This document shows positions 1-64,000 of a stretch of 64,000 nucleotides of DNA, one piece after another. How positions within the stretch are numbered: the first letter of the stretch is position 1; the number at the start of each line of letters is the position of its first letter. Source of the stretch: Trypanosoma brucei. Lineage: Eukaryota. The notes below the pieces were generated by a model. The model saw only the letters and a program-made list of their open reading frames with translations. It was not told the DNA's origin and did not search any database. The translations under genes and the position numbers were made by a program. The DNA lies in assembly GCA_000002445.1 (NCBI GenBank), contig CP000071.1:928001-992000 (forward strand), read 5' to 3'.

Positions 1-398
1 CCTCTATGAGGGGTGACGTGCCTGCTGCGTATCCTTGGCTGCGGCCACTTGCATGTCTTAGAGGTTGTCGTGCATATGCGCTGCCCCGTCACGATCTTGT
101 TATATTATTATTGTGTTATATTGCTACGAAGTCGATGTGAACGCTATGGGTCTTCCATTGTAGCGGTATCTGTGGTCAATTGCTTTACTATGCAGCTGTC
201 TTGTTGTGGAGGGGATGCCGGTTCGGGTGCTATGGCTGACCTGGCATCGCGCATCTCATAAATATCTTCCCCTATTTACTCTTTGTTAACACTGTCTCTT
301 TTTTGGGGGGTTCAGCTTTGCGGGCTTTTACTCCCCGACCAAGCTGGTTGGTAGTGGGAGAAACCACTAGGCACTGTACGGAGACGCCGCCGTGAGTC

Positions 399-806
399 AT
401 GCAAGTCTCTCCACGTGTGCCAAAAGTGAAGGCGAAAACCCCATACGACCTTCCAGAAAGGGTGCGGTGGTACCACATATTGTGGGAAATGCGCAAGGGC
501 GAGTTTCGTCGTTCTTATATTTCCATGCAGCGCCGCCACTGGCGCATTTTTTTGAAGTACGAGAGTCACTTGATCTACGAACGCGCGGTGATGGGCCTCT
601 TGGCAGCAACGGTGATATATGCCCTCTCTAATCTAAATATCGTGAAGGCGGTTGTACGCCTGCCGACCGAGGATATTAATGAGCTGCTCAAAGAGGATGT
701 GTGGCAGGGTTATCGGAACGAAGTGAATCAAAGGAAGGAGCACGCGAATAAAATGCTCGAGGAGTCGGCGTTCATAAGGGATAAAAACAAGCCGTTTTCA
801 AGTTAG
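399..806 (+). CDS. hypothetical small protein with one predicted transmembrane helix (AVMGLLAATVIYALSNL)
   Basis: Intact ATG-initiated 135-aa ORF. Same strand as the rest of the array. It sits in the expected slot upstream of coronin. No recognisable family motif. Confidence 0.35.
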   Translation: MQVSPRVPKVKAKTPYDLPERVRWYHILWEMRKGEFRRSYISMQRRHWRIFLKYESHLIYERAVMGLLAATVIYALSNLNIVKAVVRLPTEDINELLKEDVWQGYRNEVNQRKEHANKMLEESAFIRDKNKPFSS

Positions 807-960
807 GTGTAGTGTAGCACATGCTTTGAATTGACGCGAGCGGACTTTGATACGTTTGTTTGGTGGGCTTCATCTGTGCTCTGGATGGGCGTGTAGGATG
901 TTGAATCGCGCTTGCTTTTACCTTCCACTTTGTGTGCATGCAGTTGGTGTGCCCCATGCA

Positions 961-1016
961 ATTTAGTTTTCCATCTAATTCTCTCTTGTCAACGTTCGTT
1001 TCTTTTTCTTGTTCAT
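961..1016 (+). promoter_or_regulatory. polypyrimidine tract (candidate trans-splicing/polyadenylation signal) upstream of coronin
   Basis: A C/T-rich run (ttttccatctaattctctcttgtcaacgttcgtttctttttcttgttc) lies immediately 5' of the coronin ATG. Such tracts upstream of the AG splice-acceptor are the standard trypanosomatid mRNA processing signal. Confidence 0.45.
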
Positions 1017-1086
1017 GGTGAGGATCAAGTCACGCGCACACGTAAGTAATTCTACACAAGCATCTTCCCCACTGAGGAGCACCCCA

Positions 1087-2586
1087 ATGGACGTATCGCG
1101 GTTTCGACACACACAGGCTGTACCGGCACGGCAGGACCAACAGTTCCTAAACCTGACTCCTTCTGCAGCGCGGTGGGAGTGCAGCAACCTTATCGCCTGT
1201 AACGACCGCTTCATTGCGATACCGTGGTTGCAACTTGGTAGCACGGCTGTTCTGCGCCACACTGATTGCGGGAAGTTGGCCTCGAACCCGCCCATACTTT
1301 TGGGCCAGGAGGGGGACATCATTGATGTCGCCTTCAATCCATTTGACTCGTCGAAGCTATTCACAGCGAGCGAGGACGGGACCATTATGGGGTGGAACAT
1401 CCCCGAAGAGGGTCTGACGCAGAACTGCTCTGACAACATTGTTCACCTGCAAGGCCACTCCAAGAAGGTGGGTCTACTGAGCTTCCACCCCAGCGCCGCC
1501 AACGTGCTGGCTTCCGCGGGTGCTGATATGGTAGTAAACGTGTGGGATGTCCAGAAAGGTGTCGCAAAAGAAGTGGTGAAGTGCCACGCGGAGCAGATCA
1601 GCTCGCTGGATTGGAATCTTGATGGTTCGCTTCTTTGCACCACATCTAAGGATAAAAAACTAAACATTGTGGATCCGAGAAGCCAAAAAATTGTCTGCTC
1701 CAGCGGCGCTAGTGAGAGCACCAAAACTCAGCGTGCTCTTTGGGCACGACGTGCCGACCTTGTCATTACAATTGGAGTAAATACAATGCAAATGCGTCAG
1801 GCAATGGTATGGGACATCCGCAAGTTGGCGGCACCAGCGAGCACTGTGGATGTTGACCAGTCATGTGCTGTTTCTATGCCCTTTTTTGACGAAGACACAA
1901 GCCTATTTTATATTGGAAGCCGCGGTGAGGGCGGCATTCGCTCTTTCGAATTGAGAAACAGTCGGCTCATTAACTGTTCTTCGTACTCCTCATCGGAGAT
2001 TCATCGGGGGCTTTGCATGGTTCCCAAGTGGATGTTGGACACACACAAATGCGAGATCGCCCGCTTTTATGCCCTTACACAGAAGTCAATGTACAACGTT
2101 CAGATGCTGTTACCACGCAAAACTGCAGATGAGGAGCTTCAAACTGACGTGTATCCTCCCACCTTTGCAAATGAACCCGCTATTACCGCTGATGAGTACT
2201 TTAGTGGTGTGAACAAGGAACCTCTTGTCATGAGCATGCAGGCTGTTTTTGATGGTAAAAGTCTTGAGGCGACAAAAGCTGCTGAGACTAAGCGCCGGGG
2301 AGTACCTCGCCCTTCAGAGGTGGAGTCGGATGATGACGACTCCTCCGCAGACGAGGCGGTGACATCATCCCGGCAGAAACACGCGGACCCCAACGCTGTG
2401 CGGGGTCCCGCCCATTCCGAAGGTATCAGCAGCCAGACATCATCGCAGTTGTTAGCTCTTGCCTCGCTATTGGGGCAGCAACAGGCGGAGGTGCAGCGTT
2501 GTCGTGAGGACCTTCAGAAGAAGGAGAGCCTTGTCATGGAGACAATCGCAAAGATAAAGGCCCTTGCCTCTGGTAGTCAAGCGTAA
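1087..2586 (+). CDS. coronin (WD40-repeat actin-binding protein)
   Basis: Translation has the coronin N-terminal signature and WD repeats (DVSRFRHTQ..., GHSKKVGLLSFHPSAANVLASAGADMVVNVWDV, DGTIMGWNIPEEGL) and a C-terminal coiled coil (LQKKESLVMETIAKIKAL). The ORF-track start at 1009 is a TTG. The first in-frame ATG (MDVSRF) at 1087 matches coronin N-termini. Confidence 0.85.
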   Translation: MDVSRFRHTQAVPARQDQQFLNLTPSAARWECSNLIACNDRFIAIPWLQLGSTAVLRHTDCGKLASNPPILLGQEGDIIDVAFNPFDSSKLFTASEDGTIMGWNIPEEGLTQNCSDNIVHLQGHSKKVGLLSFHPSAANVLASAGADMVVNVWDVQKGVAKEVVKCHAEQISSLDWNLDGSLLCTTSKDKKLNIVDPRSQKIVCSSGASESTKTQRALWARRADLVITIGVNTMQMRQAMVWDIRKLAAPASTVDVDQSCAVSMPFFDEDTSLFYIGSRGEGGIRSFELRNSRLINCSSYSSSEIHRGLCMVPKWMLDTHKCEIARFYALTQKSMYNVQMLLPRKTADEELQTDVYPPTFANEPAITADEYFSGVNKEPLVMSMQAVFDGKSLEATKAAETKRRGVPRPSEVESDDDDSSADEAVTSSRQKHADPNAVRGPAHSEGISSQTSSQLLALASLLGQQQAEVQRCREDLQKKESLVMETIAKIKALASGSQA

Positions 2587-3309
2587 TGCTGTCTTCTTCC
2601 AGCTATTGTTGCTTTCACATGCTTAAATTGCGTGTGCCTTTTTTTCTCATTCTAGTGATGGTTGGCTCAGTCGTGGAAAGTCGTTTGACGATAAATAGGA
2701 AAGTGAAGGAGCAGCCCGGAGAGGGGTCGCCGGGTGGGAAGGGTGGTGGGATATACGTTATCCAGACTGGTGCGTGTTTGTCATTTCCTCCCTAATTTTC
2801 GTATCCTTTCTTGGCCAGCATAATTTACTTACATCATAGCTGTTTACCGGCACCACAACTACTCATCGTTCCGTTCCATTTACTAGTGCGTGTGCGTACT
2901 TGTGTGGGCTGCTTTTGCTGCGGCGTGTCTATCTTGTTTTGTTATTTTGCTTCCCATTACTGCATTTTTTCCCACATGTTTTTTCCCTTCGTTCTGGTTG
3001 CGCATCTTTATTTATTCGCTCGTTTGCAGGTACATCGGAGAGAGGGGGAGGAGGTAGCGGAGTGGCTGATTTTTGGAGCACCTTTTTTTTCGTAAAAAAA
3101 ACCTTTTGTGAGAAAGGAACACATAAACACCCGAGAGGTGTAACCGCATCCGCCAGAGAGCGTATTACTGACCTCAGCGCCACAATTAAGTTGGACATGT
3201 GAGGAAAGTAAGCAGAACAAACGGGGAAAAATGAGAAGGAGAAATGTTGGCGGAGAGGTTTCTGGAGGAACGGAATGGGGAACCAAACATGACTGATAAA
3301 GAGGGCTTT

Positions 3310-3332
3310 GCATATATATATATATATATATA
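3310..3332. repeat. (TA)10 microsatellite
   Basis: catatatatatatatatatatac in the coronin-uS9m spacer. Confidence 0.9.
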
Positions 3333-3825
3333 CATCATTATGTTAAATGCCCGTTTGGAAGCTGTGTGGATACAGTTATGTTTCCCAGGTGTGCTAGAAG
3401 GAAATGGGAAGTTGAAAATAAATAAATAAATAGAAGTGAACAAGCAGACATGAAAAGAATAAAAGGTATGAAACAACTGGTGGGGGAAAGGGTACATAAG
3501 GGGGATAAAACACAATGAGAGGGAGATTGTATTTTGAAGCAAATAACAATAGCGCCAACCGCGGCAGCGACACCATGAGAGAGAATGGAGGAATATCGAT
3601 GTGGAAGAAGGGAGAGAAGGAATCAGTGCCTTTGGTTGATACATTAGGAAATGGAGGGGAAAAGAACGGAGATAAAAGAGATTGAGGTATAGCGGGAGGA
3701 GTAAGTAAGGAGGGAATGATGTTGTGAGGTACAGAGTTCATATGAAAAGAGCCTTGTTGGGTGCTGTACTGGTTAGACGGTGCCTATTTGAAAATATTCA
3801 AACACTATTTTTTTTTGCTATCCAG

Positions 3826-4080
3826 GTGCCGTCCGCTCCTTTCCTTCCTCTTCCACTTTTGGTCCCTACAATTTATCCGATCCACTTCTTTTCTTTTCTC
3901 CACTTTTTTTTTCCGATTTGTCATTCTTTTAAGGGCGTTTTCCCTACTCCTTACGCTGGACGGTTGCTCACATGCGTTGTACCAGTTTTTCTTGGATTGC
4001 CTGTTTGCTTTACTAACCCTCTTCCTACTTACCTCGTCCTTTACTATCATCTTTAACTTTTTTCTTTCTTTAACGATAAG
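3826..4080 (+). promoter_or_regulatory. extended polypyrimidine-rich spacer upstream of uS9m gene
   Basis: Roughly 250 nt dominated by C/T (ccgtccgctcctttccttcctcttccacttttggtccc...ttctttctttaacg), directly 5' of the ATG at 4090. Confidence 0.45.
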
Positions 4081-4089
4081 AGTTATCTC

Positions 4090-5421
4090 ATGCAGAAGCT
4101 CTTATCGCCAAGAACAGCGCGCCACGCCCGTCTCTTCCGACTCGCTGGCAAGTTGGCTGACTCGGGTAGTCCCGGTGTTCCTAAGAGTGACGGCGAGCGC
4201 CTCGTGTGGGTTAACTCACACGTGCGGCGTGATAAGGATATTTCCCTATCCCAAGAGGAGGAGAGGATTCGGGAGCTAATGATGCCGCTGGAGGTCGGAG
4301 AGAATTCCTTCGCGGCTAACGGGCAGGCAACACATGGTAACTTGTTTTATTTCCGCGAGTACCCAATGTACCCCGGAGAGTACGTACCGGCGGAGCATAA
4401 CACTCTTTCGTCGTTGCGCGACGAGCTGCGACTTGATCTAACTGCACAGTCGTTGAAAGAGGCCTGGATGCGGGTGAGTGGTGGGGTGTATTTTCAATCT
4501 GTGGATGAATACTACGCTTCTGTTGATGGTCTCGATGCGGAACAGATCGGCGAGGTATTGGCGGCCCTTTTTCCAGAGCTAAACTGTTACGAAGCTCAGG
4601 CACTTGTGCAGCGGACATTAGAGTGCATTAGTAGGCCAGTCAGCGCCGCTTCACGGCAGCTTAGTCGCACCATCACGGCCGAAGCGGTGGGACTTGACAA
4701 CGCACCGGGTCACTACACGAATTTCTTGGAGTGGATGGGTCGGTTAACGGAGACACGAGCGTTTAAAACAGAACATGCACTGTTTGAGTTTAGTCGTCGG
4801 AAGTTCAACAGAGATGATGTGCGTGTTATGTTCGAGAACTACCGACTGATGAGCAAAGCCACTCTCCTTGCTGATAGCGCGGATAGCTACAGCCACTTCT
4901 ACACGGTCCTTAAAGACTTTGCCCGTAAGGTAGCAGGTGAAGATTCCCGACACCAGATAGGCGTACGTATTGATGAAGCGGAGGTGGACCCGGAAACTGG
5001 AATTGCTGTTGGTCGTGGTTGTGCGGATGGGGAGAAATACCACTTCACCGCCCTCCTTCGTGAGAACAGAGACCACAACGGCATCATCACTGTGATGGGC
5101 AAACCACTTTCACTGGTTCTTGACAATAAAGCGTGGTTAATGGAGATGGTTTTGATGCCGTTTGATGAGGCAAATCTGGATTACAGGGATTTCGATGTGC
5201 ATATCGTTTCCGAAGGGCATGCAATGCCCTCCATCGCCAACGAAATTGCTGCCTTCGCCTTACGCATGGCGGTTGCGAACGCTCTCGTGAAGTTGATTCC
5301 ACTGACGCGTATTCCACTGAAGAAGTCGGGACTGCTGTCAGTGGACCGCCGGCGCGAAAGGGGACAGTTCCCGGGATATCTTGATGGAAAGAAGGTGAAG
5401 CGTCGCTTTGCCAAGCGGTAG
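4090..5421 (+). CDS. mitochondrial ribosomal protein uS9-like (uS9m) with long N-terminal extension
   Basis: The C-terminal ~90 aa resemble bacterial-type S9, including the basic ...KKVKRRFAKR end that matches the S9 ...RRPQFSKR tail (GHAMPSIANEIAAFALRMAVANAL...GLLSVDRRRERG...). The long N-terminal extension is typical of trypanosomatid mitoribosomal proteins. ATG start at 4090. Confidence 0.55.
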   Translation: MQKLLSPRTARHARLFRLAGKLADSGSPGVPKSDGERLVWVNSHVRRDKDISLSQEEERIRELMMPLEVGENSFAANGQATHGNLFYFREYPMYPGEYVPAEHNTLSSLRDELRLDLTAQSLKEAWMRVSGGVYFQSVDEYYASVDGLDAEQIGEVLAALFPELNCYEAQALVQRTLECISRPVSAASRQLSRTITAEAVGLDNAPGHYTNFLEWMGRLTETRAFKTEHALFEFSRRKFNRDDVRVMFENYRLMSKATLLADSADSYSHFYTVLKDFARKVAGEDSRHQIGVRIDEAEVDPETGIAVGRGCADGEKYHFTALLRENRDHNGIITVMGKPLSLVLDNKAWLMEMVLMPFDEANLDYRDFDVHIVSEGHAMPSIANEIAAFALRMAVANALVKLIPLTRIPLKKSGLLSVDRRRERGQFPGYLDGKKVKRRFAKR

Positions 5422-5682
5422 CGGCGTGCTTTATTGTAAGGCAATTTCGTATTGTTGTGGATGCAATGGTGCATCGGTTTATCATCTCATTGCCGCTGTC
5501 ACCGCCGGTTTATCCTGCCCCGCAAGAGAGCGATGCAGAAACACCGCTTTCGCCGTAGTATATTCGATCACTTTGACTATTTCTTCACCTAACTTCGTCC
5601 CCCGATGCTTGCTTCGAGATATTGCTGTCAATTGCTTGCTGTTTTTTTCTTTTACTGTTTATCATCTAGAAGATAGTGTGGG

Positions 5683-6045
5683 ATGTACTTTCTTTTGCTA
5701 GCTGGGATCATTTGGGGAATCACAAATCCACTTCTGAAACGGTATAGCGGTGGAATGTCGGTGGACTCCTCCTCGTTTCTGGAGGATCTTCGCTTCCTTG
5801 CTTCACGACCAAAGTACCTAGCCGCACAATTAGCGAATCTCAGCGGTTCCGTTTTTTTCTTTGCGGGGCTTCCCAGTGCTGATGTGGCGGTGGGCAGTAT
5901 TGTGGCCAACTCCCTCGCCTTTGTCATCACAGTGTTAGTGAGCGTTCTCGTGCTACGAGAGGGTACGCTGAAGCCGCGGACTCTTGTGGGGTGTTCACTG
6001 GTAGTAGTAGGAACATCGTTGTGTGGGATCGCATCATCATCATGA
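5683..6045 (+). CDS. TMEM234-family small multi-pass membrane protein
   Basis: IWGITNPLLKRYS and ...VANSLAFVITVLVSVLVLREGTLKPRTLVGCSLVVVGTSLCGI align with conserved TMEM234 blocks (LWGGTQPLLKR..., NSLAIIFTLIVG...GMVLTMIGISLCI). There is an in-frame stop 9 nt upstream of the ATG. Confidence 0.55.
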   Translation: MYFLLLAGIIWGITNPLLKRYSGGMSVDSSSFLEDLRFLASRPKYLAAQLANLSGSVFFFAGLPSADVAVGSIVANSLAFVITVLVSVLVLREGTLKPRTLVGCSLVVVGTSLCGIASSS

Positions 6046-6436
6046 TAATCGACATAGTTTTTGTGGCGGCTGCAATGCGATGGTGACCGCACTTCTCATT
6101 GTCGGCAACATCGCAAAACGGAACGATTTAGCGAAGAGTGCTTTGACCGCGGCTTCACCTGGGATAAGGAACCCCAATAATTTAAAGAATTTTGGAACAG
6201 GGACATCGGAGTTCACTCGGTGTCCTGCATTTGTATCTGTTTTCACTGGAAGTCGCCTTTAACATTTGTGGGAGGTTGATGCAGGTTGGCCCACGGTTCG
6301 GTGCCAATGCCACGTATAAGCATGCACAACTGTGATGATTATAATGTGGGTTGCTTGACTTTGCCCCCGTTTACATACCAATGATCCACACTAAGACTTC
6401 TGTATGCTCACATAGTCCAAGGTTTTGTTTAAAAAC

Positions 6437-7861
6437 ATGAAAAGAATCGTTGTACCCCATCGTTGGTCAGAAATGAATCGCGTCGAGCACCCTCCATTAA
6501 TGATGAAGCAACTGTTTCAAGGTGTTTGTGGTGGATTACGCTGGCTGGAGACAAAGTCACTGGCTCAGTATTTGGCGGTGCGCGCCATCGAAGAGGGGTA
6601 CCCCAGCACACCAGGTGTGCGCAAGGCGCTTCATGTAAAGAGGCCCCCCCTGCAAAAGAGGCGAGTGGTGCAGAGAAGCACAAAGTCAGCAACCGCAGCC
6701 TGTTCCTTGCCAACAACAGCGGCCCCAGCGCAACTTCCGCTTACTTCATCCGGTGATGCTCTAACCGTAACAGGGGGGCTCTCTCTGCAGGTGACGAAAC
6801 AGAAGCGGCTGGTGTCTTATGACGTTTTGGACTGCACGCTCGGCAGCGGCTACCACGCCGGTGCTGTTCTTGAAAATGGTGGGCCGTACACCCGCGTTGT
6901 GGCACTTGATTGCGACCACGACGCAATGCACGCGGCGAGGGATTTGGTTGAGGAGTTTGGTGGGGATCGGCTTCGCTTTTACTGTTGTAAGATGTCTGAG
7001 GCGAAGGCCATGTTCGGTGAGCGGTCTTTTGATGCTATCATGATCGACGGCGGGGTTTCAGATACGCAGTTGGAGGATCCTGAGCGTGGGTTTCTGCTGG
7101 ATGATGAGGGCGGTCACCGCCTTGACATGCGCTTCGGGCCGCAGATGGGAGTAGGTGCACTCGAATACCTTAATACTGTATCGCAGCATACGCTTGTTTC
7201 CTCGTTATTGGCCTACGGTCTCTTGGAGTACGGTCAAGCAATGAAGATGTCACGCGCGATAACCCGGCGAAAGCCGTTCGTGGATTCACGTGAAGTGCTT
7301 ACCTGTATTGAACAAGCTGGAGATGAGCTACCGGAGGGGGGCTGGCGCTCCCAAGGCAGCCGTCGCAAGTCGCCCATGTCGTGGAAGTTCCTCACCTCAT
7401 TGCGATGCATAATAAACAACGAGATGTACGAGTTGAGGCAGGGCATTGAGAATGCGCTGTTGATGCTTCGGGATGATGGGCGTTTGGTGGTGTTCAGCCG
7501 CCTCCCGTGGGAAGAGCGGCTTGTGCGTGGCACTGTAGACGACCACCCCCATGCTTTGTTGTCCTATGTGGAGGATATATCGATCGATGACGTGCAAATA
7601 TACGGCTTCACGCGCCATGCGAAGATGTGGGTCATTACCCGCGCCGCCTCGTCGGCGTACGCATTGAAAAATACCACAACTCTTACGGAGGAGAAGTTCC
7701 GTGAGAGCTCCGTGCGATGGCTTACTGGTATGTATGCCGGTCAAACACATGGATTTCCTGCAAATAACTTTACCTTTGAGAACTTTGAACGGAAAGAGTG
7801 GGTAACGCTTCGCCGAAATGGCAAACCACCCCCAGTTGACGTGGGGCTGGATGACAAATGA
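6437..7861 (+). CDS. RsmH/MraW-family rRNA (cytosine-N4) methyltransferase, METTL15-like (probable mitochondrial small-subunit rRNA m4C methyltransferase)
   Basis: Contains the diagnostic MraW/RsmH motifs DCTLGSGYH (DxTxGxGGH SAM-binding) and GVSDTQLEDPERGF (GVSSxQLDxxERGFS). The ORF-track start at 6425 is TTG; the first in-frame ATG is at 6437. Confidence 0.75.
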   Translation: MKRIVVPHRWSEMNRVEHPPLMMKQLFQGVCGGLRWLETKSLAQYLAVRAIEEGYPSTPGVRKALHVKRPPLQKRRVVQRSTKSATAACSLPTTAAPAQLPLTSSGDALTVTGGLSLQVTKQKRLVSYDVLDCTLGSGYHAGAVLENGGPYTRVVALDCDHDAMHAARDLVEEFGGDRLRFYCCKMSEAKAMFGERSFDAIMIDGGVSDTQLEDPERGFLLDDEGGHRLDMRFGPQMGVGALEYLNTVSQHTLVSSLLAYGLLEYGQAMKMSRAITRRKPFVDSREVLTCIEQAGDELPEGGWRSQGSRRKSPMSWKFLTSLRCIINNEMYELRQGIENALLMLRDDGRLVVFSRLPWEERLVRGTVDDHPHALLSYVEDISIDDVQIYGFTRHAKMWVITRAASSAYALKNTTTLTEEKFRESSVRWLTGMYAGQTHGFPANNFTFENFERKEWVTLRRNGKPPPVDVGLDDK

Positions 7862-8259
7862 GTGTTGCGCCCATGAGTTGTAGTTTTCTCTACTATTAGT
7901 GAATTTTTTGCGAGCATGGCGCCAGCAGTTTGTCTCGCTCCTTTTACCCCTTATCCGTAATGTTCGGTTGGGCATGGGAAGTAGTGCGCACCTATTGTGT
8001 ACGGCTTGGGCTAGGGGTTGACTACGTTAACGCGAAGTTGTCGAGCCCATCCTTCGATTGAATACTCCGTTGGCCATATTGAAGCCTGGAAATCCCAACA
8101 GTTTCATGCCGAACTTCACTTCCTTAATTCTTCACTGCTGTGAGAACCCCTTCTTGCGCTGCGTCTCCTTTGTACGGCCACCGAACTGTAAGTTGCCGGT
8201 AGAAAGGAGGCTAGGCACCCACTCGCAGCAGAGTGTTTAAGCTAGTGCAGTTGAGTGAT

Positions 8260-9180
8260 ATGGCTGACCGCCTTGCTATTTTCATTAAGCAATGCGGATT
8301 GCAACGGTGCGTGATCCTCACTGGTGCTGGTTGCAGTACCGAGAGCGGCGTGCCAGACTACCGAGGACCCAACGGTCTTTATCGCCGTCCGAACTTTGTG
8401 CCGCTGACGCGGCAGGTATTTCTTAGCGGCAGTGAACATCGGAAGCGCTACTGGGCCCGAAGCATGTTTGGTTATAACACCGTTAGCGGGGCAAGCTGCA
8501 ATGACACGCATATGGGTCTGTATGAGTTGTATCGGGCCGGTGTTGTGAACCGGCTGCTGACGCAAAATGTGGATGGTCTCCATCACCTTGCAGCCCATGG
8601 AGGTACGGGGAGCAAAACTGTTGAAGCATACGCCAAATACACCTCCAGCAACTCTGGTGTGTTGGAGTTGCATGGGAACATACACCAGGTTTGCTGCATG
8701 CAGTGCGGTGATGTGAGTCCACGGCGGCGGCTTCAGCAACGGTTGTGTGAGGCCAATTACCAACTGTGTAGGGATTACGAGGCTGAATTTAGTGAAGTAC
8801 GACCTGATGGCGACTACGAGGTCCCTGACCGTGTTGTGCAGGCCATGCAGCTTGTGTGCTGTGAGCATTGTGGTGGCTTGCTGAAACCACACGTTGTTTT
8901 GTTTGGCGAGAACGTACCTAAGGAGTGTGTCAGGGAGGCGTATACTGCTGTTCGCGCTGCTTCCTGCCTGATCTGCCTCGGGACGTCACTTCAAGTTTTC
9001 AGTGCCCTCCGCTTTGTGCTCGCTGCGCGCGAGAGCGGTGTGCCCATTGCTATTGTCACGGCGGGAAGGACGCGAGCTGACGGTTTGGAAGAGTTGAAGG
9101 TGGACACAAATAGCACAGCTGCCACAATGCGTGGGGTGGTGAAACAGCTCTTGGGGTTCGAGTTGGGCGGCACGAAGTAA
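8260..9180 (+). CDS. NAD-dependent protein deacylase, sirtuin class II (SIRT4-like; trypanosomatid SIR2-related protein)
   Basis: [20 protein letters not shown] (the GAGxSTxSGIPDYR class-II signature), QNVDGLH, HG catalytic His, the Zn ribbon CMQCG...CEHCGG, and [10 protein letters not shown]. The ORF-track start at 8233 is GTG; the first ATG (MADRLAIF) is at 8260. Confidence 0.85.
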
Positions 9181-9354
9181 AGATGGTTGTTGGTGCCAAG
9201 TGACATGAAGGAGTCGCCCCTGCGGTGCCACCCTTGTTTTGTCACTGTTGGTGGCGACGATTCACTTTTGCATGTGTTTAAAATCTCTTTTTCTGTATCC
9301 TTCCCATGGAGAGAGACAACGATCGCAGATGGACGATGGTGAGATCTCTAGCGT

Positions 9355-9500
9355 TTGTCCCTAGAAATCTTTTTTTGAATCCACCATTAAAAAAAAAAAC
9401 CACTATTTGCTTCTGTTCTTGTTTTTGCATCCATCGCTGTCATTGTGCCTGTGACTGTAGCAGTGACGACCATTCGTTGCTTTCCCTGTCTCCCCTTTGC
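9355..9500 (+). promoter_or_regulatory. polypyrimidine tract / 5' processing region upstream of CCT3
   Basis: A C/T-rich sequence with an A11 run (ctttttttgaatccaccattaaaaaaaaaaaccactatttgcttctgttcttgtttttgcatcc) precedes the CCT3 ATG at 9606. Confidence 0.4.
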
Positions 9501-9605
9501 TTTTGAGTGGAACGAACACATTCAACAGGAAGTAGTGAAGTTGAAGAACTTAACGTACCGAAAGCGACAAAAGAAGTAAATAACAAAGGAAGAAAGAAAG
9601 GGGAG

Positions 9606-11276
9606 ATGCAGCAGCAACAGCCCGTCATTGTGCTCAACCAGAAGATGGAGCGGCAGACTGGCCGCAAGGCACAGTTGAACAACATCGAGGCAGCTCGTGT
9701 TGTCTCTGGTCTTATCAGTAGCACACTGGGACCGTGTGCTATGTTGAAGATGATCCTCGACCCAATGGGTGGCACAGTTCTCACCAACGATGGAAATTGC
9801 ATCCTTCGTGAGATTGACGTCGTACACCCGGCAGCCAAACACATGTTGGAGCTCGCACGCGCCCAGGATGAGGAAGTGGGTGACGGGACCACGTCTGTTA
9901 TTATCCTCACAGGTGAAATTCTCAGCCTTTCCAAACCGCTTCTTGAGCGCGGCATCCACCCACTGAAGATAGTGAAGGGATTTTCCCTTGCGCTTACGGA
10001 TGCACTTGCCGCAATTGAGAAGATCGCCACATCTATTGACCCAAACGACATAAAGCAGTTGGAAGAGGTTGTTCGCGCTTGCCTTGGAACGAAGTACAAT
10101 TCTCATGAGGACGACCTTATGTGTAAGATGGCTGTGGAGGCCACGTTACGTGTCGTGGTAGAGAACAAAGTGACCGGCCAAAAGGAAGTGGACATCAAGC
10201 GTTATGCCAAGATAGAGAAAATCCCAGGCGGATCTGTTTCTGATAGCGTTGTGCTCGATGGCGTGATGTTCAACAAGGACCATATTCATCCGAAGATGCG
10301 GCGCTACATTGAGAAGCCGCGCATTCTGCTGCTGGATTGTCCTCTGGAGTATAAGAAGCCGGAAACCACCATCAACGTCGAGGTTGGACAGGCCACTGAC
10401 TGGGAACTGCTGCTCAAGCAAGAGGAGGACTACGTGCGCGGCCTCTGCCAGACCATCATTTCCTTTAAACCGGATGTTGTTATCACTGAGAAAGGTGCTT
10501 CGGACCTCGCGGCTCACTTCCTGCACAAGGCGCAGATCACGTGCATTCGCCGTTTGCGTAAGACTGACAACAATCGTATTGCACGTGCCACGGGTGCCAC
10601 GATTATTAGTCGCGTGGCGGAGCTAACGGAGGACCACATCGGCCATGCAGGGTTGATGGAGATCAAGAAGATAGGGGACGAGTACTTCACATTCATCACC
10701 GGTTGCACATCTGGAAAGGCCTGCAGTGTAGTGCTGCGCGGAGCAAGCAAAGATACGATCAATGAGATGGAGCGCAACCTGCACGATGCCATGTGTGTTG
10801 CACGCAACATTATTCTTGAGCCACGTGTAGTGTACGGTGCGTCCGCGCTTGAAATGTACGTTTCCTCATACCTCATGAACCGTTCCAAGAGTATCACGGG
10901 GGTACAGCAGGCGGCGTATCAAGCCGTGGCAATGGCGTTGGAGGTTGTCCCACGCATTCTCACAAGCAATTGCGGGGCGAATGTAATCCGCACTGTAACG
11001 GAACTGCGCGCCCGCCACGCGATGCCCGACGGTGATTACTGGGGCGTCGATGGCACCACAGGTGACATTGTGGACGTGCGTTCCTTAAGGGTGGTAGAGC
11101 CGGCAGCGGTGAAGGTGCAGGCACTGAAGACGGCTATCGAGGCGGCGTCGATGATTCTTCGAGTGGATGATGTTGTGTCTGGAACCAAGCTTCGTCATGA
11201 GAAGGAGAACAAGCCGGCGCCAGCAGCCGCACAAGGAGCGGCTGATGACGAGCAAGGTGAGGCTGAAGCTGCCTAA
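9606..11276 (+). CDS. CCT3: T-complex protein 1 subunit gamma (CCT3 chaperonin)
   Basis: The N-terminus QQPVIVLNQKMERQTGRKAQLNNIEAARVVSGLISSTLGP...LDPMGGTVLTNDGNCILREIDVVHPAAKHMLELARAQDEEVGDGTTSVIILTGE matches CCT gamma almost motif for motif (GDGTTS ATP-binding). The ORF-track GTG start at 9507 was corrected to the ATG at 9606 (MQQQQPVIVL). Confidence 0.9.
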   Translation: MQQQQPVIVLNQKMERQTGRKAQLNNIEAARVVSGLISSTLGPCAMLKMILDPMGGTVLTNDGNCILREIDVVHPAAKHMLELARAQDEEVGDGTTSVIILTGEILSLSKPLLERGIHPLKIVKGFSLALTDALAAIEKIATSIDPNDIKQLEEVVRACLGTKYNSHEDDLMCKMAVEATLRVVVENKVTGQKEVDIKRYAKIEKIPGGSVSDSVVLDGVMFNKDHIHPKMRRYIEKPRILLLDCPLEYKKPETTINVEVGQATDWELLLKQEEDYVRGLCQTIISFKPDVVITEKGASDLAAHFLHKAQITCIRRLRKTDNNRIARATGATIISRVAELTEDHIGHAGLMEIKKIGDEYFTFITGCTSGKACSVVLRGASKDTINEMERNLHDAMCVARNIILEPRVVYGASALEMYVSSYLMNRSKSITGVQQAAYQAVAMALEVVPRILTSNCGANVIRTVTELRARHAMPDGDYWGVDGTTGDIVDVRSLRVVEPAAVKVQALKTAIEAASMILRVDDVVSGTKLRHEKENKPAPAAAQGAADDEQGEAEAA

Positions 11277-11939
11277 CTTCATCGTGGAGTTGTTTACAGC
11301 GTCCCCACTTTCTCCCTTACTTTTTTCCTATTCCTTATATCAAATTCATACATGCTCGTGGGCATGTGGGCAGTGAGATTTGTGGACCGTTTCTTTTTTT
11401 TTTTTCTTTAACGGGACGGTGCATCACTGCACCTTTAGTATTGTCTTTCGGGAGGGGCCGGAGGTGCGTGTGTGTGGGCTATATAGTGAATGTTTGAGCC
11501 GCCGAGGTCCATGTCACATTTGGTTCCTTCCCCCACATGTGACCTGGCTCTCTCTCTCTCTATTCATCTGTGCCACAACCGCCATCATTCAAAATATTAT
11601 TTGTAACCGGCACCGAAATATAATTGTAAGTAGCGGCAATAGCAGTGATAGAAGAATAAGAAAGATTTGATGGACTCCTCCGGTGCCTGCCCCGTCGTGC
11701 CCGGCGTCTGTAGTGCGTAACGGCGAGATTTCGATATGAGAAGGAACCAAGAAAGAGGGAAAAGGAGCTGAACAAGCAAAGGATTGTGAAGGTGCAGCAA
11801 GCGTTAGCGTTAGAAAAATGATTGATTGTAGGGTGTGGAAACGAATGATAGGGAAAGAGAAATATATGAGTGAGACGGGGGTAAAAAAAAAAAAAAGACA
11901 AGCGGAAGTGATGCTTGTCTGAAGTAAAAGCCGTGACGG

Positions 11940-12110
11940 CCGATTGTGGTGTGACTTTAAGAAACCATAAGAATGCTAAGAAACCAAGGAAAACAGAACA
12001 AAAGAAAAAGAAAAGAAAGGAGCAACTAAAAAGAAGAAACGAAAGGAAGCTTCAAAAAAAAGAAAAGAGAACGAAGTAAAAGCAATACAAAATACAACAC
12101 GTAACTGTTA
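11940..12110. repeat. polypurine (A/G-rich) low-complexity tract
   Basis: ~170 nt that are almost entirely A/G (aaaccaaggaaaacagaacaaaagaaaaagaaaagaaaggagcaactaaaaagaagaaacgaaagg...), in the long CCT3 downstream spacer. Confidence 0.8.
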
Positions 12111-13509
12111 ACAGTAATGAAGACTGGGATGGGTGCATTATTAGATACTCACAGCATTACTGGGGGGTCGGAGTTTGGTCTTGTGCACTGTTTTTTTTTT
12201 GTGTGTGTGTATGTGAGGAGGGATGTGGCGTCCTTAAACGTCGACGGCGGTAAAAAGGAGTGGAACTCGGGGGCAAGGAGGAATACACTTGAATTCTTTA
12301 CAGTTCATCGCATTTCTCCGTAAATCCTCGTTTTTGTGGGGTTTCGTACTTGAAGCCTCCTCCCGCTTATTGTTTCTTTTCCTCTTTTATATGTTTTTTT
12401 TTGGTGTTCTATTCCGTAGCCTCGCCTTCCTCAGTTTTGTGTACGTCGCTCGCGGGAATTCTGCACACTTCTTCCCTCTCCTTTGTTGCAGATGAGGGTG
12501 ACATTCAATATGAAGCCAATGGGCGTTTTTGTGTGAATGTGTGGGCGAATGAAAACACGACCGCTTTGCTGACGATGGCCGGACTTGTGAATTCCAGATG
12601 AGAAGAAGCAGATACAAATGAAAACAACTTTCGCACTCCTCCTCCTTCCTTATATAAGAGAGCATGTGGGTGTTGCGCTGATTCTGGCCGTTCTTTGGTT
12701 TCCCCACCTATTTCCTTTTGTGGTTGTCTCAAAATACCTCCTGTTTCCTCGTGTTTCCTTTCACTTGTTACTGTTTCGTGATCAAACTTCTTTTTTTTCT
12801 GTCGTGGATCTCCTCCCTCCATAAAGTCTTGCTTCCCAACAAACCGGTAAGTAGTATAAAAAAGCAAGGTACATCAAGTAATAGCAGGTGAAACTGAAGG
12901 CGACTTTGTTGCTGTAGTTTCTCTTTTATTTTTTAGAGGGAAAAGGTCCCTTCGTTATTTTTGGTTGCGTCTCTGGTTTGTTTTCTTCTACACGTACCCG
13001 CGTGGAGTTTGGGCTCACTGATATAGACACTCTTATAGCTGAAAAGGAAGGTTCGGAAGAGAGAGGGTCTCAGTGTGTGTGTGTGTTTCCCTTTTATCTG
13101 ATCTCTTCTTTTGACCGTTAGACTTGCCGGTGTTTCTGAGGACCCCGACAATTAACGTTCGATATTCCTTAGCGTATTGCGGCGTGTCTCCATCGCCTGC
13201 AGGGCGCTGAAAAGAGAAAAAGGATACGCCAGGTAGCCCTAACAAACTACTAAAGACTGCTGCAGTGTTGGCCGTTGGTTTGGTTGTTGAAGTGAGTGAA
13301 AGGGCGGGGAGGGCACTGAAATTGAGGTTGAAGAAGCTCATAAGTATCCGGTCATCCGCCTCGCGGGACACCAACGCAGCCGGTGCAGCACACCATAAAC
13401 GCAACTGATAGAAATACTTGAGGCCACAAAAGACCGTAGAAATCACATATATATTTCAGAGGGTGGGTGTTGGGGGTAACACATTTAAAAGCGTCATTTC
13501 TTCGTTTGG

Positions 13510-14022
13510 ATGTTCCGCATCTCATTCACTTCCCTCGCCGGGGGCCTTATGCGCAAGGCGGGAAGGTCAGCGAAAGGAATGAGTGTAGTGGATCCCTCTG
13601 CTGTTGAATCGCTTAGTGAAATGGATAGTGCGGATATCATAAAACCGTCCAGCAGTGGTAGTCGCAAAGGCCGGCGGAGTCGGCGAGCGGGTACAGAGGC
13701 GGGCGAGGAAGGGAAAGGGGAATCCGCTTTTGCCGAATCCACCGGGTTTGTTCCCGTAGACAACGCTTCCATGGGCATTGTTGGTTATAAGGGAAAACAT
13801 AGTGAGGCAAAAGTACTGGAGTTAGCGGAGCGCATGCAGCGACGGGACATCACAGGTGAGGTGCCAGTTGCATCATTCGCATATGAAATACTGAAATCAC
13901 ATCCGTCGGTGCGACAAATGGGGTTGCGGGAACGTATGTCTTTTCTGTGTGACCGTTGGGAGCGGCTGAGCGACAGGCAGCGGAAGGCATACTTAGACAA
14001 CCCACTGAAAGGTCTGTTGTAG
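13510..14022 (+). CDS. hypothetical basic protein, lineage-specific
   Basis: ATG-initiated 170-aa ORF on the coding strand, in a gene-sized slot between two polypyrimidine-containing spacers. No confident family assignment. There is a weak HMG-box-like C-terminus (LSDRQRKAYLDNP). Confidence 0.3.
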   Translation: MFRISFTSLAGGLMRKAGRSAKGMSVVDPSAVESLSEMDSADIIKPSSSGSRKGRRSRRAGTEAGEEGKGESAFAESTGFVPVDNASMGIVGYKGKHSEAKVLELAERMQRRDITGEVPVASFAYEILKSHPSVRQMGLRERMSFLCDRWERLSDRQRKAYLDNPLKGLL

Positions 14023-14261
14023 GCAGCACAGAACATTTTCCGTGTTGTGCCCTGTGTATGGGCGGGAGCACACACATTCACAAAAGATTATGATGGTTTT
14101 GGAAACTATTCGCACAAGTGGCAGGAGCGGCAACATGGGAGCCGAAGAAGTGTTAGACGACTGAACGTTACGGTTAAGAAGCGGACGGATGTAACTGAGG
14201 CGCGTTGACCACACGACGAGGAAGGGAAGAATATTTCTTTTACCCCTACCCAGAGATACAC

Positions 14262-14267
14262 ATATAT

Positions 14268-14307
<40 letters not shown>

Positions 14308-14332
14308 GTGTGTGTGTACGCATGCGTGTAGT
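14262..14332. repeat. compound (TA)n-(TG)n microsatellite
   Basis: catatatgtatatatatatatatatatatatgtatgtgtgtgtgtgtgtgtgtgtacgcatgcgtg; perfect dinucleotide runs of about 11 (TA) and 10 (TG) units. Confidence 0.9.
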
Positions 14333-14935
14333 ATTGTCCTCTTGCCCTATTTTCCAGCAGAGATCAACTTACTTTACCGAGTATCCGTCAATTCTCATCT
14401 CCTAACCGTTGCTTCTTCATAGAGATCGCGCCACCATTGTCACTACTGTTACTATTTGTTTTTTTTTCACACTACCCCTCTTGTAGAACGTACTGGGGCG
14501 ATGTGGTTGGAGTCCTGTTGGAGACGAAGCAGACTTCGCAGCCCTGGTGCTTTATTTCTCTGCTTTCTTTAGACGAAAATGGGAATCATCATTGGCAAGA
14601 AGTTATCAATGTTCGGTACGTGCATGAGGTCAGAATGTTGGAGGAGAATAAAAAGTGATGTGTGGTGGACGTGACACGCTTGTGACGGTCACAATGAGCT
14701 CATCCCTTTGTTGCAGAAGGACGCGTGAATATGCACAAAAAGGTCATGAAACCGCTCACGTGAACATATTACGTATTCCTAACCATTTCTACTTCATGTC
14801 GCACTGCATAGCGCATGATTCTGTCTTTTCCCTGCGTCTGTGACCAACTTGTGCATGCCCCTTTCTCTCGTCATTTTTTTTTCCAGCTGCCGTGTTGCTC
14901 ACAGAGTGGATCAGGCTGACTAGGGCAGCTAGGGA

Positions 14936-17326
14936 ATGCAAGATAAGGCGGTGCAAAAGGCGCTAATGGAGAAACGTGCACGGTTACTTCTTGGAGTCCG
15001 CATGAATTACGCCCCGTTTTCATTCATGCGGCGCCGTAGAATAACGGCTGCTGCACTTCCAGTGGCTGAACGGTCTGACCCGCTCAGCATCTGTTACCGT
15101 TGCGTGCATGAACGTCCCTTTGTGGAGCCCCCACCGGAAGGCGACAACAACTCGGACGGTGAAGCTTATGAGACAGCCCGTGATGCACTGCTCCAGCTTA
15201 ATATGATGGTGCGCCGTGGTATTGAGCCCGATGCCCTCATGTACACTTCTCTCATTGCGACCATGGGTCGGGCTCGGTTGGAGTGGCAGGCGTACAAACT
15301 GTTTTCTCGCATGCTGGAGAGCGGTATCCGACCGCTTCCCGAGACGTACGTGGCTTTGCACGACGCAACGTCTCCGAGGCGACACCATCTTCGGTGTGAC
15401 TTACAACAGAAAATCGAAGAGTCTCTTGAGACGTTTCCTGAGGAACTTGCGGAGGCTGAGTTGCAGCTACAGCGGGAAAGGGACAGATTATGTGTGCAGA
15501 AATTCGAGGAGTACATGAGCGGTGTGCTGCCACCGGCGCCACCACCGCCACCGTCGGAGCAAGAGGCTATTTCTGTGCGGGACAAGGAGCGTGAAGGAGA
15601 TCGGTCGTCATCTTTTGGTGGGGGATCAAATGCTGCGGGGTTGGGAAAAAGTGATGCGAAACCCATCGCCACAATGCATATACGGAACCCCACAGACGCA
15701 TGGAGCACCGCTCGGATGATGGATGAGCAGCAGAAGCTTGGAAATCAGCGAGCTCAGGGTAGTACGGCAATTTCCCTGTGTGAGCAACTAGACAAACTCC
15801 ATGAAGAGGAGCTGCGCATATTTCTTTCCGCTCAGAGGCAGCTACGGCACGGAAACAAAACCGACCTAGTAAAGCGTGTTCTTCACTGCGTCAGTGAAAA
15901 GAGCATTCGAGATATGCTGGAGCGTCGCAAGCATTACTTCCAGTCGGTGGCCCACATTTTGGAAAATGACTTGAATTCCCTTCGTCGCGACGGGATCATG
16001 GCGGAGAATAAGGCAGACGAGAGTGTTAATAATGAAGGTACTGATGCAATTCCATCTGCTGCCAACAGTGGTGGCTCCCAGCCCGTAATAATTTCGTATG
16101 CTTGTGGTGTAGACCAGACGATAACGGCAGAGGAAAAAGAATCGGTTGCTCCTGATTTCCTTCACACACCGTGGGGTATTCTGCGTAAGCCAGTTCGTCA
16201 TACTTCTACAGGGGAAAAGTCACGTAGCATTGATCGACTGCAACGTCTCTCGCTGAACGTAGACGAGCTGCAGCTTGTGCGCAGCAAAGCATCTACTGGC
16301 GATCTTGACGAGCTTCCGGAGAGTTTACTCCGACGTTACGCGTACCAGTTTTCCCTGACATGGAAGCGGCGGCACCCGCTCTCGCTCCTGGAAGCCGTGC
16401 AGTGGCACTCTACCACGCTCCTTCCGCAACAGCTTAACGAGGAAGGCGGCGCATCCCCCACACCAGCTCTGCGTCGCCAGCAGGAGGATGAGGGTGTGCA
16501 CAAGACGCTGGAGAATTATGAAGCTTTTCGCATTATTTCGCAGCGGACAAACAATCTGCAGGTGGTGGACAATAAGGAGATTAACTTACACTTGAAAGCT
16601 ATCCGCCGTGAAGCTCTCAGGAAGGAGCGGCGGGCAGAGGAAACGTTGCGGCGCGAGCACAGTCTACTTGAAGCGGCGGCGCTCGCGGCTTCAGCGAAGT
16701 CCTTCACGCCACCTGAGGAGGATATGGTTCCTTCATCGCGTGTGCTTGGTGTGGATGCAGAGCACAATAATGACAACGAAAGTAGCGGCCGGCTTCTGCC
16801 AACCTCCTCAGATTGGGAAAAGGGGGAATCGCAAGAAGATGAACCAAAAGAGCTGCCGCCTTGGGCAATTTTCAATGGCGAGGAGGAATTTAACATGACA
16901 ACGGGACGTTTTGGTGACCCACGTATCGGCCGCTACCAGGAGCTCAGTGACGGCCGCTTCAAAATCCTTCCCTCCCGTGAGGCACAGTCGCGCTGGACAG
17001 TGAACCGACAGCTTCTTCCGGGAGCCCTGCAGGATACATTACAGCGTGCGGAATTACAACAAAAGACTCGCGTAGAAGCTGTGGAGAAGGTACATCAGGA
17101 GAAGCTTAAGTTCAAACGTTACCGCAAGTGGGATGCGTTTCTGCGAAAAGCGCAGGATAAGCAGAAAGGGAAGCCCCAAACCGACGATAAGGAAGGAGAC
17201 GGGGATGGTAAAAAGAGCGCTGGGCCGCTTCCTGCGAAAAAGCGACTCTCTCTGTTACTGCGCAAAGGGAAAGATAAGGCACCCATTGACGATGCTGTTA
17301 AGGCTAAGTATTGCAAAACTCTGTAA
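14936..17326 (+). CDS. pentatricopeptide-repeat (PPR) protein with SAP-like motif, probable mitochondrial RNA-binding protein
   Basis: PPR-like helical repeat (LMYTSLIATMGRARLEWQAYKLFSRMLESGIRPLPETYVALHDA). SAP-like motif (LCEQLDKLHEEELRIFLSAQRQLRHGNKTDLVKRVLHCV). Arg/Phe-rich N-terminus consistent with a mitochondrial presequence. K/E-rich C-terminus. Confidence 0.5.
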   Translation: MQDKAVQKALMEKRARLLLGVRMNYAPFSFMRRRRITAAALPVAERSDPLSICYRCVHERPFVEPPPEGDNNSDGEAYETARDALLQLNMMVRRGIEPDALMYTSLIATMGRARLEWQAYKLFSRMLESGIRPLPETYVALHDATSPRRHHLRCDLQQKIEESLETFPEELAEAELQLQRERDRLCVQKFEEYMSGVLPPAPPPPPSEQEAISVRDKEREGDRSSSFGGGSNAAGLGKSDAKPIATMHIRNPTDAWSTARMMDEQQKLGNQRAQGSTAISLCEQLDKLHEEELRIFLSAQRQLRHGNKTDLVKRVLHCVSEKSIRDMLERRKHYFQSVAHILENDLNSLRRDGIMAENKADESVNNEGTDAIPSAANSGGSQPVIISYACGVDQTITAEEKESVAPDFLHTPWGILRKPVRHTSTGEKSRSIDRLQRLSLNVDELQLVRSKASTGDLDELPESLLRRYAYQFSLTWKRRHPLSLLEAVQWHSTTLLPQQLNEEGGASPTPALRRQQEDEGVHKTLENYEAFRIISQRTNNLQVVDNKEINLHLKAIRREALRKERRAEETLRREHSLLEAAALAASAKSFTPPEEDMVPSSRVLGVDAEHNNDNESSGRLLPTSSDWEKGESQEDEPKELPPWAIFNGEEEFNMTTGRFGDPRIGRYQELSDGRFKILPSREAQSRWTVNRQLLPGALQDTLQRAELQQKTRVEAVEKVHQEKLKFKRYRKWDAFLRKAQDKQKGKPQTDDKEGDGDGKKSAGPLPAKKRLSLLLRKGKDKAPIDDAVKAKYCKTL

Positions 17327-18307
17327 CGTCTAAGGTGATCCGGAAGGTGAGCAACGGTGCGTGCGCAACAGTTAAGAACAAAGATACATATGTGAGCAAG
17401 CAACGGTTGTGAAGGTTGGAGGCAACTCGTTTGTGTACAATTCGAGTCACTGTTTTTATCGTCGCGTGTCTTTGCTATGTCTTTTTAACGGGTGAAACTT
17501 CTTCCCTTCATTACGGTGTTTGTGTTGCGGTCCTCTCACGCTGATTTTGTGAGAAATATATTCTCATCCCGACTCTTCGCTGTATCTCCCACTCTTCTTT
17601 GACTTGGTTATAGTAGGTAATAGTGCTTGTTGTGTATCGCATCTCTGATTAGTCCACTGTTGCTTGACCGCACCGCAAGGGGCTATCCCCCGTGAAGATT
17701 ACAAATCCCAATGATTTGCCGCCATTGATCGACAGAAATGCTCAGCCAGGCGTACTCAGTTGGGGGAGATGTAGTTTTGAGACGGTCGTTTTTGGGTGGG
17801 GGAACACGGCTATATCCGTGAAAAGGGTGCTGGGACACGCTATTTGTAAGTCTTTGATGTCAGTTCCGGCTGTTTCTCTGCGGGTAATCGTACTCAGGAT
17901 GGCGCATTGGCGACCCTCTTACACTTTCTTCATTCTCCTAATTACGTTTGGTTTACCTTTCATGTCTTTTCACTCCCCCCTTTTCTCAACCCATTTCCTC
18001 CATTATCCTCCCCTTGAAGCGCCTTGTACTCGGGGGTCTGTTCTGGCAGCAGCGCCTTTGGTGCCGTCGTCCTAACTCGGCGGGTCCTTCGCTTGAACTC
18101 GAGGGTCACAGCGAGTGGGTGATTTCGCAAACACTTTGGCGGGAGGAATAGAAAGAACCGTATAGCCTCGCAAAAACAACGCCAAGGGTGGCGTCAACGT
18201 TTTCACAGGATATATATACGTACATTATATAGGTATCAGTATAAGTTTTCACGTGTTTGAATAGACTACAACCATAGTTTTCTACCTGTTCTCTTAGTTA
18301 CTGCGCT

Positions 18308-21300
18308 ATGTCCGGGCGCCGGGGGACGGTGAGAAGTGCTGAAGAGTGGCGGGATGCTTTCTACAACCTTGACGAACGGCATCGGCAGCTGCAGCGTAAA
18401 CTGAATGAGCAAGAACGAGAGATGAAGTTGTTGAAGGTATCGCAAAGACGAAGGTCGGCTCCCGCTGCGGCGGCTTTGCCAGGTGACGCGAACCGCAGCA
18501 CGCCTGCCGTGGCACAAGCGCAGTCTGGTGGCGTGAGAGAGGTTCCTAGTGGAGTCAAATCTAGGCTAGAGGACCCTGTGGGACTGTCAACAGAGAATTC
18601 GCGCGGGCGGAACCCGGAGCGTAGTGTCCAGTTTGTTGGAGTGCCGTCGGCTGCGAGAAGGGAAGATGCGGCAGCGGCTGCGGCTGAGATCGCCAATATT
18701 TACTCGGGTGCCCCACCCCCTGATCCTTCCATGGTGTGGGGAATGGAGAACAGCATACAGAATTACGTGACTGCTAACGCTCTCTACCACGCGAATGAGG
18801 AAATGCGGCAGCGGCTAGAAGATTGCGTTGCGGTTGTTAAGTCGCTTCAGCACGAACTGGCGGCGAGCCGTGTGCTATCGAAAAACACCCAGTCACGTTT
18901 AGATGAGGCGACGCAGCAGATACAGCAGCTCGTACGCGAGCGAGACATAGCGTGTCAAAAGCTCAGTGTCGCTCAGAACGCGACAGCTGAGCTTGAACGG
19001 CAACAAAAGCAAACGTCAGTAGAGGAGGAGCGAATCCGCTTCTCCCTTGAGAGTCAAGTTACCGAACTGCGCAACCGTTTGGTGGTTGGTGCCGATAGCA
19101 ACGAACTTCTCAGCCGAGACGTGCGCACGCTATTAGCGGAGGTGCAGGAGAAAACAACGACGATTCAGGGACTGCGGTCGAAATTGTCTCTTGCTGAGAC
19201 CGCACTCGCTTCACAGCGTCATACGAATGAGAATCTCCTTGCAGAGTTTCGCAGCCTCAACAGCCAGCTTGTGGAGGAACGGAAGCGGTTGCTCGCCATG
19301 ACGCAGGAGGTACACCTAGCGAACATGCGTGCCGGCGATATCAGGGACGCAGAGGCACGGCTTGCCGCTGTTGTAAACGATAGAACCGCTCTCGAGCGTG
19401 AGCACGCGAGGCTTATGGAAAGCCTTGTAACTGTCACAGAAGGTGCGCTTGCTATGGCGCGTGCGGAAGTGAAACAGGATTTAGATGAGTTTCGTGGCAG
19501 CGCCGCGCACTGGGAAGAAGTCGCTCAGTTACTGTACAAGGATATTGCGCAGCGTACACAAGCACATATCCACTGCAGGGAGGAGTGCGAAGAAGCGAAG
19601 CGTGCAAGGGATGAGGCCGCAGTGGCGTTGCGCGTTGCCAATGATGAACTGCGGTCTCATCGCCTCAAACTGGACATTGTGTGGCCAACACACCGGGCTG
19701 ATACTGACGGTTTGACCCACGAGCAGATGCTTTCAATTTTTGGAAGGTACAATGTTGGTGCTAGAAGGGGAAGTCAGATGCAACAACAACAGCAATCGGA
19801 GCAACATCGACTCTCTCCTGCAGAGCCGACCCTCCCTGATGGGAAACCCCAACTCTATGACGATAACGTAGCTCTTTATGGAAGGGACTTCGTGACTGCA
19901 CTGCAGGGTGCCCCGCTGGATGAACAGGTACGTGAGCTTCAAGAAGCAAACAGCGCACTGGTGGCGGAACTTCAACGCCTTCAGGTGACAAACGAACTTC
20001 AGAAAGAGCGCCTGCGTTCGTTGGAGAGTCAATTGCAGCGTAGGCAAGAGGCGGTGGAGACTGCAACTGCGGAACTCAAAGAACGTGAAATGGCAGGACA
20101 AACCTTTCTGCAGTCCCAACTCGATCGTGTCTCGTTCTTGGAGGCGCAGGTTCGTTCACTACGTGGCTATAGCATATCACCCACGAAGTCATTGTGTGAG
20201 GTTGAGGGGAACGAAACGGTGTTTGAGCTCTTCGTGGGTCAAATTTTGTCGACAGAGACCCCTGCTGGCGTTGAGTTGCGTAACACGTTCCCCCCGGTAT
20301 TCTGTTCTATAGATTTCCTGTTGCACGAAACCGTGACCACACCCGTTGTTGCCGGTCTCAACGCTTTTCTCGATACAAGTGTTTCGTTTTGTGTTGCGAT
20401 GGATGCACTGCTGCTATGCTATTTGCAGACACGGCAGCTCCTCCTTCAGTTGCATTGTGTGCGTTCCCAAGAGGAGCTTGGTGAAACAATGGTAGATAAT
20501 GATGAAACAGGGAAGCTATGCATAGGGGAGCGGCTGTACACAACGGTGGCGGAAGGGTCCGTTAGCCTATCGGCCCTTGTAGCAGATCCCAAGCAACTAG
20601 AGGCAGATCGACCAAGCATTCGCGGCCATGTTCCGCTGCGTGACGGCTTCGGTCATCACATTGCATCTGTGGAGTTCGCGGTGACTGTCCGAACACCGTT
20701 TAGCGAGGCATTTCGTGCACTAGCCGCAGAGGGGACTAGGAGTTGGAGTTTAGCGAAACATGAAGAACAACAGCAAATGGTTCAAGATCCGGTGTCAACA
20801 GTTCTGGCCGCATCTTCTTCGCGGTCTTCTCCTTTGGTGGCGGTTGTACAGAGGGACAGCCCTATATGTGAGCAAGTAGAAGGGGGCTCGGAGGTGAGGA
20901 GCGTGCGCGCCGTTTCTACTCCCAGACATGAGCGGAGAATGGTACTTGTTCCAACACCGCATCGCAGTAATGCTACTGGTCCCATATCGAGCACGTCGTC
21001 CTCTAACACTTTACTTGAGCGTTCTTCCTCCTTTACGCTCGTCCCACGTGCCGCTGCTATTGCTGCCGCCTCCGCACCTAACACTGTGCAGGCTCTCGTT
21101 GTTGACGTTTGCAAGCTTAAGCTTCCGCACGATCTATACCCTGTTCCTAGGCTTTCTTGCTACTATGCGTTAGAGCCCCTTGGCTGCAATTTGTACCTCC
21201 ACGCTCCTCCCACCGCCCGATATGAATACGAATATTTGCAGGAGGGCGGCTTCAATGGGAAACGATTCCCCATTGGATCATTGCGAGAACTACTCGCGGT

Positions 21301-21778
21301 TACACGCGAACCATTCATTTTATTCTTCTTCGACGAGTCGGCGGTTTCAACTACCATTGATATGGCATCTGCTGAGGGCAAGGTTGAGAGACATCGAGGC
21401 CAGTATTGGGCAACTGCGCGAACAGAGTGGAGGTTGGCACTTGAGAAGCCCGAAGAGTTTGTTTCGCTTGAGCTACCGCTGATCAATAAGCAGGGACTCC
21501 CAATAAAGGGCGCCACCGTGCGTGTGAGGCTGCTTGCCACTTGTAAGGGTGAAGGTCCCCAAGGTGAGAATCCTGCTCAAAGGGAACCGCAAAGCTTGTT
21601 GGGCGTTGCAGCAAGACTACCTGAGCACCGCACAAGGGGTTTTGAGGGTGCCGCCACTGCGGTTGAAGCCCGCGTTGTGGGAATTGCAACGAATCTTGAT
21701 GTCCAGGGATGTGAGTGTCCCGAGGATTCCATAGATATGGAGATAATGCGACACCAGTTGGGTTCCTTTATTCCTTGA
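18308..21778 (+). CDS. large coiled-coil hypothetical protein (1156 aa)
   Basis: Clean ATG ORF. Heptad-rich N-terminal ~600 aa (repeated LxxLxxE..R patterns, Q/E/R/L rich), then a Ser-rich linker and a globular C-terminal region. No named family recognised. Confidence 0.55.
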   Translation: MSGRRGTVRSAEEWRDAFYNLDERHRQLQRKLNEQEREMKLLKVSQRRRSAPAAAALPGDANRSTPAVAQAQSGGVREVPSGVKSRLEDPVGLSTENSRGRNPERSVQFVGVPSAARREDAAAAAAEIANIYSGAPPPDPSMVWGMENSIQNYVTANALYHANEEMRQRLEDCVAVVKSLQHELAASRVLSKNTQSRLDEATQQIQQLVRERDIACQKLSVAQNATAELERQQKQTSVEEERIRFSLESQVTELRNRLVVGADSNELLSRDVRTLLAEVQEKTTTIQGLRSKLSLAETALASQRHTNENLLAEFRSLNSQLVEERKRLLAMTQEVHLANMRAGDIRDAEARLAAVVNDRTALEREHARLMESLVTVTEGALAMARAEVKQDLDEFRGSAAHWEEVAQLLYKDIAQRTQAHIHCREECEEAKRARDEAAVALRVANDELRSHRLKLDIVWPTHRADTDGLTHEQMLSIFGRYNVGARRGSQMQQQQQSEQHRLSPAEPTLPDGKPQLYDDNVALYGRDFVTALQGAPLDEQVRELQEANSALVAELQRLQVTNELQKERLRSLESQLQRRQEAVETATAELKEREMAGQTFLQSQLDRVSFLEAQVRSLRGYSISPTKSLCEVEGNETVFELFVGQILSTETPAGVELRNTFPPVFCSIDFLLHETVTTPVVAGLNAFLDTSVSFCVAMDALLLCYLQTRQLLLQLHCVRSQEELGETMVDNDETGKLCIGERLYTTVAEGSVSLSALVADPKQLEADRPSIRGHVPLRDGFGHHIASVEFAVTVRTPFSEAFRALAAEGTRSWSLAKHEEQQQMVQDPVSTVLAASSSRSSPLVAVVQRDSPICEQVEGGSEVRSVRAVSTPRHERRMVLVPTPHRSNATGPISSTSSSNTLLERSSSFTLVPRAAAIAAASAPNTVQALVVDVCKLKLPHDLYPVPRLSCYYALEPLGCNLYLHAPPTARYEYEYLQEGGFNGKRFPIGSLRELLAVTREPFILFFFDESAVSTTIDMASAEGKVERHRGQYWATARTEWRLALEKPEEFVSLELPLINKQGLPIKGATVRVRLLATCKGEGPQGENPAQREPQSLLGVAARLPEHRTRGFEGAATAVEARVVGIATNLDVQGCECPEDSIDMEIMRHQLGSFIP

Positions 21779-22349
21779 GGATGGACGTGGAGAACGGCTT
21801 AATGAAACTGCGATACACAGCGCGCGATATATATATATATAATTGTTATTATTGCGTGGAGTTTATTTTCTTTGTCACTGTTAATCGTTTGCCCATCTCC
21901 GGTGGATGCACCGCCAAGTTGCCGCCAGCCCTTGGAATGGTGAGTTCGACTGTCCCGTGACAGGGAAATGAAGGGGGAAGAAGAGAGTTGTGCGTACCTC
22001 TTCGTTTCGGGTGCGGTGCGGTGGTTACTGCGGACGTTTCCAGATATTAATATTCGTTTGCTTAATCCAAACATTTCCCTCTTTTGCTGTCGTAGTCTCC
22101 CCCTTTTTTTCGACCTGAATAGGCGACGTTTTGCGGAGCGTATATAGCTGGTCGCGTACGCACTTGTTTTCAGGGATATATCTACAGATCTACGGATTGG
22201 GCAGTGCTCACCCTACGAGCCCACTGTGGTGCGTTTGGTTACAGTTCTGTTGTTCCTCCAACCTTCAGGGCTGTGTTGGTGGAAGGACGGAAAGGCAAAA
22301 GGAAAAAGAAGGGAAAAGGTATCTCTACGAAGTGAAAAGCAGCTTTCAT

Positions 22350-23294
22350 ATGCCTCCGCCGCCATTCAGTGGATCCAACGTTGTGGATGCAAAGGAGGCC
22401 ACCAAACTGACAGTCGGTCCTCCGGAGGATCTTTGCGTAAGATCTCAGGGACCTGCTTCAGGGGCTAAATTACAGCACAAACCGGCGACTTTACCAGGGA
22501 GCACAAGCGGCAGCCGCTGGGGTCGGCCCCCTCAAAAGACATTGTCCCGGCCAGCCCTAACCTCTAAACCGGGCACGACGGTGAAGCCAAGGCCTCGGCC
22601 CCTTCCATTGCAGTCGAGTGAAGGAACGTCCACACCTGCAATTGCAACAGAGTTAAATAAGGAAAAGAGGGCGAAGGAGCAGGGGGCTCCCCCGGCCCCC
22701 AGGCCTGTTGTTGGTGCTGGTAAGAAGGTAACAGTAGCGGTGGCTCCGACGGAGAAAACGGAGGAGGCGAACCCCCCGGCGCCCGCTTCATCTTTTCTTG
22801 ATGATATGCCTGTAGAGGCGTGTCTGGAGTATCTGACGCGGCCCCATCGCTCGTGGGAAAGTGCCACACGAATTAGAGAATTACAAAAACAGCGCGCCGA
22901 AAACAGCAGCCGCGCGGCCAGAAGAAGGAGTGCTTCCAATTCCCTGTCTTCCTCCATGCAGTTCTCAGCCTCCTCTTCCGTCGGGAATATGAGTGCCCAC
23001 AGTGCCCCGCCCGCCTTCGGCCGCTTCGGTACGGGTTCAACGCGTGCCGAAAGCAGGGGTGGTATTGTGCCGCGTGCGCGGTTTGGTGCACTGCCGGGTG
23101 CGAAACCTGAACCTGAGGGCCTTATGGTGGGTGGTACTTCCGTCGTTGTGAGTGGAGGTCAACTGCCGTTACGGCTGCAGCCCCCACTATCATTTGGCGA
23201 ATGCCGTAGTGCAACAGCAGGGAGTGTTGGGTTTCGACCACATGGCGAAAGGTGTGGTGGTGGGCCGCAGGGGTTTTCATTTTCGATGCAGTGA
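22350..23294 (+). CDS. hypothetical Pro/Ser/Ala-rich low-complexity protein
   Basis: The ORF track begins at 22131, but the first 70 codons look like UTR (no ATG context). The first plausible ATG (MPPPPFSGSNVVDAKE) is at 22350. Composition is biased, so coding status is uncertain. Confidence 0.3.
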   Translation: MPPPPFSGSNVVDAKEATKLTVGPPEDLCVRSQGPASGAKLQHKPATLPGSTSGSRWGRPPQKTLSRPALTSKPGTTVKPRPRPLPLQSSEGTSTPAIATELNKEKRAKEQGAPPAPRPVVGAGKKVTVAVAPTEKTEEANPPAPASSFLDDMPVEACLEYLTRPHRSWESATRIRELQKQRAENSSRAARRRSASNSLSSSMQFSASSSVGNMSAHSAPPAFGRFGTGSTRAESRGGIVPRARFGALPGAKPEPEGLMVGGTSVVVSGGQLPLRLQPPLSFGECRSATAGSVGFRPHGERCGGGPQGFSFSMQ

Positions 23295-24568
23295 TGTAGC
23301 AAGTGCTTCCGGCTTCCACCTCATTCTTTTTTTTTTCGCGGTGTATGTACTTTGGCGTGCGCTTAGGTATCACCTCCTTCACTTTAATGAGAATATGTGC
23401 CTCGGGAGGATTTGGACGGGGCTTCGGTGAGGATTCGGTTGCATATGTATTCAGTTGAGGTATGAAGGGCAACTGAGAAAGTGAAGCTTCCTGTCTGTCA
23501 CCTCTTTTTCAACACTTTTACTTTGCTGTGTTTGTAGTGTAACGCTTCTTTGACAGCGGCTGTTCGCTCCCGTTGTTAAAGTGTCATGATAAAAGGATCA
23601 ACTGGACAAATGTGCTGCTATAAAGTAACGTAACACCGGAAGAGGGAATATTTAGATTAGGAAAGTGGTACCAGGCGAGGCGGGGCTCAAGTTATGAGGT
23701 GATAAACAGTGCAAGACGTTGCAGCGCAGGCGGAAACCGAAGGCACTAGTGTACTTCAACAGTCGGATTACACCTCAGTCGCTTCGGCAGCGGTCATAGA
23801 CATAAGGCCATATATTATTGCCATTTTTATTATTGTTACATTCTATCCTTCTTTTTTTCTTGTATGCCACTTCACTTTTTCTCTTTTAGTTACCAATATC
23901 CCTCACTTTTCACTGTTCCCACTCATGGATGCATTTTCACCCCCTTTTCATTATGTTGCCGGTCACACAATTGTTCTCCAACCATTTCCACAGATCATGC
24001 CCCACCTCAATATAATTTCATTCCTTGTCTTACCCCTGGGGATAGCAACAGGAAGGGAAGGTGCAAACAGTTAAACACATTTTTGTGAGTGTGGTCACTG
24101 CACGCCCAACTGAAGGTGGGTGAGAGGAAAGGAAGGAGTGCTCGTACGTGTTTGGGGGTGGGGGTAAATCGACAAAATCCGTCTCTCGCATTTCACGTGC
24201 CCACGAACTCTATCCCTCCCCCACCTTACCTAAAGATTGGATGGACAGCGACAACACGGACGGAAGCACCCACAAAATTGAATTCAAGAGAAAAAACTTG
24301 TTTTGTTGTTGTTGTTGTTGGAGATAGGTGTTGGTGGAGGCTAAAGAAAAGGTGGTGTCCCGCAGTGGGGGTCCCAGAAGTTGACCAGTTAGACGCCTTG
24401 GCACCATATTGTTATCACGATTACTGAATAGAACACAATTTATATATATATATACTATAAAGAGAGCGCACCGACAATAAACTGCTAAGGAAGTAATAGT
24501 AAAAAAAGAGTTTTACTCAGGTGAAAAAGGAGGCGACAAAAGTGAAGATCCGGGTGGCAGACTGTGCG

Positions 24569-27500
24569 ATGGTTACCACTGGTCTTAGTCCTGGGGCACT
24601 GTCCTTGCTACAAAATGCTGGCATTAACTTGAAGGATTTTTCCAGAGCACAGGCAAGTTATGAAAAGCTTTGTGTCGAGCTCTCCAAGGGAGCATCCGCT
24701 GCTGGTGAAGGGGATGCGACCGCTGCGTCATCAATGGAAGACTTACAGCGCCTCTGTGACGCATGGGGGGAGTACACAGTTGTGGCTCAAGCATACTTTC
24801 GGAAGGTTTCCTTAGCTGCGTTGGAACAGCTAGTCAGTAGACCGCGAGGCGAGTCGTCCGCAACAGAGCGTGCTGAAAAGTTGAACGAGCTTTGTGCCAT
24901 AGGTGAGAAATGGCACGTTGGCAGGGAAACCATGTTCAAGCTTGATCACCCAGAGAAGCTGGCCGCAGTTGTGGTGGAGGCACTCGACTCCTCCAGTTGC
25001 ATCATGCGACTCCTTGCCTTACGGCTCGCCCGAATCTTCGCAGCAGACACTGAATTTCTTCGTTGCCTCTTTTCGAAAGGAGGTGCAGGACTTATTGGTA
25101 TGTGTTTTGACCATGAAAACACTACAGAGTTGGAGTACGTGCTAAGTTTGTGCAGGCGGCTGATTGAACTGCACAAGGCCTCCGCTGAACCATACCACGA
25201 ACTTCCCTTCGGTTGGGTTTACCGCATTGCGGCGCTACTCGACTTGCAGGATCCTGTGCCGAACCTTCTCCTCAAACGAAGGAGTCAAGCGCTCTGCGTC
25301 GCCGTGATGCTTCTTCGGCAGTTCCCACAGATGGCGACGACCGCGTCGCTACATATTACCCTCTTGCGGTACTGTATCGAAAAGGGTGCTGCCACTCGCG
25401 ATGAAGTACAATCTGTTCTTGAGGTGATTCTAGACATGTTTGATTCACCTGAGACACGACAGTATCTAGGTTACAATGACCTTGACGTTCTATACGCACC
25501 TTTTTTGTACTCAACCAACATGTGCAGTACGGAAGACTTAACCCTGATGAATGGAGCGAAAGAGGTACTGGTTATGCTGATGCGGAATTGGGTTGGTGTG
25601 TTGTGGGTGTGTTCCGAGACAAAAGGACTCCGTGCCGTGATTGACATTCTACATTTGCCATGTGATCTTGACAGAAAGATGGTACTACTAACACTTTTCA
25701 ACAAGTTGTTGTATCAGCTGGCACCGCACCGCGGTATAACGCTGGTGGAGCCGTGGCGGGGGTTTAAGGAAAAGCAGGAACTATTCCCGGCCACTCCCAA
25801 TGAACCTGCAGATTCTGAGGGGAGTTTTGTGCTTAACACTCCACTGGGGAGGGGGCATAACAGCAGCGAAAGCATGATCTCCGAACATGTATTTGGTGAT
25901 TGGTGCGATGAGCCGGATGAGTTTGTCCCGACAACCAAGGCGATCGGTTACCACGTGCTAGATCCCATTCTTGGTCGTGTGCTATTGATGCTCTCGCACC
26001 ATGGTCTTCCCATCGCATTGGTTTCAGTCATACAAGACCCCAACTCCAGCTCTGTCCTAACCCACGCCGCGCTATCACTTCTTCAGGACATGCTAACACT
26101 CATGGATACTGTGCTCCCTGAGAAGCCAGTGAAACGACTTCATACGGCACTTAATAAAGCTGTGGGTCGTCTCGCACTCGAGGGTTGTTTGTCGTTGGAG
26201 GGCGTTCTCTCCTCTCGGATCCCTCAACGAGGTAAAACAGCAAAGGGCATAGCAACCACCGCCACGGTCGCGGTTGGGAACGTGGTGGGGAGCGGGTGGG
26301 TGAGTGCACTTTCAACTGCCTCAGTAGCGACGTATGGTTTAGGCGCGTTGGAGCAAGACGATGCAGACTTCAAGAGGATGTTGAAGGATACGAATGTTGA
26401 GGGGGGGAATAGTTTTTTGTCATGGAACTATGACCTACTACTGCTACTTTTTCAGGGCCCACTAAAGAGCATCAGGAGGTTTCGGTGGGTGCTGAATGAA
26501 ACTCTGTTCTTTCGAAACCTCATTGCGTTCTACCTTCCAGTGATTAACACATCTACACGGACCTTTTTGACACTTCAGCCGAGGGAGGCCACTCCGCAAG
26601 TGTGCATGTTGGGGATGGTGATGCTTGACTTGTTCCTCTCTACGCGAGAAGGGACTGCTGCGCTTGATTCATTCGGCTTCAGCGGAGCCATGGCAGCCTG
26701 CCTTGAGGAAGTGATCCGAGGAACACCATATGTGCTAAATAAGCAACGTGTGGGAAAGCGTGTGGGGCAGACTCTACTCCGCATGGTTGGGAGGTACTCC
26801 ATGACGGCAAATGGTCTTGTGGTGCTAAAGGACTCAAACATGTTTTCTACCATCAATAGGATGTTTGTGGAGCTTTCTGGGGAACGGGTTAGCGCCCCGT
26901 ACCCCGATGACACCCTGCAGGAGGTTTGTCTTCAGCTTCTGCGTTGCATGAATCTTGGTGCCGTACCCAACTACGGAGTATGTGAATGGATTCGTCAAAT
27001 GTTTCGTTCAGCGCTATGCAATGAGTCCGACGAGATAAGGTTATGTGCTGTGAAGCAGCTGCGTGATGCCCTGTGGCGTGACTTCTCTACGTCCATGCGG
27101 TGGGGTATTGAAACGCTGGTCCAAGCTCTGCACGACGATCATTCCCGTGTTGTTGAGTGCGCCTTCAAACTCCTGTTGAACGTTTGCTTTTGTTCCGACG
27201 AGGCACTGGATTACCTCATTTCTCTTTCTCCAACAGTACTAATGGAGAGTGACACGATTCGAGAGAATGCCAAACAGCTTGACCTTAACACCTTGCTATA
27301 CTGCATCGTAGGGCGGCCATCAGGGTTCCGATTCCTGCAGTGCTACGGCTGGGTAGAGCAGGAATTACGCCGCTGGGAAGAAACGGAGTCGGCTAACCAT
27401 GTTACTACCGTGGAGAATATGCAATCTGGCCGCGCACTGGGGTCCGGGGCCGACTTTCGTGAAGGTATGAGCGCGTTGTTCCGTCATCGCCACAACCGCA

Positions 27501-28786
27501 CTTACTCCGACACAGGGTTGACCTTTCAGAAGCCCATCACGGCAACCGCCGGACCAGACTCACAAGTTACTCTACCATCTGGAATATTCCCAAGCCACTT
27601 TGCTGCGGTATTGTGTAAGTCCAACGAGGGGTGCACGCTCTTCAAGCACAGCAACCTGTGGCAACGATCCGTGCGACGGATACTTGAACAGCCAATGTTA
27701 CCTGATATTGTGTATGAGTGCGGAACATTTGGCGAGAGGGACAACATCGACGACGATGACGTGGATATGGACGGAACAACAGCGGATGACGATGACGCTA
27801 ATGCGCTGATTGAGGAGGATCCATCATTTGTAGGTCGTTGGGGCACGGAAGCAGCCAAAACTAGTACCGCCAAGCAGGATGAAAAGCACGCACTGCGCCT
27901 GTCGCGAGAGGGGCACCTTCCATCTTCTCATTCGGTGAAACTCCTATCCGCGTCCCGTGGCTATCAAGCGGCTGGACAGACCTACACCATTGAGTGTGTC
28001 GGGGACGTCAGCGAGCTAAAGGACGCCATACTTTGTGTGTGCCACGCCGCATCTAGCGACGCCGGCTTCTCTCTAATGCGTAGCGTGCCTATGTTGCAAA
28101 ATCAACTGATGGCGCTGTCGCGTTTTGCCGATACGGCAAGTGTTTCTAGTATTTGTATTGTTGGTAAATGTCTGCTTGCCCGCTCGAGGCGCGCTGCGGA
28201 GAAACTGACTGAGATATCCCACTACGTAGTAAACGAAAGTAACGCGTACATGAGTGCCGACGGTGTGCCGTACTCCGTTGCTTTTGCTGATAATCGACCG
28301 TCCAACTGGACGGCCATCGGTCGCCGCGACAATCCATCAAGGGTTTCGTGCTCGCCACCATACTTCGCCCACATGCGTTACGATGGAGAGATGGTGGATG
28401 GAAATTCAAAGAATGACGAAGAAACCACCGACTCGGTAGGCTCCACCCCTTCTCCAGTGGACTCTCGCGATTCCAGTACCTTCTGTGACGTTATTAAGGG
28501 CCTGAGTGCGACGTCGACCCGCATCCTTCACCACATCTTTGCACTTTCCAATCCTGTGCGCCGCGACGCTGCAAGACAGATGTTGTCGCAGACCCTAAAG
28601 CATCAACCCCATATCTTTGTGAATCCCCAAATGCGGTGGCTTCTTAGGCACTGCGCTCAGGCTTTTCGTATGCGGTATGACGACCGGAAATTCATAGCTA
28701 GCATATTGGAGGAAGCCCCACTTACAAAACCAACCCCACTAGTCCGTAAAACGGTTGTTTTCGTGCCGGAACCACAGCGTGGCTGA
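24569..28786 (+). CDS. RICTOR: RICTOR/AVO3 homologue (TOR complex 2 subunit)
   Basis: Several blocks align to conserved Rictor regions: DSPETRQYLGYNDLDVLYAPFLY (cf. human NHPKTRQYVRADVELERILAPYTD); LSWNYDLLLLLFQGPLKSIRRFRWVLNETLFFRNLIAFYLP (cf. WNWNLIGTILKWPNVNLRNYKDEQLHRFVRRLLYFYKP); RWGIETLVQALHDDHSRVVECAFKLLLNVC (cf. NWGIELLVTQLHDKNKTISSEALDILDEAC). The ORF-track GTG start at 24521 was corrected to the ATG at 24569. Confidence 0.7.
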   Translation: MVTTGLSPGALSLLQNAGINLKDFSRAQASYEKLCVELSKGASAAGEGDATAASSMEDLQRLCDAWGEYTVVAQAYFRKVSLAALEQLVSRPRGESSATERAEKLNELCAIGEKWHVGRETMFKLDHPEKLAAVVVEALDSSSCIMRLLALRLARIFAADTEFLRCLFSKGGAGLIGMCFDHENTTELEYVLSLCRRLIELHKASAEPYHELPFGWVYRIAALLDLQDPVPNLLLKRRSQALCVAVMLLRQFPQMATTASLHITLLRYCIEKGAATRDEVQSVLEVILDMFDSPETRQYLGYNDLDVLYAPFLYSTNMCSTEDLTLMNGAKEVLVMLMRNWVGVLWVCSETKGLRAVIDILHLPCDLDRKMVLLTLFNKLLYQLAPHRGITLVEPWRGFKEKQELFPATPNEPADSEGSFVLNTPLGRGHNSSESMISEHVFGDWCDEPDEFVPTTKAIGYHVLDPILGRVLLMLSHHGLPIALVSVIQDPNSSSVLTHAALSLLQDMLTLMDTVLPEKPVKRLHTALNKAVGRLALEGCLSLEGVLSSRIPQRGKTAKGIATTATVAVGNVVGSGWVSALSTASVATYGLGALEQDDADFKRMLKDTNVEGGNSFLSWNYDLLLLLFQGPLKSIRRFRWVLNETLFFRNLIAFYLPVINTSTRTFLTLQPREATPQVCMLGMVMLDLFLSTREGTAALDSFGFSGAMAACLEEVIRGTPYVLNKQRVGKRVGQTLLRMVGRYSMTANGLVVLKDSNMFSTINRMFVELSGERVSAPYPDDTLQEVCLQLLRCMNLGAVPNYGVCEWIRQMFRSALCNESDEIRLCAVKQLRDALWRDFSTSMRWGIETLVQALHDDHSRVVECAFKLLLNVCFCSDEALDYLISLSPTVLMESDTIRENAKQLDLNTLLYCIVGRPSGFRFLQCYGWVEQELRRWEETESANHVTTVENMQSGRALGSGADFREGMSALFRHRHNRTYSDTGLTFQKPITATAGPDSQVTLPSGIFPSHFAAVLCKSNEGCTLFKHSNLWQRSVRRILEQPMLPDIVYECGTFGERDNIDDDDVDMDGTTADDDDANALIEEDPSFVGRWGTEAAKTSTAKQDEKHALRLSREGHLPSSHSVKLLSASRGYQAAGQTYTIECVGDVSELKDAILCVCHAASSDAGFSLMRSVPMLQNQLMALSRFADTASVSSICIVGKCLLARSRRAAEKLTEISHYVVNESNAYMSADGVPYSVAFADNRPSNWTAIGRRDNPSRVSCSPPYFAHMRYDGEMVDGNSKNDEETTDSVGSTPSPVDSRDSSTFCDVIKGLSATSTRILHHIFALSNPVRRDAARQMLSQTLKHQPHIFVNPQMRWLLRHCAQAFRMRYDDRKFIASILEEAPLTKPTPLVRKTVVFVPEPQRG

Positions 28787-29730
28787 CGTATGTCGGGGAA
28801 CGAGCTAGGTAGTTTTTTTTATTGGGATGTTATGTGTGGCTACGTGTGCGACTACCGTTTTATCTCCGTTTCTGTTTTAGCCTTTGTGCGCGTGTGTGTG
28901 TGTGTTAACTTTTTTTGGAGTGGATGCAGGCAGTTGGTTGACGTGGGGTTAGGGTTTACGCGCTGACAGAAGTGGCTGTAGAGTATGGAAAGTCTTTGTA
29001 TCTGTGGAGGGGAAAAGGACGCTGTTTCAGCTGGGCAATTTTACTAGATGCGACAAGCTAGGCCGTGTGCACACCATATATATATTTATTTATTTATCAC
29101 ATTTACTTTTATTTCGTACCCTCTTCGTGAAGTGCGCTAATACGCATGAGAAGGCAGTACAAAGCACCCCCGGGTGCTGCTTCGTCAGTTCATTTACAAC
29201 TGTGCGCGCTGCTGGGAAAATTCTGCTTTACGCTTGCTTTACGACCGGCCGCTGTTACATAGTGAGGGGTTTCGATAGTCCCGTCCCGCTTCTCATTCTG
29301 TACTTTTTTCTTTCTGTTTTTACGATTGTGCATGTGGGTGTATCGTACGTGCGCCGAAACTGTGTGTGTGGGAGTGCTGGCTACCGCGTTGTCATTGAGC
29401 ATCGAGCCTAAGTCTGGAAAGCGTAGTTTTTTTGGTATCAGTGACGTTTGTGAGGGGGGGGCTGGAGGCCGTTTTTGGCGCCTTTGTCTTCACGCTTTGT
29501 GCTTTTGCTCTGTTTGCCTCCGCTGTTGAATACGTTTTAAAAGGATTTACTTCAGCGCTTACCCCCCGGTTTATATGTTTTCTTGTTTTATGTCTTCCTC
29601 GACTGTATATTGCTGCTAATTCGTGTGTTTGCTCTTGTTTGGTATAGGTTGTTGAAGGGAAACTGAGGTAACGTTGACGTGGGAAGAGTAATTGGAGGAA
29701 TATCCGACTGCGTGTTTTCTCGGTTGCACC

Positions 29731-30249
29731 ATGACGGACACCACCAAAGGTGCACTGAAACGAAGCAACACGCTCTTCCTTAGCGACGCGGAACAATTTG
29801 TTTTCGACTTTGGTGGGTCTGCGGGTGGCCGTGCCGTGAGCCCGGGCTCATCGCATGGAAGCGGAGGTCAACCCGGAGAAGGTGACGGGGAAAAGGGTAT
29901 TGAGGAGACCGATTTGGCTAACGGGAGGACCGGAGTGGTGACACCTTTCAGCGAAAGGGAAAGGACTGCTCCAGTGGCACCGTTAGACGCTGAGGAGGTG
30001 CAACGCTATTTTGATAAGGCTCTCAAGGGTGGTCGCCGAATATTACTTGAAAACGTACCCCTCGATGAGGCTATCGAGAAGTTTCAGCTCGGGTTGCGGC
30101 GCTACGAGGAGTGGTTGTGCAACCAAGCCAACAGCAGGAATCGAGGCGACTCGTCGAAGAGCCGTGGGGACCCCTTGAATGAAGGTTATCGTGGAAAACC
30201 GGGTGATGTAGCAAGGGACGCAAAGGATAGGAAACGCCCACGTTTGTAG
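29731..30249 (+). CDS. hypothetical protein (172 aa)
   Basis: ATG (MTDTTKGALK) inside the 29692 ORF. Sits in a gene-sized slot between RICTOR and EXO1. No family recognised. Confidence 0.3.
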   Translation: MTDTTKGALKRSNTLFLSDAEQFVFDFGGSAGGRAVSPGSSHGSGGQPGEGDGEKGIEETDLANGRTGVVTPFSERERTAPVAPLDAEEVQRYFDKALKGGRRILLENVPLDEAIEKFQLGLRRYEEWLCNQANSRNRGDSSKSRGDPLNEGYRGKPGDVARDAKDRKRPRL

Positions 30250-31089
30250 TGTTGTATTACTTGTGTTTCACTGAGGGGTTTTATTGTATGTGCGCGCTCA
30301 TGCTTGAGCTGCGATAAAAACAGTTGAAGTGGCGGTGTGCGTGTTGGGGACGCGGTTAAATCCCTTCGGGATGCGGTGAACATGGAGTTGCATGCGCGGT
30401 AGTTTTTTTAATTGCCGCTGTTTGGACCCGCGCCGTGGTCAAGCGCAAAATGAACATTATTTTAATTTTTGCAGTTTGTCTTGGGCTGACGAATAATGAT
30501 GGGTGCTTTGCGTGGTCTTTTTACGTCTTCTGTTTCCCAAATCCCCTGTCGACCCTATTTACTTTTTCCCCCCTCGTGCTGCTTGTGTAAGCAATTTATT
30601 TTAGGTTAAGTAGGTGATAGCGGTAAACTTGCCAAACACCTCCGGTCAAAAGGGTAGGGAAGGGATTACAGCGCGTTTCCGTTCTGAAGTCTCTGTTTGT
30701 AGCAGCGGCGAGTCAGTGAGCTAGTTTTTAGATATAAGCATCATTTTAGGTTTCTTTCTTTCCGTTCTCTGTCTTGTGTGTGTATCGTTTTGTGCGTATT
30801 CGGTACTATTAATTTCATTTGGCTCATCGCACTGTGATATCTGAGTTTCCCACGAAGGCTACGAAGGGCAAAACTTGTTAGAGTGCCGATCACGGAAAGC
30901 CTTTAGAAAGGTGGTGCACTCGGGAGTATTGTCGCAGTGTTGCCACTCCACTGGGAGGCACGAAGGAAAATTTGTACACATATATATTTGTTTATTTACA
31001 TTGTATTATTATAGGGGGAAGGAGTGCTGAACTTTTGGGCACTCAAACCTCGATTCCACCGTCTCTACGCCCACCGCCGTGCTGACACT

Positions 31090-33483
31090 ATGGGGATTAA
31101 AGGGTTATGGGGAGAAGTGAAACCCGTGTGCCGAGACGCACACTTGGAGAAATTCAGAGGGAGCCGTGTTGGAGTTGACATGTACGTGTGGCTCCACCGC
31201 GCTGTCAGCGGAAGCGTTGATCTCAGTACCGAAGCGAATGTTGAAATGCTTAGGGCACATGTTGAAAGCCTGTCAGATCCTTCCGTGACAGTCAGCGCGC
31301 ATCCCATTCCCCTTAACACAAAATTTCTCCACTGGGTGATGAGTCAGGTCGAGCTTCTTCTGCGATACGGTGTGAAGCCTGTGCTGGTGTTTGATGGGAG
31401 GGAGTTGCCAATGAAGCGTGAGGAAGAAGAGGAACGAAGACGGAACAGGATCAAGCACCTCTCTGAGGCTCTGGATTTGCTGCGGCGCAACTCGAGGCCG
31501 ACGCCTAGCGAACGTAAGGATATAGCAGGGCTAGTGGAAAGGGGAATGGACATAACAACGGAGCTTGCACATGCCGTGATCATGATGTTACAAGAACGCC
31601 AGTTGGAGTGCATTGTGGCGCCTTACGAGGCGGATGCCCAGTTAGCGTATTTGTGCCAGCAGAGGTATGTGGACGCGGTAATAACGGAGGACAGCGATCT
31701 CCTTGTGTATTGGTGTCCGCGGCTTATCGCTAAGTTAGATCACAAGGGAAGTTGTCAAGTTATTGAGGTGGAAAGCGTACTTCATTGTCCTTTGTTTAAA
31801 GGACTTTCGTATAACTCTTTCCTCGTCGGCTGCATTCTTAGTGGCTGTGATTACTTACCTAATTTGCGGCATATTGGCGTGAAGAAGGCATTCGGCATTA
31901 TGTCAGAGGCCAGGTCGGTGCCGGATGTCATTCGGTTATTAGAGGAAAACTATGGGTTTCCCAGGGAGCAACTGCGCAAATATGAAGCTGGTTTACAGAG
32001 AGCCATCTACTGTTTTTTACACCACATCGTCTTTGACCCGGTGAAACGTGCGTTGGTTACCCGAACACCTCTTCCAAACGGAGTTGCGTTCAAGCAGAGC
32101 ATTTTGGGTGAGTTAGTGGGGGACGATCTCGCCCAAAGCATGTGCTGCCAGTGCCTCTACGATCCCACCACACGCTCTTTATACAAGGGAATTTATCAGT
32201 ATTGTTTGGATAATTACCGGAAGACTTCCCGCGCTGGTCAGAGTACGTTGACGGCATTCAACGGGTTCAAGGAGCTGCGGTCGCCGCGTATGACCTTACG
32301 ACTTGCTTCAAGCAACTCTCAGGCGTCAGCCACATCAGTGTCGAATACCCCGCTTACGCCACCGACGAAAACGTTTTTCTCAGCACCGCTGGAGAAAGTG
32401 CGGGAAGCCGAAGGTTACTGTGGGCCGAAGGTTGTGCGATCCAAGTACTTTGTGAACGGGCAGTGGAAGGTGGACAACTGGGAGGAGAGCAGTTCGCAGG
32501 GCGGAGACTCAAACACCAAGAATGGCAACGGTGACGACAGTCAAAGCCCTAGCGGCGCTGTTACCGATGAATGTGATGCCGCTGGCGGTGTTCGAAGTGA
32601 CGGTGGAAAATGTTGTGTCAAGAGTGAGCCACCGACGCCACCTGACCGTGTTAGCTGTGCAACACTGAGCTGTAAAGCTTCAAGCGTTTGTCAGGTTGCA
32701 GGTGCCTCCGACTCAGCAACCGCAGATGCGGACCGAGCAGTGGACCCATCGCACGGTGAATTCAGAGGGACGGAGCTTACGTGTAGCGACGTGTGCGGGT
32801 TAACAGAGGTTCCCTGCTCTAATGTAGAAGGCAGCGCCAGTGCACTCCTTCAAGAATGCGGCGCAGATGCGCCCAACGACCCGGTGGGCGCTGACCGTGC
32901 CAGCGTGCAAGATGTGAATGAGGGCGCAGAAATGCTTTGTCCCTTTGGCTACATTCAATGCAGACGGAAGCATTCCCTGTTTGAGCAGTGCTTCGTTGGA
33001 AAGGGGTGGACAAAGAAGGCTAATAACCCCAACGATCAAAATAATGGCTCCGGTGCCCAGGTGGTCCCGCAGGGCGATACTGATGGTGATGGGGGTACGT
33101 CGCCATGGAGAACAAGAGGGAGTGCGAAGCGTAGGTGGAGTGAGATAGAGAGTGTGCAGCCGTCGCAGTCACCACCGCTTGTGTCTTCTTCTTCTTCGTT
33201 CCTTCATTCCATTGCCTCAACCACTGCTTCGCCGCTTACCGTACGTGAAGCAAACGATGCCAAAACTGGAGGTTCATGTGGAGGGTCGGTTTCTGTGCCC
33301 TGCAGGATGCAGTCAAACTCACCCAAAACTCTCACTGAGCAATGTGCGAACGGGTTGGCAACTGAAGATGCCTCTGATGAAGGCGTCAATGCAGACTTCA
33401 GTGCCAGCACATCCCAAAGTAGTGTCGCTGCCGCCCCTAAGGCGGCAGCCCTCTTTGAGCTGTTATCTTATACGCGACGGTAG
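31090..33483 (+). CDS. EXO1: exonuclease 1 (XPG/Rad2-family 5'-3' exonuclease/flap endonuclease)
   Basis: The N-terminus MGIKGLWGEVKPVCRDAHLEKFRGSRVGVDMYVWLHRA is the XPG-N signature. The XPG-I acidic block VAPYEADAQLAYL...VITEDSDLLVY is present. A helix-hairpin-helix-like GCDYLPNLRHIGVKKA follows. The long Ser/Cys/Asp-rich C-terminal tail is typical of EXO1 rather than FEN1. The ATG at 31090 lies inside the ORF-track ORF starting at 31024. Confidence 0.85.
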   Translation: MGIKGLWGEVKPVCRDAHLEKFRGSRVGVDMYVWLHRAVSGSVDLSTEANVEMLRAHVESLSDPSVTVSAHPIPLNTKFLHWVMSQVELLLRYGVKPVLVFDGRELPMKREEEEERRRNRIKHLSEALDLLRRNSRPTPSERKDIAGLVERGMDITTELAHAVIMMLQERQLECIVAPYEADAQLAYLCQQRYVDAVITEDSDLLVYWCPRLIAKLDHKGSCQVIEVESVLHCPLFKGLSYNSFLVGCILSGCDYLPNLRHIGVKKAFGIMSEARSVPDVIRLLEENYGFPREQLRKYEAGLQRAIYCFLHHIVFDPVKRALVTRTPLPNGVAFKQSILGELVGDDLAQSMCCQCLYDPTTRSLYKGIYQYCLDNYRKTSRAGQSTLTAFNGFKELRSPRMTLRLASSNSQASATSVSNTPLTPPTKTFFSAPLEKVREAEGYCGPKVVRSKYFVNGQWKVDNWEESSSQGGDSNTKNGNGDDSQSPSGAVTDECDAAGGVRSDGGKCCVKSEPPTPPDRVSCATLSCKASSVCQVAGASDSATADADRAVDPSHGEFRGTELTCSDVCGLTEVPCSNVEGSASALLQECGADAPNDPVGADRASVQDVNEGAEMLCPFGYIQCRRKHSLFEQCFVGKGWTKKANNPNDQNNGSGAQVVPQGDTDGDGGTSPWRTRGSAKRRWSEIESVQPSQSPPLVSSSSSFLHSIASTTASPLTVREANDAKTGGSCGGSVSVPCRMQSNSPKTLTEQCANGLATEDASDEGVNADFSASTSQSSVAAAPKAAALFELLSYTRR

Positions 33484-33890
33484 AGCATACATGTGATCTC
33501 CTCTTGCTCTTATATTTATATACGCGTTACTAAACTGTTATATTTTTGTTTATATGTATCTTATATCTGACTGTCTATTCATCGTGCTTTTTTTCTATAT
33601 CATTTCCCATTCCCCTTTTATTTTGCCCTTTTTTTTCAGTTTTTCATTTTTATTTTTATTTCCCTTTTCAAATTCTTGCTTTCTTTCCCCCTTTTTTACA
33701 TTTTTTTTTGTTTCGTTTCTCGTCACTATCACCTGCATCTCGTTGACCGTGTTCTTTTCCTTTTTTTTTTCCAGTGCTCCGCATCCCTTTTCTCTATGTC
33801 GCTGGTGCAGTTCCCGCGGACGCTGGATCCGCGTATTGCACCTTTGCTGGAGTTAGATGCATTTCCTTCCCTTTTTATGGGCTACGCAAA

Positions 33891-33940
33891 TATGTATGTA
33901 TATGCATCTGTATATGTATATATATATATATTCTTTCTGT
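33891..33940. repeat. (TA)n/(TGTA)n microsatellite
   Basis: tatgtatgtatatgcatctgtatatgtatatatatatata in the EXO1 downstream spacer. Confidence 0.8.
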
Positions 33941-34915
33941 GCTATTTGGTGTCTGTTTTGACGGTGAGAAAGTTTAGAAGGACAAGAGCAAATAAAAAAA
34001 AGGGGGGAAGGGAATGAAGGTAACCTGGCAAGGAAGGGGAATAGACGAGGGAAACATGGTTCCTGCAATGGCTGCCTGAAGAGGTGTCTTGTCATAGCTG
34101 GATGAAAAAAAGTTATGCGTACTCGCGTTTACATTCATTCTTTGTTACCTATTATTTCGAGCAGTTAACACCAGTGGTATTGCGTAGCTTCTATACGCAT
34201 TAATTTTAATTTTTTTTTCTGGTGTGTTTGCTACTTATGTCAGGTCTTTTTTCGTTTTTTCTTGATCTGCATTCGTTGTACCATCTGGAAGAAATGGGGT
34301 ATTGAGTAGAAAAAAAAAAGAAGGAAATTGGGTAAGTGAATGAACTGGTTTGTGTGTCTAATGGAGACTCTGCAGGATATACGGATAGGGGGTAAAAAGA
34401 AAAAAAAGAATACGAATTCTCTTTTTTTTAAAAGGAGAAGGGAGAGAAGGCAGTGCCTTGTGTGGGGGGCTATATTGATCATCGACGCAGGAAGGTCTGC
34501 GTCTTTCTTTGTTACGTAATGTCCTTCCTTTCACCGGTATCGTCCATTCTTTGTTTAATTTTTCTTTTCTTTTGTTTAAGTGTTTTTGTTGTCGTATTAC
34601 TGCAGTTAACTAATGTTTCCCCCAAACATACTCTCTTTGGATTGTGCGGTTTTCCTTAAAAGCCTCCTCCCCTCGTGACGTTCCATCCCGCCGTGCAGTG
34701 CCGTATAGCCGCCTTACGCGCCTCTTCTCTCCATTTGTTTTCTTTATTTTCTGTTGGGATAATCGTGTCTGCTTATCTACTCGCTGCGGTGACCGCATAG
34801 CGACAAGTGGAGTCGTGGGTGTACGCGTCGTACACACGAGGTTCCGACTCTCTTCCGTTCTGCGATCCTCCAGAATCGCCAGACACCATTAAATGTACGG
34901 TTCTGCGGGTGCTGA

Positions 34916-36670
34916 ATGAATCGAAAAAAAAGGTCCGTTGCACAGCGGGCACTGCAGCAGTGTCTACGGCGCCTGCCTGTAGGTCACAGTGTCATTTATC
35001 TTAATGAGCTGAGTGCTCACAACCAACTCTCCTTTCTTACTCAATGTTTTGGCCAAGGCTCTGGGAGCGAATGCGGCGGCGACGCGGGGTGTTTGGGAGA
35101 TATTCACATTGGGTTTGAGGGATCCACTTTTCACCCGCCGCCGCGGCCAATGCAACAGCAGACATTAGCGGAAGCCGGAAAGGAGAGCCGTCCTCCCCGT
35201 CATGTCACCACGCCGCTATCCGGTGGTGTGGTGTCCCGTTTGCTGCTACCGAAGATGACGTGCGGTCAGTTGTCGGCGTACCGCGCCCCTCATTTGGACC
35301 TTCTGCCGCGCCCGCAACTTTTCCTTCTTTTAGTGCCGCGGCGTCTGTTCACTTCAGTCGGTTCTTGTTTCTCCACCGAGGCGCTGCTGAGGCGTCACTT
35401 AGTTGACGTCCGTGGTGTGTTGCACTGGCGAGAACACGTGAGAACGTTACCAAATGCGGATACCACGGGGCACAGGCGGGAAACGGAGTCGGGATCAGTA
35501 ATGCTTCTGCCGACATGGGGATGCAGTGCGGCTCAGGCGCGGCAAGCTGTTGCAATGGCAGCCATTGGCGATTTTCGTGTGTTTCTGTTGGGTCGTGGTC
35601 GACAGCGGTTGCTCTCAAGTCAAGCGTTGAGTGTGCAGGAGCTGGGTCGCTGGTGTCCAGCCGCCTTTCGCAGCTTTCAGTTGGATATACTTTCAGTTGA
35701 GCAGACGCCGGTATCATCACGGTCGTTCACACTTTCTTTGTTGGATGAGGCGAGGCGTGGGTTTCGTGAGTGGGGCCGGTCTGTAAACAAATTAGTGGAC
35801 GGTAGTGACTCGTTGAAGGAAGGGAAAAGGGATACGGGACGGGGAAAATGTGCGATATCGCTTTCCGTTGCCGAAGCTGTGCTGGATGTGCGGTGTGATG
35901 CTGCCGTGCCTTGGGCATCGGTTGCTGACAGCTACTTGAGTGCTAAGCTTTTTGAGGCACTTCACGACCGACGTCATTGGTGTGCCTTGGATGCGATGAT
36001 ACATGCCTCACAGTACGTTGTGTTGCCGTTTCTTGTTGGTGAACTCTCAGCAAACGGCACCTACGGCGCTAACGAAAAGTGTTGCTCTTCAAAACTTACG
36101 CGGCTTCTGCGTTGGTCGGATTTGCAATCGATGTTCCGCTGGCGTCACTTTGAACCAGTATTTGGCCCACTGTCCCAGTTGGTGCGACCTGAGGATGTTA
36201 CAGCCATTGGGGGTGGCCGTGATCCCTTTATACTCCCCCTACACGACACATTTGTTCGGCTCTTCCTTCTTCCCCGCATGCGTATTTATTACGCTGAGCG
36301 ACATAGTGCTGCTAGGGGTACTTTTGGTCACCTTGCATCGCATAACAAGGGTGACAGAGCAAGGGAACCAAAGGTGGGAATGGAGGGAGGAGGAGGTGAG
36401 GAGGAAGCCACAGTTGATATACTGGACTGCTTTAACGAGCTTACGCGTGAGGTGGGTATGAATCGGGCGTGTGACAGCTTATCTCGGGGGTGTGGCAAGG
36501 GAGTTGACCGGCTTTCCATGCCAAAGGAGGAACGTCCCGGAACCTCACGCGCACCCTCCTTTACCGTCATGGATCTGCCCGCACTTGTGAAATATCTGTT
36601 TTACTTTCCTGAGTGCTTCGAGGTTTCTCGAAGTGGCATGGACGTAACGTTTAGGTTACGAGGAAGCTGA
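34916..36670 (+). CDS. hypothetical protein (584 aa), Arg/Leu/Cys-rich
   Basis: Long intact ATG ORF on the coding strand. No recognisable motif. The true start could be an internal Met. Confidence 0.4.
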   Translation: MNRKKRSVAQRALQQCLRRLPVGHSVIYLNELSAHNQLSFLTQCFGQGSGSECGGDAGCLGDIHIGFEGSTFHPPPRPMQQQTLAEAGKESRPPRHVTTPLSGGVVSRLLLPKMTCGQLSAYRAPHLDLLPRPQLFLLLVPRRLFTSVGSCFSTEALLRRHLVDVRGVLHWREHVRTLPNADTTGHRRETESGSVMLLPTWGCSAAQARQAVAMAAIGDFRVFLLGRGRQRLLSSQALSVQELGRWCPAAFRSFQLDILSVEQTPVSSRSFTLSLLDEARRGFREWGRSVNKLVDGSDSLKEGKRDTGRGKCAISLSVAEAVLDVRCDAAVPWASVADSYLSAKLFEALHDRRHWCALDAMIHASQYVVLPFLVGELSANGTYGANEKCCSSKLTRLLRWSDLQSMFRWRHFEPVFGPLSQLVRPEDVTAIGGGRDPFILPLHDTFVRLFLLPRMRIYYAERHSAARGTFGHLASHNKGDRAREPKVGMEGGGGEEEATVDILDCFNELTREVGMNRACDSLSRGCGKGVDRLSMPKEERPGTSRAPSFTVMDLPALVKYLFYFPECFEVSRSGMDVTFRLRGS

Positions 36671-37641
36671 GCCGAGGTGTATTCCAACTGTGGGTCAGTG
36701 GCGGCCTGATTGAGAGTTGTATAAAGATATGAAAAATGAGAAGGAAGTGTAGGGAAGGAAGGAACGGATAAAATTATGAAATTGACCGGTATGTCTCCGG
36801 TTTGCTGCTGAGGAGGATTTTGGGCCCTCTGCTGAGCGTTAGATGGTGCTGTGATACCACATTCCAAGCATCAAGGTGGATTGTGTGACTTTCAAACAGG
36901 TTAACGAGGCGGCGTGCCATATGCGTATGAAGCAATGGAACGCGTAATGTGTAGTTCACGGAGTTGCAGCGTTTCAAGCGCAGCAAAAAACTCGGATCTT
37001 CCCCCCTTTTGATAGCGATTGCGCATGCGTTGCTGTTGCAGGATGTACCTTTATCTACTGAGTAAGGTTTCCGGGAGCTCAATACAGTTGTGGAACGACG
37101 CAGTAGAGGGCATGTGTGAAGATGTGGCGAATGTAACCGTCCGAGGACCTTTCGCCACTGTGCGCCACTCGAGCGCATGTGAGCGACAGATTGTTACAAC
37201 AGCAGTGTTCCACACGGGTTGCACGGAGACAGCGTGCGGCAGCCGCATTAAATGTGCGTACGTTTGTAGAGCCTGAGGTTTCTTGTCCTGTTCGTTTTGG
37301 TTGTGTCAAACATTTTCTGTTGTAATTTCCCATTAAACAATACTCTGTAGAGTTGTATACTTCGCCTGGTGTACTAACCGTTCTGTTTTTCACCCCTTTC
37401 AATCTGCATTCGCGTTTCCCTTTCACTTCTCCCTTTTATTCCTTCTTTGTGGTACTGTTTGCCGTGCTGTATCGGTGACTGGTGGTATTGGGATCCAATC
37501 ATCCACCTTTCCGGTGGCTTCAGTGTGCACCGAGTTGTCAATCGTAAAGCGAGTCAGGCGAGACCTCTGAAGTGTCGCTAAGGTACTTCACACTAAAAGA
37601 TTTGTGTAAACTGGTGAAGAGCAGACAAGGACAGCGTCTCG

Positions 37642-38454
37642 ATGGAAGTGGCATTCGACGTTTACGCCTCCCTTCTACCGGTTGACCGCAACTCGCTTCG
37701 TGATCAAATGTTTGTCTACTGGCTTCTCCTCACAACCGGCGGTATAGTGATGTACCTTCTTTGTGCGTCGTTCAGTACATACTTGTTTTTCTTTGAGTTT
37801 GCCGAGACTTACTTTCCCCGCACAATAGCAAAGGGAGGACTCCACGACCAAATAATTCACGAGATATTTATTGCCGTTGCGTCTGTACCCTTTATGGCAA
37901 TTTTAATGACACCTGCTGCAGTTCTTTCGCACCGCGGCTACAGTAAGTTGTACTATAACGTGGATGATTATGGCTGGCCTTATCTCTTCTTCTCTGCGGC
38001 CCTCTTTTTTGTCTTCACCGATTTCATGGTGTACTGGTTCCACCGCGGTCTCCACCATCCCACACTGTACCGTCACCTGCACAAGCTTCATCACACCTAC
38101 AAGTACACCACACCCTTCTCTTCTCACGCATTCAATCCATGTGATGGGTTTGGTCAGGGTGTCCCATACTACGCATTTATATTTATATTTCCCGTTCACC
38201 ACTACCTCTTCGTGTTGCTCTTCATGGCGGTGAACCTGTGGACGGTGTCAATTCACGACCAGGTGGACTTTGGGGGTCATATCATCAACACGACAGGGCA
38301 TCACACGATTCACCACGAGAAATTCAGCTACGACTACGGGCAGTACTTCACGTTTTGGGATCGGATCGGTGGTACGTACAAGGCAGCGAAGCAGACACAC
38401 TCGCTGTCACTGTTTGGAAGGGGCGGTCGAGTTTCAGCTCAAAAACAGGAATAA
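37642..38454 (+). CDS. sterol C-5 desaturase / lathosterol oxidase (fatty-acid hydroxylase superfamily, ERG3/SC5D-like)
   Basis: Three histidine boxes with SC5D spacing (HRGLHH, HKLHHTYK, HHTIHHEKF). Four hydrophobic segments. Motifs TPFSSHAFNPCDGF...VPYY match ERG3 orthologues. Confidence 0.85.
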   Translation: MEVAFDVYASLLPVDRNSLRDQMFVYWLLLTTGGIVMYLLCASFSTYLFFFEFAETYFPRTIAKGGLHDQIIHEIFIAVASVPFMAILMTPAAVLSHRGYSKLYYNVDDYGWPYLFFSAALFFVFTDFMVYWFHRGLHHPTLYRHLHKLHHTYKYTTPFSSHAFNPCDGFGQGVPYYAFIFIFPVHHYLFVLLFMAVNLWTVSIHDQVDFGGHIINTTGHHTIHHEKFSYDYGQYFTFWDRIGGTYKAAKQTHSLSLFGRGGRVSAQKQE

Positions 38455-38990
38455 AAGGGGGTTATGCGACGGGATTTGGATAGTATATATATATATATGT
38501 ATGCAGTGAAGGAATAATGGTGGAGGGATGTTTGTTGCATTCTGTAGCCTCCTTTTCGTCACTTTTTTGTCATTGTGCTGCCACTGCTTCAAAAGGTGTT
38601 CACCAAGCGAATGATGCTTTTTTTTTCTCCCTTATATTTCGATATTCTGTTTTACTTTTTTTTATATTTTGGGCGCTGCGGGTGCTTCTGGCTGGAGGAT
38701 ATGGGTGGAGAACCCCCTTTTTTTTCCAGCAGGATGAGTTATATTCCACCCACGCGCTTCGGCGTTCGGTGTGTACACCTCGGTTCGTAAATACATTGGT
38801 ACTCTAATTTTTCTACGCCGTCTCGTTTATTCATTCGGTGACTGATCTGTGCTGTCTTGGCTTACTTTCCTCATGAATTTCATTCACCATCTCCTTTCTT
38901 TTCTTCCTGACTCCTTCCCGTGCTGCATCGTTTTACGGGGCCTTGCGACACAACACGGCTGGGGGCTTTCAATCGTGCTGCAGCCTTAGG

Positions 38991-39045
38991 TGTCCCCCTT
39001 GAGGTTCTTTTTTTTCTTTTTCCTCTTTGGTCCCTCTGGCTCGAA
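38991..39045 (+). promoter_or_regulatory. polypyrimidine tract upstream of dynein heavy chain
   Basis: cccccttgaggttcttttttttctttttcctctttggtccctctggctcg lies ~340 nt 5' of the dynein ATG. Confidence 0.4.
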
Positions 39046-39246
39046 GGGAAAAGATTGAAAAACAAAACAAAAGGAATAAAAGGAAATAAAAGGAGTGAGA
39101 TTTGTTACGAACAAAAAAGGAAAGACAAGAAGGTGGAGCGTGAAGGTGGCCGCTTCAGTGCTGGCAGCGCATAGAAGGAACAGAAGGGAGACGTATTTAT
39201 ATTTATTTGAGACGCTTAGCGCCACTAAAGTTGTTGGAACAAGGGA

Positions 39247-39257
39247 TTTAAACGGAG
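39247..39257. repeat. G11 homopolymer
   Basis: ggggggggggg, 128 nt upstream of the dynein ATG. Confidence 0.9.
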
Positions 39258-39384
39258 GGGGGGGGGGAAAAGAGGAAACATCAAAGCAAAGAAAAGGCGG
39301 ATCCCTTCCAAGCGACTGGGGAGAGGGGGAGTTTCGACGTACGTTCGAACAGCTACAGTATAAAAAGGGGGGAAAGTAGAGTAA

Positions 39385-42300
39385 ATGACGTCCCGCGTTA
39401 AGTTTGAAGTTGCAGAAGAGGGTGTCATCCCTGAGTGCCATCCGGAATGCACTGTGTGGATGCTGCAACGCATTCAGGCGGAGCTACAATGCAAGGATGA
39501 GGAGTTCACAAATAAGCACATTCGTCTTATTAATGACTTTCTCGTGGGTGATGAGGATCTACACGCGCTCTTTTGCTACTACAGTAGTGTGTTGGTGGAT
39601 GTGGTTTCTGAAGACGGGGAGCCGTCCTCTGAATCCCGTAGCCAGCAGGAAATGATCGCGGAGTTGCGCATTGTTGATGGCCTTCCGGCTGTATCACGGA
39701 GGGACACAATGAAGGGAATGTGCCTTGATGTCGTGTGGTTTGCCCGCCTCGACCCAGAGAAGTTGATCGTCCCTGAGAGCGTGGACACCTGTATTGCGTG
39801 GGGTGTATGTCGTGGTGGTAATCTTCTTGAAGGTTTCCTTCGCCAGCTTCAGTACTCTATCGCACCAACGCTTCTACAGAATCGCTGGCCAGACAGTCTT
39901 GAGAAGGACGTTCGTTCAGCCCTCCATCGTTTTATGGCAGCTGTAACAGAAAATGTGAATCGTCTCAAGGGTCAGACAGTGTTGTATGTCCCCAGTGATC
40001 TCTTTAGCAAGGTGGACCTCGCCGAAGCGCACCAAAATCGTGAACTTGTTCAGGGTTTTGAGGCGGTAGTGATCCACTGGACGCGGCAAATTAAAGAGGT
40101 TGTGGGAGATAAAGACGCCGGTCTCACGGGAGATGGTGCAGGACCGTTGCAAGAAATCGCGTACTGGCGGTCGCGTGCGCGTGACTTGGGTAATATCCGC
40201 ACGCAGCTGAACCGCTCGGACGTGGGAGGAATTGTGCAGGTTTTGAAAAATGCGAAATCATTTTACTATCTTGAGCCATTTTTGAACTTGCGTGCCGACG
40301 TGGAGAAAGGTACCGATGAGGCCTTTGATAGTCTGCGGTTCCTTAACACGCTGCTGGAGCCGTGTACCCGACTATCACGTGCTGGCCCAAAGGAGATACC
40401 GTCCCTTATTCCCGATGTTCTCATTCACGCGCAGCTGATTCTTCTGTACTCAAAGAGTTACAAGAAAGATCGCTTTTTCCGCCTGTTACGGTTAATCTCT
40501 AATGAAATCATTTTCCGCTGCAGCCAGGAGATTGATGTGCCTGCCATCCTCAACGGTGATGTAGAGCGGAGTATGGTAGCACTGAGACACAGCGTTGCGG
40601 CTGGTAATGCATGGATCCAGGAGTGCCACAAGATGCTCGCGGCCACACGCAAAAGGTTTAAGATGGAACGTGGTGAGAAACTTGATGTAGACGACTCTTT
40701 TCTTAATGAAATTGACGGGTTTGTGCGCCACCGCTGCCAAAACTTGTGCGAAATTTGTAAGGCTCAGCTGCAGTTCGGTTTTAAGAGTGTATTCCAAGAT
40801 AGCCAAATATCTACCGATCGCACAGGGGGATCGCGGCACACGCGTGGAGTTCGAAACGCGGCAGCAGTTGAGAAGCGGCAGATTGCCGGTGGCGTGGCCG
40901 CCTATGGTGCGCCGCTTGAGGTGAAGGATCTGGTTAAAACGAAAGGAAAGGAAAAGGATGTCTTTAGGGGCCAGCTGCCAATTTTCAGTGGGAATAAGGG
41001 TCCAGAGATTGAGACGCAGCTGTTAGACATCCAACGTGCATTTAAAGCCAAGATAGACACACTGCGGCGGTTAGACTACGATATTCTTGATGTGAAGTCT
41101 ACTCGTTGGGTTGATGACTTCCGGGCATTGAAGTCAGACATTGATAATCTATCTATGATGCTTCAGCAGATCATCACGGCGGCTTTTGATAGCTTTACCA
41201 CAACAGAGATGGGCGCTGAATACATTGAGGCCTTTTTTCTCGTGGCGGAAACAGAGGAGCTTCAACTCCAGTTGGATCGAAGTAAAGACCGAGTGTTTCG
41301 TATGGTGCATGATAGGGCTATGGTCGTACAGGGCAAGTTACAACGATGTTTCAACAAGCCTCCACCAATTTTCTACCTCCATCCGCCCCTAGCTGGTCAC
41401 GGTATGTGGGCAGAGAACAATGCCCACCTTCTTCAGATGACTACGGAGACACTAAATCACTGCTACTACTTGCGTGAATCCCCCGAATCCACGGAGACAA
41501 TACAACTTGTCGATCGACTGGATCGGTCTCTCCGCGACACGATGCGGCAGAAGTTTTGCGAATGGAGGGCAAACCTGCCGCAGAACCCTGGCGAGTATCT
41601 TGAGCGATTTCTCATTTCTAAGCGCCCCAACCCGCGGAAACACTCCCTCGCCCTGTATGATGTAAATTTCGCTTCGGAGCTTTTGTTACTCTTCGCTGAG
41701 GCGCGGTACTGGCACAGTCTTGGCGAGCTGTTGCCTGTCCACATTATGGACATTGTGTCTAAGGAAGAACGCCTGCGAATATACCGTGAGAGTGTTGCAC
41801 AGGCAGTTCGGGCCCGAAACAGCATTGCCTTGTCGCTGACCCGTGAGGAATGTCGACTTTTCTCAGTGCGGATGAATTTTTTGGAGAGCAAATATATGCC
41901 CGGAATGACGAGACTGCTGTGGAACTCACAGGGTATTGTTGAGTACTTTGTTCGAGAGTGCCGCCAACACGTGGAGCGAGTTCAGCACATCGTAAATGAG
42001 TTTAAGCACGGATCAGAGTACGTTGACCATCACTGCAAGGCTATTGCCGACACGATTGTGGTCATCTTTGAGAAAAAGAAGGTATATTCCATCGAATCCT
42101 TCGTAGAGAAGCAAGAGGCTCACCGTGCCGCCACGTTGGAGAAACTTCAGGCAATTCATCGGCGCCTCGTGGACAAGCTATTCGAGTTGTTGAGCTACTT
42201 TCGTGACGACTATGCCGAGGATGATGTCGTTCGCACGGAGTGGCACCGCCTCATATCGAAGGTGGAGCTAAAGGTGGAGGAAGCGTTGCGTACGATGGTG

Positions 42301-45300
42301 AAGCGTACACTTCAGGTGGTAGAGCGTATGTTACCTATCGAACCATCGGAAGACCGTTTGGAAGAAAAGGTTTTCAAACTGGACGTGGTTGTCACGGTTG
42401 CGGATGACACCAGGCCCCACATTGAGCCTGTGCCGTCCGTTCGCAAGTTGAGCCACGACGTGAATGGTGTGTGCAAGGCCATTATCGGTATTGTGAAGAG
42501 CATTCCTCGCCTGGAGGAGTCACTGCAAGCTCGAGTTGCGCAAGACCAAACGGACGATGCTGATGCAGGCAAACGACAACCATTTCAGTACAGCAGCTCC
42601 AACACGGATTCTCTTGCTCTCCGTGGATCGTACTTTGAGTACATGACTAGCGAGCAGGATGCGATATACAGTCTCCGCCATGTGCGTGAGTCCTTTGATG
42701 CTATAGAAGAGAAAGTGCGGGATAAGTTGACTCAGACTTGGCAGTTACACCAGTCGGACACCACGGACAGTTTGTGGACAACACAGAAGCAGGTCCGCCG
42801 TATCAAGCAAGGTTGGAAGCTCGAAGATTATCGTATTCACATGGACCATGTGGCCCAGCGTCGTGAAGGAATCAACAAGCAGGAGACGTTCTCTGATGTC
42901 CTTTTCCTCCAACTAGATTTCACCAAGATGAAGGAGAGCTTCCGCAAACAGTGCCAACTTGTTATTACTCACTATCATAGCCTGTTGTATGCGGATGCCA
43001 AGTCCGAGGTCGATGCTATCTACAAGAACTTTGTTTTAACCATTCAGGCACTGACAAAGGAACCACAGTCCCTGGATGAACTTGGTGACCAAATTAAGAG
43101 ATGCGCCGCCGCCACAGAGGCACTGCCAGAAATTTCGGCCAAGTTTGGACCAATTGCCGATACCTTCGCCCTCATTACCCACGATATGTACAACTTCGGC
43201 AGCGTTAGACCCGAGGATGTTCGTCGCTGCGAGGGGCTTCAGGAAAAATTTGAGGTGTACTCGGAACAGCTTGTGAAGGCTCAGCAGCAGCTGGCAAAGT
43301 ACAAAGAACAGTTTCGGCACGATGTGGAGACGGATATACGAGCTCTGTCGTCAAATTCCTACGCACTTCGTCAGAAGGTCGCTGAGGAGGGACCGCGGTC
43401 ACACACACTTTCCACTGAAGATGCGTTCGCCAAACTCAGCTCGCTTGGGTTGCGTGCGAAAGAATTACGTACCATGGAGAGTAGGCTTCAACAAGGTATT
43501 GAGATCTTCAACCTAGAGAAACCTCAGTTGGATGACTTGGTGGCTGCGGAGAAGGAGTTGGAGATACTTCGCAAAATATGGAACCTGTGTGACGAGTGGC
43601 GGCGAGAAAATTCATTGTGGCGTACTATGTATTTTATTAAGCTTAACAGTGAAAGTATGTTGGATGTCTGCGAACGTATTCGTAAGGACACACTGAGGCT
43701 CCGGAATGAACTCCAGATGACAGATGTATGGGTGAATCTTAAAGAAGAGGTGGAGCTCATGAAACGGTTACTTCCCATTGTGGATGATCTTAGGACCCCT
43801 GCCATACGACCGCGTCACTGGGAGTTCCTCAAAGTACAGCTTGACGCCACGTTTAACATTGACGATGAGAGCTTCTGCTTGAATGACCTTATGGAGGCTC
43901 GTGTGGAGACGCAAGCAGAGTTCGTTGTTAACCTCGCTACGTCCGCGCGAGAGGAGATGAAAATTGAAACTGATCTTGAAAGAATCCGTACGTTCTGGGA
44001 GGATTCTGAGTTGATGATAGAACCATACCAAGGTTACCACAAAATATCCGGTGTAGACGACATTAACAATGCCTTAGCTGAACATCTTGCACAGTTGAGT
44101 TCTATGAAAATGTCACGGTTTGTAGACAGTTTTCGTCCAAAGGTGATTCAATGGGAGCAGACGCTGTCAATTGCAACAGATACAATAGAGGCTCTCCTCA
44201 CGGTGCAGACGAAGTGGATGTATCTGGAGAACATCTTTATTGGCAGCGACGATATTAAGCGGAAGCTAGCGGCTGAGTCAAAGAAGTTTGATGGCGTGCA
44301 TTCTCAGTGGCTGGCGATTATTACGCGATTTATTAACGATCCGAACGTGGTTCGCGGCACACGGCGTGATGGATTGATTGATCAGTTGCAGAACATGAAT
44401 AACAGTCTTGAATTTATCCAAAAGAGCTTGGAAGGCTTTCTTGAGGATCGCCGTCGTGTGTTCCCCCGCTTTTACTTTCTTTCCAACGACGACCTCCTTG
44501 AAATCCTTGGCCATACGAAAGATCCATCCAAGGTCCAACCACACTTACGTAAGTGCTTCGAAGGTCTTTACCAACTGTCACTTAAGACTGTCCGCCAGCG
44601 CACTGTTGCGGACGCAATGCTGTCGTCCGATGGCGAAACTGTCGCTTTTACTCCCGCTGTACAGGTGGGAGGGTTGCCGGTTGAGTCCTGGCTCCGTCGT
44701 GTAGAGGTGAAGATGCGTGAGATGATGCAAAAGCGAATCAACGCCACGGTTGATGACTTACAGAAGAGCGTTTTTGAGACTAAGAAATCGATTTCGCGTG
44801 ACAGTCTGAAAGCCTGGGCTGAGCGTAACGAAGGCCAAAGCATTATCACAGCTTCTTGCATCAACTGGACTTTGATGACAGAAAGTGCCATCACGGAGTA
44901 TGGCGAGCTTCACTCGGGTGGCTTAGGTTTACAACGTCGTAAGGCCTCCCCGCTGTACAAAGTGTATAAGCGATGGAAGGGGATGATTAAGAAATACTGC
45001 CAGCTCGTCCGTCAGCCACAGAACCGCGTTCAGCGCAGCAAATTGGTGGCGCTCATTACAATTGAGGTGCATTCTCGGGACATTTTGCGTCAGGTTCTTG
45101 CTGCGCGCGTCCACCAGGATGATGACTTTGAGTGGTCGAGGCAACTTCGTTTCTATAGGGAGGAGGATGAGTCAACTGATCGTCCACAAGAGGGTCACAA
45201 AATTTGTCTTGTTAGGCAAACTTCTGCAACGGTCCGCTATGACTATGAATACCTGGGAAACAGTGGGCGTCTCGTCGTCACTGGCCTCACAGACCGGGCA

Positions 45301-48300
45301 TACATGACACTGACAACCGCACTACAGTTGCACCGAGGAGGGCTTCCGCAGGGTCCTGCAGGAACAGGCAAGACGGAAACTGTGAAGGATCTTGGCAAAG
45401 CTATCGGCAAGTACGTCATGGTGTTCAACTGCTCTGATGGTCTAGATTACAAATCTGTTGGTCGGATGCTCAGTGGTATTGCGCAAACGGGTTCGTGGTC
45501 GTGCTTTGATGAGTTTAACCGTATTGAGGTGGAGGTGCTTTCTGTTGTGGCGCAGCAGATTCTGTCAATCCTCACAGCCGTTTCCGAGCGCAAAGATCAT
45601 TTCCTCTTCGAAGGTTCAGACATTCCACTCAACATGAACTGCGGTCTTTTCGTCACAATGAATCCGGGTTATGCGGGGCGGTCGGAACTCCCTGATAACC
45701 TTAAGGCGCTACTTCGTCCCATTTCCATGATGGTACCAGATTTCGCACTTATTTGCGAAATTACTTTGTTGTCAGAAGGCTTTGAGGAGTCAGAAACTTT
45801 ATCGAAAAAGGTTTCGATTTTGTATGAGCTCATGGAAAAGCAGCTCTCGAAGCAGGATCACTACGATTTCTCCCTCCGTAACATCAAGGCGGTGTTGGTT
45901 CAGGCAGGTAACCTGAAGCGTGAGGGATTCCCGGGGACGGAGTCTCAATTGTGCCTCAAGGCAATGAACGATATGAACCTTCCCAAATTTGTAAAGGATG
46001 ACGTGCCGCTGTTTGTTGGAATGCTGAATGACCTTTTCCCTGGTGTTGAACCCGGTGATAGTGGACTGGGTGCTCTCCAAGAAGCCGCTGAGAAAGAATT
46101 GGATGCAGAGGGACTTGAGGTTAACGCACATATAGTGGTAAAGACGCTGCAGTTGTGGGACACCCTTCGTACCCGCCATGGTGTGATGGTTGTTGGGCAA
46201 ACGGGATCGGGTAAGACGGTGACCTGGCGTAACCTTAGTGGTGCTCTACGGCTTCTGAAGGAGCAGAATCTGGAACCTGGGCTGTACGAGCCTGTTAGGG
46301 TGTCATTACTGAATCCCAAGTCTGTCACCATGGATGAGCTATACGGCAGTTACAACCAAGCTACACGTGAATGGAAGGACGGAATTCTTTCGGACCTCAT
46401 GCGGCAGATTTGCCGTGACATAACGGACACGGCATATAAGTGGATGTTATTCGATGGTCCGGTTGATACGTTGTGGATAGAGTCCATGAACACTGTTTTG
46501 GACGATAACAAGATGCTCACACTTAACTCGGGTGAACGTATTACCCTTAACTCAACCGTCCGAATGATGTTTGAGGTTCAGGATTTATCGCAGGCCTCGC
46601 CCGCAACCGTTTCTCGTTGTGGTATGGTTTACTTTAACGTTGAGGACCTCGGGTGGATGCCGTTCTTTAAGACGTGGTTGAAGTCACGTTGGAAGTTTGA
46701 AATCACGATGGGCGCGCCGAGGCCCGACGATACCATCAGCGAACTGCAGGAGTATGTGAAGAACACAGTTACGCGCGTTCTGGAGTACCGAGCCCATGAG
46801 TGTGTTGAGTTGGTTCCAACTACCACCTTAAACGTCGTCCGGTCTTTCACGCGTATGTTAGACGCGCTTGCGAGCGTGGATGCTGAACCGTTTGTTCCTG
46901 AAGCCGCGCACTACGCTACTTCTCACGCAGGTGAAAACTATCTTCCCCAGTTGCGGATTCTTGCGACGTTCTGCCTCATGTGGTCAGCCGGTGGTTCCCT
47001 CACGACAGAATCCAGACAGAAGCTTGATGCCTTCATTCGTGAACTGGACTCCTCCTTCCCGTCCACAGAGACTATTTTTGAGTACTTCCCCGACCTGGGT
47101 GGCCTGCAGTGGAAGAATTGGAATGAACACGTGGACCTTCAGAAAACGTATATGCCAGCCACCGGCACCCCATACCACAAGTTAATTGTCCCTACTGTGG
47201 ATACTGTGCGTTACGAGTATATTGTGAGTCAGCTTGTACGCAGCCAAGTACAGTTGGTGCTTGTTGGGACAACTGGTACTGGAAAGTCTCTCATCGCAAG
47301 GCAGGTGCTGGCTAACCTTAGTAACGATGTGTATGTCACGACCCAGCTGAACTTCTCTGCACAGACGACAGCAGGTAACGTTCAAGACATTATTGAAGGA
47401 CGCATGGAACACAAATCAAAGAAAGTTTGCTGTCCACCGGGTGGTCGCCGTATGATTTGCCTTGTAGAAGACTTGAACATGCCGGCCAAGGAAAAGTTCG
47501 GTGCTCAGCCACCACTGGAGTTGTTACGTCAATGGTTAGACAATGGTTACTGGTACGACAGGAACACACGAGGAAGGCGAACCGTCAACGACCTCCAGCT
47601 GCTTTGCTGTATGACGTATGGCCGGCCAGACATCACGCCGCGGCTAATGAGTAAACTCAATGTGTTCAACATTACGTTTCCTTCAGAATCCGTCATCACG
47701 AAGATTTTCACTTCGATTCTTATGTACCGCTTGGAGCCGTATCCTGAGCTGCATAAGCTCGTGAACTCTGTTGTGAAAGCAACTCTTCAGACCTATCAGA
47801 AGGTGTCAGCGGATTTGTTGCCAACTCCGAGTAAGTCGCATTATTTGTTCAACCTTCGTGATCTCAGTAAAGTCTTCCAAGGCATCTACGGTTGCCACAT
47901 GGAATACCTTCAATGTAAGGAGCATATGGTGGCATTGTGGGCCCACGAATGTTTCCGTGTGTTCTCCGATAGAATGAATGATCCAAATGACAAGGCGTGG
48001 TTCAAGAACCTCATTTGCGAGAAGTTGGCAGATATCTTTCAAACTAAGTGGAACAACATCATTCGTGCACGTTCGCGCGACTCCCGCAACCAGGCAGTGG
48101 ACGAGAAGGAGAACCCTCTGTTTGTTGACTTCTGGGATGGCGAGTATGACGAGATGGCAAAGTACCGCCTTGTCCCCTCATTAGAAGCCCTCCGCGACAA
48201 GGTGGAGGAATACCTCGATGCCTATAATAGTGAGCCCGGTGCGCGGCAGATGAATCTCGTCTTTTTCACGGACGCCCTTGAACATCTTTGCCGCATCCAC

Positions 48301-51300
48301 CGTATCGTACGTCAGCCACGAGGTAATGCGCTTCTAGTGGGGCTCGGCGGTAGCGGCAGATATTCGCTTACGCGACTCGCCACGTACCTCGCGGGGTACT
48401 CGATATTCTCCATTGAGACTCACAAGAAGTATGACTTGGATCGCTTCCACGAGGACCTTCGCTCGCTTTACAAGGGATGTGGGCTGAAGGGTCAGCAGAG
48501 GGTCTTTTACTTCTCCGACAATCAGATCATGCAACCGGCATTCTTGGAGGACCTCAACAACATGCTCTCGACGGGTGAAGTGCCAAATCTGTTTCCTAAG
48601 GACGAGTTGCAGAATATTCGTGACACAGTATGCAAGCAGGCGATCGCGAGCGGGTACCGTGACACACCAGACGAGATGTACAACTTCTTCATCGACCGAG
48701 CGCGGACGAACCTTCATCTCGTGGTAGCTATGTCCCCCGCTCACAAACTGTTCCGCGCGCGCCTGCGCCAATTCCCCGCGCTGGTGTCATGCACGTCGAT
48801 CGACTGGTTTGTGGAATGGCCCAGTGAAGCGCTTCGTGAGGTCGGCTTACGTTACCTTCAGGAAACGCGTGAAAATAAGGAGGATGACGAACACCTTGGC
48901 ATCATTTCAGACTTCTTCGTTTATATGCACTACACAACCAGCACACTTTCGCGGGAGATGTTGGAGCAGGTACACAGGTACAACTACGTAACGCCCTCTT
49001 CTTACCTTGACATGGTGCGTGGGTTCCGCAGAATGCTAACACAGAAGCGGGACGAAATAATTGAGCAACGTGATAAGCTGGCGAATGGTATGGCAAAGCT
49101 CGAGGAAACCAAGCTGGCGGTGAGCAAAATGACTGAGGAGCTCAAAGTGCAGGATGCCAAATTGCAGGAAAAAACGGAGGAGGTAAACCGTGCGACGGAG
49201 AGTATCAAGGTACAGCAACAGAACGCGGAGGAACAGCAGAGTTTGCTCGCATCAGAGAAGGTAAAGATAGAACAAACGAAACGATCTGCGTTGGCTGACC
49301 AGGCGGAGGCTCAGGCGGATCTGGATCGTGCTATGCCCACACTATTGGAGGCGCAGAATGCCCTTGACAAACTTGAGAAGAACGATATTAACGAAATAAA
49401 GTCGTACAAAACGCCCGCCGCGATGATTCGGACAGTGATGTACGCCGTGCAGACGACACTGCGACGGAAGCTAGAGTGGGACGAGGCCAAAAAGTCGCTA
49501 AGTGAGCCTAAGTTCATTGATATGCTGAAGCACTATCACGAGAACAATGATATGACGGACCAGCGCCTTCTGGATAAAATTGAAAAGTATGTTAAACGTC
49601 CGGATTTTACTCCCGCTGCAGCAAGTGCTGTGTCTAAGGCTGCTGGTGGTCTTTGCCAGTGGGTGATAGCAATTCATAAGTATGGTAACATTTATAAGGA
49701 GGTGCATCCCAAGATTGTCAAAAACGAAAATGCGCAGCAGAAAGTCCGGGCCCAGGAGGAGATGCTTCGGCAGAAGGAAGAAAAGTTACAAAGGATTATG
49801 AGTGAAGTCAAACAACTAGAGCTTGCTCTGCAGCAAAATGTAGATGAGAAGATGCGCCTGATGCAGGAGGCGAAGGAGACGCAGATGAAGCTCGACCGAG
49901 CACGTATTATTGTTGATGGTTTGGAAGGTGAACAGGACCGGTGGATTGAGTCAATTGCCCGTTACGAGGCTGCTCTCGGCACGCTCGTTGGGGATGCCCT
50001 GCTTGTTTGTGGTTTCTTGTGCTACGCTGGTGCTTTTACTGCGGACTATCGGCAAAAACTGTGGTTAAATTGGATTAAGGAGATTAAGCGGCTGCAAATT
50101 GCAATATCGAAAAATTTCGACTTCGTGGAATTTCTTGCCGATCCAACTGAAGTGCGTGACTGGCAGCAGGCTGGTCTTCCTGGCGACGACTTCAGCAAGG
50201 AGAACGGTGCGGTGGTGATGCGAGGAACCCGGTGGCCTCTTATGATTGATCCACAGTTGCAGGCGATTAAGTGGATCAAGCGAATGGAAAAAGATAAGGG
50301 TCTCAAGGTTATTGATCAGAAGCAGCCGGACTTTCACAAGACGGTGGAGTACGCCGTCCAATTCGGTTGCCCATTACTTCTGCAGGATATTCTTGAGGAA
50401 ATCGATCCTCTGCTTGACTCAGTGCTTTCCAAGGCGATCGTGCGCAAGGGGGCGAAGCCTATTTTGAAGATTGGTGACAACTACGTGGAATACAACGACA
50501 ACTTCAAGCTTTACATAACGACACGCCTGCCGAACCCTCACTATACGCCCGAGATATGCAGCAAGGTCTGCTTGCTCAACTTTGCTGTACGAGAAACTGG
50601 CTTGGAGGAGCAGCTGCTTAAGATTGTGGTAGAGAAGGAGAAGCCTGAACTGGAGCAAGACAACGAGCAGTTGATTCTCGACACCGCCGAAGCGAGGAAG
50701 GAGACAAAACGTCTGGAGGATGAAATCCTCAACCTGCTCTCTACTTCACAGGTGTCGTTGTTGGAAAATAAGAAGCTAGTGGATACTTTGCAGTCGGCGC
50801 GTGTTATTGCAGCGAACATTAAACAACAGTTAAAGGAGGCGGAAATTACCGCGGAGAAGATCCACAGTGCCCGCGAGCAGTACCGTGAATGTGCCCGCCG
50901 CGCCTCTATTCTGTTCTTTGCGCTTGCTGATCTGGGGTCTATCGATGCCATGTACCAGTTCGCTCTTGATTCGTATATCGTTTTGTTCCAGGGCAGCATT
51001 CAACGGTCCGCGCAAAAAATCGCCACCCACACCCTAGAAGAGCGTGTGCGAACGCTCAATGATTGGCACACCAGCGCCGTCTACGCGAACACATGCCGAG
51101 GGTTGTTTGAGAAACACAAGCTGCTCTTCACGTTTCACATGACGATCCGTATCTTGCAGGCTGAAGGTCTGGTGAATATTGAAGAATATGTCTTCTTGAT
51201 GCGCGGTGGTCAAGTTCTGGACAAGCAAGGACGTTTGCCGAACCCTGCACCTTCGTGGCTTTCTGAGCGAGCGTGGAGCCACATCCTTGAGTTGGACAAG

Positions 51301-53409
51301 TTGACAAACTTCCACGGCGTTGCCGCGTCGTTTGAGCAAGCACAGGAGTCGTGGAAGCACTGGTTCTTGCAAGAGAACCCTGAAGACGCTGAGCTTCCAG
51401 ATGACTGGCAGACACGTACGGCAGACAATTACATCCAGCGCATGATATTTGTGCGTTGCCTTCGTCCTGATCGGGTTATATTTATGGTGTACGAATTCAT
51501 CGAGAAGCAACTCGGGCCTCAGTTCGTGGATCCTCCACCGTTCAATCTCAAGGACACCTTCGAGGAAAGTACCAATGTTGTGCCACTGGTATTTGTACTC
51601 TCCCCTGGTGTTGATCCGACCACCCAACTGGCGGCACTCGCGCAGCGCGAAGGACGCCCACTGAAAACACTGGCGCTAGGGCAGGGTCAGGGTGAGAATG
51701 CTAAGCGCGCTGTTCAGGAATGTTCACAGGTAGGCGGCTGGGTGTTCTTGGCGAATTGTCACTTAATGGTGTCCTGGTTGGTAGAATTAGAGAAGATTAT
51801 TGAGGATCTGGTGGAGCAACGGCCACATAAAGAATTTCGTCTGTGGCTCAGCTCGGTCCCCACAACACAGTTTCCTATCGGTATCTTGCAGCGAGCGATC
51901 AAAATGACTACAGAGCCTCCCACTGGAATCAAGGCGAATATGTTGCGGCTGTATAACCAGTTTTCCGAGGAGCAGTTCGCGGAGCACACGGGCTCTAATC
52001 CACAGATCTACTGCAGTCTTCTCTTCGCGCTCTGCTTCTTCCACTCTATACTTCTGGAGAGGCGCAAGTTCGGTAACCTTGGGTACAACGTTGTATACGA
52101 TTTCACCACTTCCGACTTCGAGGTGTCCGAGAACATTATTGCTCTGTACATTGGCAACATGGCAACTGACCGAGTAGAGGACATACCATTTGTTACTATT
52201 CGCTACCTTATAGCGGAAGCCTCATACGGTGGTCGTGTGACAGATGACTGGGACCGTCGTGTGATCAACACATACATCTCTCAGTTCATGTGCCCAGCAA
52301 TCCTGACGGAAGAGCGATATCCACTTTCGGCTGCCGAGGAGTACTACATTCCCTCAGGGATCAGCACACTTCAGGCCTATAAGGACGAGTGCTCGTTGCT
52401 TCCCATCACCGATCCACCAGAGGCTTTTGGTCAGCATACGAACGCGGATATTGCCAGCCGTGTGGCGGAGTCGACAATGCTTCTTGACAATCTCATCAGT
52501 GTTAACAAAACTCTGGCTCGTGGTGGCGGCTCCTCTGGGGGCGCATCCAAGGGTATGTCAGAGGAAGCACGTTGTTTAGAAATTCTCGCGTCACTGGAGG
52601 AACCAAGCAAGACAGCCATACCTAATCCCATTGACTACGATGCCGTCTACGAGTCTGTCAAGGAAGACACCAACAACGCGCTGAATACCTGTCTGTTGCA
52701 GGAAATTCAGAGGTACAACGTTCTACTTCGAAAGATAATCGTGCAGAAGAGGGAACTGCGCCGTGCTGTGAAGGGTGAAGTTTTGATGACCGATGAGCTA
52801 GAGGCGGTGTTTAATGCCCTTCTGTTGAGTCGCGTACCGCCGCCGTGGACGAGTGCATACCCCAGCATGAAACCTCTTGCGAGTTGGGCTGTTGATCTTG
52901 TGGAACGAATAGAGCAGATGAAACAATGGGGCCAGCGCGTGCCAAACGTGTTCTGGCTCTCTGGCTTCACATATCCCACAGGTTTCTTGAAAGGCCTGCA
53001 GCAGCAGCAGGCGCGTCATGACCGTATATCCATCGACCAGTACACGTGGGAGTTTGTTGTGCTTCCAAGTGAAGAGCGAACGATTGTCAACCGTGCCAAA
53101 AAAGGTGCGTACGTGCGCGGCATATTCCTTGAGGGTGCAGGCTGGAATGAAGAAATGAACACCCTTTGCGAACCGCGGCCACTAGAGCTTATAGTGCCTA
53201 TGCCTATTATCCACTTCAAGCCGAAAATACGGGACACTAAGCCGCGACCTCCTACTATTTATGAATGCCCACTTTACATGTACCCCTTGCGTACCGGTAC
53301 GCGTGAACGACCCTCGTTTGTTGTTGCCGTTGATCTCGAGTCTGGCGAAGCGGTACCTGAGCACTATACAAAACGTGGTACAGCGCTGCTACTCTCTACA
53401 GATGAGTAA
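39385..53409 (+). CDS. dynein heavy chain (4674 aa), axonemal-type
   Basis: The full motor is present: AAA1 Walker A [19 protein letters not shown] (~45352), AAA2 GQTGSGKT (~46200), AAA3 GTTGTGKS (~47270), AAA4 GLGGSGRYS (~48345); a coiled-coil stalk (~49050-49950); AAA5-6 and a C-terminal domain. The AAA1 block [32 protein letters not shown] carries the DYKS/AQTG pattern seen in axonemal rather than cytoplasmic heavy chains. Single uninterrupted exon. Confidence 0.93.
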   Translation: [4674 protein letters not shown]

Positions 53410-53410
53410 G

Positions 53411-53430
53411 GTGGGGAGAGGGGGGGGGGA
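53411..53430. repeat. G-rich run ending in G10 homopolymer
   Basis: gtggggagagggggggggg, 2 nt after the dynein stop codon. Confidence 0.9.
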
Positions 53431-54291
53431 AACTCTACACATTCCCTTAATCTTGATTTTCTTCGTGTCTCCTATTTACGTATTTGCAGTGTCCACTCAA
53501 GTGGATGTTGCCGTGGCCGTTATTCTGTGAGTTTACTTTTTTTTTTTGCTGTTGTTTTCGGTCTTGCGTGTCGCCGTCGTTGTTGTTTTTAAATGATAGA
53601 CATTTTTTTTTCTTCTGTATCTGTATGTCGATGTACGTAACAGCCTCCAACGTTACTTTATTTCCTGTGAGGCCAAGCAATTAGAAGAGAGACGAAGTAA
53701 GATGGTGCAAAGGAATTTGTGGCACTAGGAACAAGAGAGGAAAGAAAGTAGTAAAAAAAACACCAATGATAGAGTTGATGTAAATAATAAAGAAAGAGCA
53801 AGCTGTGTGTGCAGCACCGCAGCAACCATCCCTGTTTTTGTCCTTGTTGCCAAGGACCTTTCTCTTTCCCCTCCCACTGCGTCCAATGTTTACTCACGAT
53901 AACACTATACAATTAGATGTGGCATATGTTTTCTGTTACCAAGAGAAGGAAAAAGGCAAAAAAAGGATTCAAACAGTTGGGTCCATGAATCAAAAAGTGG
54001 GACAATTTAACCATTCGCATTTACCTCCCGTGTTTACACCGTTGAATTTTACTCGCGGAGGGGCAGCAGCAGCTGTTGCCTGCGCTCATCGCTATTGTAT
54101 TGTGTTGTGCACTCGTGGGTCTTCTCTTTCGCTCTCATGTTCTTCTTTTTCTCTTCCTACCCTTTTCATCTCAACGCCGGAGCTTCCGCTGTTGGTGGCT
54201 GACCATTTTAGGTTTTGAAACTGTAGGATAAAACCAGTCCCCTTTCATAGCACATATCATTTAGTTATCAACTCCACTTTTGCAGGGGCGT

Positions 54292-54378
54292 GTGCGTGTG
54301 CGTGTGTGTGCGTGTTTGTTTGTGTAAAGTCGCAACTTCGATTGTTTTCTTTTTTTTTTTGTGTGTGTGTGTGTGCGC
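54292..54378. repeat. interrupted (TG)n/(GCGTGT)n microsatellite with T11 run
   Basis: gtgcgtgtgcgtgtgtgtgcgtgtttgtttgtg ... tttttttttttgtgtgtgtgtgtgtgcgcc, immediately 5' of the YceI-like ATG. Confidence 0.85.
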
Positions 54379-54394
54379 CCTCTTTTTTACAAGG

Positions 54395-54982
54395 ATGGGT
54401 TGGGGAAGCAGTGAAGAGCGACTTAGCAGCACCAGCAGTGAGTTGCGCGGTGTGGACATGTTTGTTTACACCCTTCCAAGTGGTGTACTCGGGCGTTTCA
54501 TCGGTCGCGCCCTGCGGTTCCGTGTGGATCGCTTTAACTTTAGCACTGGCCCAAGCGCTGATGGGAATGATAAGCGCCGGAGCCTTAAGAGTGTGGAGGT
54601 GGAAGCGAATTCATTATCACCTCTCTGTGAAGTGGACAAGTTTCAGTTTGAACGACTTCCATTAACGGTGTCTGAAATTGTGCGATTAGAGCGCCGCACG
54701 CGTGACTATGTGTTAGATGTCACGCGGTATCCACGTATTTTATATACAGTTGAGGAGGAAACACCAACGGAAGTGAAAGGCACGTTGGAGCTGCGTGGCG
54801 AACGGAAGGCAATCACGTGTACGAAATCAGTGGAAGGACCGGAACTAATTGTGCGTTGCCCAATTGATACCCGAGAATTTAATATCCCATCGTATTCACT
54901 CATGTATGGCGTGTTTGGTGTCTCGCCTCATGTACAGGTGGAAACCCGCATTCCACTTAGAGCGGTTCAACTGCAAGGTTGA
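54395..54982 (+). CDS. YceI-like (polyisoprenoid-binding beta-barrel) domain protein
   Basis: Blocks align to the YceI family: FVYTLPSGVLGRFIGRALRFRVDRFNF (cf. FKVKHLMVTTVTGRFKDFDGTFTFD); DYVLDVTRYPRILYTV...KGTLELRGERKAITC (cf. YPTITFKS...GDLTIHGVTKPV). The ORF-track GTG start at 54290 runs through a (TG)n microsatellite; the ATG at 54395 is used instead. Confidence 0.55.
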   Translation: MGWGSSEERLSSTSSELRGVDMFVYTLPSGVLGRFIGRALRFRVDRFNFSTGPSADGNDKRRSLKSVEVEANSLSPLCEVDKFQFERLPLTVSEIVRLERRTRDYVLDVTRYPRILYTVEEETPTEVKGTLELRGERKAITCTKSVEGPELIVRCPIDTREFNIPSYSLMYGVFGVSPHVQVETRIPLRAVQLQG

Positions 54983-55521
54983 GGGCTGTTAATCGGAAGG
55001 CACAGGTTTGTGGACCTCAAAAAAAAAAAAGAAAAAAAAAGAGTGTTTGGTGGAGAAAGGTGTCGGGCCCTGCTTCACATTTCATTTCTTCCAGTCTCTT
55101 CATAACACCTTTCATTTGTGAAGGTAGTAAAGAGGCAGTATTTCCCCAAAATAAAAAGGGAGAAGTGTGGTACATATCGTCCAATGGTTTCAACTCTGTA
55201 AATGAGTGTACATGTCAGTGCGTTAGCAGCCGCCTATGCACGCGAGAGTATTTACCTGGTGCACAATTCGGGTTACACATTTCAACATATAAGTTGACTC
55301 TGATAATGTTGCTTCTTTCCCGTGTTCTCCACGGTCATTTCTGGAGAATGTTACAGTTGTATTGCTTTCCTTTCCTTTCCTTTCCTTTTTTGTTTTTCCA
55401 CTAGTATGTCTAGTTGCGTTTCCTACTTATTGTTTCATTTCATTTGATTGGTGTTCGTTTTTTTTCTATTATTATTTTTCGTACTATTTGAGTCCTCCGT
55501 TGCTATCGTAGCTTTCATTGA

Positions 55522-56127
55522 ATGGAGTCCCTTGTACGTGACACCGACCTCACTGTTAGCGCACACACTTGTGAGGAATCGAACACTCACGGTCTATCGA
55601 AGCTCCTTCTCACACATTTAAAACTTGACAATATAATTCTTGAGTCGGTCAGTTGCGTTGGTCGGGGCCATAACGGGGACGCGCGAAGCCAATGGTGGTC
55701 CCTTTCTGCAGGTCATTTGGGAAAGTGGTGTCATAACCAACACGGTACACTTCATGGAGGGTTATGCCTTGCAATTTTATGCGCTCTCTCCAAGGCTCAT
55801 GTGGCAATGTATATAAAGCTGCATTGCGCCAATGGGAGTGTCACTACTGGAAGGAATGAAGGGATAACCACGGGGGGATCCTCAACGCCTTCAGTACTCG
55901 GAGTACATATTCAATATCTATTGCCAGTTGTAACGACCCACTCACTGAAAGTTTTAACAAAAGTAAAGTGTGAGGAAGATGCGGTAGTACGCGTGGATGC
56001 GGTACTGTTTAGAGCAGTTGATGTGGAGAAGCAGCAGCATGGAGGGCATTTACTTGGTGGGTGCTCACCGTTATGCAAAGCCACCATCAATATGAAGCGA
56101 CAGCAGAAGCGAATATGTTCATTGTAA
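55522..56127 (+). CDS. hypothetical ORF (201 aa), coding status doubtful
   Basis: ATG ORF filling part of a 1.7 kb spacer. Gly/His/Cys-rich, no motif. Could be UTR. Confidence 0.2.
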   Translation: MESLVRDTDLTVSAHTCEESNTHGLSKLLLTHLKLDNIILESVSCVGRGHNGDARSQWWSLSAGHLGKWCHNQHGTLHGGLCLAILCALSKAHVAMYIKLHCANGSVTTGRNEGITTGGSSTPSVLGVHIQYLLPVVTTHSLKVLTKVKCEEDAVVRVDAVLFRAVDVEKQQHGGHLLGGCSPLCKATINMKRQQKRICSL

Positions 56128-56693
56128 TGGGTTTTGGTGTCGCTTATTCCTTTCTTTTTTTTTTGTCATTGGTGGGTATGTGTGCCTCCACCTCTTCAGT
56201 CAACATCCTTCCTCCCCTCCAACAACAACAACAAGGACGAGAAGCGGTGATTGAGCGATAGTTTACCTCTGTCAAGCATCGATTTTTGTTGCCGGGCACT
56301 CAGTTGTATCGCTCCCTCTCTTTTGTTTCTCTCTCCATTTATATTTTCACTTGCTTTCCGTTGGTATTACGCGTTTTCCCTCTGCACCTCAACATGGTTC
56401 CCATGCAAAGGGAGTGTGAGGCAGACGATTTAGTTACCTCAATTCCTGTGGTGCAAACGCGTATAAAGGTCATCAATAAGACATTAAAAAGGAAAAGAAG
56501 AATTCTGAGGGAGGAGGGAGGAGGGGGCGGAGTCGCTTATAAAAAAGAAAGCGAAGAAGGAAACACGCAACGACGAACTGAAGAAGGGCATCGTGATATT
56601 TGATTGTGTCACGAAGGGACCGACAGCTCTCCACAGACTCATTATTACTTTCACATGAAGGGAGGCGTGGGAAGGAGTACTGCTGCGCCACAG

Positions 56694-57758
56694 ATGGAAT
56701 TTGTGCGTGCCGTAATTGTTGGTTCCGGTTCGAGCAGCAGCACGCCCATGCTTTCTTGTGCACTTTCCGGTTCCCCATGCCCCAATTGTGAGGAGGCTCT
56801 CCGTTGTAGTGGTAGCAAAAATCATCGCTTGAACCCCTCTTTCCTCATACAGCTTTACCATCCGACGGATCGTACAGTACACAACATCCTCATTGACTGC
56901 GGTAAGACGTTCCGAGAGTCGGCACTAAAGGTTTTTCCTTCGTTTCTTGTCCGCGATTTCAGTGCCGTATTGCTCACGCATGACCACGCCGATGCTTCGT
57001 ATGGCATTGACGACCTCAGGGAGTTTAGCCGTAAAGATGTTCCTATCGGGGTGTACGCGGATGAGACAACGCTCGCAGCCATGAGAGGGGTTTACCCTTA
57101 CTTGTTCGCAGAAGACATGCGCAGCAGAGGCGCTGGGGAACCAGCTAAGAAGGAAGTAAAGAAGAATAAGTTTGTCGCCACCATCAATTGGGAGTTATTC
57201 ACCAGAGTCGAACGAATGGATGTGGTGTTTTCTCCACGGCCGAAGGGGGTGACAACTGGGAACGAGGGCGATATTGCTGATGGGTGTGAAACTGGGGCAC
57301 CCGCGGTGTGGTCGTTTGTGCCCGTTGGCGTTCCGCACGGTGAGAATTATCGTGCAAACGCTTTTCTTGTGCCGATGCATGACAAGAGCGAGTCGCCGCG
57401 ACTGCTTTTGTACGTTTCAGATATTAGTGAGTTGGAGGACCGATTTTTCACGGACTTGGCGCGCTCTAAGGTGTTGCTTGGCGTTGACCCCGCTGTCCCC
57501 ATTGAGGTACTGGTGCTGGACATGTTATCACGGAGGCCATACGTCGCTCATCTGCACGTGGAAGCGTCCATTGCCGCTGCAAAAAGGATCAATGCTGCCA
57601 AAACGTATTACGTCGGTATGTCACATAGGATAAACTACGATGAGATGATGCAGGAGCTTCAGCAGCTAGGTTTGGGTGCCACAATGGAAATGGGATACGA
57701 TGGCTGTGTTGTCTCCGTCGGAGACTCGGGACTGCAGCACCTTAGTGGACGTTTATGA
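56694..57758 (+). CDS. metallo-beta-lactamase-fold hydrolase (PhnP/ElaC-like MBL superfamily)
   Basis: N-terminus MEFVRAVIVGSGSSSSTPM (the typical MBL start, M..I.LGtGsS.G.P). HxHxDH zinc motif as LTHDHADASYGIDDL. Downstream conserved Asp/His residues. The ORF-track TTG start at 56604 was corrected to the ATG at 56694; the ATG at 56655 is also possible. Confidence 0.7.
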   Translation: MEFVRAVIVGSGSSSSTPMLSCALSGSPCPNCEEALRCSGSKNHRLNPSFLIQLYHPTDRTVHNILIDCGKTFRESALKVFPSFLVRDFSAVLLTHDHADASYGIDDLREFSRKDVPIGVYADETTLAAMRGVYPYLFAEDMRSRGAGEPAKKEVKKNKFVATINWELFTRVERMDVVFSPRPKGVTTGNEGDIADGCETGAPAVWSFVPVGVPHGENYRANAFLVPMHDKSESPRLLLYVSDISELEDRFFTDLARSKVLLGVDPAVPIEVLVLDMLSRRPYVAHLHVEASIAAAKRINAAKTYYVGMSHRINYDEMMQELQQLGLGATMEMGYDGCVVSVGDSGLQHLSGRL

Positions 57759-58080
57759 CATCACAGCCAACTGTTTTTGTTTTTTGAAGTTCAAATAAGC
57801 GCACCGATTGCTTATTGAGGGTTTTTATGGAAGTACCAGTTGAATTATCCAAAAGTACTTGTGTCGATGCATGCGGGAGGAGCGGGTTGGAAACTCGGCT
57901 ATTGGATGGGCCGAAGGCGTGGGTTGGCTTTTGAGTGTCAGGGAGTGCATGATTCGGCGTAGCGGAAGTTTGGCACGTTGCCTCATGGCTATTTAACAAC
58001 ATTTTTCTTATCAGGTGCGGGTTAGCTTGCAACTTCGCTCAAGAGACCTCTTTTGCTGGGCAATGACATTACGTCGGCAC

Positions 58081-58140
58081 TATTGTTTCCTTCCGTCTTA
58101 TTATTGTTATTGTTATTGTTTTTTTTTTGTTTTGTTTTGG
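58081..58140 (+). promoter_or_regulatory. polypyrimidine tract and candidate AG acceptor upstream of REV3
   Basis: The tract ttattattgttattgttattgttttttttttgttttgttttgg is followed by the first downstream AG (58142-58143), ~100 nt before the REV3 ATG. A 2-codon uORF (atgtgctaa at 58218) precedes the main ATG. Confidence 0.45.
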
Positions 58141-58240
58141 AAGGAAAAACGATAAAGAAAAGGATCAAAAGGGGGAGGGCAACAATAAGAGGGCACAGGG
58201 TGGGTTGATAGGACTTAATGTGCTAATACACACGGGGGCT

Positions 58241-61200
58241 ATGAACTTGTACGTAGTCTCCATTGAATACACACTTCAACGGCCGAATGCCGCTCTTGGA
58301 GACGCCGTCATGTCCCCTATGTTTCGTCGTGTTTCTTCCCGGTGCCCCATATTGCATATCTTTGGCTACACAACCACTGAAGGGAATGACAGAGCAGCTG
58401 GAGAAAAGAGTTACGTTCCGCGTGAGGCGGCAATATCTGAAAGTAAATTAGATAGCATACAACGGTACAGTGTTTGTGCTCATATTCACGGTGTGTATCC
58501 ATACTTTTTTGTGCAGCGTAGCAATTCGCGGATATCCGCTATGCAGTTTGGAACCCAGCTTGAGTCGGTTGCTATGGAGGCACTGAGCTCAGGACACAAC
58601 AAGTCAGCAGCTGCTCCGCGTCCCCATGATCGACAACAGCTGATACATCACGTTGATGTGGTTTGGTTGCTCCCCTTCTATGGTTATCACGGAAAGAAGC
58701 AGCCATTTTTTAAAGTGTACGTGGTTGACCCAGCGATGGTTAGCCGTTTTTTGCACCTGTTGTACTGCACAAAGCACATGGGTGGCCGGCAATGGTTGGT
58801 ATATGAGGCCCACTCACCATTTCACTTCCAGTTTATGGCGGATTATGGAGCAAAGGGAATGGGTGCCTTCTTCATTCCCTCCTGCACCGCGCGGTCAAAA
58901 CTTCCCGACAGTGTGCAGCCTGAGCAACTGAACATCGCCGCCGTGCGACCCGAAGGGGAGCCCGCCAGGCTTAGTTGTGCTCAGATTGAGGTTGATGTGT
59001 CGGCATCATCGTTGCGTTTCCGCGACGGAGCCGTGCAACCGGGCGAAAACCTGCTAACCGCCAGGCGCAACGTTCGGCAGTATTTTGCAGACCTTGGTGT
59101 AGATGATGCTGTGTTACGGGGGTGCACCTCTGGGTTGCTTGCGCGTCGTTTCACTGTTAGTGACCAACAACGTTGTGACCTTGGGGCCGTTTTGTTGCGT
59201 AAGCGCTTTAATGAGTCTCTTAAAGCAAAATTCACAGATCCCGTTGTTGAGGAACAGGAGAAAGTGGATAGCCCCGTCGGCGTTACACAACAATTAATGG
59301 AAGATATGCAAGGGATCGTCGGCGAGGTCCTACTTCCGGATTCATCTCCGGGATGCTTCTCCGCACCGCAACATTCGCTGCACAATGATCAGGGCGAAGT
59401 GGGAACATCACAGGACCCCCTAGTGCCTCCAGGAGTGACTAGTGAGCAGGGAGGATGTGACGAAAGGGAACGACCTCTCCCGCGTTGTAGATCCTCTGAC
59501 ACACCGTTACCAGGCAATGATTATGTAGAAGGAATGTCACCAAGGGGTGAGGACGAACCGAGTGTACTGTTCCCATCGACCCTCAGTAGTGACGGCCCTG
59601 GAAGTAGTAGTAATACTAACGCTTGTGGCTGCAGTGTTGAAAGTAGTAAGGGGGGAAACGAGGTTGCCCTTGACGCCCGTCTGCGGAACGACTGTGGCGA
59701 CAGTGACAGGAATTGGAGAGAATCTCTTTCAGTTGGCGACACGGTTGCCATTGCGTCAGAGGAGTCACACGACACAACTACAGCAAAATCTTGCCTGTTT
59801 GCCAAGATCGTGTGTTTAGGCACCAGCAGTGTCCGCCTGCGGTGGTATGTTGCGTTAAGCGAGACCCATCTCGCTGACTGTCAGGATGAACTCGAGAAAC
59901 GTGGTTGTTGGTTGGGCAAAGGAACGAAACTTGGTGGGTGTACTCCCGTCGCACAAGGTTACCAGGAGGAACTGTTACTTGGAGATGTGGAGGATATAAA
60001 TTCGATTAGTGTGCTCAGGCAGGGCCCACCCATAGTGGTTCACCACTCTTACCACAGTTTCATTCATGACAGAAACTGCGGTAAGATCATCGGTGATGGT
60101 GATTGTTTCATTTCCATTGCACTGCTCTGTAGGTATAATTACCATGTTCGTGAGCGGCGGCTTTCGGCCATCGAACCTCGGGGGGATGATAATTACGTGG
60201 CGATGCCCGCGTTGCTCCTTCAGTCTACGCCATGTGCTTCCAGTGATGATGAAAGCTCTCTCCTTGCTGAAGTGGCGGATGAAGATGAAGAGCTCTTCTC
60301 TTCACTTTCTTTATCACCTCCTCCAGACGGGTGCGAGCTGTGTACATTTCCACACCAACGGGCCCCGTCCAGACCGAGTGGATCGGATCACAGGGTGAGC
60401 GGGAATAATTTCAAGCTACCCGAGGGGTTGAGGCGTTCCGTATCGAAAACAATGCAGTGCGCTGTGCAATCGCAGTTGTCACTACTTCAAAGTTTTTCAG
60501 TCTGTTGCTCACTTTCACCACGTATTCGGGAACCTGTCTCTCCGTCTGTTGTAGCTATAAGCAGCGGTGTGACGAGACCTTCTTGTGCTCTTTCCTCTTC
60601 GTCTGTCGAGTGCGTGGACCCGCAACGCGAAGCTCTGTTAGTGGAGTTTAAGCGTGAGGGTTCGTGTGTGCGGTGTTCTAATCTTATTGGAGATATACCC
60701 CGAAATTTCATCTGGAGGTTTGATCCAATTCAAAGACGTGTGGTTATATCCGGAGCAACGTGGCCACGAGTGGTGGCACTCGCTCCGAAGCTTCCACCAC
60801 CAACGAAATGTGTTTCCTCCCTGTTGAAGCGACCCTCAGTTCAACTTCTCACACGCATAGCACATTCGCAGGATTTGACGCCACCAGAAGGCGCCCACAC
60901 AGTTGCGGCAAAACAGGAATGGTGCCCGCATGGCTCCAGCAGTGGATCCCGCTCTCAGCGCCACTCCACTCGTCTCATATGTGCTCTGCGTGTGATGTTG
61001 GTCGAGGTGTTTCTTCATCGCAGGGACGGCGTGCAGCATGTTGCACAAGAACGTCTTTTGGCTGTCGGATTGGGCCGAACGACGTCAATTGATGAGAGGG
61101 TCAAAGTGCGGCTTTTTTGTGTGACGGGGCTCTCACAAAAAGTCCCGGTGGGCCAACCACGCGTGAGCCCATTTAGTGGTGCGGTGGAGGTGGTCCAGTT

Positions 61201-64000
61201 GCCGTCAGAGGAGCACTTGCTGAGGCACGTCATGTGGGAAATTCGAGCTTATGATCCCGACGTTATCATATCCTGGGAGGTGGGCAGAAGTGGAATAGGG
61301 CTGCTGGCGCTGCGCTACAAGATCGCGCTTCGCCGCTCGCTCGCGCGTGACTTATCACGCTTGACGCCAGATAGCGCACTGTTTAACCAGAGAAGCGAGA
61401 ACATACATCTTAATCCCGAAGAGAAACCCTCTAATAGTAGTGACGAAAATATTAGTGAGGTCGAATGCGTATCCCCTTCCTCTGACTCATCACACTCTTC
61501 TTGCTCGGAGTCAACACTGTTCTCCACGGGCAGTGGGGCAACTGCTGCTACTACTAGGGGTTCTGTGGCACATGTTAGAGGTGGGTCGACCAATGCACAT
61601 CCTAATCTTGGCGATTTGACGAAGCAGCTCTCCCGTCGTTTTGGTGGAAGTCCACAGGTAGCCGGGAGAATCATTGTTGATCTTAGCAAGTATTTGCGCA
61701 AATATCTTCAGCTGCCGTCAACTACCCTACAGATGGTATATAAGAAACTGTTCAACAGCAGCTTGCCCTTCTTTACTGACGTCGCCCTCACGCGGATGTA
61801 TTGTGCGGGAGAAGCGGGTATGCAACGTGTTTTTATGTCGATTCTCCTTACACGTGTCGTCGCCCCGCACCGCATCGCCCAGCATCTGCACTTCTTCACC
61901 CGCACAGCGGAGTTCGCCCGCATGTTTGGAATTCTGTTTAGTGAAGTTTTAACCCGTGGGAGTCAATACCGCGTGGAAGCCACGTTACATCGCATGGCGA
62001 AGCCCATGGGTTTTGCGCTGCTTTCACCACCACTGGAAGTTGTACACCGTCAACCGCGGTTGCAGAGTATGCCACTGATAATGCAACCACGCAGTGGCTT
62101 CTACAAGGACGACCCCGTTGTTGTTTTGGACTTCCGCAGTCTGTATCCAAGTATTGTTATAGCTTACAACATCTGCTACACAACCTGTCTTGGTTCTGTG
62201 GGGAAAGGTGTGTATGGACGCTTGGGTGTGCTCAAGTCGTACAAACGAGACGACATGCTTCTTTCCTCACTTCTCAGTGGTCTTGCGGACACCAAGAACG
62301 ACCACAATGGCAAAAACGACGACAATGAAAACAGTAACACACTACACGGCGTGACATTTACGCCCAACGGATGTATGTTCTTAACTCCGGAGAATCGTGA
62401 GGGTGTGCTACCTCAGATGCTTCGTGTTTTACTTGACACCCGCGTGGATCTGCAGGCAGCTCTGAAGCATGTGGCTCACCCCTTCGGAGACATTTACATG
62501 CAACAGATCTTGCAGGAACAACAGATGGCTATTAAAATGCTTGCCAATACAACCTATGGTTACACCGCAGCTTCCTTTACTGGACGTATGCCGTGCGCCG
62601 ATGTGGCTGACGCTATTGTCATGCTAGGACGCCAGACGTTGGAGCGAGCCATGTGGTTAATCAATAGTCACCCCGTTTGGAAGGCAGAAGTTGTTTACGG
62701 CGACACGGATTCATTGTTTGTGCGTCTACCGGGGAGAACCAAGGAAGAGGCATTCGCAGTAGGAGAGGAGATGGCTAAAGAAGTGACAGCGGTTAACCCA
62801 GCTCCCGTGCGCCTGCAATTCGAGAAGGTGTTGTTTCCTTGCCTTCTCCTAGTGAAGAAACGTTACGTGGGGTATGCCTATTTCAAGCCCGAACAACAGG
62901 AGCCGCAATTTTTGGCAAAGGGAATTGAGACGGTTCGAAGGGACCAGTGCCCAGCCACTGCGCACCTTGCTGCAAAAATGATTCACCTTCTCTTCTCCGG
63001 GGCAGGCACTGAAACCTTGCGACAGTGTTTCTATGAAGAAGTAAGTAAATTGCAACGTGGAGACTGCAGTCCAGTTGACTGCATATTTCGGAAGGCTGTG
63101 AAATTTGGAAGGTATAAACCCAATGGGCGTTTACCAGCAGCAGCGCGTCTCGCGGCATTGCTTGTGGAGAAGGATGCCATGAGGACTCCTTACTGGGGGG
63201 AGCGCATACCATTCGTCGTAATTCGACGGCCGGAATCCACACGATTAAGCGATCGTGTTGTCCACCCCCAACAGCTGCTGAGTGATGAGGATCATCTTAT
63301 GCTTGACAGTGAGTACTATATCACACGACACATTGTTCCTACGCTCGACAGGATGTTTTATCTGGTTGGTGTGAGTTGTGGCCGCTGGTATGCGGAGATG
63401 CCTCGGGGTCGTACTTACCAAAACTACTTTGAACTGGGATTAAGTATTGCTGCGACAAAAGCCGCCAAGCGGGCGCGAGGAGTGGCGACGCCCCCTACTT
63501 TGTGCGCTGATGTCATTAACGTTAATATTTCCAATGCCAATCACGGTAATGAAAGGTTCAAGAGAAAAGGTAGGGGTAAAGGTAAAGGTGGCAGTGGGCT
63601 GCTTGGAAATCAGTCGGCGAGGGGTGCGAAAAATCGAACCCTTGATTCATATTACCAGCAGACTCTATGTGCTGTATGCCTCACAAACTCAACAGCCACC
63701 TCACCGACTGACCCTCCAGTTTGCAAGGGATGTCTTGAAAATTTATCAACCACCGCCCAACGCGTGACGTCACGACGTTACCGCGTGGAGCGCCACCTAC
63801 AACTTATGAAAATGGCCTGCTTGCGATGCATAGGGACTTGTGGTGAGGTGGGTGGGCCGGGTTTTCTATCCAGTCGGAAGAGGGATATGGAAGATATGAA
63901 TTTCTGCATCCCGCATAGCCTTGCTGCTGCACCTGACCGTGGCGTTCACGACGCTGGTGTTGTGGTGCGACGGTGGGGGAAACGTCAGCAGAAGCTTCAG
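58241..64000 (+). CDS. REV3: DNA polymerase zeta catalytic subunit (REV3), 3'-partial; runs off the window end
   Basis: Frame 2 is open from the stop at 58064-58066 to the window end, so it is absent from the ORF track. N-terminal pol delta/zeta-type block PILHIFGYTT...HIHGVYPYFFV. A ~2 kb low-complexity insertion follows. Exonuclease-like region ~61100-61900. Family B motif A DFRSLYPSIVIAYNICYTT (~62135), motif B KMLANTTYGYT (~62535), motif C VYGDTDSLFV (~62695). CysA C-x2-C...C-x2-C (~63668-63737) and CysB cysteines (~63815-63909). Start is 58241 (MNLYV...) or 58310 (MSPMFRRV...). Confidence 0.85.
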   Translation, partial: MNLYVVSIEYTLQRPNAALGDAVMSPMFRRVSSRCPILHIFGYTTTEGNDRAAGEKSYVPREAAISESKLDSIQRYSVCAHIHGVYPYFFVQRSNSRISAMQFGTQLESVAMEALSSGHNKSAAAPRPHDRQQLIHHVDVVWLLPFYGYHGKKQPFFKVYVVDPAMVSRFLHLLYCTKHMGGRQWLVYEAHSPFHFQFMADYGAKGMGAFFIPSCTARSKLPDSVQPEQLNIAAVRPEGEPARLSCAQIEVDVSASSLRFRDGAVQPGENLLTARRNVRQYFADLGVDDAVLRGCTSGLLARRFTVSDQQRCDLGAVLLRKRFNESLKAKFTDPVVEEQEKVDSPVGVTQQLMEDMQGIVGEVLLPDSSPGCFSAPQHSLHNDQGEVGTSQDPLVPPGVTSEQGGCDERERPLPRCRSSDTPLPGNDYVEGMSPRGEDEPSVLFPSTLSSDGPGSSSNTNACGCSVESSKGGNEVALDARLRNDCGDSDRNWRESLSVGDTVAIASEESHDTTTAKSCLFAKIVCLGTSSVRLRWYVALSETHLADCQDELEKRGCWLGKGTKLGGCTPVAQGYQEELLLGDVEDINSISVLRQGPPIVVHHSYHSFIHDRNCGKIIGDGDCFISIALLCRYNYHVRERRLSAIEPRGDDNYVAMPALLLQSTPCASSDDESSLLAEVADEDEELFSSLSLSPPPDGCELCTFPHQRAPSRPSGSDHRVSGNNFKLPEGLRRSVSKTMQCAVQSQLSLLQSFSVCCSLSPRIREPVSPSVVAISSGVTRPSCALSSSSVECVDPQREALLVEFKREGSCVRCSNLIGDIPRNFIWRFDPIQRRVVISGATWPRVVALAPKLPPPTKCVSSLLKRPSVQLLTRIAHSQDLTPPEGAHTVAAKQEWCPHGSSSGSRSQRHSTRLICALRVMLVEVFLHRRDGVQHVAQERLLAVGLGRTTSIDERVKVRLFCVTGLSQKVPVGQPRVSPFSGAVEVVQLPSEEHLLRHVMWEIRAYDPDVIISWEVGRSGIGLLALRYKIALRRSLARDLSRLTPDSALFNQRSENIHLNPEEKPSNSSDENISEVECVSPSSDSSHSSCSESTLFSTGSGATAATTRGSVAHVRGGSTNAHPNLGDLTKQLSRRFGGSPQVAGRIIVDLSKYLRKYLQLPSTTLQMVYKKLFNSSLPFFTDVALTRMYCAGEAGMQRVFMSILLTRVVAPHRIAQHLHFFTRTAEFARMFGILFSEVLTRGSQYRVEATLHRMAKPMGFALLSPPLEVVHRQPRLQSMPLIMQPRSGFYKDDPVVVLDFRSLYPSIVIAYNICYTTCLGSVGKGVYGRLGVLKSYKRDDMLLSSLLSGLADTKNDHNGKNDDNENSNTLHGVTFTPNGCMFLTPENREGVLPQMLRVLLDTRVDLQAALKHVAHPFGDIYMQQILQEQQMAIKMLANTTYGYTAASFTGRMPCADVADAIVMLGRQTLERAMWLINSHPVWKAEVVYGDTDSLFVRLPGRTKEEAFAVGEEMAKEVTAVNPAPVRLQFEKVLFPCLLLVKKRYVGYAYFKPEQQEPQFLAKGIETVRRDQCPATAHLAAKMIHLLFSGAGTETLRQCFYEEVSKLQRGDCSPVDCIFRKAVKFGRYKPNGRLPAAARLAALLVEKDAMRTPYWGERIPFVVIRRPESTRLSDRVVHPQQLLSDEDHLMLDSEYYITRHIVPTLDRMFYLVGVSCGRWYAEMPRGRTYQNYFELGLSIAATKAAKRARGVATPPTLCADVINVNISNANHGNERFKRKGRGKGKGGSGLLGNQSARGAKNRTLDSYYQQTLCAVCLTNSTATSPTDPPVCKGCLENLSTTAQRVTSRRYRVERHLQLMKMACLRCIGTCGEVGGPGFLSSRKRDMEDMNFCIPHSLAAAPDRGVHDAGVVVRRWGKRQQKLQ

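What the first reader, a model, noticed from the sequence alone, without database searches (positions are those of the whole stretch)
24569..28786. RICTOR/AVO3 homologue (TORC2 scaffold) recognised from three conserved blocks
A 1406-aa ORF of this size would usually be left as a hypothetical ARM/HEAT protein. Three separated segments align convincingly with conserved Rictor regions (TRQY..LAPY block, WNxxLL...FYxP block, WGIExLV..LHD block), which supports orthology with the TORC2-specific subunit. The C-terminal ~500 aa are divergent and acidic or low-complexity (DDDDVDMDGTTADDDDANA).
Basis: partly seen in the sequence, partly recalled or inferred. Interest (0 to 1): 0.5.

Follow-up and report, generated by a model that had tools for sequence, protein, structure and literature searches.

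The report
Trypanosoma brucei Rictor/AVO3 gene (known)
The ORF is the single-copy Rictor/AVO3 gene of Trypanosoma brucei, the scaffold subunit that defines TOR complex 2; it is already annotated and was studied experimentally, so the call is correct but ordinary.

Summary

The Rictor interpretation holds:
- Pfam gives RICTOR_N (7e-23), RICTOR_M (3e-18) and RasGEF_N_2 (1e-14) above threshold, and RICTOR_V just below it.
- The only significant solved-structure relatives are human Rictor and yeast TSC11/Avo3 (profile E 1e-37 and 7e-36).
- An AlphaFold model of residues 1-1000 has human Rictor as its top Foldseek hit (2e-14; next hit 1e-7).

The exact protein is already public as T. brucei TREU927 AAZ13085.1 / UniProt Q57YZ3, "Rapamycin-insensitive companion of TOR2". 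Reviews report an AVO3/rictor orthologue bound to TbTOR2.

One correction. The C-terminal ~450 aa are not simply divergent. They hold three conserved helical modules: 1008-1046, RICTOR_V at 1139-1216, and a terminal module at about 1303-1389. These are separated by disordered loops, one of which is the acidic run. By profile searches, the terminal module matches human Rictor 1613-1692 and yeast Avo3 1334-1419, the domain that masks the FRB of TOR.

Verdict: already known, low interest.

The parts
24569..28786 (+). Complete coding sequence of Rictor/AVO3 (1405 aa plus TGA stop)
   Evidence: ORF and translation. The exact protein is in public records as T. brucei TREU927 AAZ13085.1 / Q57YZ3. The same 1405-aa gene model is called in two NCBI assemblies.
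24569..24877 (+). N-terminal extension, aa 1-103, ahead of the Rictor ARM domain; predicted mostly as long helices
   Evidence: AlphaFold model with helices 24-44 and 50-89, pLDDT about 74-89 apart from one block near aa 41-50. No Pfam hit even at E 10. Moderately conserved in trypanosomatids.
24878..25708 (+). RICTOR_N / ARM domain, aa 104-380; contains the TRQY...LYAPF block at aa 296-312
   Evidence: Pfam PF14664, E 6.9e-23, 81.7 bits against a cut-off of 28.5. Aligns to human Rictor 91-320.
25781..25960 (+). Poorly conserved, predicted-disordered loop, aa 405-464
   Evidence: pLDDT below 50. Majority-residue fraction 0.35 over aa 400-450.
26423..26539 (+). WNYDLL...FYLP block, aa 619-657, in the HEAT-like domain
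   Evidence: Aligned with yeast TSC11 'WNWNII...FYRP' and human 'WNWNLI...FYKP'.
26726..27070 (+). RICTOR_M, aa 720-834
   Evidence: Pfam PF14666, E 3.4e-18, 65.7 bits against a cut-off of 27.
27098..27421 (+). RasGEF_N_2 domain of Rictor, aa 844-951; contains WGIETLVQALHDD
   Evidence: Pfam PF14663, E 1.4e-14, 54.8 bits against a cut-off of 27. This is the best-conserved region in trypanosomatids, majority fraction 0.80.
27590..27706 (+). Conserved three-helix island, aa 1008-1046 (FPSHFAAVLCKSNEGCTLFKHS...)
   Evidence: pLDDT 86-91. Majority fraction 0.81. The same profile stretch is also matched in Rictors of other eukaryotes.
27707..27979 (+). Acidic, low-complexity, predicted-disordered loop, aa 1047-1137, including DDDDVDMDGTTADDDDANA at aa 1061
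   Evidence: pLDDT below 50. D+E fraction 0.22. Expanded by more than 100 aa of Q/G-rich sequence in Leishmaniinae orthologues.
27983..28216 (+). RICTOR_V helical repeats; folded island aa 1139-1216, Pfam match aa 1149-1216
   Evidence: Pfam PF14668, E 3.3e-5, 24.4 bits, just under the cut-off of 27. The trypanosomatid profile aligns it to human Rictor 917-989. pLDDT 77-91. The same stretch hits RICTOR_V-bearing proteins in the 1.84-billion-protein library.
28217..28318 (+). Conserved segment after RICTOR_V, aa 1217-1250 (NAY.SADGVPYSVAF...W), with short strands predicted at low confidence
   Evidence: Many invariant columns. Majority fraction 0.73. Two short strands in a model whose pLDDT is below 50 here. 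Its role is not established; it may correspond to the linker anchor described for human Rictor (inference from PMC7673708).
28319..28474 (+). Variable disordered linker, aa 1251-1302
   Evidence: Majority fraction 0.27. pLDDT below 50.
28475..28735 (+). C-terminal domain module, aa about 1303-1389 (…ALSNPV…P.IF…FRMRY.DRKFI..ILE…), homologous to the FRB-masking C-terminal domain of Rictor/Avo3
   Evidence: pLDDT 85-94 helices. A trypanosomatid-only profile hits Rictor proteins of other eukaryotes at this stretch. hhalign of the trypanosomatid module against the non-trypanosomatid module gives probability 98.7% over Tb 1311-1389. The combined module profile hits human Rictor 1613-1692 (E 8e-18) and yeast TSC11 1334-1419 (E 7e-14).

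Best explanation
This is the single-copy Rictor/AVO3 orthologue of Trypanosoma brucei, in a one-strand run of genes that matches annotated T. brucei-group chromosome assemblies.

It is an all-helical scaffold of 1405 aa, with the following parts:
- a lineage-specific helical N-terminal extension (aa 1-103);
- an ARM domain (about 104-400);
- a HEAT-like domain (about 465-1216), interrupted by three disordered loops;
- a linker (about 1217-1302);
- a small C-terminal helical domain (about 1303-1389).

The mechanism is inferred by homology to the solved human and yeast complexes. The ARM domain would bind the HEAT repeats of the TOR2 kinase at the site raptor uses in TORC1, committing TOR2-LST8 to TORC2. 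The HEAT-like domain would carry accessory subunits. The C-terminal domain would sit on the FRB domain next to the kinase cleft, restricting substrate access and FKBP12-rapamycin binding.

Shown here: identity, domain content, collinearity, fold similarity and conservation of the C-terminal domain. Taken from the literature, not tested here: association with TbTOR2 and the roles of TbTORC2 in actin polarisation, endocytosis and cytokinesis. Inferred: the contact geometry in the trypanosome complex.
For: - Pfam: RICTOR_N 6.9e-23, RICTOR_M 3.4e-18 and RasGEF_N_2 1.4e-14, all well above their curated cut-offs. RICTOR_V scores 3.3e-5, just below its cut-off. The four occur in the canonical order.
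- PDB sequence search: the only significant hits are human Rictor and yeast TSC11/Avo3. E is 1e-11 to 6.6e-9 with the single sequence and 9.5e-38 to 7.2e-36 with a 13-species trypanosomatid profile, collinear over three segments.
- Structure: the AlphaFold model of aa 1-1000 (mean pLDDT 70) has human Rictor chain 7pe8_E as its top Foldseek hit. E is 2.2e-14 over 966 columns; the next hit, karyopherin beta2, is at 1.2e-7.
- C-terminal domain: supported.
- Identity: the sequence is identical to AAZ13085.1 / Q57YZ3, 'Rapamycin-insensitive companion of TOR2'. The same gene model appears in two NCBI assemblies.
- Conservation: one orthologue in each of about 14 other trypanosomatid species or isolates, at 31-74% identity and full length.
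- Literature: TbTOR2 associates with an AVO3/rictor orthologue (PMC3901119, PMC5461346, both citing Barquilla et al. 2008). Avo3/Rictor architecture and FRB masking are described in PMC5700991, PMC7673708 and bioRxiv 10.1101/2025.07.02.662585.
Against: - Nothing found here contradicts the assignment.
- RICTOR_V alone is sub-threshold: 24.4 bits against a cut-off of 27.
- The Foldseek match has a low global TM-score (0.32), because the relative placement of domains in the model is uncertain (pTM 0.46).
- The homology of the C-terminal domain to human and yeast rests on a two-step profile chain. Direct single-profile matches were not significant: -3.8 bits to human and 1.3 bits to yeast.
- The primary paper naming TbAVO3 (Barquilla et al. 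2008) is not in the held library. That their TbAVO3 is this locus is therefore inferred, from the UniProt name and from the search returning only one such protein cluster for the T. brucei group.
- T. brucei TORC2 is reported to be rapamycin-sensitive. This is unexpected for a complex with an intact FRB-masking domain.
Confidence: 0.95

Rival explanations
1. A generic ARM/HEAT-repeat protein whose resemblance to Rictor is due to repeat composition only.
For: Helical-repeat proteins cross-match one another. Foldseek lists many karyopherins and CAND1 at E 1e-7 to 1e-5. The HEAT and HEAT_2 Pfam models give weak hits at aa 818-886.
Against: Three Rictor-specific Pfam families score 28-53 bits above their cut-offs and occur in canonical order. 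Among 177,635 distinct PDB sequences, only Rictor and TSC11 are significant. Rictor is the top structural hit by seven orders of magnitude.
Confidence: 0.01
2. A Rictor-derived scaffold that, in trypanosomes, serves a TOR complex other than TORC2. T. brucei has four TOR kinases, so the gene may not be a functional equivalent of AVO3.
For: T. brucei has TOR1-4, each with distinct partners (PMC5461346). No interaction was tested here. The N-terminal 103 aa and three internal loops are lineage-specific.
Against: Reviews state that TbTOR2 associates with the AVO3/rictor orthologue (PMC3901119, PMC5461346). The homology search found only one Rictor-family cluster for the T. brucei group. All domains known to contact TOR in the human and yeast complexes are retained.
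Confidence: 0.03
3. A decaying or mis-called gene, for example with the wrong start or a fused ORF.
For: Automated calls on Logan assemblies give 1414 aa, starting at GTG 24542.
Against: The 1414-aa form is a bacterial-style GTG start. Curated eukaryotic records use ATG 24569 and give 1405 aa. Orthologues align from Met1 to the C-terminus with invariant columns throughout. The 4.2-kb frame has no internal stop. A pyrimidine-rich tract followed by AG lies about 250 nt upstream, as expected for a trans-splice acceptor (inference).
Confidence: 0.01

Closest known systems
Trypanosoma brucei TbAVO3 / 'Rapamycin-insensitive companion of TOR2' (UniProt Q57YZ3, GenBank AAZ13085.1)
   Same: Identical amino-acid sequence over all 1405 residues. 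The neighbouring genes are also the same as in public T. brucei-group assemblies.
   Different: Nothing. This is the same gene.
Human RICTOR (1708 aa; PDB 6zwm, 7pe8, 5zcs)
   Same: The ARM domain, the HEAT-like domain (including RICTOR_M, RasGEF_N_2 and RICTOR_V) and the terminal helical module of the C-terminal domain are all retained and collinear. It is the top structural match.
   Different: - About 19% identity over the modelled part.
- The ~550-aa disordered phosphorylation region between the HEAT-like and C-terminal domains of human Rictor (PMC7673708) corresponds here to only about 85 residues (1217-1302).
- Trypanosome-specific loops sit at 405-464, about 538-596 and 1047-1137.
- The metazoan zinc finger preceding the C-terminal domain was not detected, and was not specifically tested.
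- There is an extra 103-aa helical N-terminus.
Saccharomyces cerevisiae Avo3/TSC11 (1430 aa; PDB 9rsq)
   Same: Similar length and the same domain order. It gives the best single-sequence PDB hit (E 1e-11). The C-terminal module aligns to Avo3 1334-1419, inside the C-terminal 157 aa whose deletion makes yeast TORC2 rapamycin-sensitive (PMC5700991).
   Different: Yeast has a ~298-aa unresolved N-terminal extension and a FAT-invading segment in the linker (bioRxiv 10.1101/2025.07.02.662585). Whether trypanosome aa 1217-1250 does the same job is unknown. Yeast TORC2 is rapamycin-insensitive, whereas T. brucei TORC2 is reported to be the rapamycin target (PMC3901119).

Membership tests
Rictor/AVO3 (TORC2-specific scaffold) | RICTOR_N (ARM domain), PF14664 | tested here: met
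   E 6.9e-23, 81.7 bits against a cut-off of 28.5, aa 104-380. Aligns to human Rictor 91-320.
Rictor/AVO3 (TORC2-specific scaffold) | RICTOR_M, PF14666 | tested here: met
   E 3.4e-18, 65.7 bits against a cut-off of 27, aa 720-834.
Rictor/AVO3 (TORC2-specific scaffold) | RasGEF_N_2, PF14663 | tested here: met
   E 1.4e-14, 54.8 bits against a cut-off of 27, aa 844-951.
Rictor/AVO3 (TORC2-specific scaffold) | RICTOR_V, PF14668 | tested here: met
   The single sequence is just under threshold: 24.4 bits against 27, E 3.3e-5, aa 1149-1216. The trypanosomatid profile aligns the region to human Rictor 917-989. It also retrieves RICTOR_V-bearing Rictors from the 1.84-billion-protein library. Several orthologues carry a precomputed PF14668 hit.
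Rictor/AVO3 (TORC2-specific scaffold) | C-terminal helical domain homologous to the FRB-masking domain of Rictor/Avo3 | tested here: met
   Met by a two-step profile chain only.
- Trypanosomatid C-terminal profile to Rictors of other eukaryotes, confirmed as Rictor by Pfam.
- hhalign probability 98.7% over Tb 1311-1389.
- Combined module profile to human Rictor 1613-1692 (8e-18) and yeast TSC11 1334-1419 (7e-14).

Direct matches were not significant. Pfam has no model for this module.
Rictor/AVO3 (TORC2-specific scaffold) | Best match among proteins of known structure is Rictor/Avo3 and not another helical-repeat protein | tested here: met
   By sequence, all significant PDB hits are Rictor or TSC11. 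By fold, 7pe8_E (Rictor) is ranked first at 2.2e-14 and the next hit is at 1.2e-7.
Rictor/AVO3 (TORC2-specific scaffold) | Physical association with TOR2-LST8, mutually exclusive with raptor/KOG1 | not testable with these tools
   Reported for T. brucei in reviews citing Barquilla et al. 2008 (PMC3901119, PMC5461346). The primary paper is not held in the library.
Metazoan-type Rictor | Zinc finger and long phosphorylation region preceding the C-terminal helix bundle (PMC7673708) | not tested
   The linker here is only about 85 aa (1217-1302), and no extra structured element was predicted in it. The zinc-ligand positions were not aligned explicitly.

The most novel reading that the evidence does not exclude
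T. brucei TORC2 is reported to be the rapamycin-sensitive complex, the reverse of yeast and mammals, yet TbAVO3 keeps the C-terminal module that masks the FRB domain elsewhere.

The most novel reading not excluded is that lineage-specific changes leave the TbTOR2 FRB accessible in the assembled complex. Candidate changes are the short 85-aa linker, the absence of the metazoan zinc-finger element, and substitutions in the C-terminal domain. TbAVO3 itself would then be the structural cause of the inverted drug sensitivity.

The more conservative reading is that rapamycin-FKBP12 only captures free TbTOR2 before assembly. That fits the title of Barquilla et al. 2008, 'preventing TOR complex 2 formation'.
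Probability: 0.1. Interest if true: 0.45.

Novelty: already known. Interest (0 to 1): 0.08.

Why it matters
As a discovery it matters little. The gene is annotated in public databases and its product has been described as the TbTORC2 partner of TbTOR2.

The useful results of this check are:
- a confirmed, domain-resolved map of the protein in window coordinates;
- the correction that the C-terminal third is not junk: it contains the last HEAT-like repeats and a conserved C-terminal domain that Pfam does not model;
- the point that loss of the Avo3/Rictor C-terminal domain cannot explain the rapamycin sensitivity of trypanosome TORC2, which narrows the possible explanations for that known oddity.

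Tried and rejected
- Foldseek of the C-terminal AlphaFold model (aa 955-1405, mean pLDDT 57) against the PDB gave no hit with E below 0.7. Only generic ARM-repeat matches of about 75 residues appeared. The model is three confident islands joined by disordered loops, so a global fold search is not informative. I switched to profile methods.
- A second word-indexed homology search with the trypanosomatid alignment returned the same 15 proteins, so it added no diversity.
I used the C-terminal 451-aa profile instead.
- Pfam scans of the N-terminal 110 aa, the 1008-1046 island and the last 187 aa at E up to 10 gave nothing.
- The primary papers (Barquilla et al. 2008, PMC2567229; Barquilla et al. 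2012, PMC3437835) are not held. No held paper pairs 'AVO3' with a Tb927 gene identifier, so the systematic gene ID could not be confirmed.
- Rfam and tRNA scans of the whole window found nothing.
- The antisense ORFs inside the gene (26575-26913 and 27526-27873, 112-115 aa) were treated as chance ORFs opposite a conserved coding frame and were not pursued.


Full report
**Observation.** The window has an open frame on the + strand from 24521 to 28786. The first ATG is at 24569 and the stop is TGA at 28784-28786.

- TRQY at aa 296, followed by LYAPF at aa 308. 'LAPY' is the human spelling.
- WNYDLL at aa 619 and FYLP at aa 654.
- WGIETLV at aa 845 and LHDD at aa 854.
- The acidic run DDDDVDMDGTTADDDDANA at aa 1061.

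**Context.** All 18 ORFs of 200 aa or more in the window lie on the + strand, and GC content is about 50%. This is the pattern of a trypanosomatid polycistronic unit.

The exact 1405-aa sequence is in public collections as T. brucei brucei TREU927 AAZ13085.1 and UniProt Q57YZ3, 'Rapamycin-insensitive companion of TOR2'. It was seen on a 2.48-Mb contig. The same gene model, with the same neighbours, is called in NCBI assemblies GCA_003543875.1 and GCA_001457755.2. Those neighbours are a C2-C2_1 protein upstream and an XPG-family nuclease downstream.

A 1414-aa variant in Logan gene calls starts at GTG 24542. That is a bacterial-style start call, not a biological alternative. A pyrimidine-rich tract followed by AG sits about 250 nt upstream of the ATG, consistent with a trans-splice acceptor (inference).

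**Identity.** Pfam finds four Rictor domains in canonical order:

| Domain | Residues | E-value | Bits | Cut-off |
|---|---|---|---|---|
| RICTOR_N | 104-380 | 6.9e-23 | 81.7 | 28.5 |
| RICTOR_M | 720-834 | 3.4e-18 | 65.7 | 27 |
| RasGEF_N_2 | 844-951 | 1.4e-14 | 54.8 | 27 |
| RICTOR_V | 1149-1216 | 3.3e-5 | 24.4 | 27 (not reached) |

Against all PDB chain sequences, the only significant matches are yeast TSC11/Avo3 (1e-11) and human Rictor (about 5e-9). A profile of 13 trypanosomatid orthologues raises these to 9.5e-38 (human) and 7.2e-36 (yeast). It aligns three collinear segments, including RICTOR_V to human 917-989.

An AlphaFold model of aa 1-1000 has mean pLDDT 70 and is all-helical. Disordered loops lie at 405-464 and in the 514-596 stretch. 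Its top Foldseek hit is human Rictor chain 7pe8_E, at E 2.2e-14 over 966 columns. Karyopherin beta2 is next at 1.2e-7. The global TM-score is low (0.32) because the inter-domain geometry of the model is uncertain.

Orthologues are found in about 14 other trypanosomatid species or isolates at 31-74% identity, and nearly all are full length. Neither is met.

**The C-terminal third.** That is only partly true. Conservation among trypanosomatids and an AlphaFold model of aa 955-1405 show three confident, conserved helical islands:
- aa 1008-1046, majority-residue fraction 0.81;
- aa 1139-1216, which is RICTOR_V;
- aa 1303-1385.

They are separated by predicted-disordered segments: 955-1007, the acidic loop 1047-1137 and the linker 1251-1302. 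Conservation is 0.47, 0.51 and 0.27 respectively. A further conserved stretch (1217-1250, 'SADGVPYSVAF') follows RICTOR_V, but the model is not confident there.

A Foldseek search with this fragmented model gave nothing, so I used profiles. A trypanosomatid-only profile of the C-terminal 451 aa was searched exhaustively against 1.84 billion representative proteins. It gave 104 hits at E up to 1e-3. The matched stretches were RICTOR_V and the extreme C-terminal module.

Seven sampled hits of 1240-1734 aa all carry RICTOR_N, RICTOR_M, RasGEF_N_2 and RICTOR_V, so they are Rictors of other eukaryotes. hhalign of the trypanosomatid module against the non-trypanosomatid module gives probability 98.7% over Tb 1311-1389. 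One caveat applies: the second set was selected by similarity to the first.

A combined module profile hits human Rictor 1613-1692 (8e-18) and yeast TSC11 1334-1419 (7e-14), and nothing else significant. Pfam has no model for this module, which explains why it looks 'divergent' in routine annotation.

**Mechanism.** In yeast and human TORC2, three things are established:
- Avo3/Rictor binds the same TOR HEAT repeats that raptor uses, making the two complexes mutually exclusive (PMC5700991).
- The protein is built of an ARM domain, a HEAT-like domain and a C-terminal domain (PMC7673708; bioRxiv 10.1101/2025.07.02.662585).
- The C-terminal domain sits on the FRB and blocks FKBP12-rapamycin. Deleting the last 157 aa of Avo3 makes yeast TORC2 rapamycin-sensitive (PMC5700991).

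All three domains are retained here, so the same scaffold mechanism is the best-supported inference.

For T. brucei, reviews report that TbTOR2 associates with the AVO3/rictor orthologue. They also report that TbTORC2 controls actin polarisation, endocytosis and cytokinesis, and that rapamycin acts on TORC2 rather than TORC1 (PMC3901119, PMC5461346, PMC3160303, citing Barquilla et al. 2008). None of this was tested here, and the primary paper is not in the held library.

Because TbAVO3 keeps the FRB-masking module, its loss cannot explain the inverted rapamycin sensitivity. The simplest reading is interference with complex assembly, as the title of the 2008 paper says. A residual possibility of about 0.1 is that lineage-specific differences leave the FRB exposed.

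**Comparison and novelty.** The gene is identical to an annotated, named and experimentally studied T. brucei protein. Relative to human Rictor:
- it lacks the ~550-aa phosphorylation region, having an ~85-aa linker instead;
- it has its own disordered loops and a 103-aa helical N-terminal extension.

Relative to yeast Avo3 it is similar in size and order. Novelty is 'already known' and interest is low.

**What led nowhere.** See the 'tried and rejected' field.

Noticed in passing
window 1-64000: All ORFs of 200 aa or more are on the + strand. This is a single trypanosome polycistronic unit of the T. brucei group. Pfam content of neighbours: coronin-like WD40 (1009-2586), mitochondrial-type ribosomal S9 (4090-5421), MraW/RsmH-like methyltransferase (6425-7861), Sir2 (8233-9180), CCT/TCP-1 chaperonin subunit (9507-11276), PPR protein (14936-17326), fatty-acid hydroxylase family (37642-38454) and metallo-beta-lactamase fold (56604-57758).
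   Followed up: partly
window 39385-53409 (+): A 4674-aa ORF is a complete dynein heavy chain. It has DHC_N1 and DHC_N2, the AAA modules, the microtubule-binding stalk and Dynein_C, and it hits the axonemal DYH2-5-8 coiled-coil model.
   Followed up: partly
window 54290-54982 (+): A 230-aa ORF hits the YceI-like domain (PF04264, E 2.7e-5, 25.0 bits against a cut-off of 23.7). From background knowledge this family is mostly bacterial, which would make it unusual in a trypanosome gene array. The hit is marginal and was not checked further.
   Followed up: no
window 18308-21778 (+): A 1156-aa protein immediately upstream carries the first C2 domain of RPGR-interacting protein 1 (PF11618, E 8e-32). 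From background knowledge that domain belongs to ciliary transition-zone proteins, which was not checked here.
   Followed up: no
window 31024-33483 (+): An XPG/Rad2-family nuclease (XPG_N and XPG_I) lies downstream. A 172-aa gene with no Pfam hit sits between it and the Rictor gene (about 29732-30249).
   Followed up: no
window 24569-24877 (aa 1-103 of the protein): The N-terminal extension ahead of the ARM domain is predicted as two long helices (aa 24-44 and 50-89). Several Rictors of other eukaryotes retrieved here carry an HR1 (Rho-binding coiled-coil hairpin) domain at the same position (P0057, P0078, P0092). Yeast Avo3 is also said to have two long N-terminal helices (bioRxiv 10.1101/2025.07.02.662585). 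No HR1 hit was found in the trypanosome protein, so any relationship is unproven.
   Followed up: partly
window 28475-28735; proteins P0039-P0113: The terminal helical module of Rictor is conserved from trypanosomes to fungi and animals. Its consensus is ...eIL..i.NLSNhv...A.k.L..Lk...P..F..p.L...v..lL..Y.fRl..RRFI.eLFd. It has no Pfam model. PMC7673708 states that the complete C-terminal domain is absent from fungal Rictor sequences. Yet yeast TSC11 1334-1419 matches the module profile at 7e-14, in line with the later yeast structure paper.
   Followed up: yes
alignment A3, columns 150-265 (orthologues P0010, P0011, P0013, P0014): Leishmaniinae orthologues expand the acidic loop, equivalent to window 27707-27979, by more than 100 residues of Q-, G- and N-rich low-complexity sequence. 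This accounts for most of their extra length of 120-165 aa.
   Followed up: no
window 24440-24462 and 28892-28908: Short (TA)n and (GT)n microsatellites lie in the intergenic regions flanking the gene.
   Followed up: no

What the first reader, a model, noticed from the sequence alone, without database searches (positions are those of the whole stretch)
54395..54982. Bacterial-type YceI-like lipid-binding protein encoded in a eukaryotic array
YceI-family beta-barrel proteins are predominantly bacterial. A ~195-aa homologue sits here with the conserved N-terminal FxVxH..V..V.GxF and central YPxIxF...GxLxxxGxxKxV strands, and no obvious signal peptide. Either it is a widely conserved kinetoplastid YceI-like gene or an old horizontal acquisition. 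In either case its ligand is uncharacterised; ubiquinone or a polyprenyl, as for bacterial YceI, is a guess.
Basis: partly seen in the sequence, partly recalled or inferred. Interest (0 to 1): 0.5.

Follow-up and report, generated by a model that had tools for sequence, protein, structure and literature searches.

The report
Leaderless YceI-fold lipid barrel, Trypanosoma brucei
The ORF is a real, conserved Trypanosoma brucei gene for a small YceI-type beta-barrel, a bacterial lipid/isoprenoid-binding fold; public databases already give it that name, so it is an ordinary finding whose ligand remains untested.

Summary

- **Identity.** Window 54395-54982 (+) encodes a 195-aa protein identical to T. 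brucei TREU927 XP_847157.1. UniRef and a T. equiperdum annotation already name it as YceI-like.
- **Sequence evidence.** Pfam YceI is only just above threshold (25.7 vs 23.7 bits) and covers the C-terminal half only. Full-length homology comes from hhalign (99.9 %, E 1e-31) to a bacterial YceI subgroup without a signal peptide.
- **Motifs.** The central motif is present only with Y-for-F and I-for-V.
- **Distribution.** The gene sits in a conserved order (dynein heavy chain, YceI, metallo-beta-lactamase, REV3) in other kinetoplastid-like contigs. Some environmental and read-archive contigs carry tandem paralogues. The closest named prokaryotes are Myxococcota. An old bacterial origin is plausible but unresolved.
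- **Clade-specific changes.** A conserved His is replaced by Arg. A Cys-x-Lys / Cys-Pro signature is inferred to face the barrel interior.
- **Function.** Cytosolic carriage of a long-chain isoprenoid or lipid is inferred, not shown.

The parts
54395..54982 (+). Complete CDS (195 aa plus stop) of the YceI-like beta-barrel protein. It is identical to T. brucei TREU927 XP_847157.1.
   Evidence: Pfam YceI; fold
54395..54454 (+). N-terminal extension, residues 1-20. It is hydrophilic and net acidic. It is conserved within Trypanosoma (W3, E7, R9, E16 invariant). A short strand is predicted at residues 8-11. It is not a signal peptide.
54455..54691 (+). N-terminal half of the barrel, residues 21-99. 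The Pfam model does not match it, but it aligns to bacterial leaderless YceI proteins. It contains R38, where 109 of 111 bacterial-type relatives have His.
54689..54952 (+). C-terminal half of the barrel, residues 99-186. This is the stretch matched by PF04264. It includes YPRILY (112-117) and GTLELRGERKAI (129-140).
54818..54862 (+). Codons for C142-T-K144 through C155-P156, on the predicted hairpin 136-158. This signature is specific to the eukaryote-like clade. It is inferred to be a cross-strand Cys pair plus a Lys on the interior face of the barrel.
   Evidence: inference; no coordinates were available
54283..54394 (+). Upstream (GT/GC)n and poly-T/pyrimidine tract with AG dinucleotides. 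This is the kind of sequence that directs trans-splicing in trypanosomatids. The exact acceptor site was not determined.
   Evidence: sequence read directly; the role is inferred from general kinetoplastid biology
39385..53409 (+). Upstream neighbour: a 4674-aa axonemal dynein heavy chain. It carries the IQ-like motifs that the paper's table lists beside IAD1-beta, Tb927.8.3250. It serves as the synteny anchor.
   Evidence: synteny
56604..57758 (+). Downstream neighbour: a metallo-beta-lactamase-fold protein (Lactamase_B_2). It is a synteny anchor. The true start codon was not determined.
58067..64000 (+). Downstream neighbour: an open frame for a REV3 / DNA polymerase zeta-like protein that runs off the window end. 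It is a synteny anchor.

Best explanation
The ORF is a genuine, vertically maintained kinetoplastid gene. It encodes a soluble protein without a signal peptide that has the YceI-type antiparallel beta-barrel fold.

It belongs to a distinct YceI subgroup in which the bacterial members, found in Myxococcota, also lack a signal peptide. The intracellular location is therefore probably a property of the subgroup, not a eukaryotic adaptation.

The most likely mode of action follows the solved YceI proteins, whose barrel tunnels hold octaprenyl phosphate, octaprenylphenol or ubiquinone-8. The barrel interior would take up one long hydrophobic molecule, such as a polyprenyl or quinone lipid or another long-chain amphiphile. 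The protein would buffer or carry that molecule in the cytosol.

In the trypanosomatid lineage the interior face has become partly polar. It carries R38 in place of a conserved His, K144 in place of a hydrophobic residue, and a cross-strand C142/C155 pair. This suggests a ligand with an anionic or thiol-reactive head group.

What is shown: gene reality, family and fold membership, conservation and synteny, and absence of a leader peptide. What is inferred: cytosolic location, that a ligand is bound at all, the class of ligand, and the inward orientation of the Cys/Lys/Arg residues.
For: **Gene reality**
- Exact match to an annotated T. brucei protein.
- Orthologues of 55-64 % identity in six other Trypanosoma species.
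- The same order, dynein heavy chain then YceI then (metallo-beta-lactamase) then REV3, in other contigs.
- Dynein heavy chain then YceI in an environmental contig whose copy is 34 % identical.
- YceI x2, Nucleotid_trans and REV3 together in a further contig.

**Family**
- PF04264 at 25.7 bits against a gathering score of 23.7.
- All 10 relatives tested score above the PF04264 gathering cut-off (25.1-50.6 bits).
- The best PDB profile hit is the H. pylori YceI 3hpe, E 0.016.
- hhalign of the Trypanosoma profile against the bacterial leaderless profile gives 99.9 %, E 1.2e-31, over residues 18-187.

**Fold**
- AF2 model with pLDDT 92.8 and pTM 0.88.
- All 15 Foldseek hits with E<=1e-3 are YceI-family structures.

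**No leader**
- for the T. brucei protein.
- Bacterial relatives start directly at the first strand.
- Those relatives occur in Polyangiales and Nannocystis genomes.

**Ligand precedent**
- Isoprenoid lipids occupy the tunnels of most solved YceI structures (PMC9113575).

**Interior signature**
-.
Against: - No experimental datum on ligand, location or phenotype was found. Literature searches for YceI together with Trypanosoma, Leishmania or kinetoplastid returned nothing relevant.
- The Pfam hit is marginal and partial.
- The inward orientation of C142, K144, C155 and R38 rests on hydrophobic periodicity and predicted strand register. It was not checked on coordinates.
- A Lys and an Arg inside the tunnel could mean that the canonical all-hydrophobic isoprenoid site is lost.
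- There is no cytochrome b561 partner next to the gene, unlike many bacterial yceI/bcnA loci. Gene adjacency carries little functional meaning in kinetoplastids in any case.
Confidence: 0.6

Rival explanations
1. The gene entered an ancestor of Kinetoplastea, or of Euglenozoa, by ancient horizontal transfer from a bacterium carrying the leaderless YceI subgroup, such as a Myxococcota-like bacterium. It then duplicated in tandem and was reduced to one copy in trypanosomatids. This concerns origin, not mechanism, and is compatible with the best explanation.
For: - A profile built only from Trypanosoma proteins retrieves, after the eukaryote-like sequences, more than 100 leaderless proteins of about 170 aa.
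- The named genomes holding such proteins are Polyangiales, Myxococcales and Nannocystis.
- In a neighbour-joining tree the eukaryote-like sequences form one group nested among the bacterial ones.
- Tandem arrays are present in L007, L013, L016 and L018.
Against: - Bootstrap support for a single eukaryote-like clade is weak: 16-30 % for any one definition, and about 52 % summed over variants that differ in two rogue taxa.
- The tree is distance-based and rooted on a single secreted outgroup.
- Most of the 'bacterial' and 'eukaryote-like' labels are inferred from sequence style, not from known genomes.
- Named non-kinetoplastid eukaryotes could not be sampled.
Confidence: 0.4
2. The barrel is not a passive lipid carrier. 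It is a redox or detoxifying quinone-holding protein, like the model proposed for BcnA with its cytochrome b561 partner. The clade-specific Cys pair would act as a thiol/disulfide switch or would react with a bound quinone or lipid electrophile.
For: - The C142/C155 pair is present in 35 of 38 eukaryote-like members against 2 of 111 bacterial-type members. A Lys replaces a hydrophobic residue two positions after C142.
- The predicted hairpin register places the two Cys opposite each other.
- A quinone-based detoxification role has been proposed for BcnA (PMC9113575).
Against: - The argument is purely positional. No coordinates, no chemistry and no partner protein were identified.
- Cysteine is also an acceptable hydrophobic lining residue.
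- Three clade members lack one of the two Cys.
Confidence: 0.2
3. The ORF is a chance open frame or a misannotated non-coding stretch between the dynein and metallo-beta-lactamase genes.
For: The window contains many spurious ORFs of similar length, including some on the opposite strand of real genes. The Pfam score is close to threshold.
Against: - Orthologues exist across Trypanosoma with 68 invariant columns and no frame disruption.
- The position is syntenic in divergent kinetoplastid-like contigs.
- 322 homologues have E<=1e-3.
- A confident fold is predicted.
Confidence: 0.01
4. The protein has a different small beta-barrel fold, such as lipocalin, FABP or nitrobindin, and only resembles YceI locally.
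For: The first, shallow model (pLDDT 76) gave only TM 0.5-0.65 to YceI structures. FABP and lipocalin structures appear lower in the Foldseek lists.
Confidence: 0.02

Closest known systems
Classical periplasmic or secreted YceI proteins: E. coli YceI (1y0g), T. thermophilus TT1927b (1wub), H. pylori HP1286 (3hpe), B. cenocepacia BcnA/BcnB (5ixh/5ixg), P. aeruginosa antibiotic-sequestering protein (7bwl)
   Same: - Same Pfam family, PF04264.
- Shared C-terminal motif: (Y/F)P.I.F ... G.L.L.G.
   Different: - Only 12-20 % sequence identity.
- No signal peptide, so not periplasmic or secreted.
- The N-terminal half is too divergent for the Pfam model.
- No adjacent cytochrome b561 gene.
- Polar and thiol residues are inferred inside the tunnel.
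Leaderless bacterial YceI subgroup: proteins of about 170 aa with the motif 'VYTFKEGLLSA.AHDLKLRV', found in Polyangiales and Nannocystis genomes
   Same: - Full-length homology: hhalign 99.9 %, E 1e-31, 26 % identity.
- Same absence of a leader peptide.
- Same strand-by-strand hydrophobic periodicity.
   Different: - The His conserved in 109 of 111 members is Arg in the T. brucei protein.
- The bacterial members lack the Cys-x-Lys / Cys-Pro signature.
- T. brucei has a 20-residue N-terminal extension and a longer loop at residues 52-63.
Public annotation of this very protein and its orthologues: UniRef 'Lipid/polyisoprenoid-binding YceI-like domain-containing protein'; T. equiperdum 'YceI-like domain containing protein, putative'
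   Same: Identical sequence and identical family call.
   Different: The annotation is automatic. It says nothing about the leaderless subgroup, the synteny, the His-to-Arg change or the Cys pair. No functional paper was found.

Membership tests
YceI-like domain (Pfam PF04264) | Whole-protein score at or above the Pfam gathering threshold | tested here: met
   25.7 bits against a cut-off of 23.7, E 1.7e-5. Only profile positions 62-148 are matched. All 10 relatives tested also score above the cut-off (25.1-50.6 bits).
YceI-like domain (Pfam PF04264) | Homology over the whole domain, not just one motif | tested here: met
   hhalign against the leaderless bacterial group gives 99.9 %, E 1.2e-31, over residues 18-187. 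Members of that group hit PF04264 at 1e-10 to 3.5e-13, and one (P0051) covers profile positions 12-147.
YceI-like domain (Pfam PF04264) | Extended antiparallel beta-barrel of the YceI/TT1927b type | tested here: met
   [not shown]
YceI-like domain (Pfam PF04264) | Isoprenoid or other lipid held in the barrel tunnel | not testable with these tools
   No coordinates or ligand data were available. The precedent comes only from the literature (PMC9113575).
Classical periplasmic/secreted YceI (E. coli YceI, BcnA type) | N-terminal signal peptide and export | tested here: not met
   The N-terminus is acidic and hydrophilic, with no hydrophobic core; the maximum 19-residue Kyte-Doolittle mean is 1.0.
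Classical periplasmic/secreted YceI (E. coli YceI, BcnA type) | Genetic linkage to a cytochrome b561 gene (yceJ/lcoA) | tested here: not met
   The neighbours are a dynein heavy chain, a 201-aa ORF, a metallo-beta-lactamase-fold protein and REV3. Linkage is not expected in a kinetoplastid polycistron.
Leaderless YceI subgroup (Myxococcota type) | No leader peptide; first-strand motif (V/I)(Y/F)T..(E)G(L)L; conserved 'HDL' at the start of the second strand | tested here: inconclusive
   The absence of a leader and the 'VYT...G.L' motif are present. The His is replaced by Arg (R38) and one residue is inserted. Nine positions are invariant or more than 90 % conserved across the subgroup alignment (G30, L107, P113, G129, L131, G135, P187 among them); T. 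brucei has the conserved residue at all of them.

The most novel reading that the evidence does not exclude
The kinetoplastid proteins define a eukaryotic offshoot of a leaderless, Myxococcota-type YceI subgroup that was acquired by ancient horizontal transfer. In this offshoot the lipid tunnel has been rebuilt. It now carries a cross-strand Cys pair, a buried Lys and, in trypanosomatids, an Arg in place of a conserved His. The result would be a cytosolic thiol-dependent sensor, carrier or detoxifier of a quinone or prenyl-phosphate lipid, not a passive periplasmic lipid sponge.
Probability: 0.15. Interest if true: 0.5.

Novelty: already known. Interest (0 to 1): 0.25.

Why it matters
As it stands this is a correctly recognised but already annotated family member, so it changes little.

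It would matter modestly if followed up. No intracellular YceI protein, bacterial or eukaryotic, turned up with a known ligand or role in the literature searched here. Trypanosomatids depend on ubiquinone, dolichol and prenyl lipids, whose intracellular carriers are, to my knowledge, poorly known. The gene is single-copy and conserved across the Trypanosoma species sampled, and mammals, to my knowledge (not tested here), have no YceI homologue. A ligand identification would therefore give a first function for the whole leaderless subgroup.

Tried and rejected
- **NCBIfam scan:** no hit.
- **Single-sequence PDB search:** only chance-level hits, to CpcJ and small heat-shock proteins.
- **Word-indexed homologue searches with two broader alignments:** Leishmania, T. 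cruzi, Bodo and non-kinetoplastid eukaryotes therefore could not be named.
- **Degenerate-pattern genome scan with alignments A3 and A4:** The single-protein scan found only six loci.
- **afdb50 fold library:** unavailable.
- **Neighbourhood of the myxobacterial homologues:** nothing informative, only DUF3095 and unassigned ORFs.
- **Spliced-leader search in fetched loci:** no match; these are genomic contigs.
- **Upstream ORF of L018:** not a dynein heavy chain.
- **SRA run identifiers:** not found in the literature.
- **Gene ID searches:** found no paper mentioning the presumed ID Tb927.8.3260. The TrypTag supplements held here do not contain it.
- **Targeting signals read directly from the sequence:**
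  - N-myristoylation was rejected. G2 is not conserved in orthologues, and W3 is, by my recollection of the PROSITE N-myristoylation pattern, disfavoured at that position.
  - PTS1 was rejected: the C-terminus is -LQG.
  - A mitochondrial presequence was rejected: the N-terminus is acidic.
- **Rfam and tRNA scans of the window:** empty.

Full report
**1. What is at the coordinates**

Window 54395-54982 on the + strand is an ATG-to-TGA open frame of 195 codons. Its product is identical, residue for residue, to XP_847157.1 / AAZ13091.1 of Trypanosoma brucei brucei TREU927. It differs at one position from the T. b. gambiense protein.

The window is therefore T. brucei nuclear DNA, on a 2.48-Mb contig. 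All large ORFs lie on the + strand, as in a kinetoplastid polycistronic unit.

The upstream gene (39385-53409, 4674 aa) is an axonemal dynein heavy chain. It contains the IQ-like motifs LQAIHRRLV, LQVVERMLP and IQALTKEPQ, which the published table lists in the rows beside IAD1-beta = Tb927.8.3250 (the flattened table does not tie them to that gene unambiguously). By numbering convention the ORF would be about Tb927.8.3260, but I could not verify that ID.

**2. Is it YceI-like?**

*Sequence.* Pfam PF04264 is hit at E 1.7e-5 with 25.7 bits, just above the gathering score of 23.7. The hit covers only the C-terminal half: residues 99-186, profile positions 62-148 of 150. NCBIfam gives nothing. A profile of eight Trypanosoma orthologues finds the H. 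pylori YceI structure 3hpe as its best PDB sequence match, at E 0.016.

*Exhaustive search.* An HMMER search with that profile against 1.84 billion representatives gave 322 proteins at E<=1e-3. After the kinetoplastid-like orthologues come more than 100 proteins of about 170 aa. These begin directly with the first beta-strand ('..A.L.VYTFKEGLLSA.AHDLKLRV') and have no leader peptide. Those tested hit PF04264 at 1e-10 to 3.5e-13, and one (P0051) covers almost the whole profile. A profile-profile comparison of the Trypanosoma alignment with 24 of them gives 99.9 % probability, E 1.2e-31, over residues 18-187. The N-terminal half that Pfam misses is therefore homologous as well.

*Structure.* With only eight sequences AlphaFold gave pLDDT 76. 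Even then, all seven Foldseek PDB hits below 1e-3 were YceI proteins. With a 37-sequence alignment the model reached pLDDT 92.8 and pTM 0.88.

- Foldseek agrees.

**3.

The N-terminal motif 'FxVxH..V..V.GxF' is not in the protein. The central motif is present only in relaxed form, as YPRILY and GTLELRGERKAI.

The family assignment is not new. UniRef names the protein and its orthologues 'Lipid/polyisoprenoid-binding YceI-like domain-containing protein', and the T. equiperdum annotation reads 'YceI-like domain containing protein, putative'.

I found no paper on a kinetoplastid YceI-like protein.

**4. Distribution and origin**

Orthologues of 55-64 % identity exist in T. congolense, T. vivax, T. 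conorhini, T. melophagium, T. theileri and T. grayi. They share 68 invariant columns.

More distant members lie in the same gene order:

- P0009 sits between a dynein heavy chain and a family-B DNA polymerase.
- P0017 sits in the order dynein, YceI, Lactamase_B_2, DNA_pol_B. This is exactly the order in the window, where 56604-57758 is Lactamase_B_2 and 58067-64000+ is REV3-like.
- P0018, which is 34 % identical and comes from an environmental metagenome, again follows a dynein heavy chain.
- P0035 lies in a contig with a second YceI copy, a Nucleotid_trans gene and REV3.

Several contigs from environmental metagenomes and public read archives carry tandem arrays of two or three paralogues (L007, L013, L016, L018). 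The organism names of these contigs are unknown.

The only named prokaryotic relatives I could retrieve are from Myxococcota: a closed Polyangiales chromosome, a Myxococcales MAG and two Nannocystis genomes. There was also one unclassified proteobacterial MAG and a weak Albibacterium fragment.

In a neighbour-joining tree the eukaryote-like sequences form one group nested among the bacterial ones. Bootstrap support is weak:

- 16-30 % for a given definition of the group, and about 52 % summed over variants that differ in two rogue sequences.
- 44-67 % for the Arg-type orthologue clade.

An old bacterial acquisition is thus plausible but not demonstrated. The two follow-up searches that could have named other eukaryotes were defeated by the candidate cap.

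**5. Lineage-specific features**

These rest on alignment statistics, and the orientation is inferred.

*His to Arg.* At the start of the second strand, 109 of 111 bacterial-type members have His ('HDL'). In the eukaryote-like group the residue is Arg in 21 and His in 12. All Trypanosoma orthologues have Arg, R38 in T. brucei. In L007 an Arg-type copy sits next to two His-type copies. This suggests that the Arg type arose by duplication and is the copy retained in trypanosomatids.

*Cys/Lys signature.*
- C142 and C155 are both present in 35 of 38 eukaryote-like members, against 2 of 111 others.
- K144 is K or R in 35 of 38 members, where the bacteria have hydrophobic residues in 79 %.
- P156 is Pro in 29 of 38 members, against 8 of 111.

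*Inferred position.* The bacterial sequences show strict hydrophobic alternation. This places residues 140, 142 and 144, and residues 153, 155 and 157, on the hydrophobic face, which is the barrel interior. The predicted hairpin (strands 136-147 and 150-158, with a turn at G148-P149) pairs residue 142 with 155. The eukaryote-like clade thus probably has a cross-strand Cys pair and a Lys lining the tunnel. I could not check this on coordinates.

**6. How it most likely works**

According to the literature, most solved YceI barrels hold an isoprenoid lipid in the tunnel: octaprenyl phosphate, octaprenylphenol or ubiquinone-8. BcnA also binds other hydrophobic molecules, and with a cytochrome b561 it is proposed to detoxify lipid peroxyl radicals (PMC9113575).

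The T. brucei protein has no signal peptide, no hydrophobic segment, no PTS1 and an acidic N-terminus. The default expectation is a cytosolic protein.

My best explanation is a cytosolic single-lipid carrier or buffer for a long-chain isoprenoid-type or amphiphilic ligand. The Arg, Lys and Cys residues would shape a polar or reactive head-group site. The fold and family are well supported. The location, the existence of a ligand and the class of ligand are inference. A redox or thiol-based role is a minority alternative.

**7. Verdict**

The finding is real, correctly interpreted in its essentials, and already annotated. It is a member of a known family with no functional data. The points added here are:

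- membership of a leaderless subgroup shared with Myxococcota;
- deep synteny across kinetoplastid-like genomes;
- tandem paralogues in environmental and read-archive contigs;
- the His-to-Arg change;
- the Cys-x-Lys / Cys-Pro signature.

Interest is low to moderate.

Noticed in passing
window 54818-54862 (codons for C142-K144 and C155-P156): The Cys-x-Lys / Cys-Pro signature is specific to the eukaryote-like clade: both Cys occur in 35 of 38 members against 2 of 111 bacterial-type members. It is inferred to form a cross-strand Cys pair plus a Lys on the interior face of the barrel.
   Followed up: partly
window 54506-54508 (codon R38): A His conserved in 109 of 111 bacterial-type relatives is Arg in all Trypanosoma orthologues. 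An Arg-type copy and His-type copies sit side by side in locus L007.
   Followed up: partly
L007 5295-7893; L013 676-2572; L016 190-1577; L018 1749-3126: Tandem arrays of two or three YceI-like paralogues occur in unnamed environmental and read-archive contigs, whereas T. brucei has a single copy at the syntenic site.
   Followed up: partly
window 55522-56127 (+): A 201-aa ORF lies between the YceI-like gene and the metallo-beta-lactamase-fold gene. It has a 'GTLHGG' stretch reminiscent of hot-dog thioesterases, but only a sub-threshold Pfam 4HBT_3 hit (E 0.14). The syntenic locus L015 has no called gene of comparable size at that position. It is unclear whether this is a real gene.
   Followed up: partly
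window 56604-57758 (+): A metallo-beta-lactamase-fold protein (Lactamase_B_2) ends in -GRL, which could be a PTS1-like tripeptide. A TrypTag supplementary table lists Tb927.8.3270 under 'glycosome', but I could not map that ID to this ORF.
   Followed up: no
window 58067-64000 (+): A long open frame, at least 1978 codons, runs off the window end. It has DNA_pol_B, POL3_N and REV3_N domains, which indicates a DNA polymerase zeta catalytic subunit.
   Followed up: yes
window 39385-53409 (+): A 4674-aa axonemal dynein heavy chain carries the IQ-like motifs published for the T. brucei dynein heavy chains, listed beside IAD1-beta (Tb927.8.3250). Its adjacency to the YceI-like gene is conserved in divergent kinetoplastid-like contigs.
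   Followed up: yes
window 37642-38454 (+): A 270-aa ORF with a fatty acid hydroxylase domain (PF04116, E 1.7e-24) lies just upstream of the dynein gene.
   Followed up: no
window 54283-54394: A long (GT/GC)n run followed by a poly-T tract lies immediately upstream of the start codon. It is probably the polypyrimidine and trans-splice acceptor region; the acceptor site was not mapped.
   Followed up: no

What the first reader, a model, noticed from the sequence alone, without database searches (positions are those of the whole stretch)
58241..64000. REV3 (DNA polymerase zeta) gene invisible in the ORF track because it runs off the window
Frame 2 is open for more than 5.7 kb, from the stop at 58064 to the window end, and no complete ORF was reported there. 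The translation has the pol delta/zeta N-terminal block (PILHIFGYTT...HIHGVYPYFFV). A ~600-aa Ser/Asp-rich insertion follows, then family-B motifs A, B and C (DFRSLYPSI, KMLANTTYGYT, YGDTDS). CysA/CysB cysteine clusters sit in the last 350 nt, so the gene ends shortly beyond 64000. A large insertion between the N-terminal domain and the polymerase core is the REV3 hallmark (versus the delta and alpha polymerases).
Basis: seen in the sequence. Interest (0 to 1): 0.5.

Follow-up and report, generated by a model that had tools for sequence, protein, structure and literature searches.

The report
Known trypanosome DNA polymerase zeta gene
The long open frame at the window's end is the already annotated and already knocked-out REV3 (DNA polymerase zeta catalytic subunit) gene of Trypanosoma brucei, cut 38 codons before its stop; the only unexpected thing is a possible chromatin-reader (BAH-like) module inside its insertion.

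Summary
Frame 2 is open from the TGA at 58064 to base 64000, with no stop in 1978 codons.

From the ATG at 58241, the ORF is 100% identical to XP_847160.1, "DNA polymerase zeta catalytic subunit, putative". That is Trypanosoma brucei brucei TREU927 gene Tb927.8.3290 (TbREV3), 1958 aa. The window holds codons 1-1920. The other 38 codons and the TGA lie beyond it, so the gene would end at 64117.

The REV3 reading is supported:
- Yeast Rev3 is the best solved relative (457 bits); human Pol delta scores 225.
- Polymerase motifs A, B and C are intact.
- The exonuclease motifs carry the zeta-type inactivating substitutions.
- In a tree of the polymerase region the gene sits on the zeta side.

Two details need correcting:
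- Only CysA and the first CxxC of CysB are in the window. The CX4C half of CysB starts at 64019.
- The insertion is about 675 aa and only mildly Ser/Asp-rich.

The gene is already known. Null mutants have been published; they are viable and not hypersensitive to damage.

One incidental lead: a conserved block of about 150 aa inside the insertion (59723-60190) looks like a BAH domain. The evidence is moderate and incomplete. I found no description of it in the papers I searched.

The parts
58064..58066 (+). In-frame TGA that opens the long frame-2 reading frame
58080..58143 (+). T-rich, polypyrimidine-like tract (78% C/T over 60 nt). The first AG after it is at 58142-58143, about 98 nt upstream of the ATG. 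Probably the trans-splice acceptor signal (inferred, not shown).
   Evidence: Sequence. The function is inferred from established knowledge of trypanosomatid trans-splicing.
58241..64000 (+). TbREV3 / Tb927.8.3290 coding sequence, codons 1-1920 of 1958. The last 38 codons and the TGA lie beyond the window (window-equivalent 64001-64117).
58241..58930 (+). N-terminal domain of the Pol delta/zeta type (aa 1-230). Pfam POL3_N covers aa 84-168; a weak REV3_N hit covers aa 5-46. Aligns to yeast Rev3 residues 69-226.
58931..60955 (+). Insertion between the N-terminal domain and the exonuclease-like domain (aa 231-905, about 675 aa). Mostly poorly conserved, with three conserved islands.
59723..60190 (+). 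Conserved BAH-like block (aa 495-650): GDTVAI, AKIVCL, VRLRWY..SETHLAD, EELLLGDVEDIN, LLCRYNYH.
60350..60373 (+). PHQRAPSR (aa 704-711). It fits the PxxxxPSR core of the REV7-binding motif, but is present only in T. brucei subspecies.
60956..61360 (+). Exonuclease-like domain with zeta-type inactive motifs: LVEVF (ExoI equivalent, starts 60986) and DPDVIISWEVGRSGIG (ExoII equivalent, around 61268).
61361..61615 (+). Poorly conserved Ser/Thr/Gly-rich loop inside the exonuclease-like region (aa 1041-1125).
61934..63358 (+). Family B polymerase domain (Pfam DNA_pol_B, aa 1232-1706, E 4e-84).
62129..62155 (+). Motif A, DFRSLYPSI (catalytic Asp).
62534..62566 (+). Motif B, KMLANTTYGYT (zeta-type: ...TYGYTAASFTGRMPC).
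62696..62713 (+). Motif C, YGDTDS (catalytic Asp pair).
63668..63733 (+). CysA metal-binding module: C1810-x2-C1813 ... C1828-x2-C1831.
63818..63829 (+). First half of CysB (C1860-x2-C1863). The second half (C1927-x4-C1932) is outside the window, at window-equivalent 64019-64036.

Best explanation
This is the single-copy Trypanosoma brucei gene for REV3, the catalytic subunit of DNA polymerase zeta (Tb927.8.3290). It lies in a plus-strand polycistronic unit on chromosome 8 and is truncated by the window edge 38 codons before its stop.

Shown here:
- An intact 5.9-kb ORF.
- A family B polymerase core with the catalytic aspartates of motifs A and C.
- An exonuclease-like domain that lacks the proofreading carboxylates.
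- A delta/zeta-type N-terminal domain.
- A long insertion between that domain and the exonuclease-like domain.
- A C-terminal CysA plus CysB module.

Inferred from what is established for yeast and human Pol zeta:
- The protein extends primer ends opposite or just past DNA lesions, after an inserter polymerase has acted. It does so without proofreading.
- Its CysB module (an iron-sulfur cluster site in yeast) docks the Pol delta accessory subunits.
- A motif in the insertion binds REV7.

Published work reports that T. brucei bloodstream-form null mutants are viable. They are not hypersensitive to hydroxyurea, phleomycin, MMS, UV or mechlorethamine. In these cells the enzyme is therefore dispensable or backed up by other polymerases.
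For: - Identity to the annotated protein.
- Gene ID and knockout phenotypes: bioRxiv 10.1101/543975.
- Listed as the Pol zeta gene in PMC7576959 and PMC12578213. Named as an MMS RNAi-screen hit in PMC5542689.
- Pfam domains.
- Yeast Rev3 457 bits against Pol delta 225 bits.
- Zeta-type motif alignment.
- Tree and distances.
- CysA and CysB alignment.
- Stop codon in the gambiense orthologous locus.
- All ORFs of 250 aa or more are on the plus strand.
Against: - Pfam REV3_N, DNA_pol_B_exo1 and zf-C4pol all score below their curated cut-offs.
- The REV7-binding-like motif is not conserved in other trypanosomes.
- My tree has no outgroup, so the root between delta and zeta is assumed, not shown.
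- No polymerase activity or subunit interaction has been demonstrated for the trypanosome protein.
- The null mutant has no damage phenotype, while an RNAi screen suggested a role in the MMS response.
Confidence: 0.95

Rival explanations
1. It is the replicative Pol delta catalytic subunit (POLD1), not Pol zeta.
For: It shares the POL3_N and zf-C4pol domains and overall family B similarity with Pol delta.
Against: - Pol delta scores half of what Rev3 scores (225 against 457 bits), and only in fragments.
- The exonuclease catalytic positions are substituted as in zeta. For example, delta's YCLKDA aligns with ILLTRV.
- There is a 675-aa insertion after the N-terminal domain.
- The literature lists a separate Pol delta gene in T. 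brucei.
- The null mutant is viable, which would not be expected for POLD1.
Confidence: 0.01
2. It is a decaying or non-functional relic: a pseudo-enzyme that no longer polymerises DNA.
For: - The null mutant shows no growth or damage-sensitivity phenotype.
- The protein has many lineage-specific insertions, including a 63-aa spacer that splits CysB.
Against: - The 5.9-kb ORF is intact. It differs from T. b. gambiense at only 13 aa.
- The polymerase core is 71-72% identical across Trypanosoma species, with all catalytic motifs kept.
- The transcript was detected by RT-PCR in wild type.
Confidence: 0.04
3. It is a zeta-derived polymerase that works differently in kinetoplastids. It would be recruited through its own chromatin-binding (BAH-like) module rather than, or in addition to, the REV7/REV1 route.
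For: - A BAH-like block is conserved in Trypanosoma REV3 and, more diverged, in Leishmania and Leptomonas.
- There is no conserved REV7-binding motif.
- None of the Pol zeta hits from other lineages carries Pfam BAH in the precomputed domain lists.
Against: - Pfam's BAH model does not match the block.
- The structure model has low confidence (pLDDT 51.6).
- Foldseek E-values are weak (0.004 and above).
- No binding data exist.
Confidence: 0.3

Closest known systems
Saccharomyces cerevisiae Rev3 (Pol zeta catalytic subunit; PDB 6V8P, 7LXD)
   Same: - The best solved relative: 457 bits, with a continuous alignment of Tb aa 1139-1724 to Rev3 817-1377, plus the N-terminal domain.
- 41.9% identity on 480 ungapped columns.
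- Same order of N-terminal domain, insertion, dead exonuclease, polymerase, CysA and CysB.
   Different: - The T. brucei protein is about 450 aa longer.
- Its insertion carries a conserved BAH-like block.
- It has extra loops in the exonuclease-like and palm regions.
- The two halves of CysB are 63 aa apart.
- The Rev7-binding motif is not clearly conserved.
Vertebrate REV3L
   Same: A zeta-type polymerase core with the same motifs. There is a very large insertion after the N-terminal domain. The PxxxxPSR pattern that marks the REV7-binding site in REV3L occurs once in TbREV3.
   Different: REV3L is about 3100 aa, and its insertion carries PF15735 rather than a BAH-like block. The T. brucei PxxxxPSR is absent from other trypanosomes.
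Pol delta catalytic subunit (POLD1 / Pol3)
   Same: Sister family B polymerase, with the same N-terminal domain type and the same CysA/CysB C-terminal module.
   Different: Pol delta has active proofreading motifs and no long insertion. It is 29-32% identical on the compared columns, against 42-47% for the zeta proteins.
BAH (bromo-adjacent homology) domains, such as DNMT1 BAH1, EBS, BAHCC1, ORC1, PBRM1
   Same: - The profile of the block hits a protein with a bona fide Pfam BAH domain.
- hhalign gives 91% probability against that protein.
   Different: - No match to Pfam BAH.
- No PDB BAH sequence is found by a profile search.
- The model has low confidence.
- The block carries an extra segment of about 20-25 aa, so the alignment register around the W-containing strand is ambiguous.

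Membership tests
DNA polymerase zeta catalytic subunit (REV3) | Family B polymerase domain with the catalytic aspartates of motifs A and C and with motif B | tested here: met
   Pfam DNA_pol_B at E 4e-84. DFRSLYPSI, KMLANTTYGYT and YGDTDS are present and aligned with zeta homologues.
DNA polymerase zeta catalytic subunit (REV3) | Closer in sequence to Rev3/REV3L than to Pol delta, alpha or epsilon | tested here: met
   - 457 bits to Rev3, 225 to Pol delta and 91 or less to Pol alpha.
- Mean distances are 1.02 to zeta and 1.62 to delta. Split support is delta|rest 100%, kinetoplastids 100%, other zeta 93%.
- The tree has no outgroup.
DNA polymerase zeta catalytic subunit (REV3) | An exonuclease-like domain is present but the proofreading carboxylates are lost | tested here: met
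   - The motif equivalents are LVEVF, SWEVGRSGIG and ILLTRV. They align with zeta-type SLEVH, GYE..SWGY and VSRV.
- Delta's YCLKDA aligns with ILLTRV.
- The identities of the delta ExoI and ExoII motifs come from established knowledge, not from a sequence aligned here.
DNA polymerase zeta catalytic subunit (REV3) | Large insertion between the N-terminal domain and the exonuclease domain | tested here: met
   About 675 aa (aa 231-905). It lies between the Rev3-aligned N-terminal domain and the exonuclease-like motifs.
DNA polymerase zeta catalytic subunit (REV3) | C-terminal CysA and CysB four-cysteine modules | tested here: met
   All eight cysteines align with zeta homologues in the full-length protein. 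In the window itself, only CysA and the first CxxC of CysB are present. Pfam zf-C4pol scores 21.7 bits, below its 28.9 cut-off.
DNA polymerase zeta catalytic subunit (REV3) | REV7-binding motif (PxxxxPSR type) in the insertion | tested here: inconclusive
   There is one match, PHQRAPSR at aa 704-711. The same pattern finds the known site in platypus and Drosophila REV3L. It is absent from every other kinetoplastid orthologue examined.
DNA polymerase zeta catalytic subunit (REV3) | Lesion-bypass or mismatch-extension activity, and assembly with REV7 and the Pol delta accessory subunits | not testable with these tools
   This needs biochemistry. The literature found reports only knockout phenotypes.
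Pol delta catalytic subunit | Active 3'-5' exonuclease motifs | tested here: not met
BAH domain (for aa 495-650 only) | Match to the Pfam BAH model (PF01426) | tested here: not met
   No hit for any of 7 orthologous segments, even at E up to 10.
BAH domain (for aa 495-650 only) | Significant profile similarity to a bona fide BAH domain | tested here: inconclusive
   - hmmsearch against 1.84 billion proteins hits P0053 at E 1.9e-5. Its aligned region is a Pfam BAH domain at E 3.8e-26.
- hhalign gives 91% against P0053 but 58% against a small four-sequence BAH alignment.
- A spurious-looking bacterial Ig-repeat protein scored better in the same search (P0052, E 3.3e-7).
- A profile search of PDB sequences found no BAH.
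BAH domain (for aa 495-650 only) | BAH fold | tested here: inconclusive
   - The AlphaFold2 model has pLDDT 51.6 and pTM 0.51.
- The ten best Foldseek PDB hits are all BAH-containing structures, but E is 0.004-0.14.
BAH domain (for aa 495-650 only) | Binding to histone tails or nucleosomes | not testable with these tools
   This needs experiments.

The most novel reading that the evidence does not exclude
The conserved 150-aa block in the REV3 insertion (aa 495-650, window 59723-60190) may be a BAH-fold module that binds chromatin. It is shared by kinetoplastid REV3 proteins and absent from the Pol zeta proteins of other lineages seen here. If so, trypanosomatid Pol zeta could be tethered directly to nucleosomes or to particular histone marks. 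I found no paper describing this. It may still be visible in domain or structure databases that I could not query.
Probability: 0.35. Interest if true: 0.5.

Novelty: already known. Interest (0 to 1): 0.12.

Why it matters
As a gene finding it adds nothing new. The gene is annotated in GenBank/RefSeq, listed in reviews of trypanosomatid polymerases, and has been deleted experimentally.

It does show a blind spot in the scan: ORFs cut by a window edge are missing from the ORF track.

The one point that could matter is the BAH-like block. A translesion polymerase with its own chromatin reader would suggest a route of recruitment specific to this lineage. These parasites rely on subtelomeric recombination and mutation for antigenic variation, so where an error-prone polymerase acts is of interest.

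Tried and rejected
- Two database searches meant to collect more orthologues of the BAH-like block returned nothing. The exact parent protein is in that database, so these are tool misses, not evidence of absence.
- The look-up of encoding contigs had no record for the TREU927 protein. I used the T. b. gambiense orthologue instead.
- The first AlphaFold2 run, with 4 sequences, was unusable (pLDDT 41).
- A profile search of PDB sequences with the block gave only non-significant MHC class II Ig-domain hits. I treat these as noise from beta-strand patterns, and likewise the bacterial Ig_7 repeat protein P0052.
- The bootstrap values printed are invalid for the deep splits, because rooted clades were compared with unrooted replicates. 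I recomputed them as bipartitions.
- I considered and rejected Pol delta and pseudogene readings (see the rival explanations).
- I ran no further search on collecting Pol delta, alpha or epsilon sequences. The tree therefore uses only the human and yeast Pol delta segments transcribed from the alignments, and it has no outgroup.
Full report
**1. The observation.** Translating 58064-64000 on the plus strand gives a TGA followed by 1978 sense codons and no stop. The ORF lister omits ORFs that run off the window, and it shows nothing for this frame. The first ATG is at 58241. A T-rich tract (58080-58139, 78% pyrimidine) followed by an AG at 58142-58143 lies upstream of the ATG. This fits a trypanosomatid trans-splice acceptor, but that function is inferred only.

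**2. Identity.** The 1919-aa translation from 58241 is 100% identical to a 1958-aa protein, XP_847160.1 / AAZ13094.1. That protein is annotated "DNA polymerase zeta catalytic subunit, putative" in Trypanosoma brucei brucei TREU927, on a 2.48-Mb contig. The literature calls the gene Tb927.8.3290, or TbREV3.

The window holds codons 1-1920. I could not retrieve the TREU927 contig. The orthologous T. b. gambiense DAL972 locus (FN554971.1) is 99.3% identical over the 5760 nt, with 13 amino-acid differences. It continues with 38 codons (GEEDIRCVSVDCHL...VTTR) and a TGA.

**3. Anatomy.**
- *Pfam domains.* DNA_pol_B covers aa 1232-1706 (E 4e-84) and POL3_N covers aa 84-168 (E 3.5e-15). Three further hits are below their cut-offs: DNA_pol_B_exo1 (aa 978-1014), zf-C4pol (aa 1810-1866) and REV3_N (aa 5-46).
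- *Solved structures.* Yeast Rev3 scores 457 bits. One continuous alignment joins Tb 1139-1724 to Rev3 817-1377, and a second covers the N-terminal domain. Human Pol delta scores 225 bits in three fragments. Archaeal PolB scores about 115 bits or less, and Pol alpha about 91 or less.
- *Motifs.* I aligned the protein with zeta proteins from fungi, animals, a green alga and other kinetoplastids. Motifs A, B and C are intact and of the zeta type (...TYGYTAASFTGRMPC). The exonuclease-motif equivalents are LVEVF, DPDVIISWEVGRSGIG and ILLTRV. They line up with the zeta consensus (SLEVH, DPDI..GYE..SWGY, VSRV) and not with the delta catalytic residues. Delta's YCLKDA aligns with ILLTRV.
- *Tree.* The NJ tree used 480 ungapped columns, with human and yeast Pol delta segments transcribed. 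Three splits are well supported: delta against the rest (100%), the kinetoplastid clade (100%) and the other zeta proteins (93%). Mean distances are 1.02 for kinetoplastid-zeta, 1.62 for kinetoplastid-delta and 1.52 for zeta-delta. The tree has no outgroup, so it shows proximity to zeta rather than a rooted placement.

**4.
- *C-terminal cysteines.* They align with those of other zeta proteins. CysA is C1810/C1813/C1828/C1831 (63668-63733). CysB is C1860/C1863 (63818-63829) plus C1927/C1932. The second CysB pair starts at window-equivalent 64019, outside the window. The two halves of CysB are 63 residues apart in T. brucei, against about 9-20 in the fungal and animal proteins aligned.
- *Insertion.* It spans about aa 231-905 (675 aa). 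Its composition is Ser 12.4% and Asp 6.4%, against 9.2% and 5.0% overall. It is not uniformly low-complexity. Identity to T. vivax and P0003 is 27-28% in the linkers but 42-53% in three islands: aa 495-650, 731-760 and 786-845.
- *Further loops.* Poorly conserved loops also lie in the exonuclease-like region (aa 1041-1125, Ser/Thr/Gly-rich) and in the palm (aa 1331-1370, Asn/Asp-rich).

**5. What is already known.**
- bioRxiv 10.1101/543975 identified Tb927.8.3290 as Tbrev3 by reciprocal BLAST and described its domains. The authors made null mutants in bloodstream-form cells. The mutants grow normally. They are no more sensitive than wild type to hydroxyurea, phleomycin, MMS, UV or mechlorethamine, and they show no interaction with TbSNM1.
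- A genome-wide RNAi screen named the Rev3 homologue as a putative MMS-response gene (PMC5542689).
- Two surveys list it as the Pol zeta gene by homology (PMC7576959, PMC12578213).

The finding is therefore a correct re-discovery of an annotated and studied gene.

**6. Mechanism.**
*Shown:* an intact polymerase active site, a proofreading-dead exonuclease domain, and the CysA/CysB module.
*Inferred from yeast and human Pol zeta:* extension from lesion-distorted or mismatched primer ends without proofreading; docking of the Pol delta accessory subunits through CysB; and REV7 binding through a motif in the insertion.

One PxxxxPSR match (PHQRAPSR, aa 704-711) exists. The same pattern recovers the known site in platypus and Drosophila REV3L. 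It is absent from all other kinetoplastid orthologues examined, so it is inconclusive.

**7. The incidental lead: a BAH-like block.** The island at aa 495-650 has a BAH-like pattern: GDxV, AKI, VRLRWY..ET, ELLLGD.ED.N and LLCRYNY.

Evidence for:
- A profile of four Trypanosoma sequences was searched against 1.84 billion representatives. It found REV3 orthologues of T. vivax, T. rangeli, T. cruzi marinkellei, T. congolense and T. grayi, and more weakly those of Leishmania enriettii and Leptomonas seymouri. It also found P0053 at E 1.9e-5, and the aligned region of P0053 is a Pfam BAH domain at E 3.8e-26.
- hhalign gives 91% probability against P0053.
- An AlphaFold2 model from 7 sequences was built without templates and without any BAH sequence in the alignment. 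The ten best Foldseek PDB hits are all BAH-containing structures: DNMT1, mostly its isolated BAH1 domain, plus EBS and BAHCC1. Their probabilities are 0.84-1.0, but E is only 0.004-0.14.

Evidence against:
- hhalign gives only 58% against a four-sequence BAH alignment.
- Pfam's BAH model does not match any orthologue.
- A profile search of PDB sequences finds no BAH.
- The model has low confidence: pLDDT 51.6, pTM 0.51.
- A probably spurious bacterial Ig-repeat protein scored better than P0053 in the representative search.
- The register around the tryptophan strand differs between alignments.

None of the non-kinetoplastid zeta hits carries Pfam BAH. I found no paper linking BAH to REV3 or to trypanosome REV3. 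I rate a real BAH fold at roughly 60-70%, and a working chromatin-reading function at about a third.

**8. Context.** All 14 ORFs of 250 aa or more in the window are on the plus strand, as expected for a trypanosomatid polycistronic unit. Upstream neighbours include a 4674-aa dynein heavy chain, an XPG_N/XPG_I nuclease, a metallo-beta-lactamase-fold protein and a weak YceI-like ORF.

**9. Verdict.** The gene is already known, so interest is low. The only open lead is the BAH-like module.

Noticed in passing
[not shown]
   Followed up: yes
window 63830-64000 and beyond (aa 1864-1926): The two cysteine pairs of CysB are separated by 63 residues in T. brucei (about 45 in P0003). The spacing is about 9-20 in the fungal and animal Pol zeta proteins aligned. 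This may be why Pfam zf-C4pol falls below its cut-off. The T. vivax protein model lacks the first CxxC altogether.
   Followed up: partly
window 60350-60373 (+), aa 704-711: PHQRAPSR fits the PxxxxPSR core of the REV7-binding motif. It is found only in the T. brucei subspecies, not in other kinetoplastid REV3 proteins.
   Followed up: partly
window 31090-33483 (+): An ORF with XPG_N and XPG_I domains. From its ATG at 31090 it is exactly 2394 bp. That matches the 2394-bp Tbexo1 gene studied in the same paper as TbREV3. The paper gives two different gene IDs for it: Tb927.4.1480 in the Results and Tb927.8.3220 in the Methods.
   Followed up: partly
window 58241-64117 compared with the literature: bioRxiv 10.1101/543975 describes Tbrev3 as a 6181-bp gene encoding 217 kDa. 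The annotated coding sequence is 5877 bp (1958 codons plus stop). That agrees with the stated mass but not with the stated length.
   Followed up: no
window 39385-53409 (+): A 4674-aa ORF with the full set of dynein heavy chain domains.
   Followed up: partly
window 56604-57758 (+) and 54290-54982 (+): The immediate upstream neighbours are a Lactamase_B_2 (metallo-beta-lactamase fold) protein and an ORF with a weak YceI-like hit at E 2.7e-5. The gambiense locus has the same Lactamase_B_2 gene upstream. Downstream it has a 691-aa protein with no domain hit, then a radical SAM protein.
   Followed up: no
window 1-64000: All 14 ORFs of 250 aa or more are on the plus strand, consistent with one polycistronic transcription unit.
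   Followed up: no
window 61361-61615 and 62231-62350 (+): Two poorly conserved, compositionally biased loops sit inside otherwise conserved domains. One is Ser/Thr/Gly-rich, in the exonuclease-like region. The other is Asn/Asp-rich (KNDHNGKNDDNENSN), in the palm. Identity to other Trypanosoma species is 23-25%, against 55-72% in the flanking regions.
   Followed up: no
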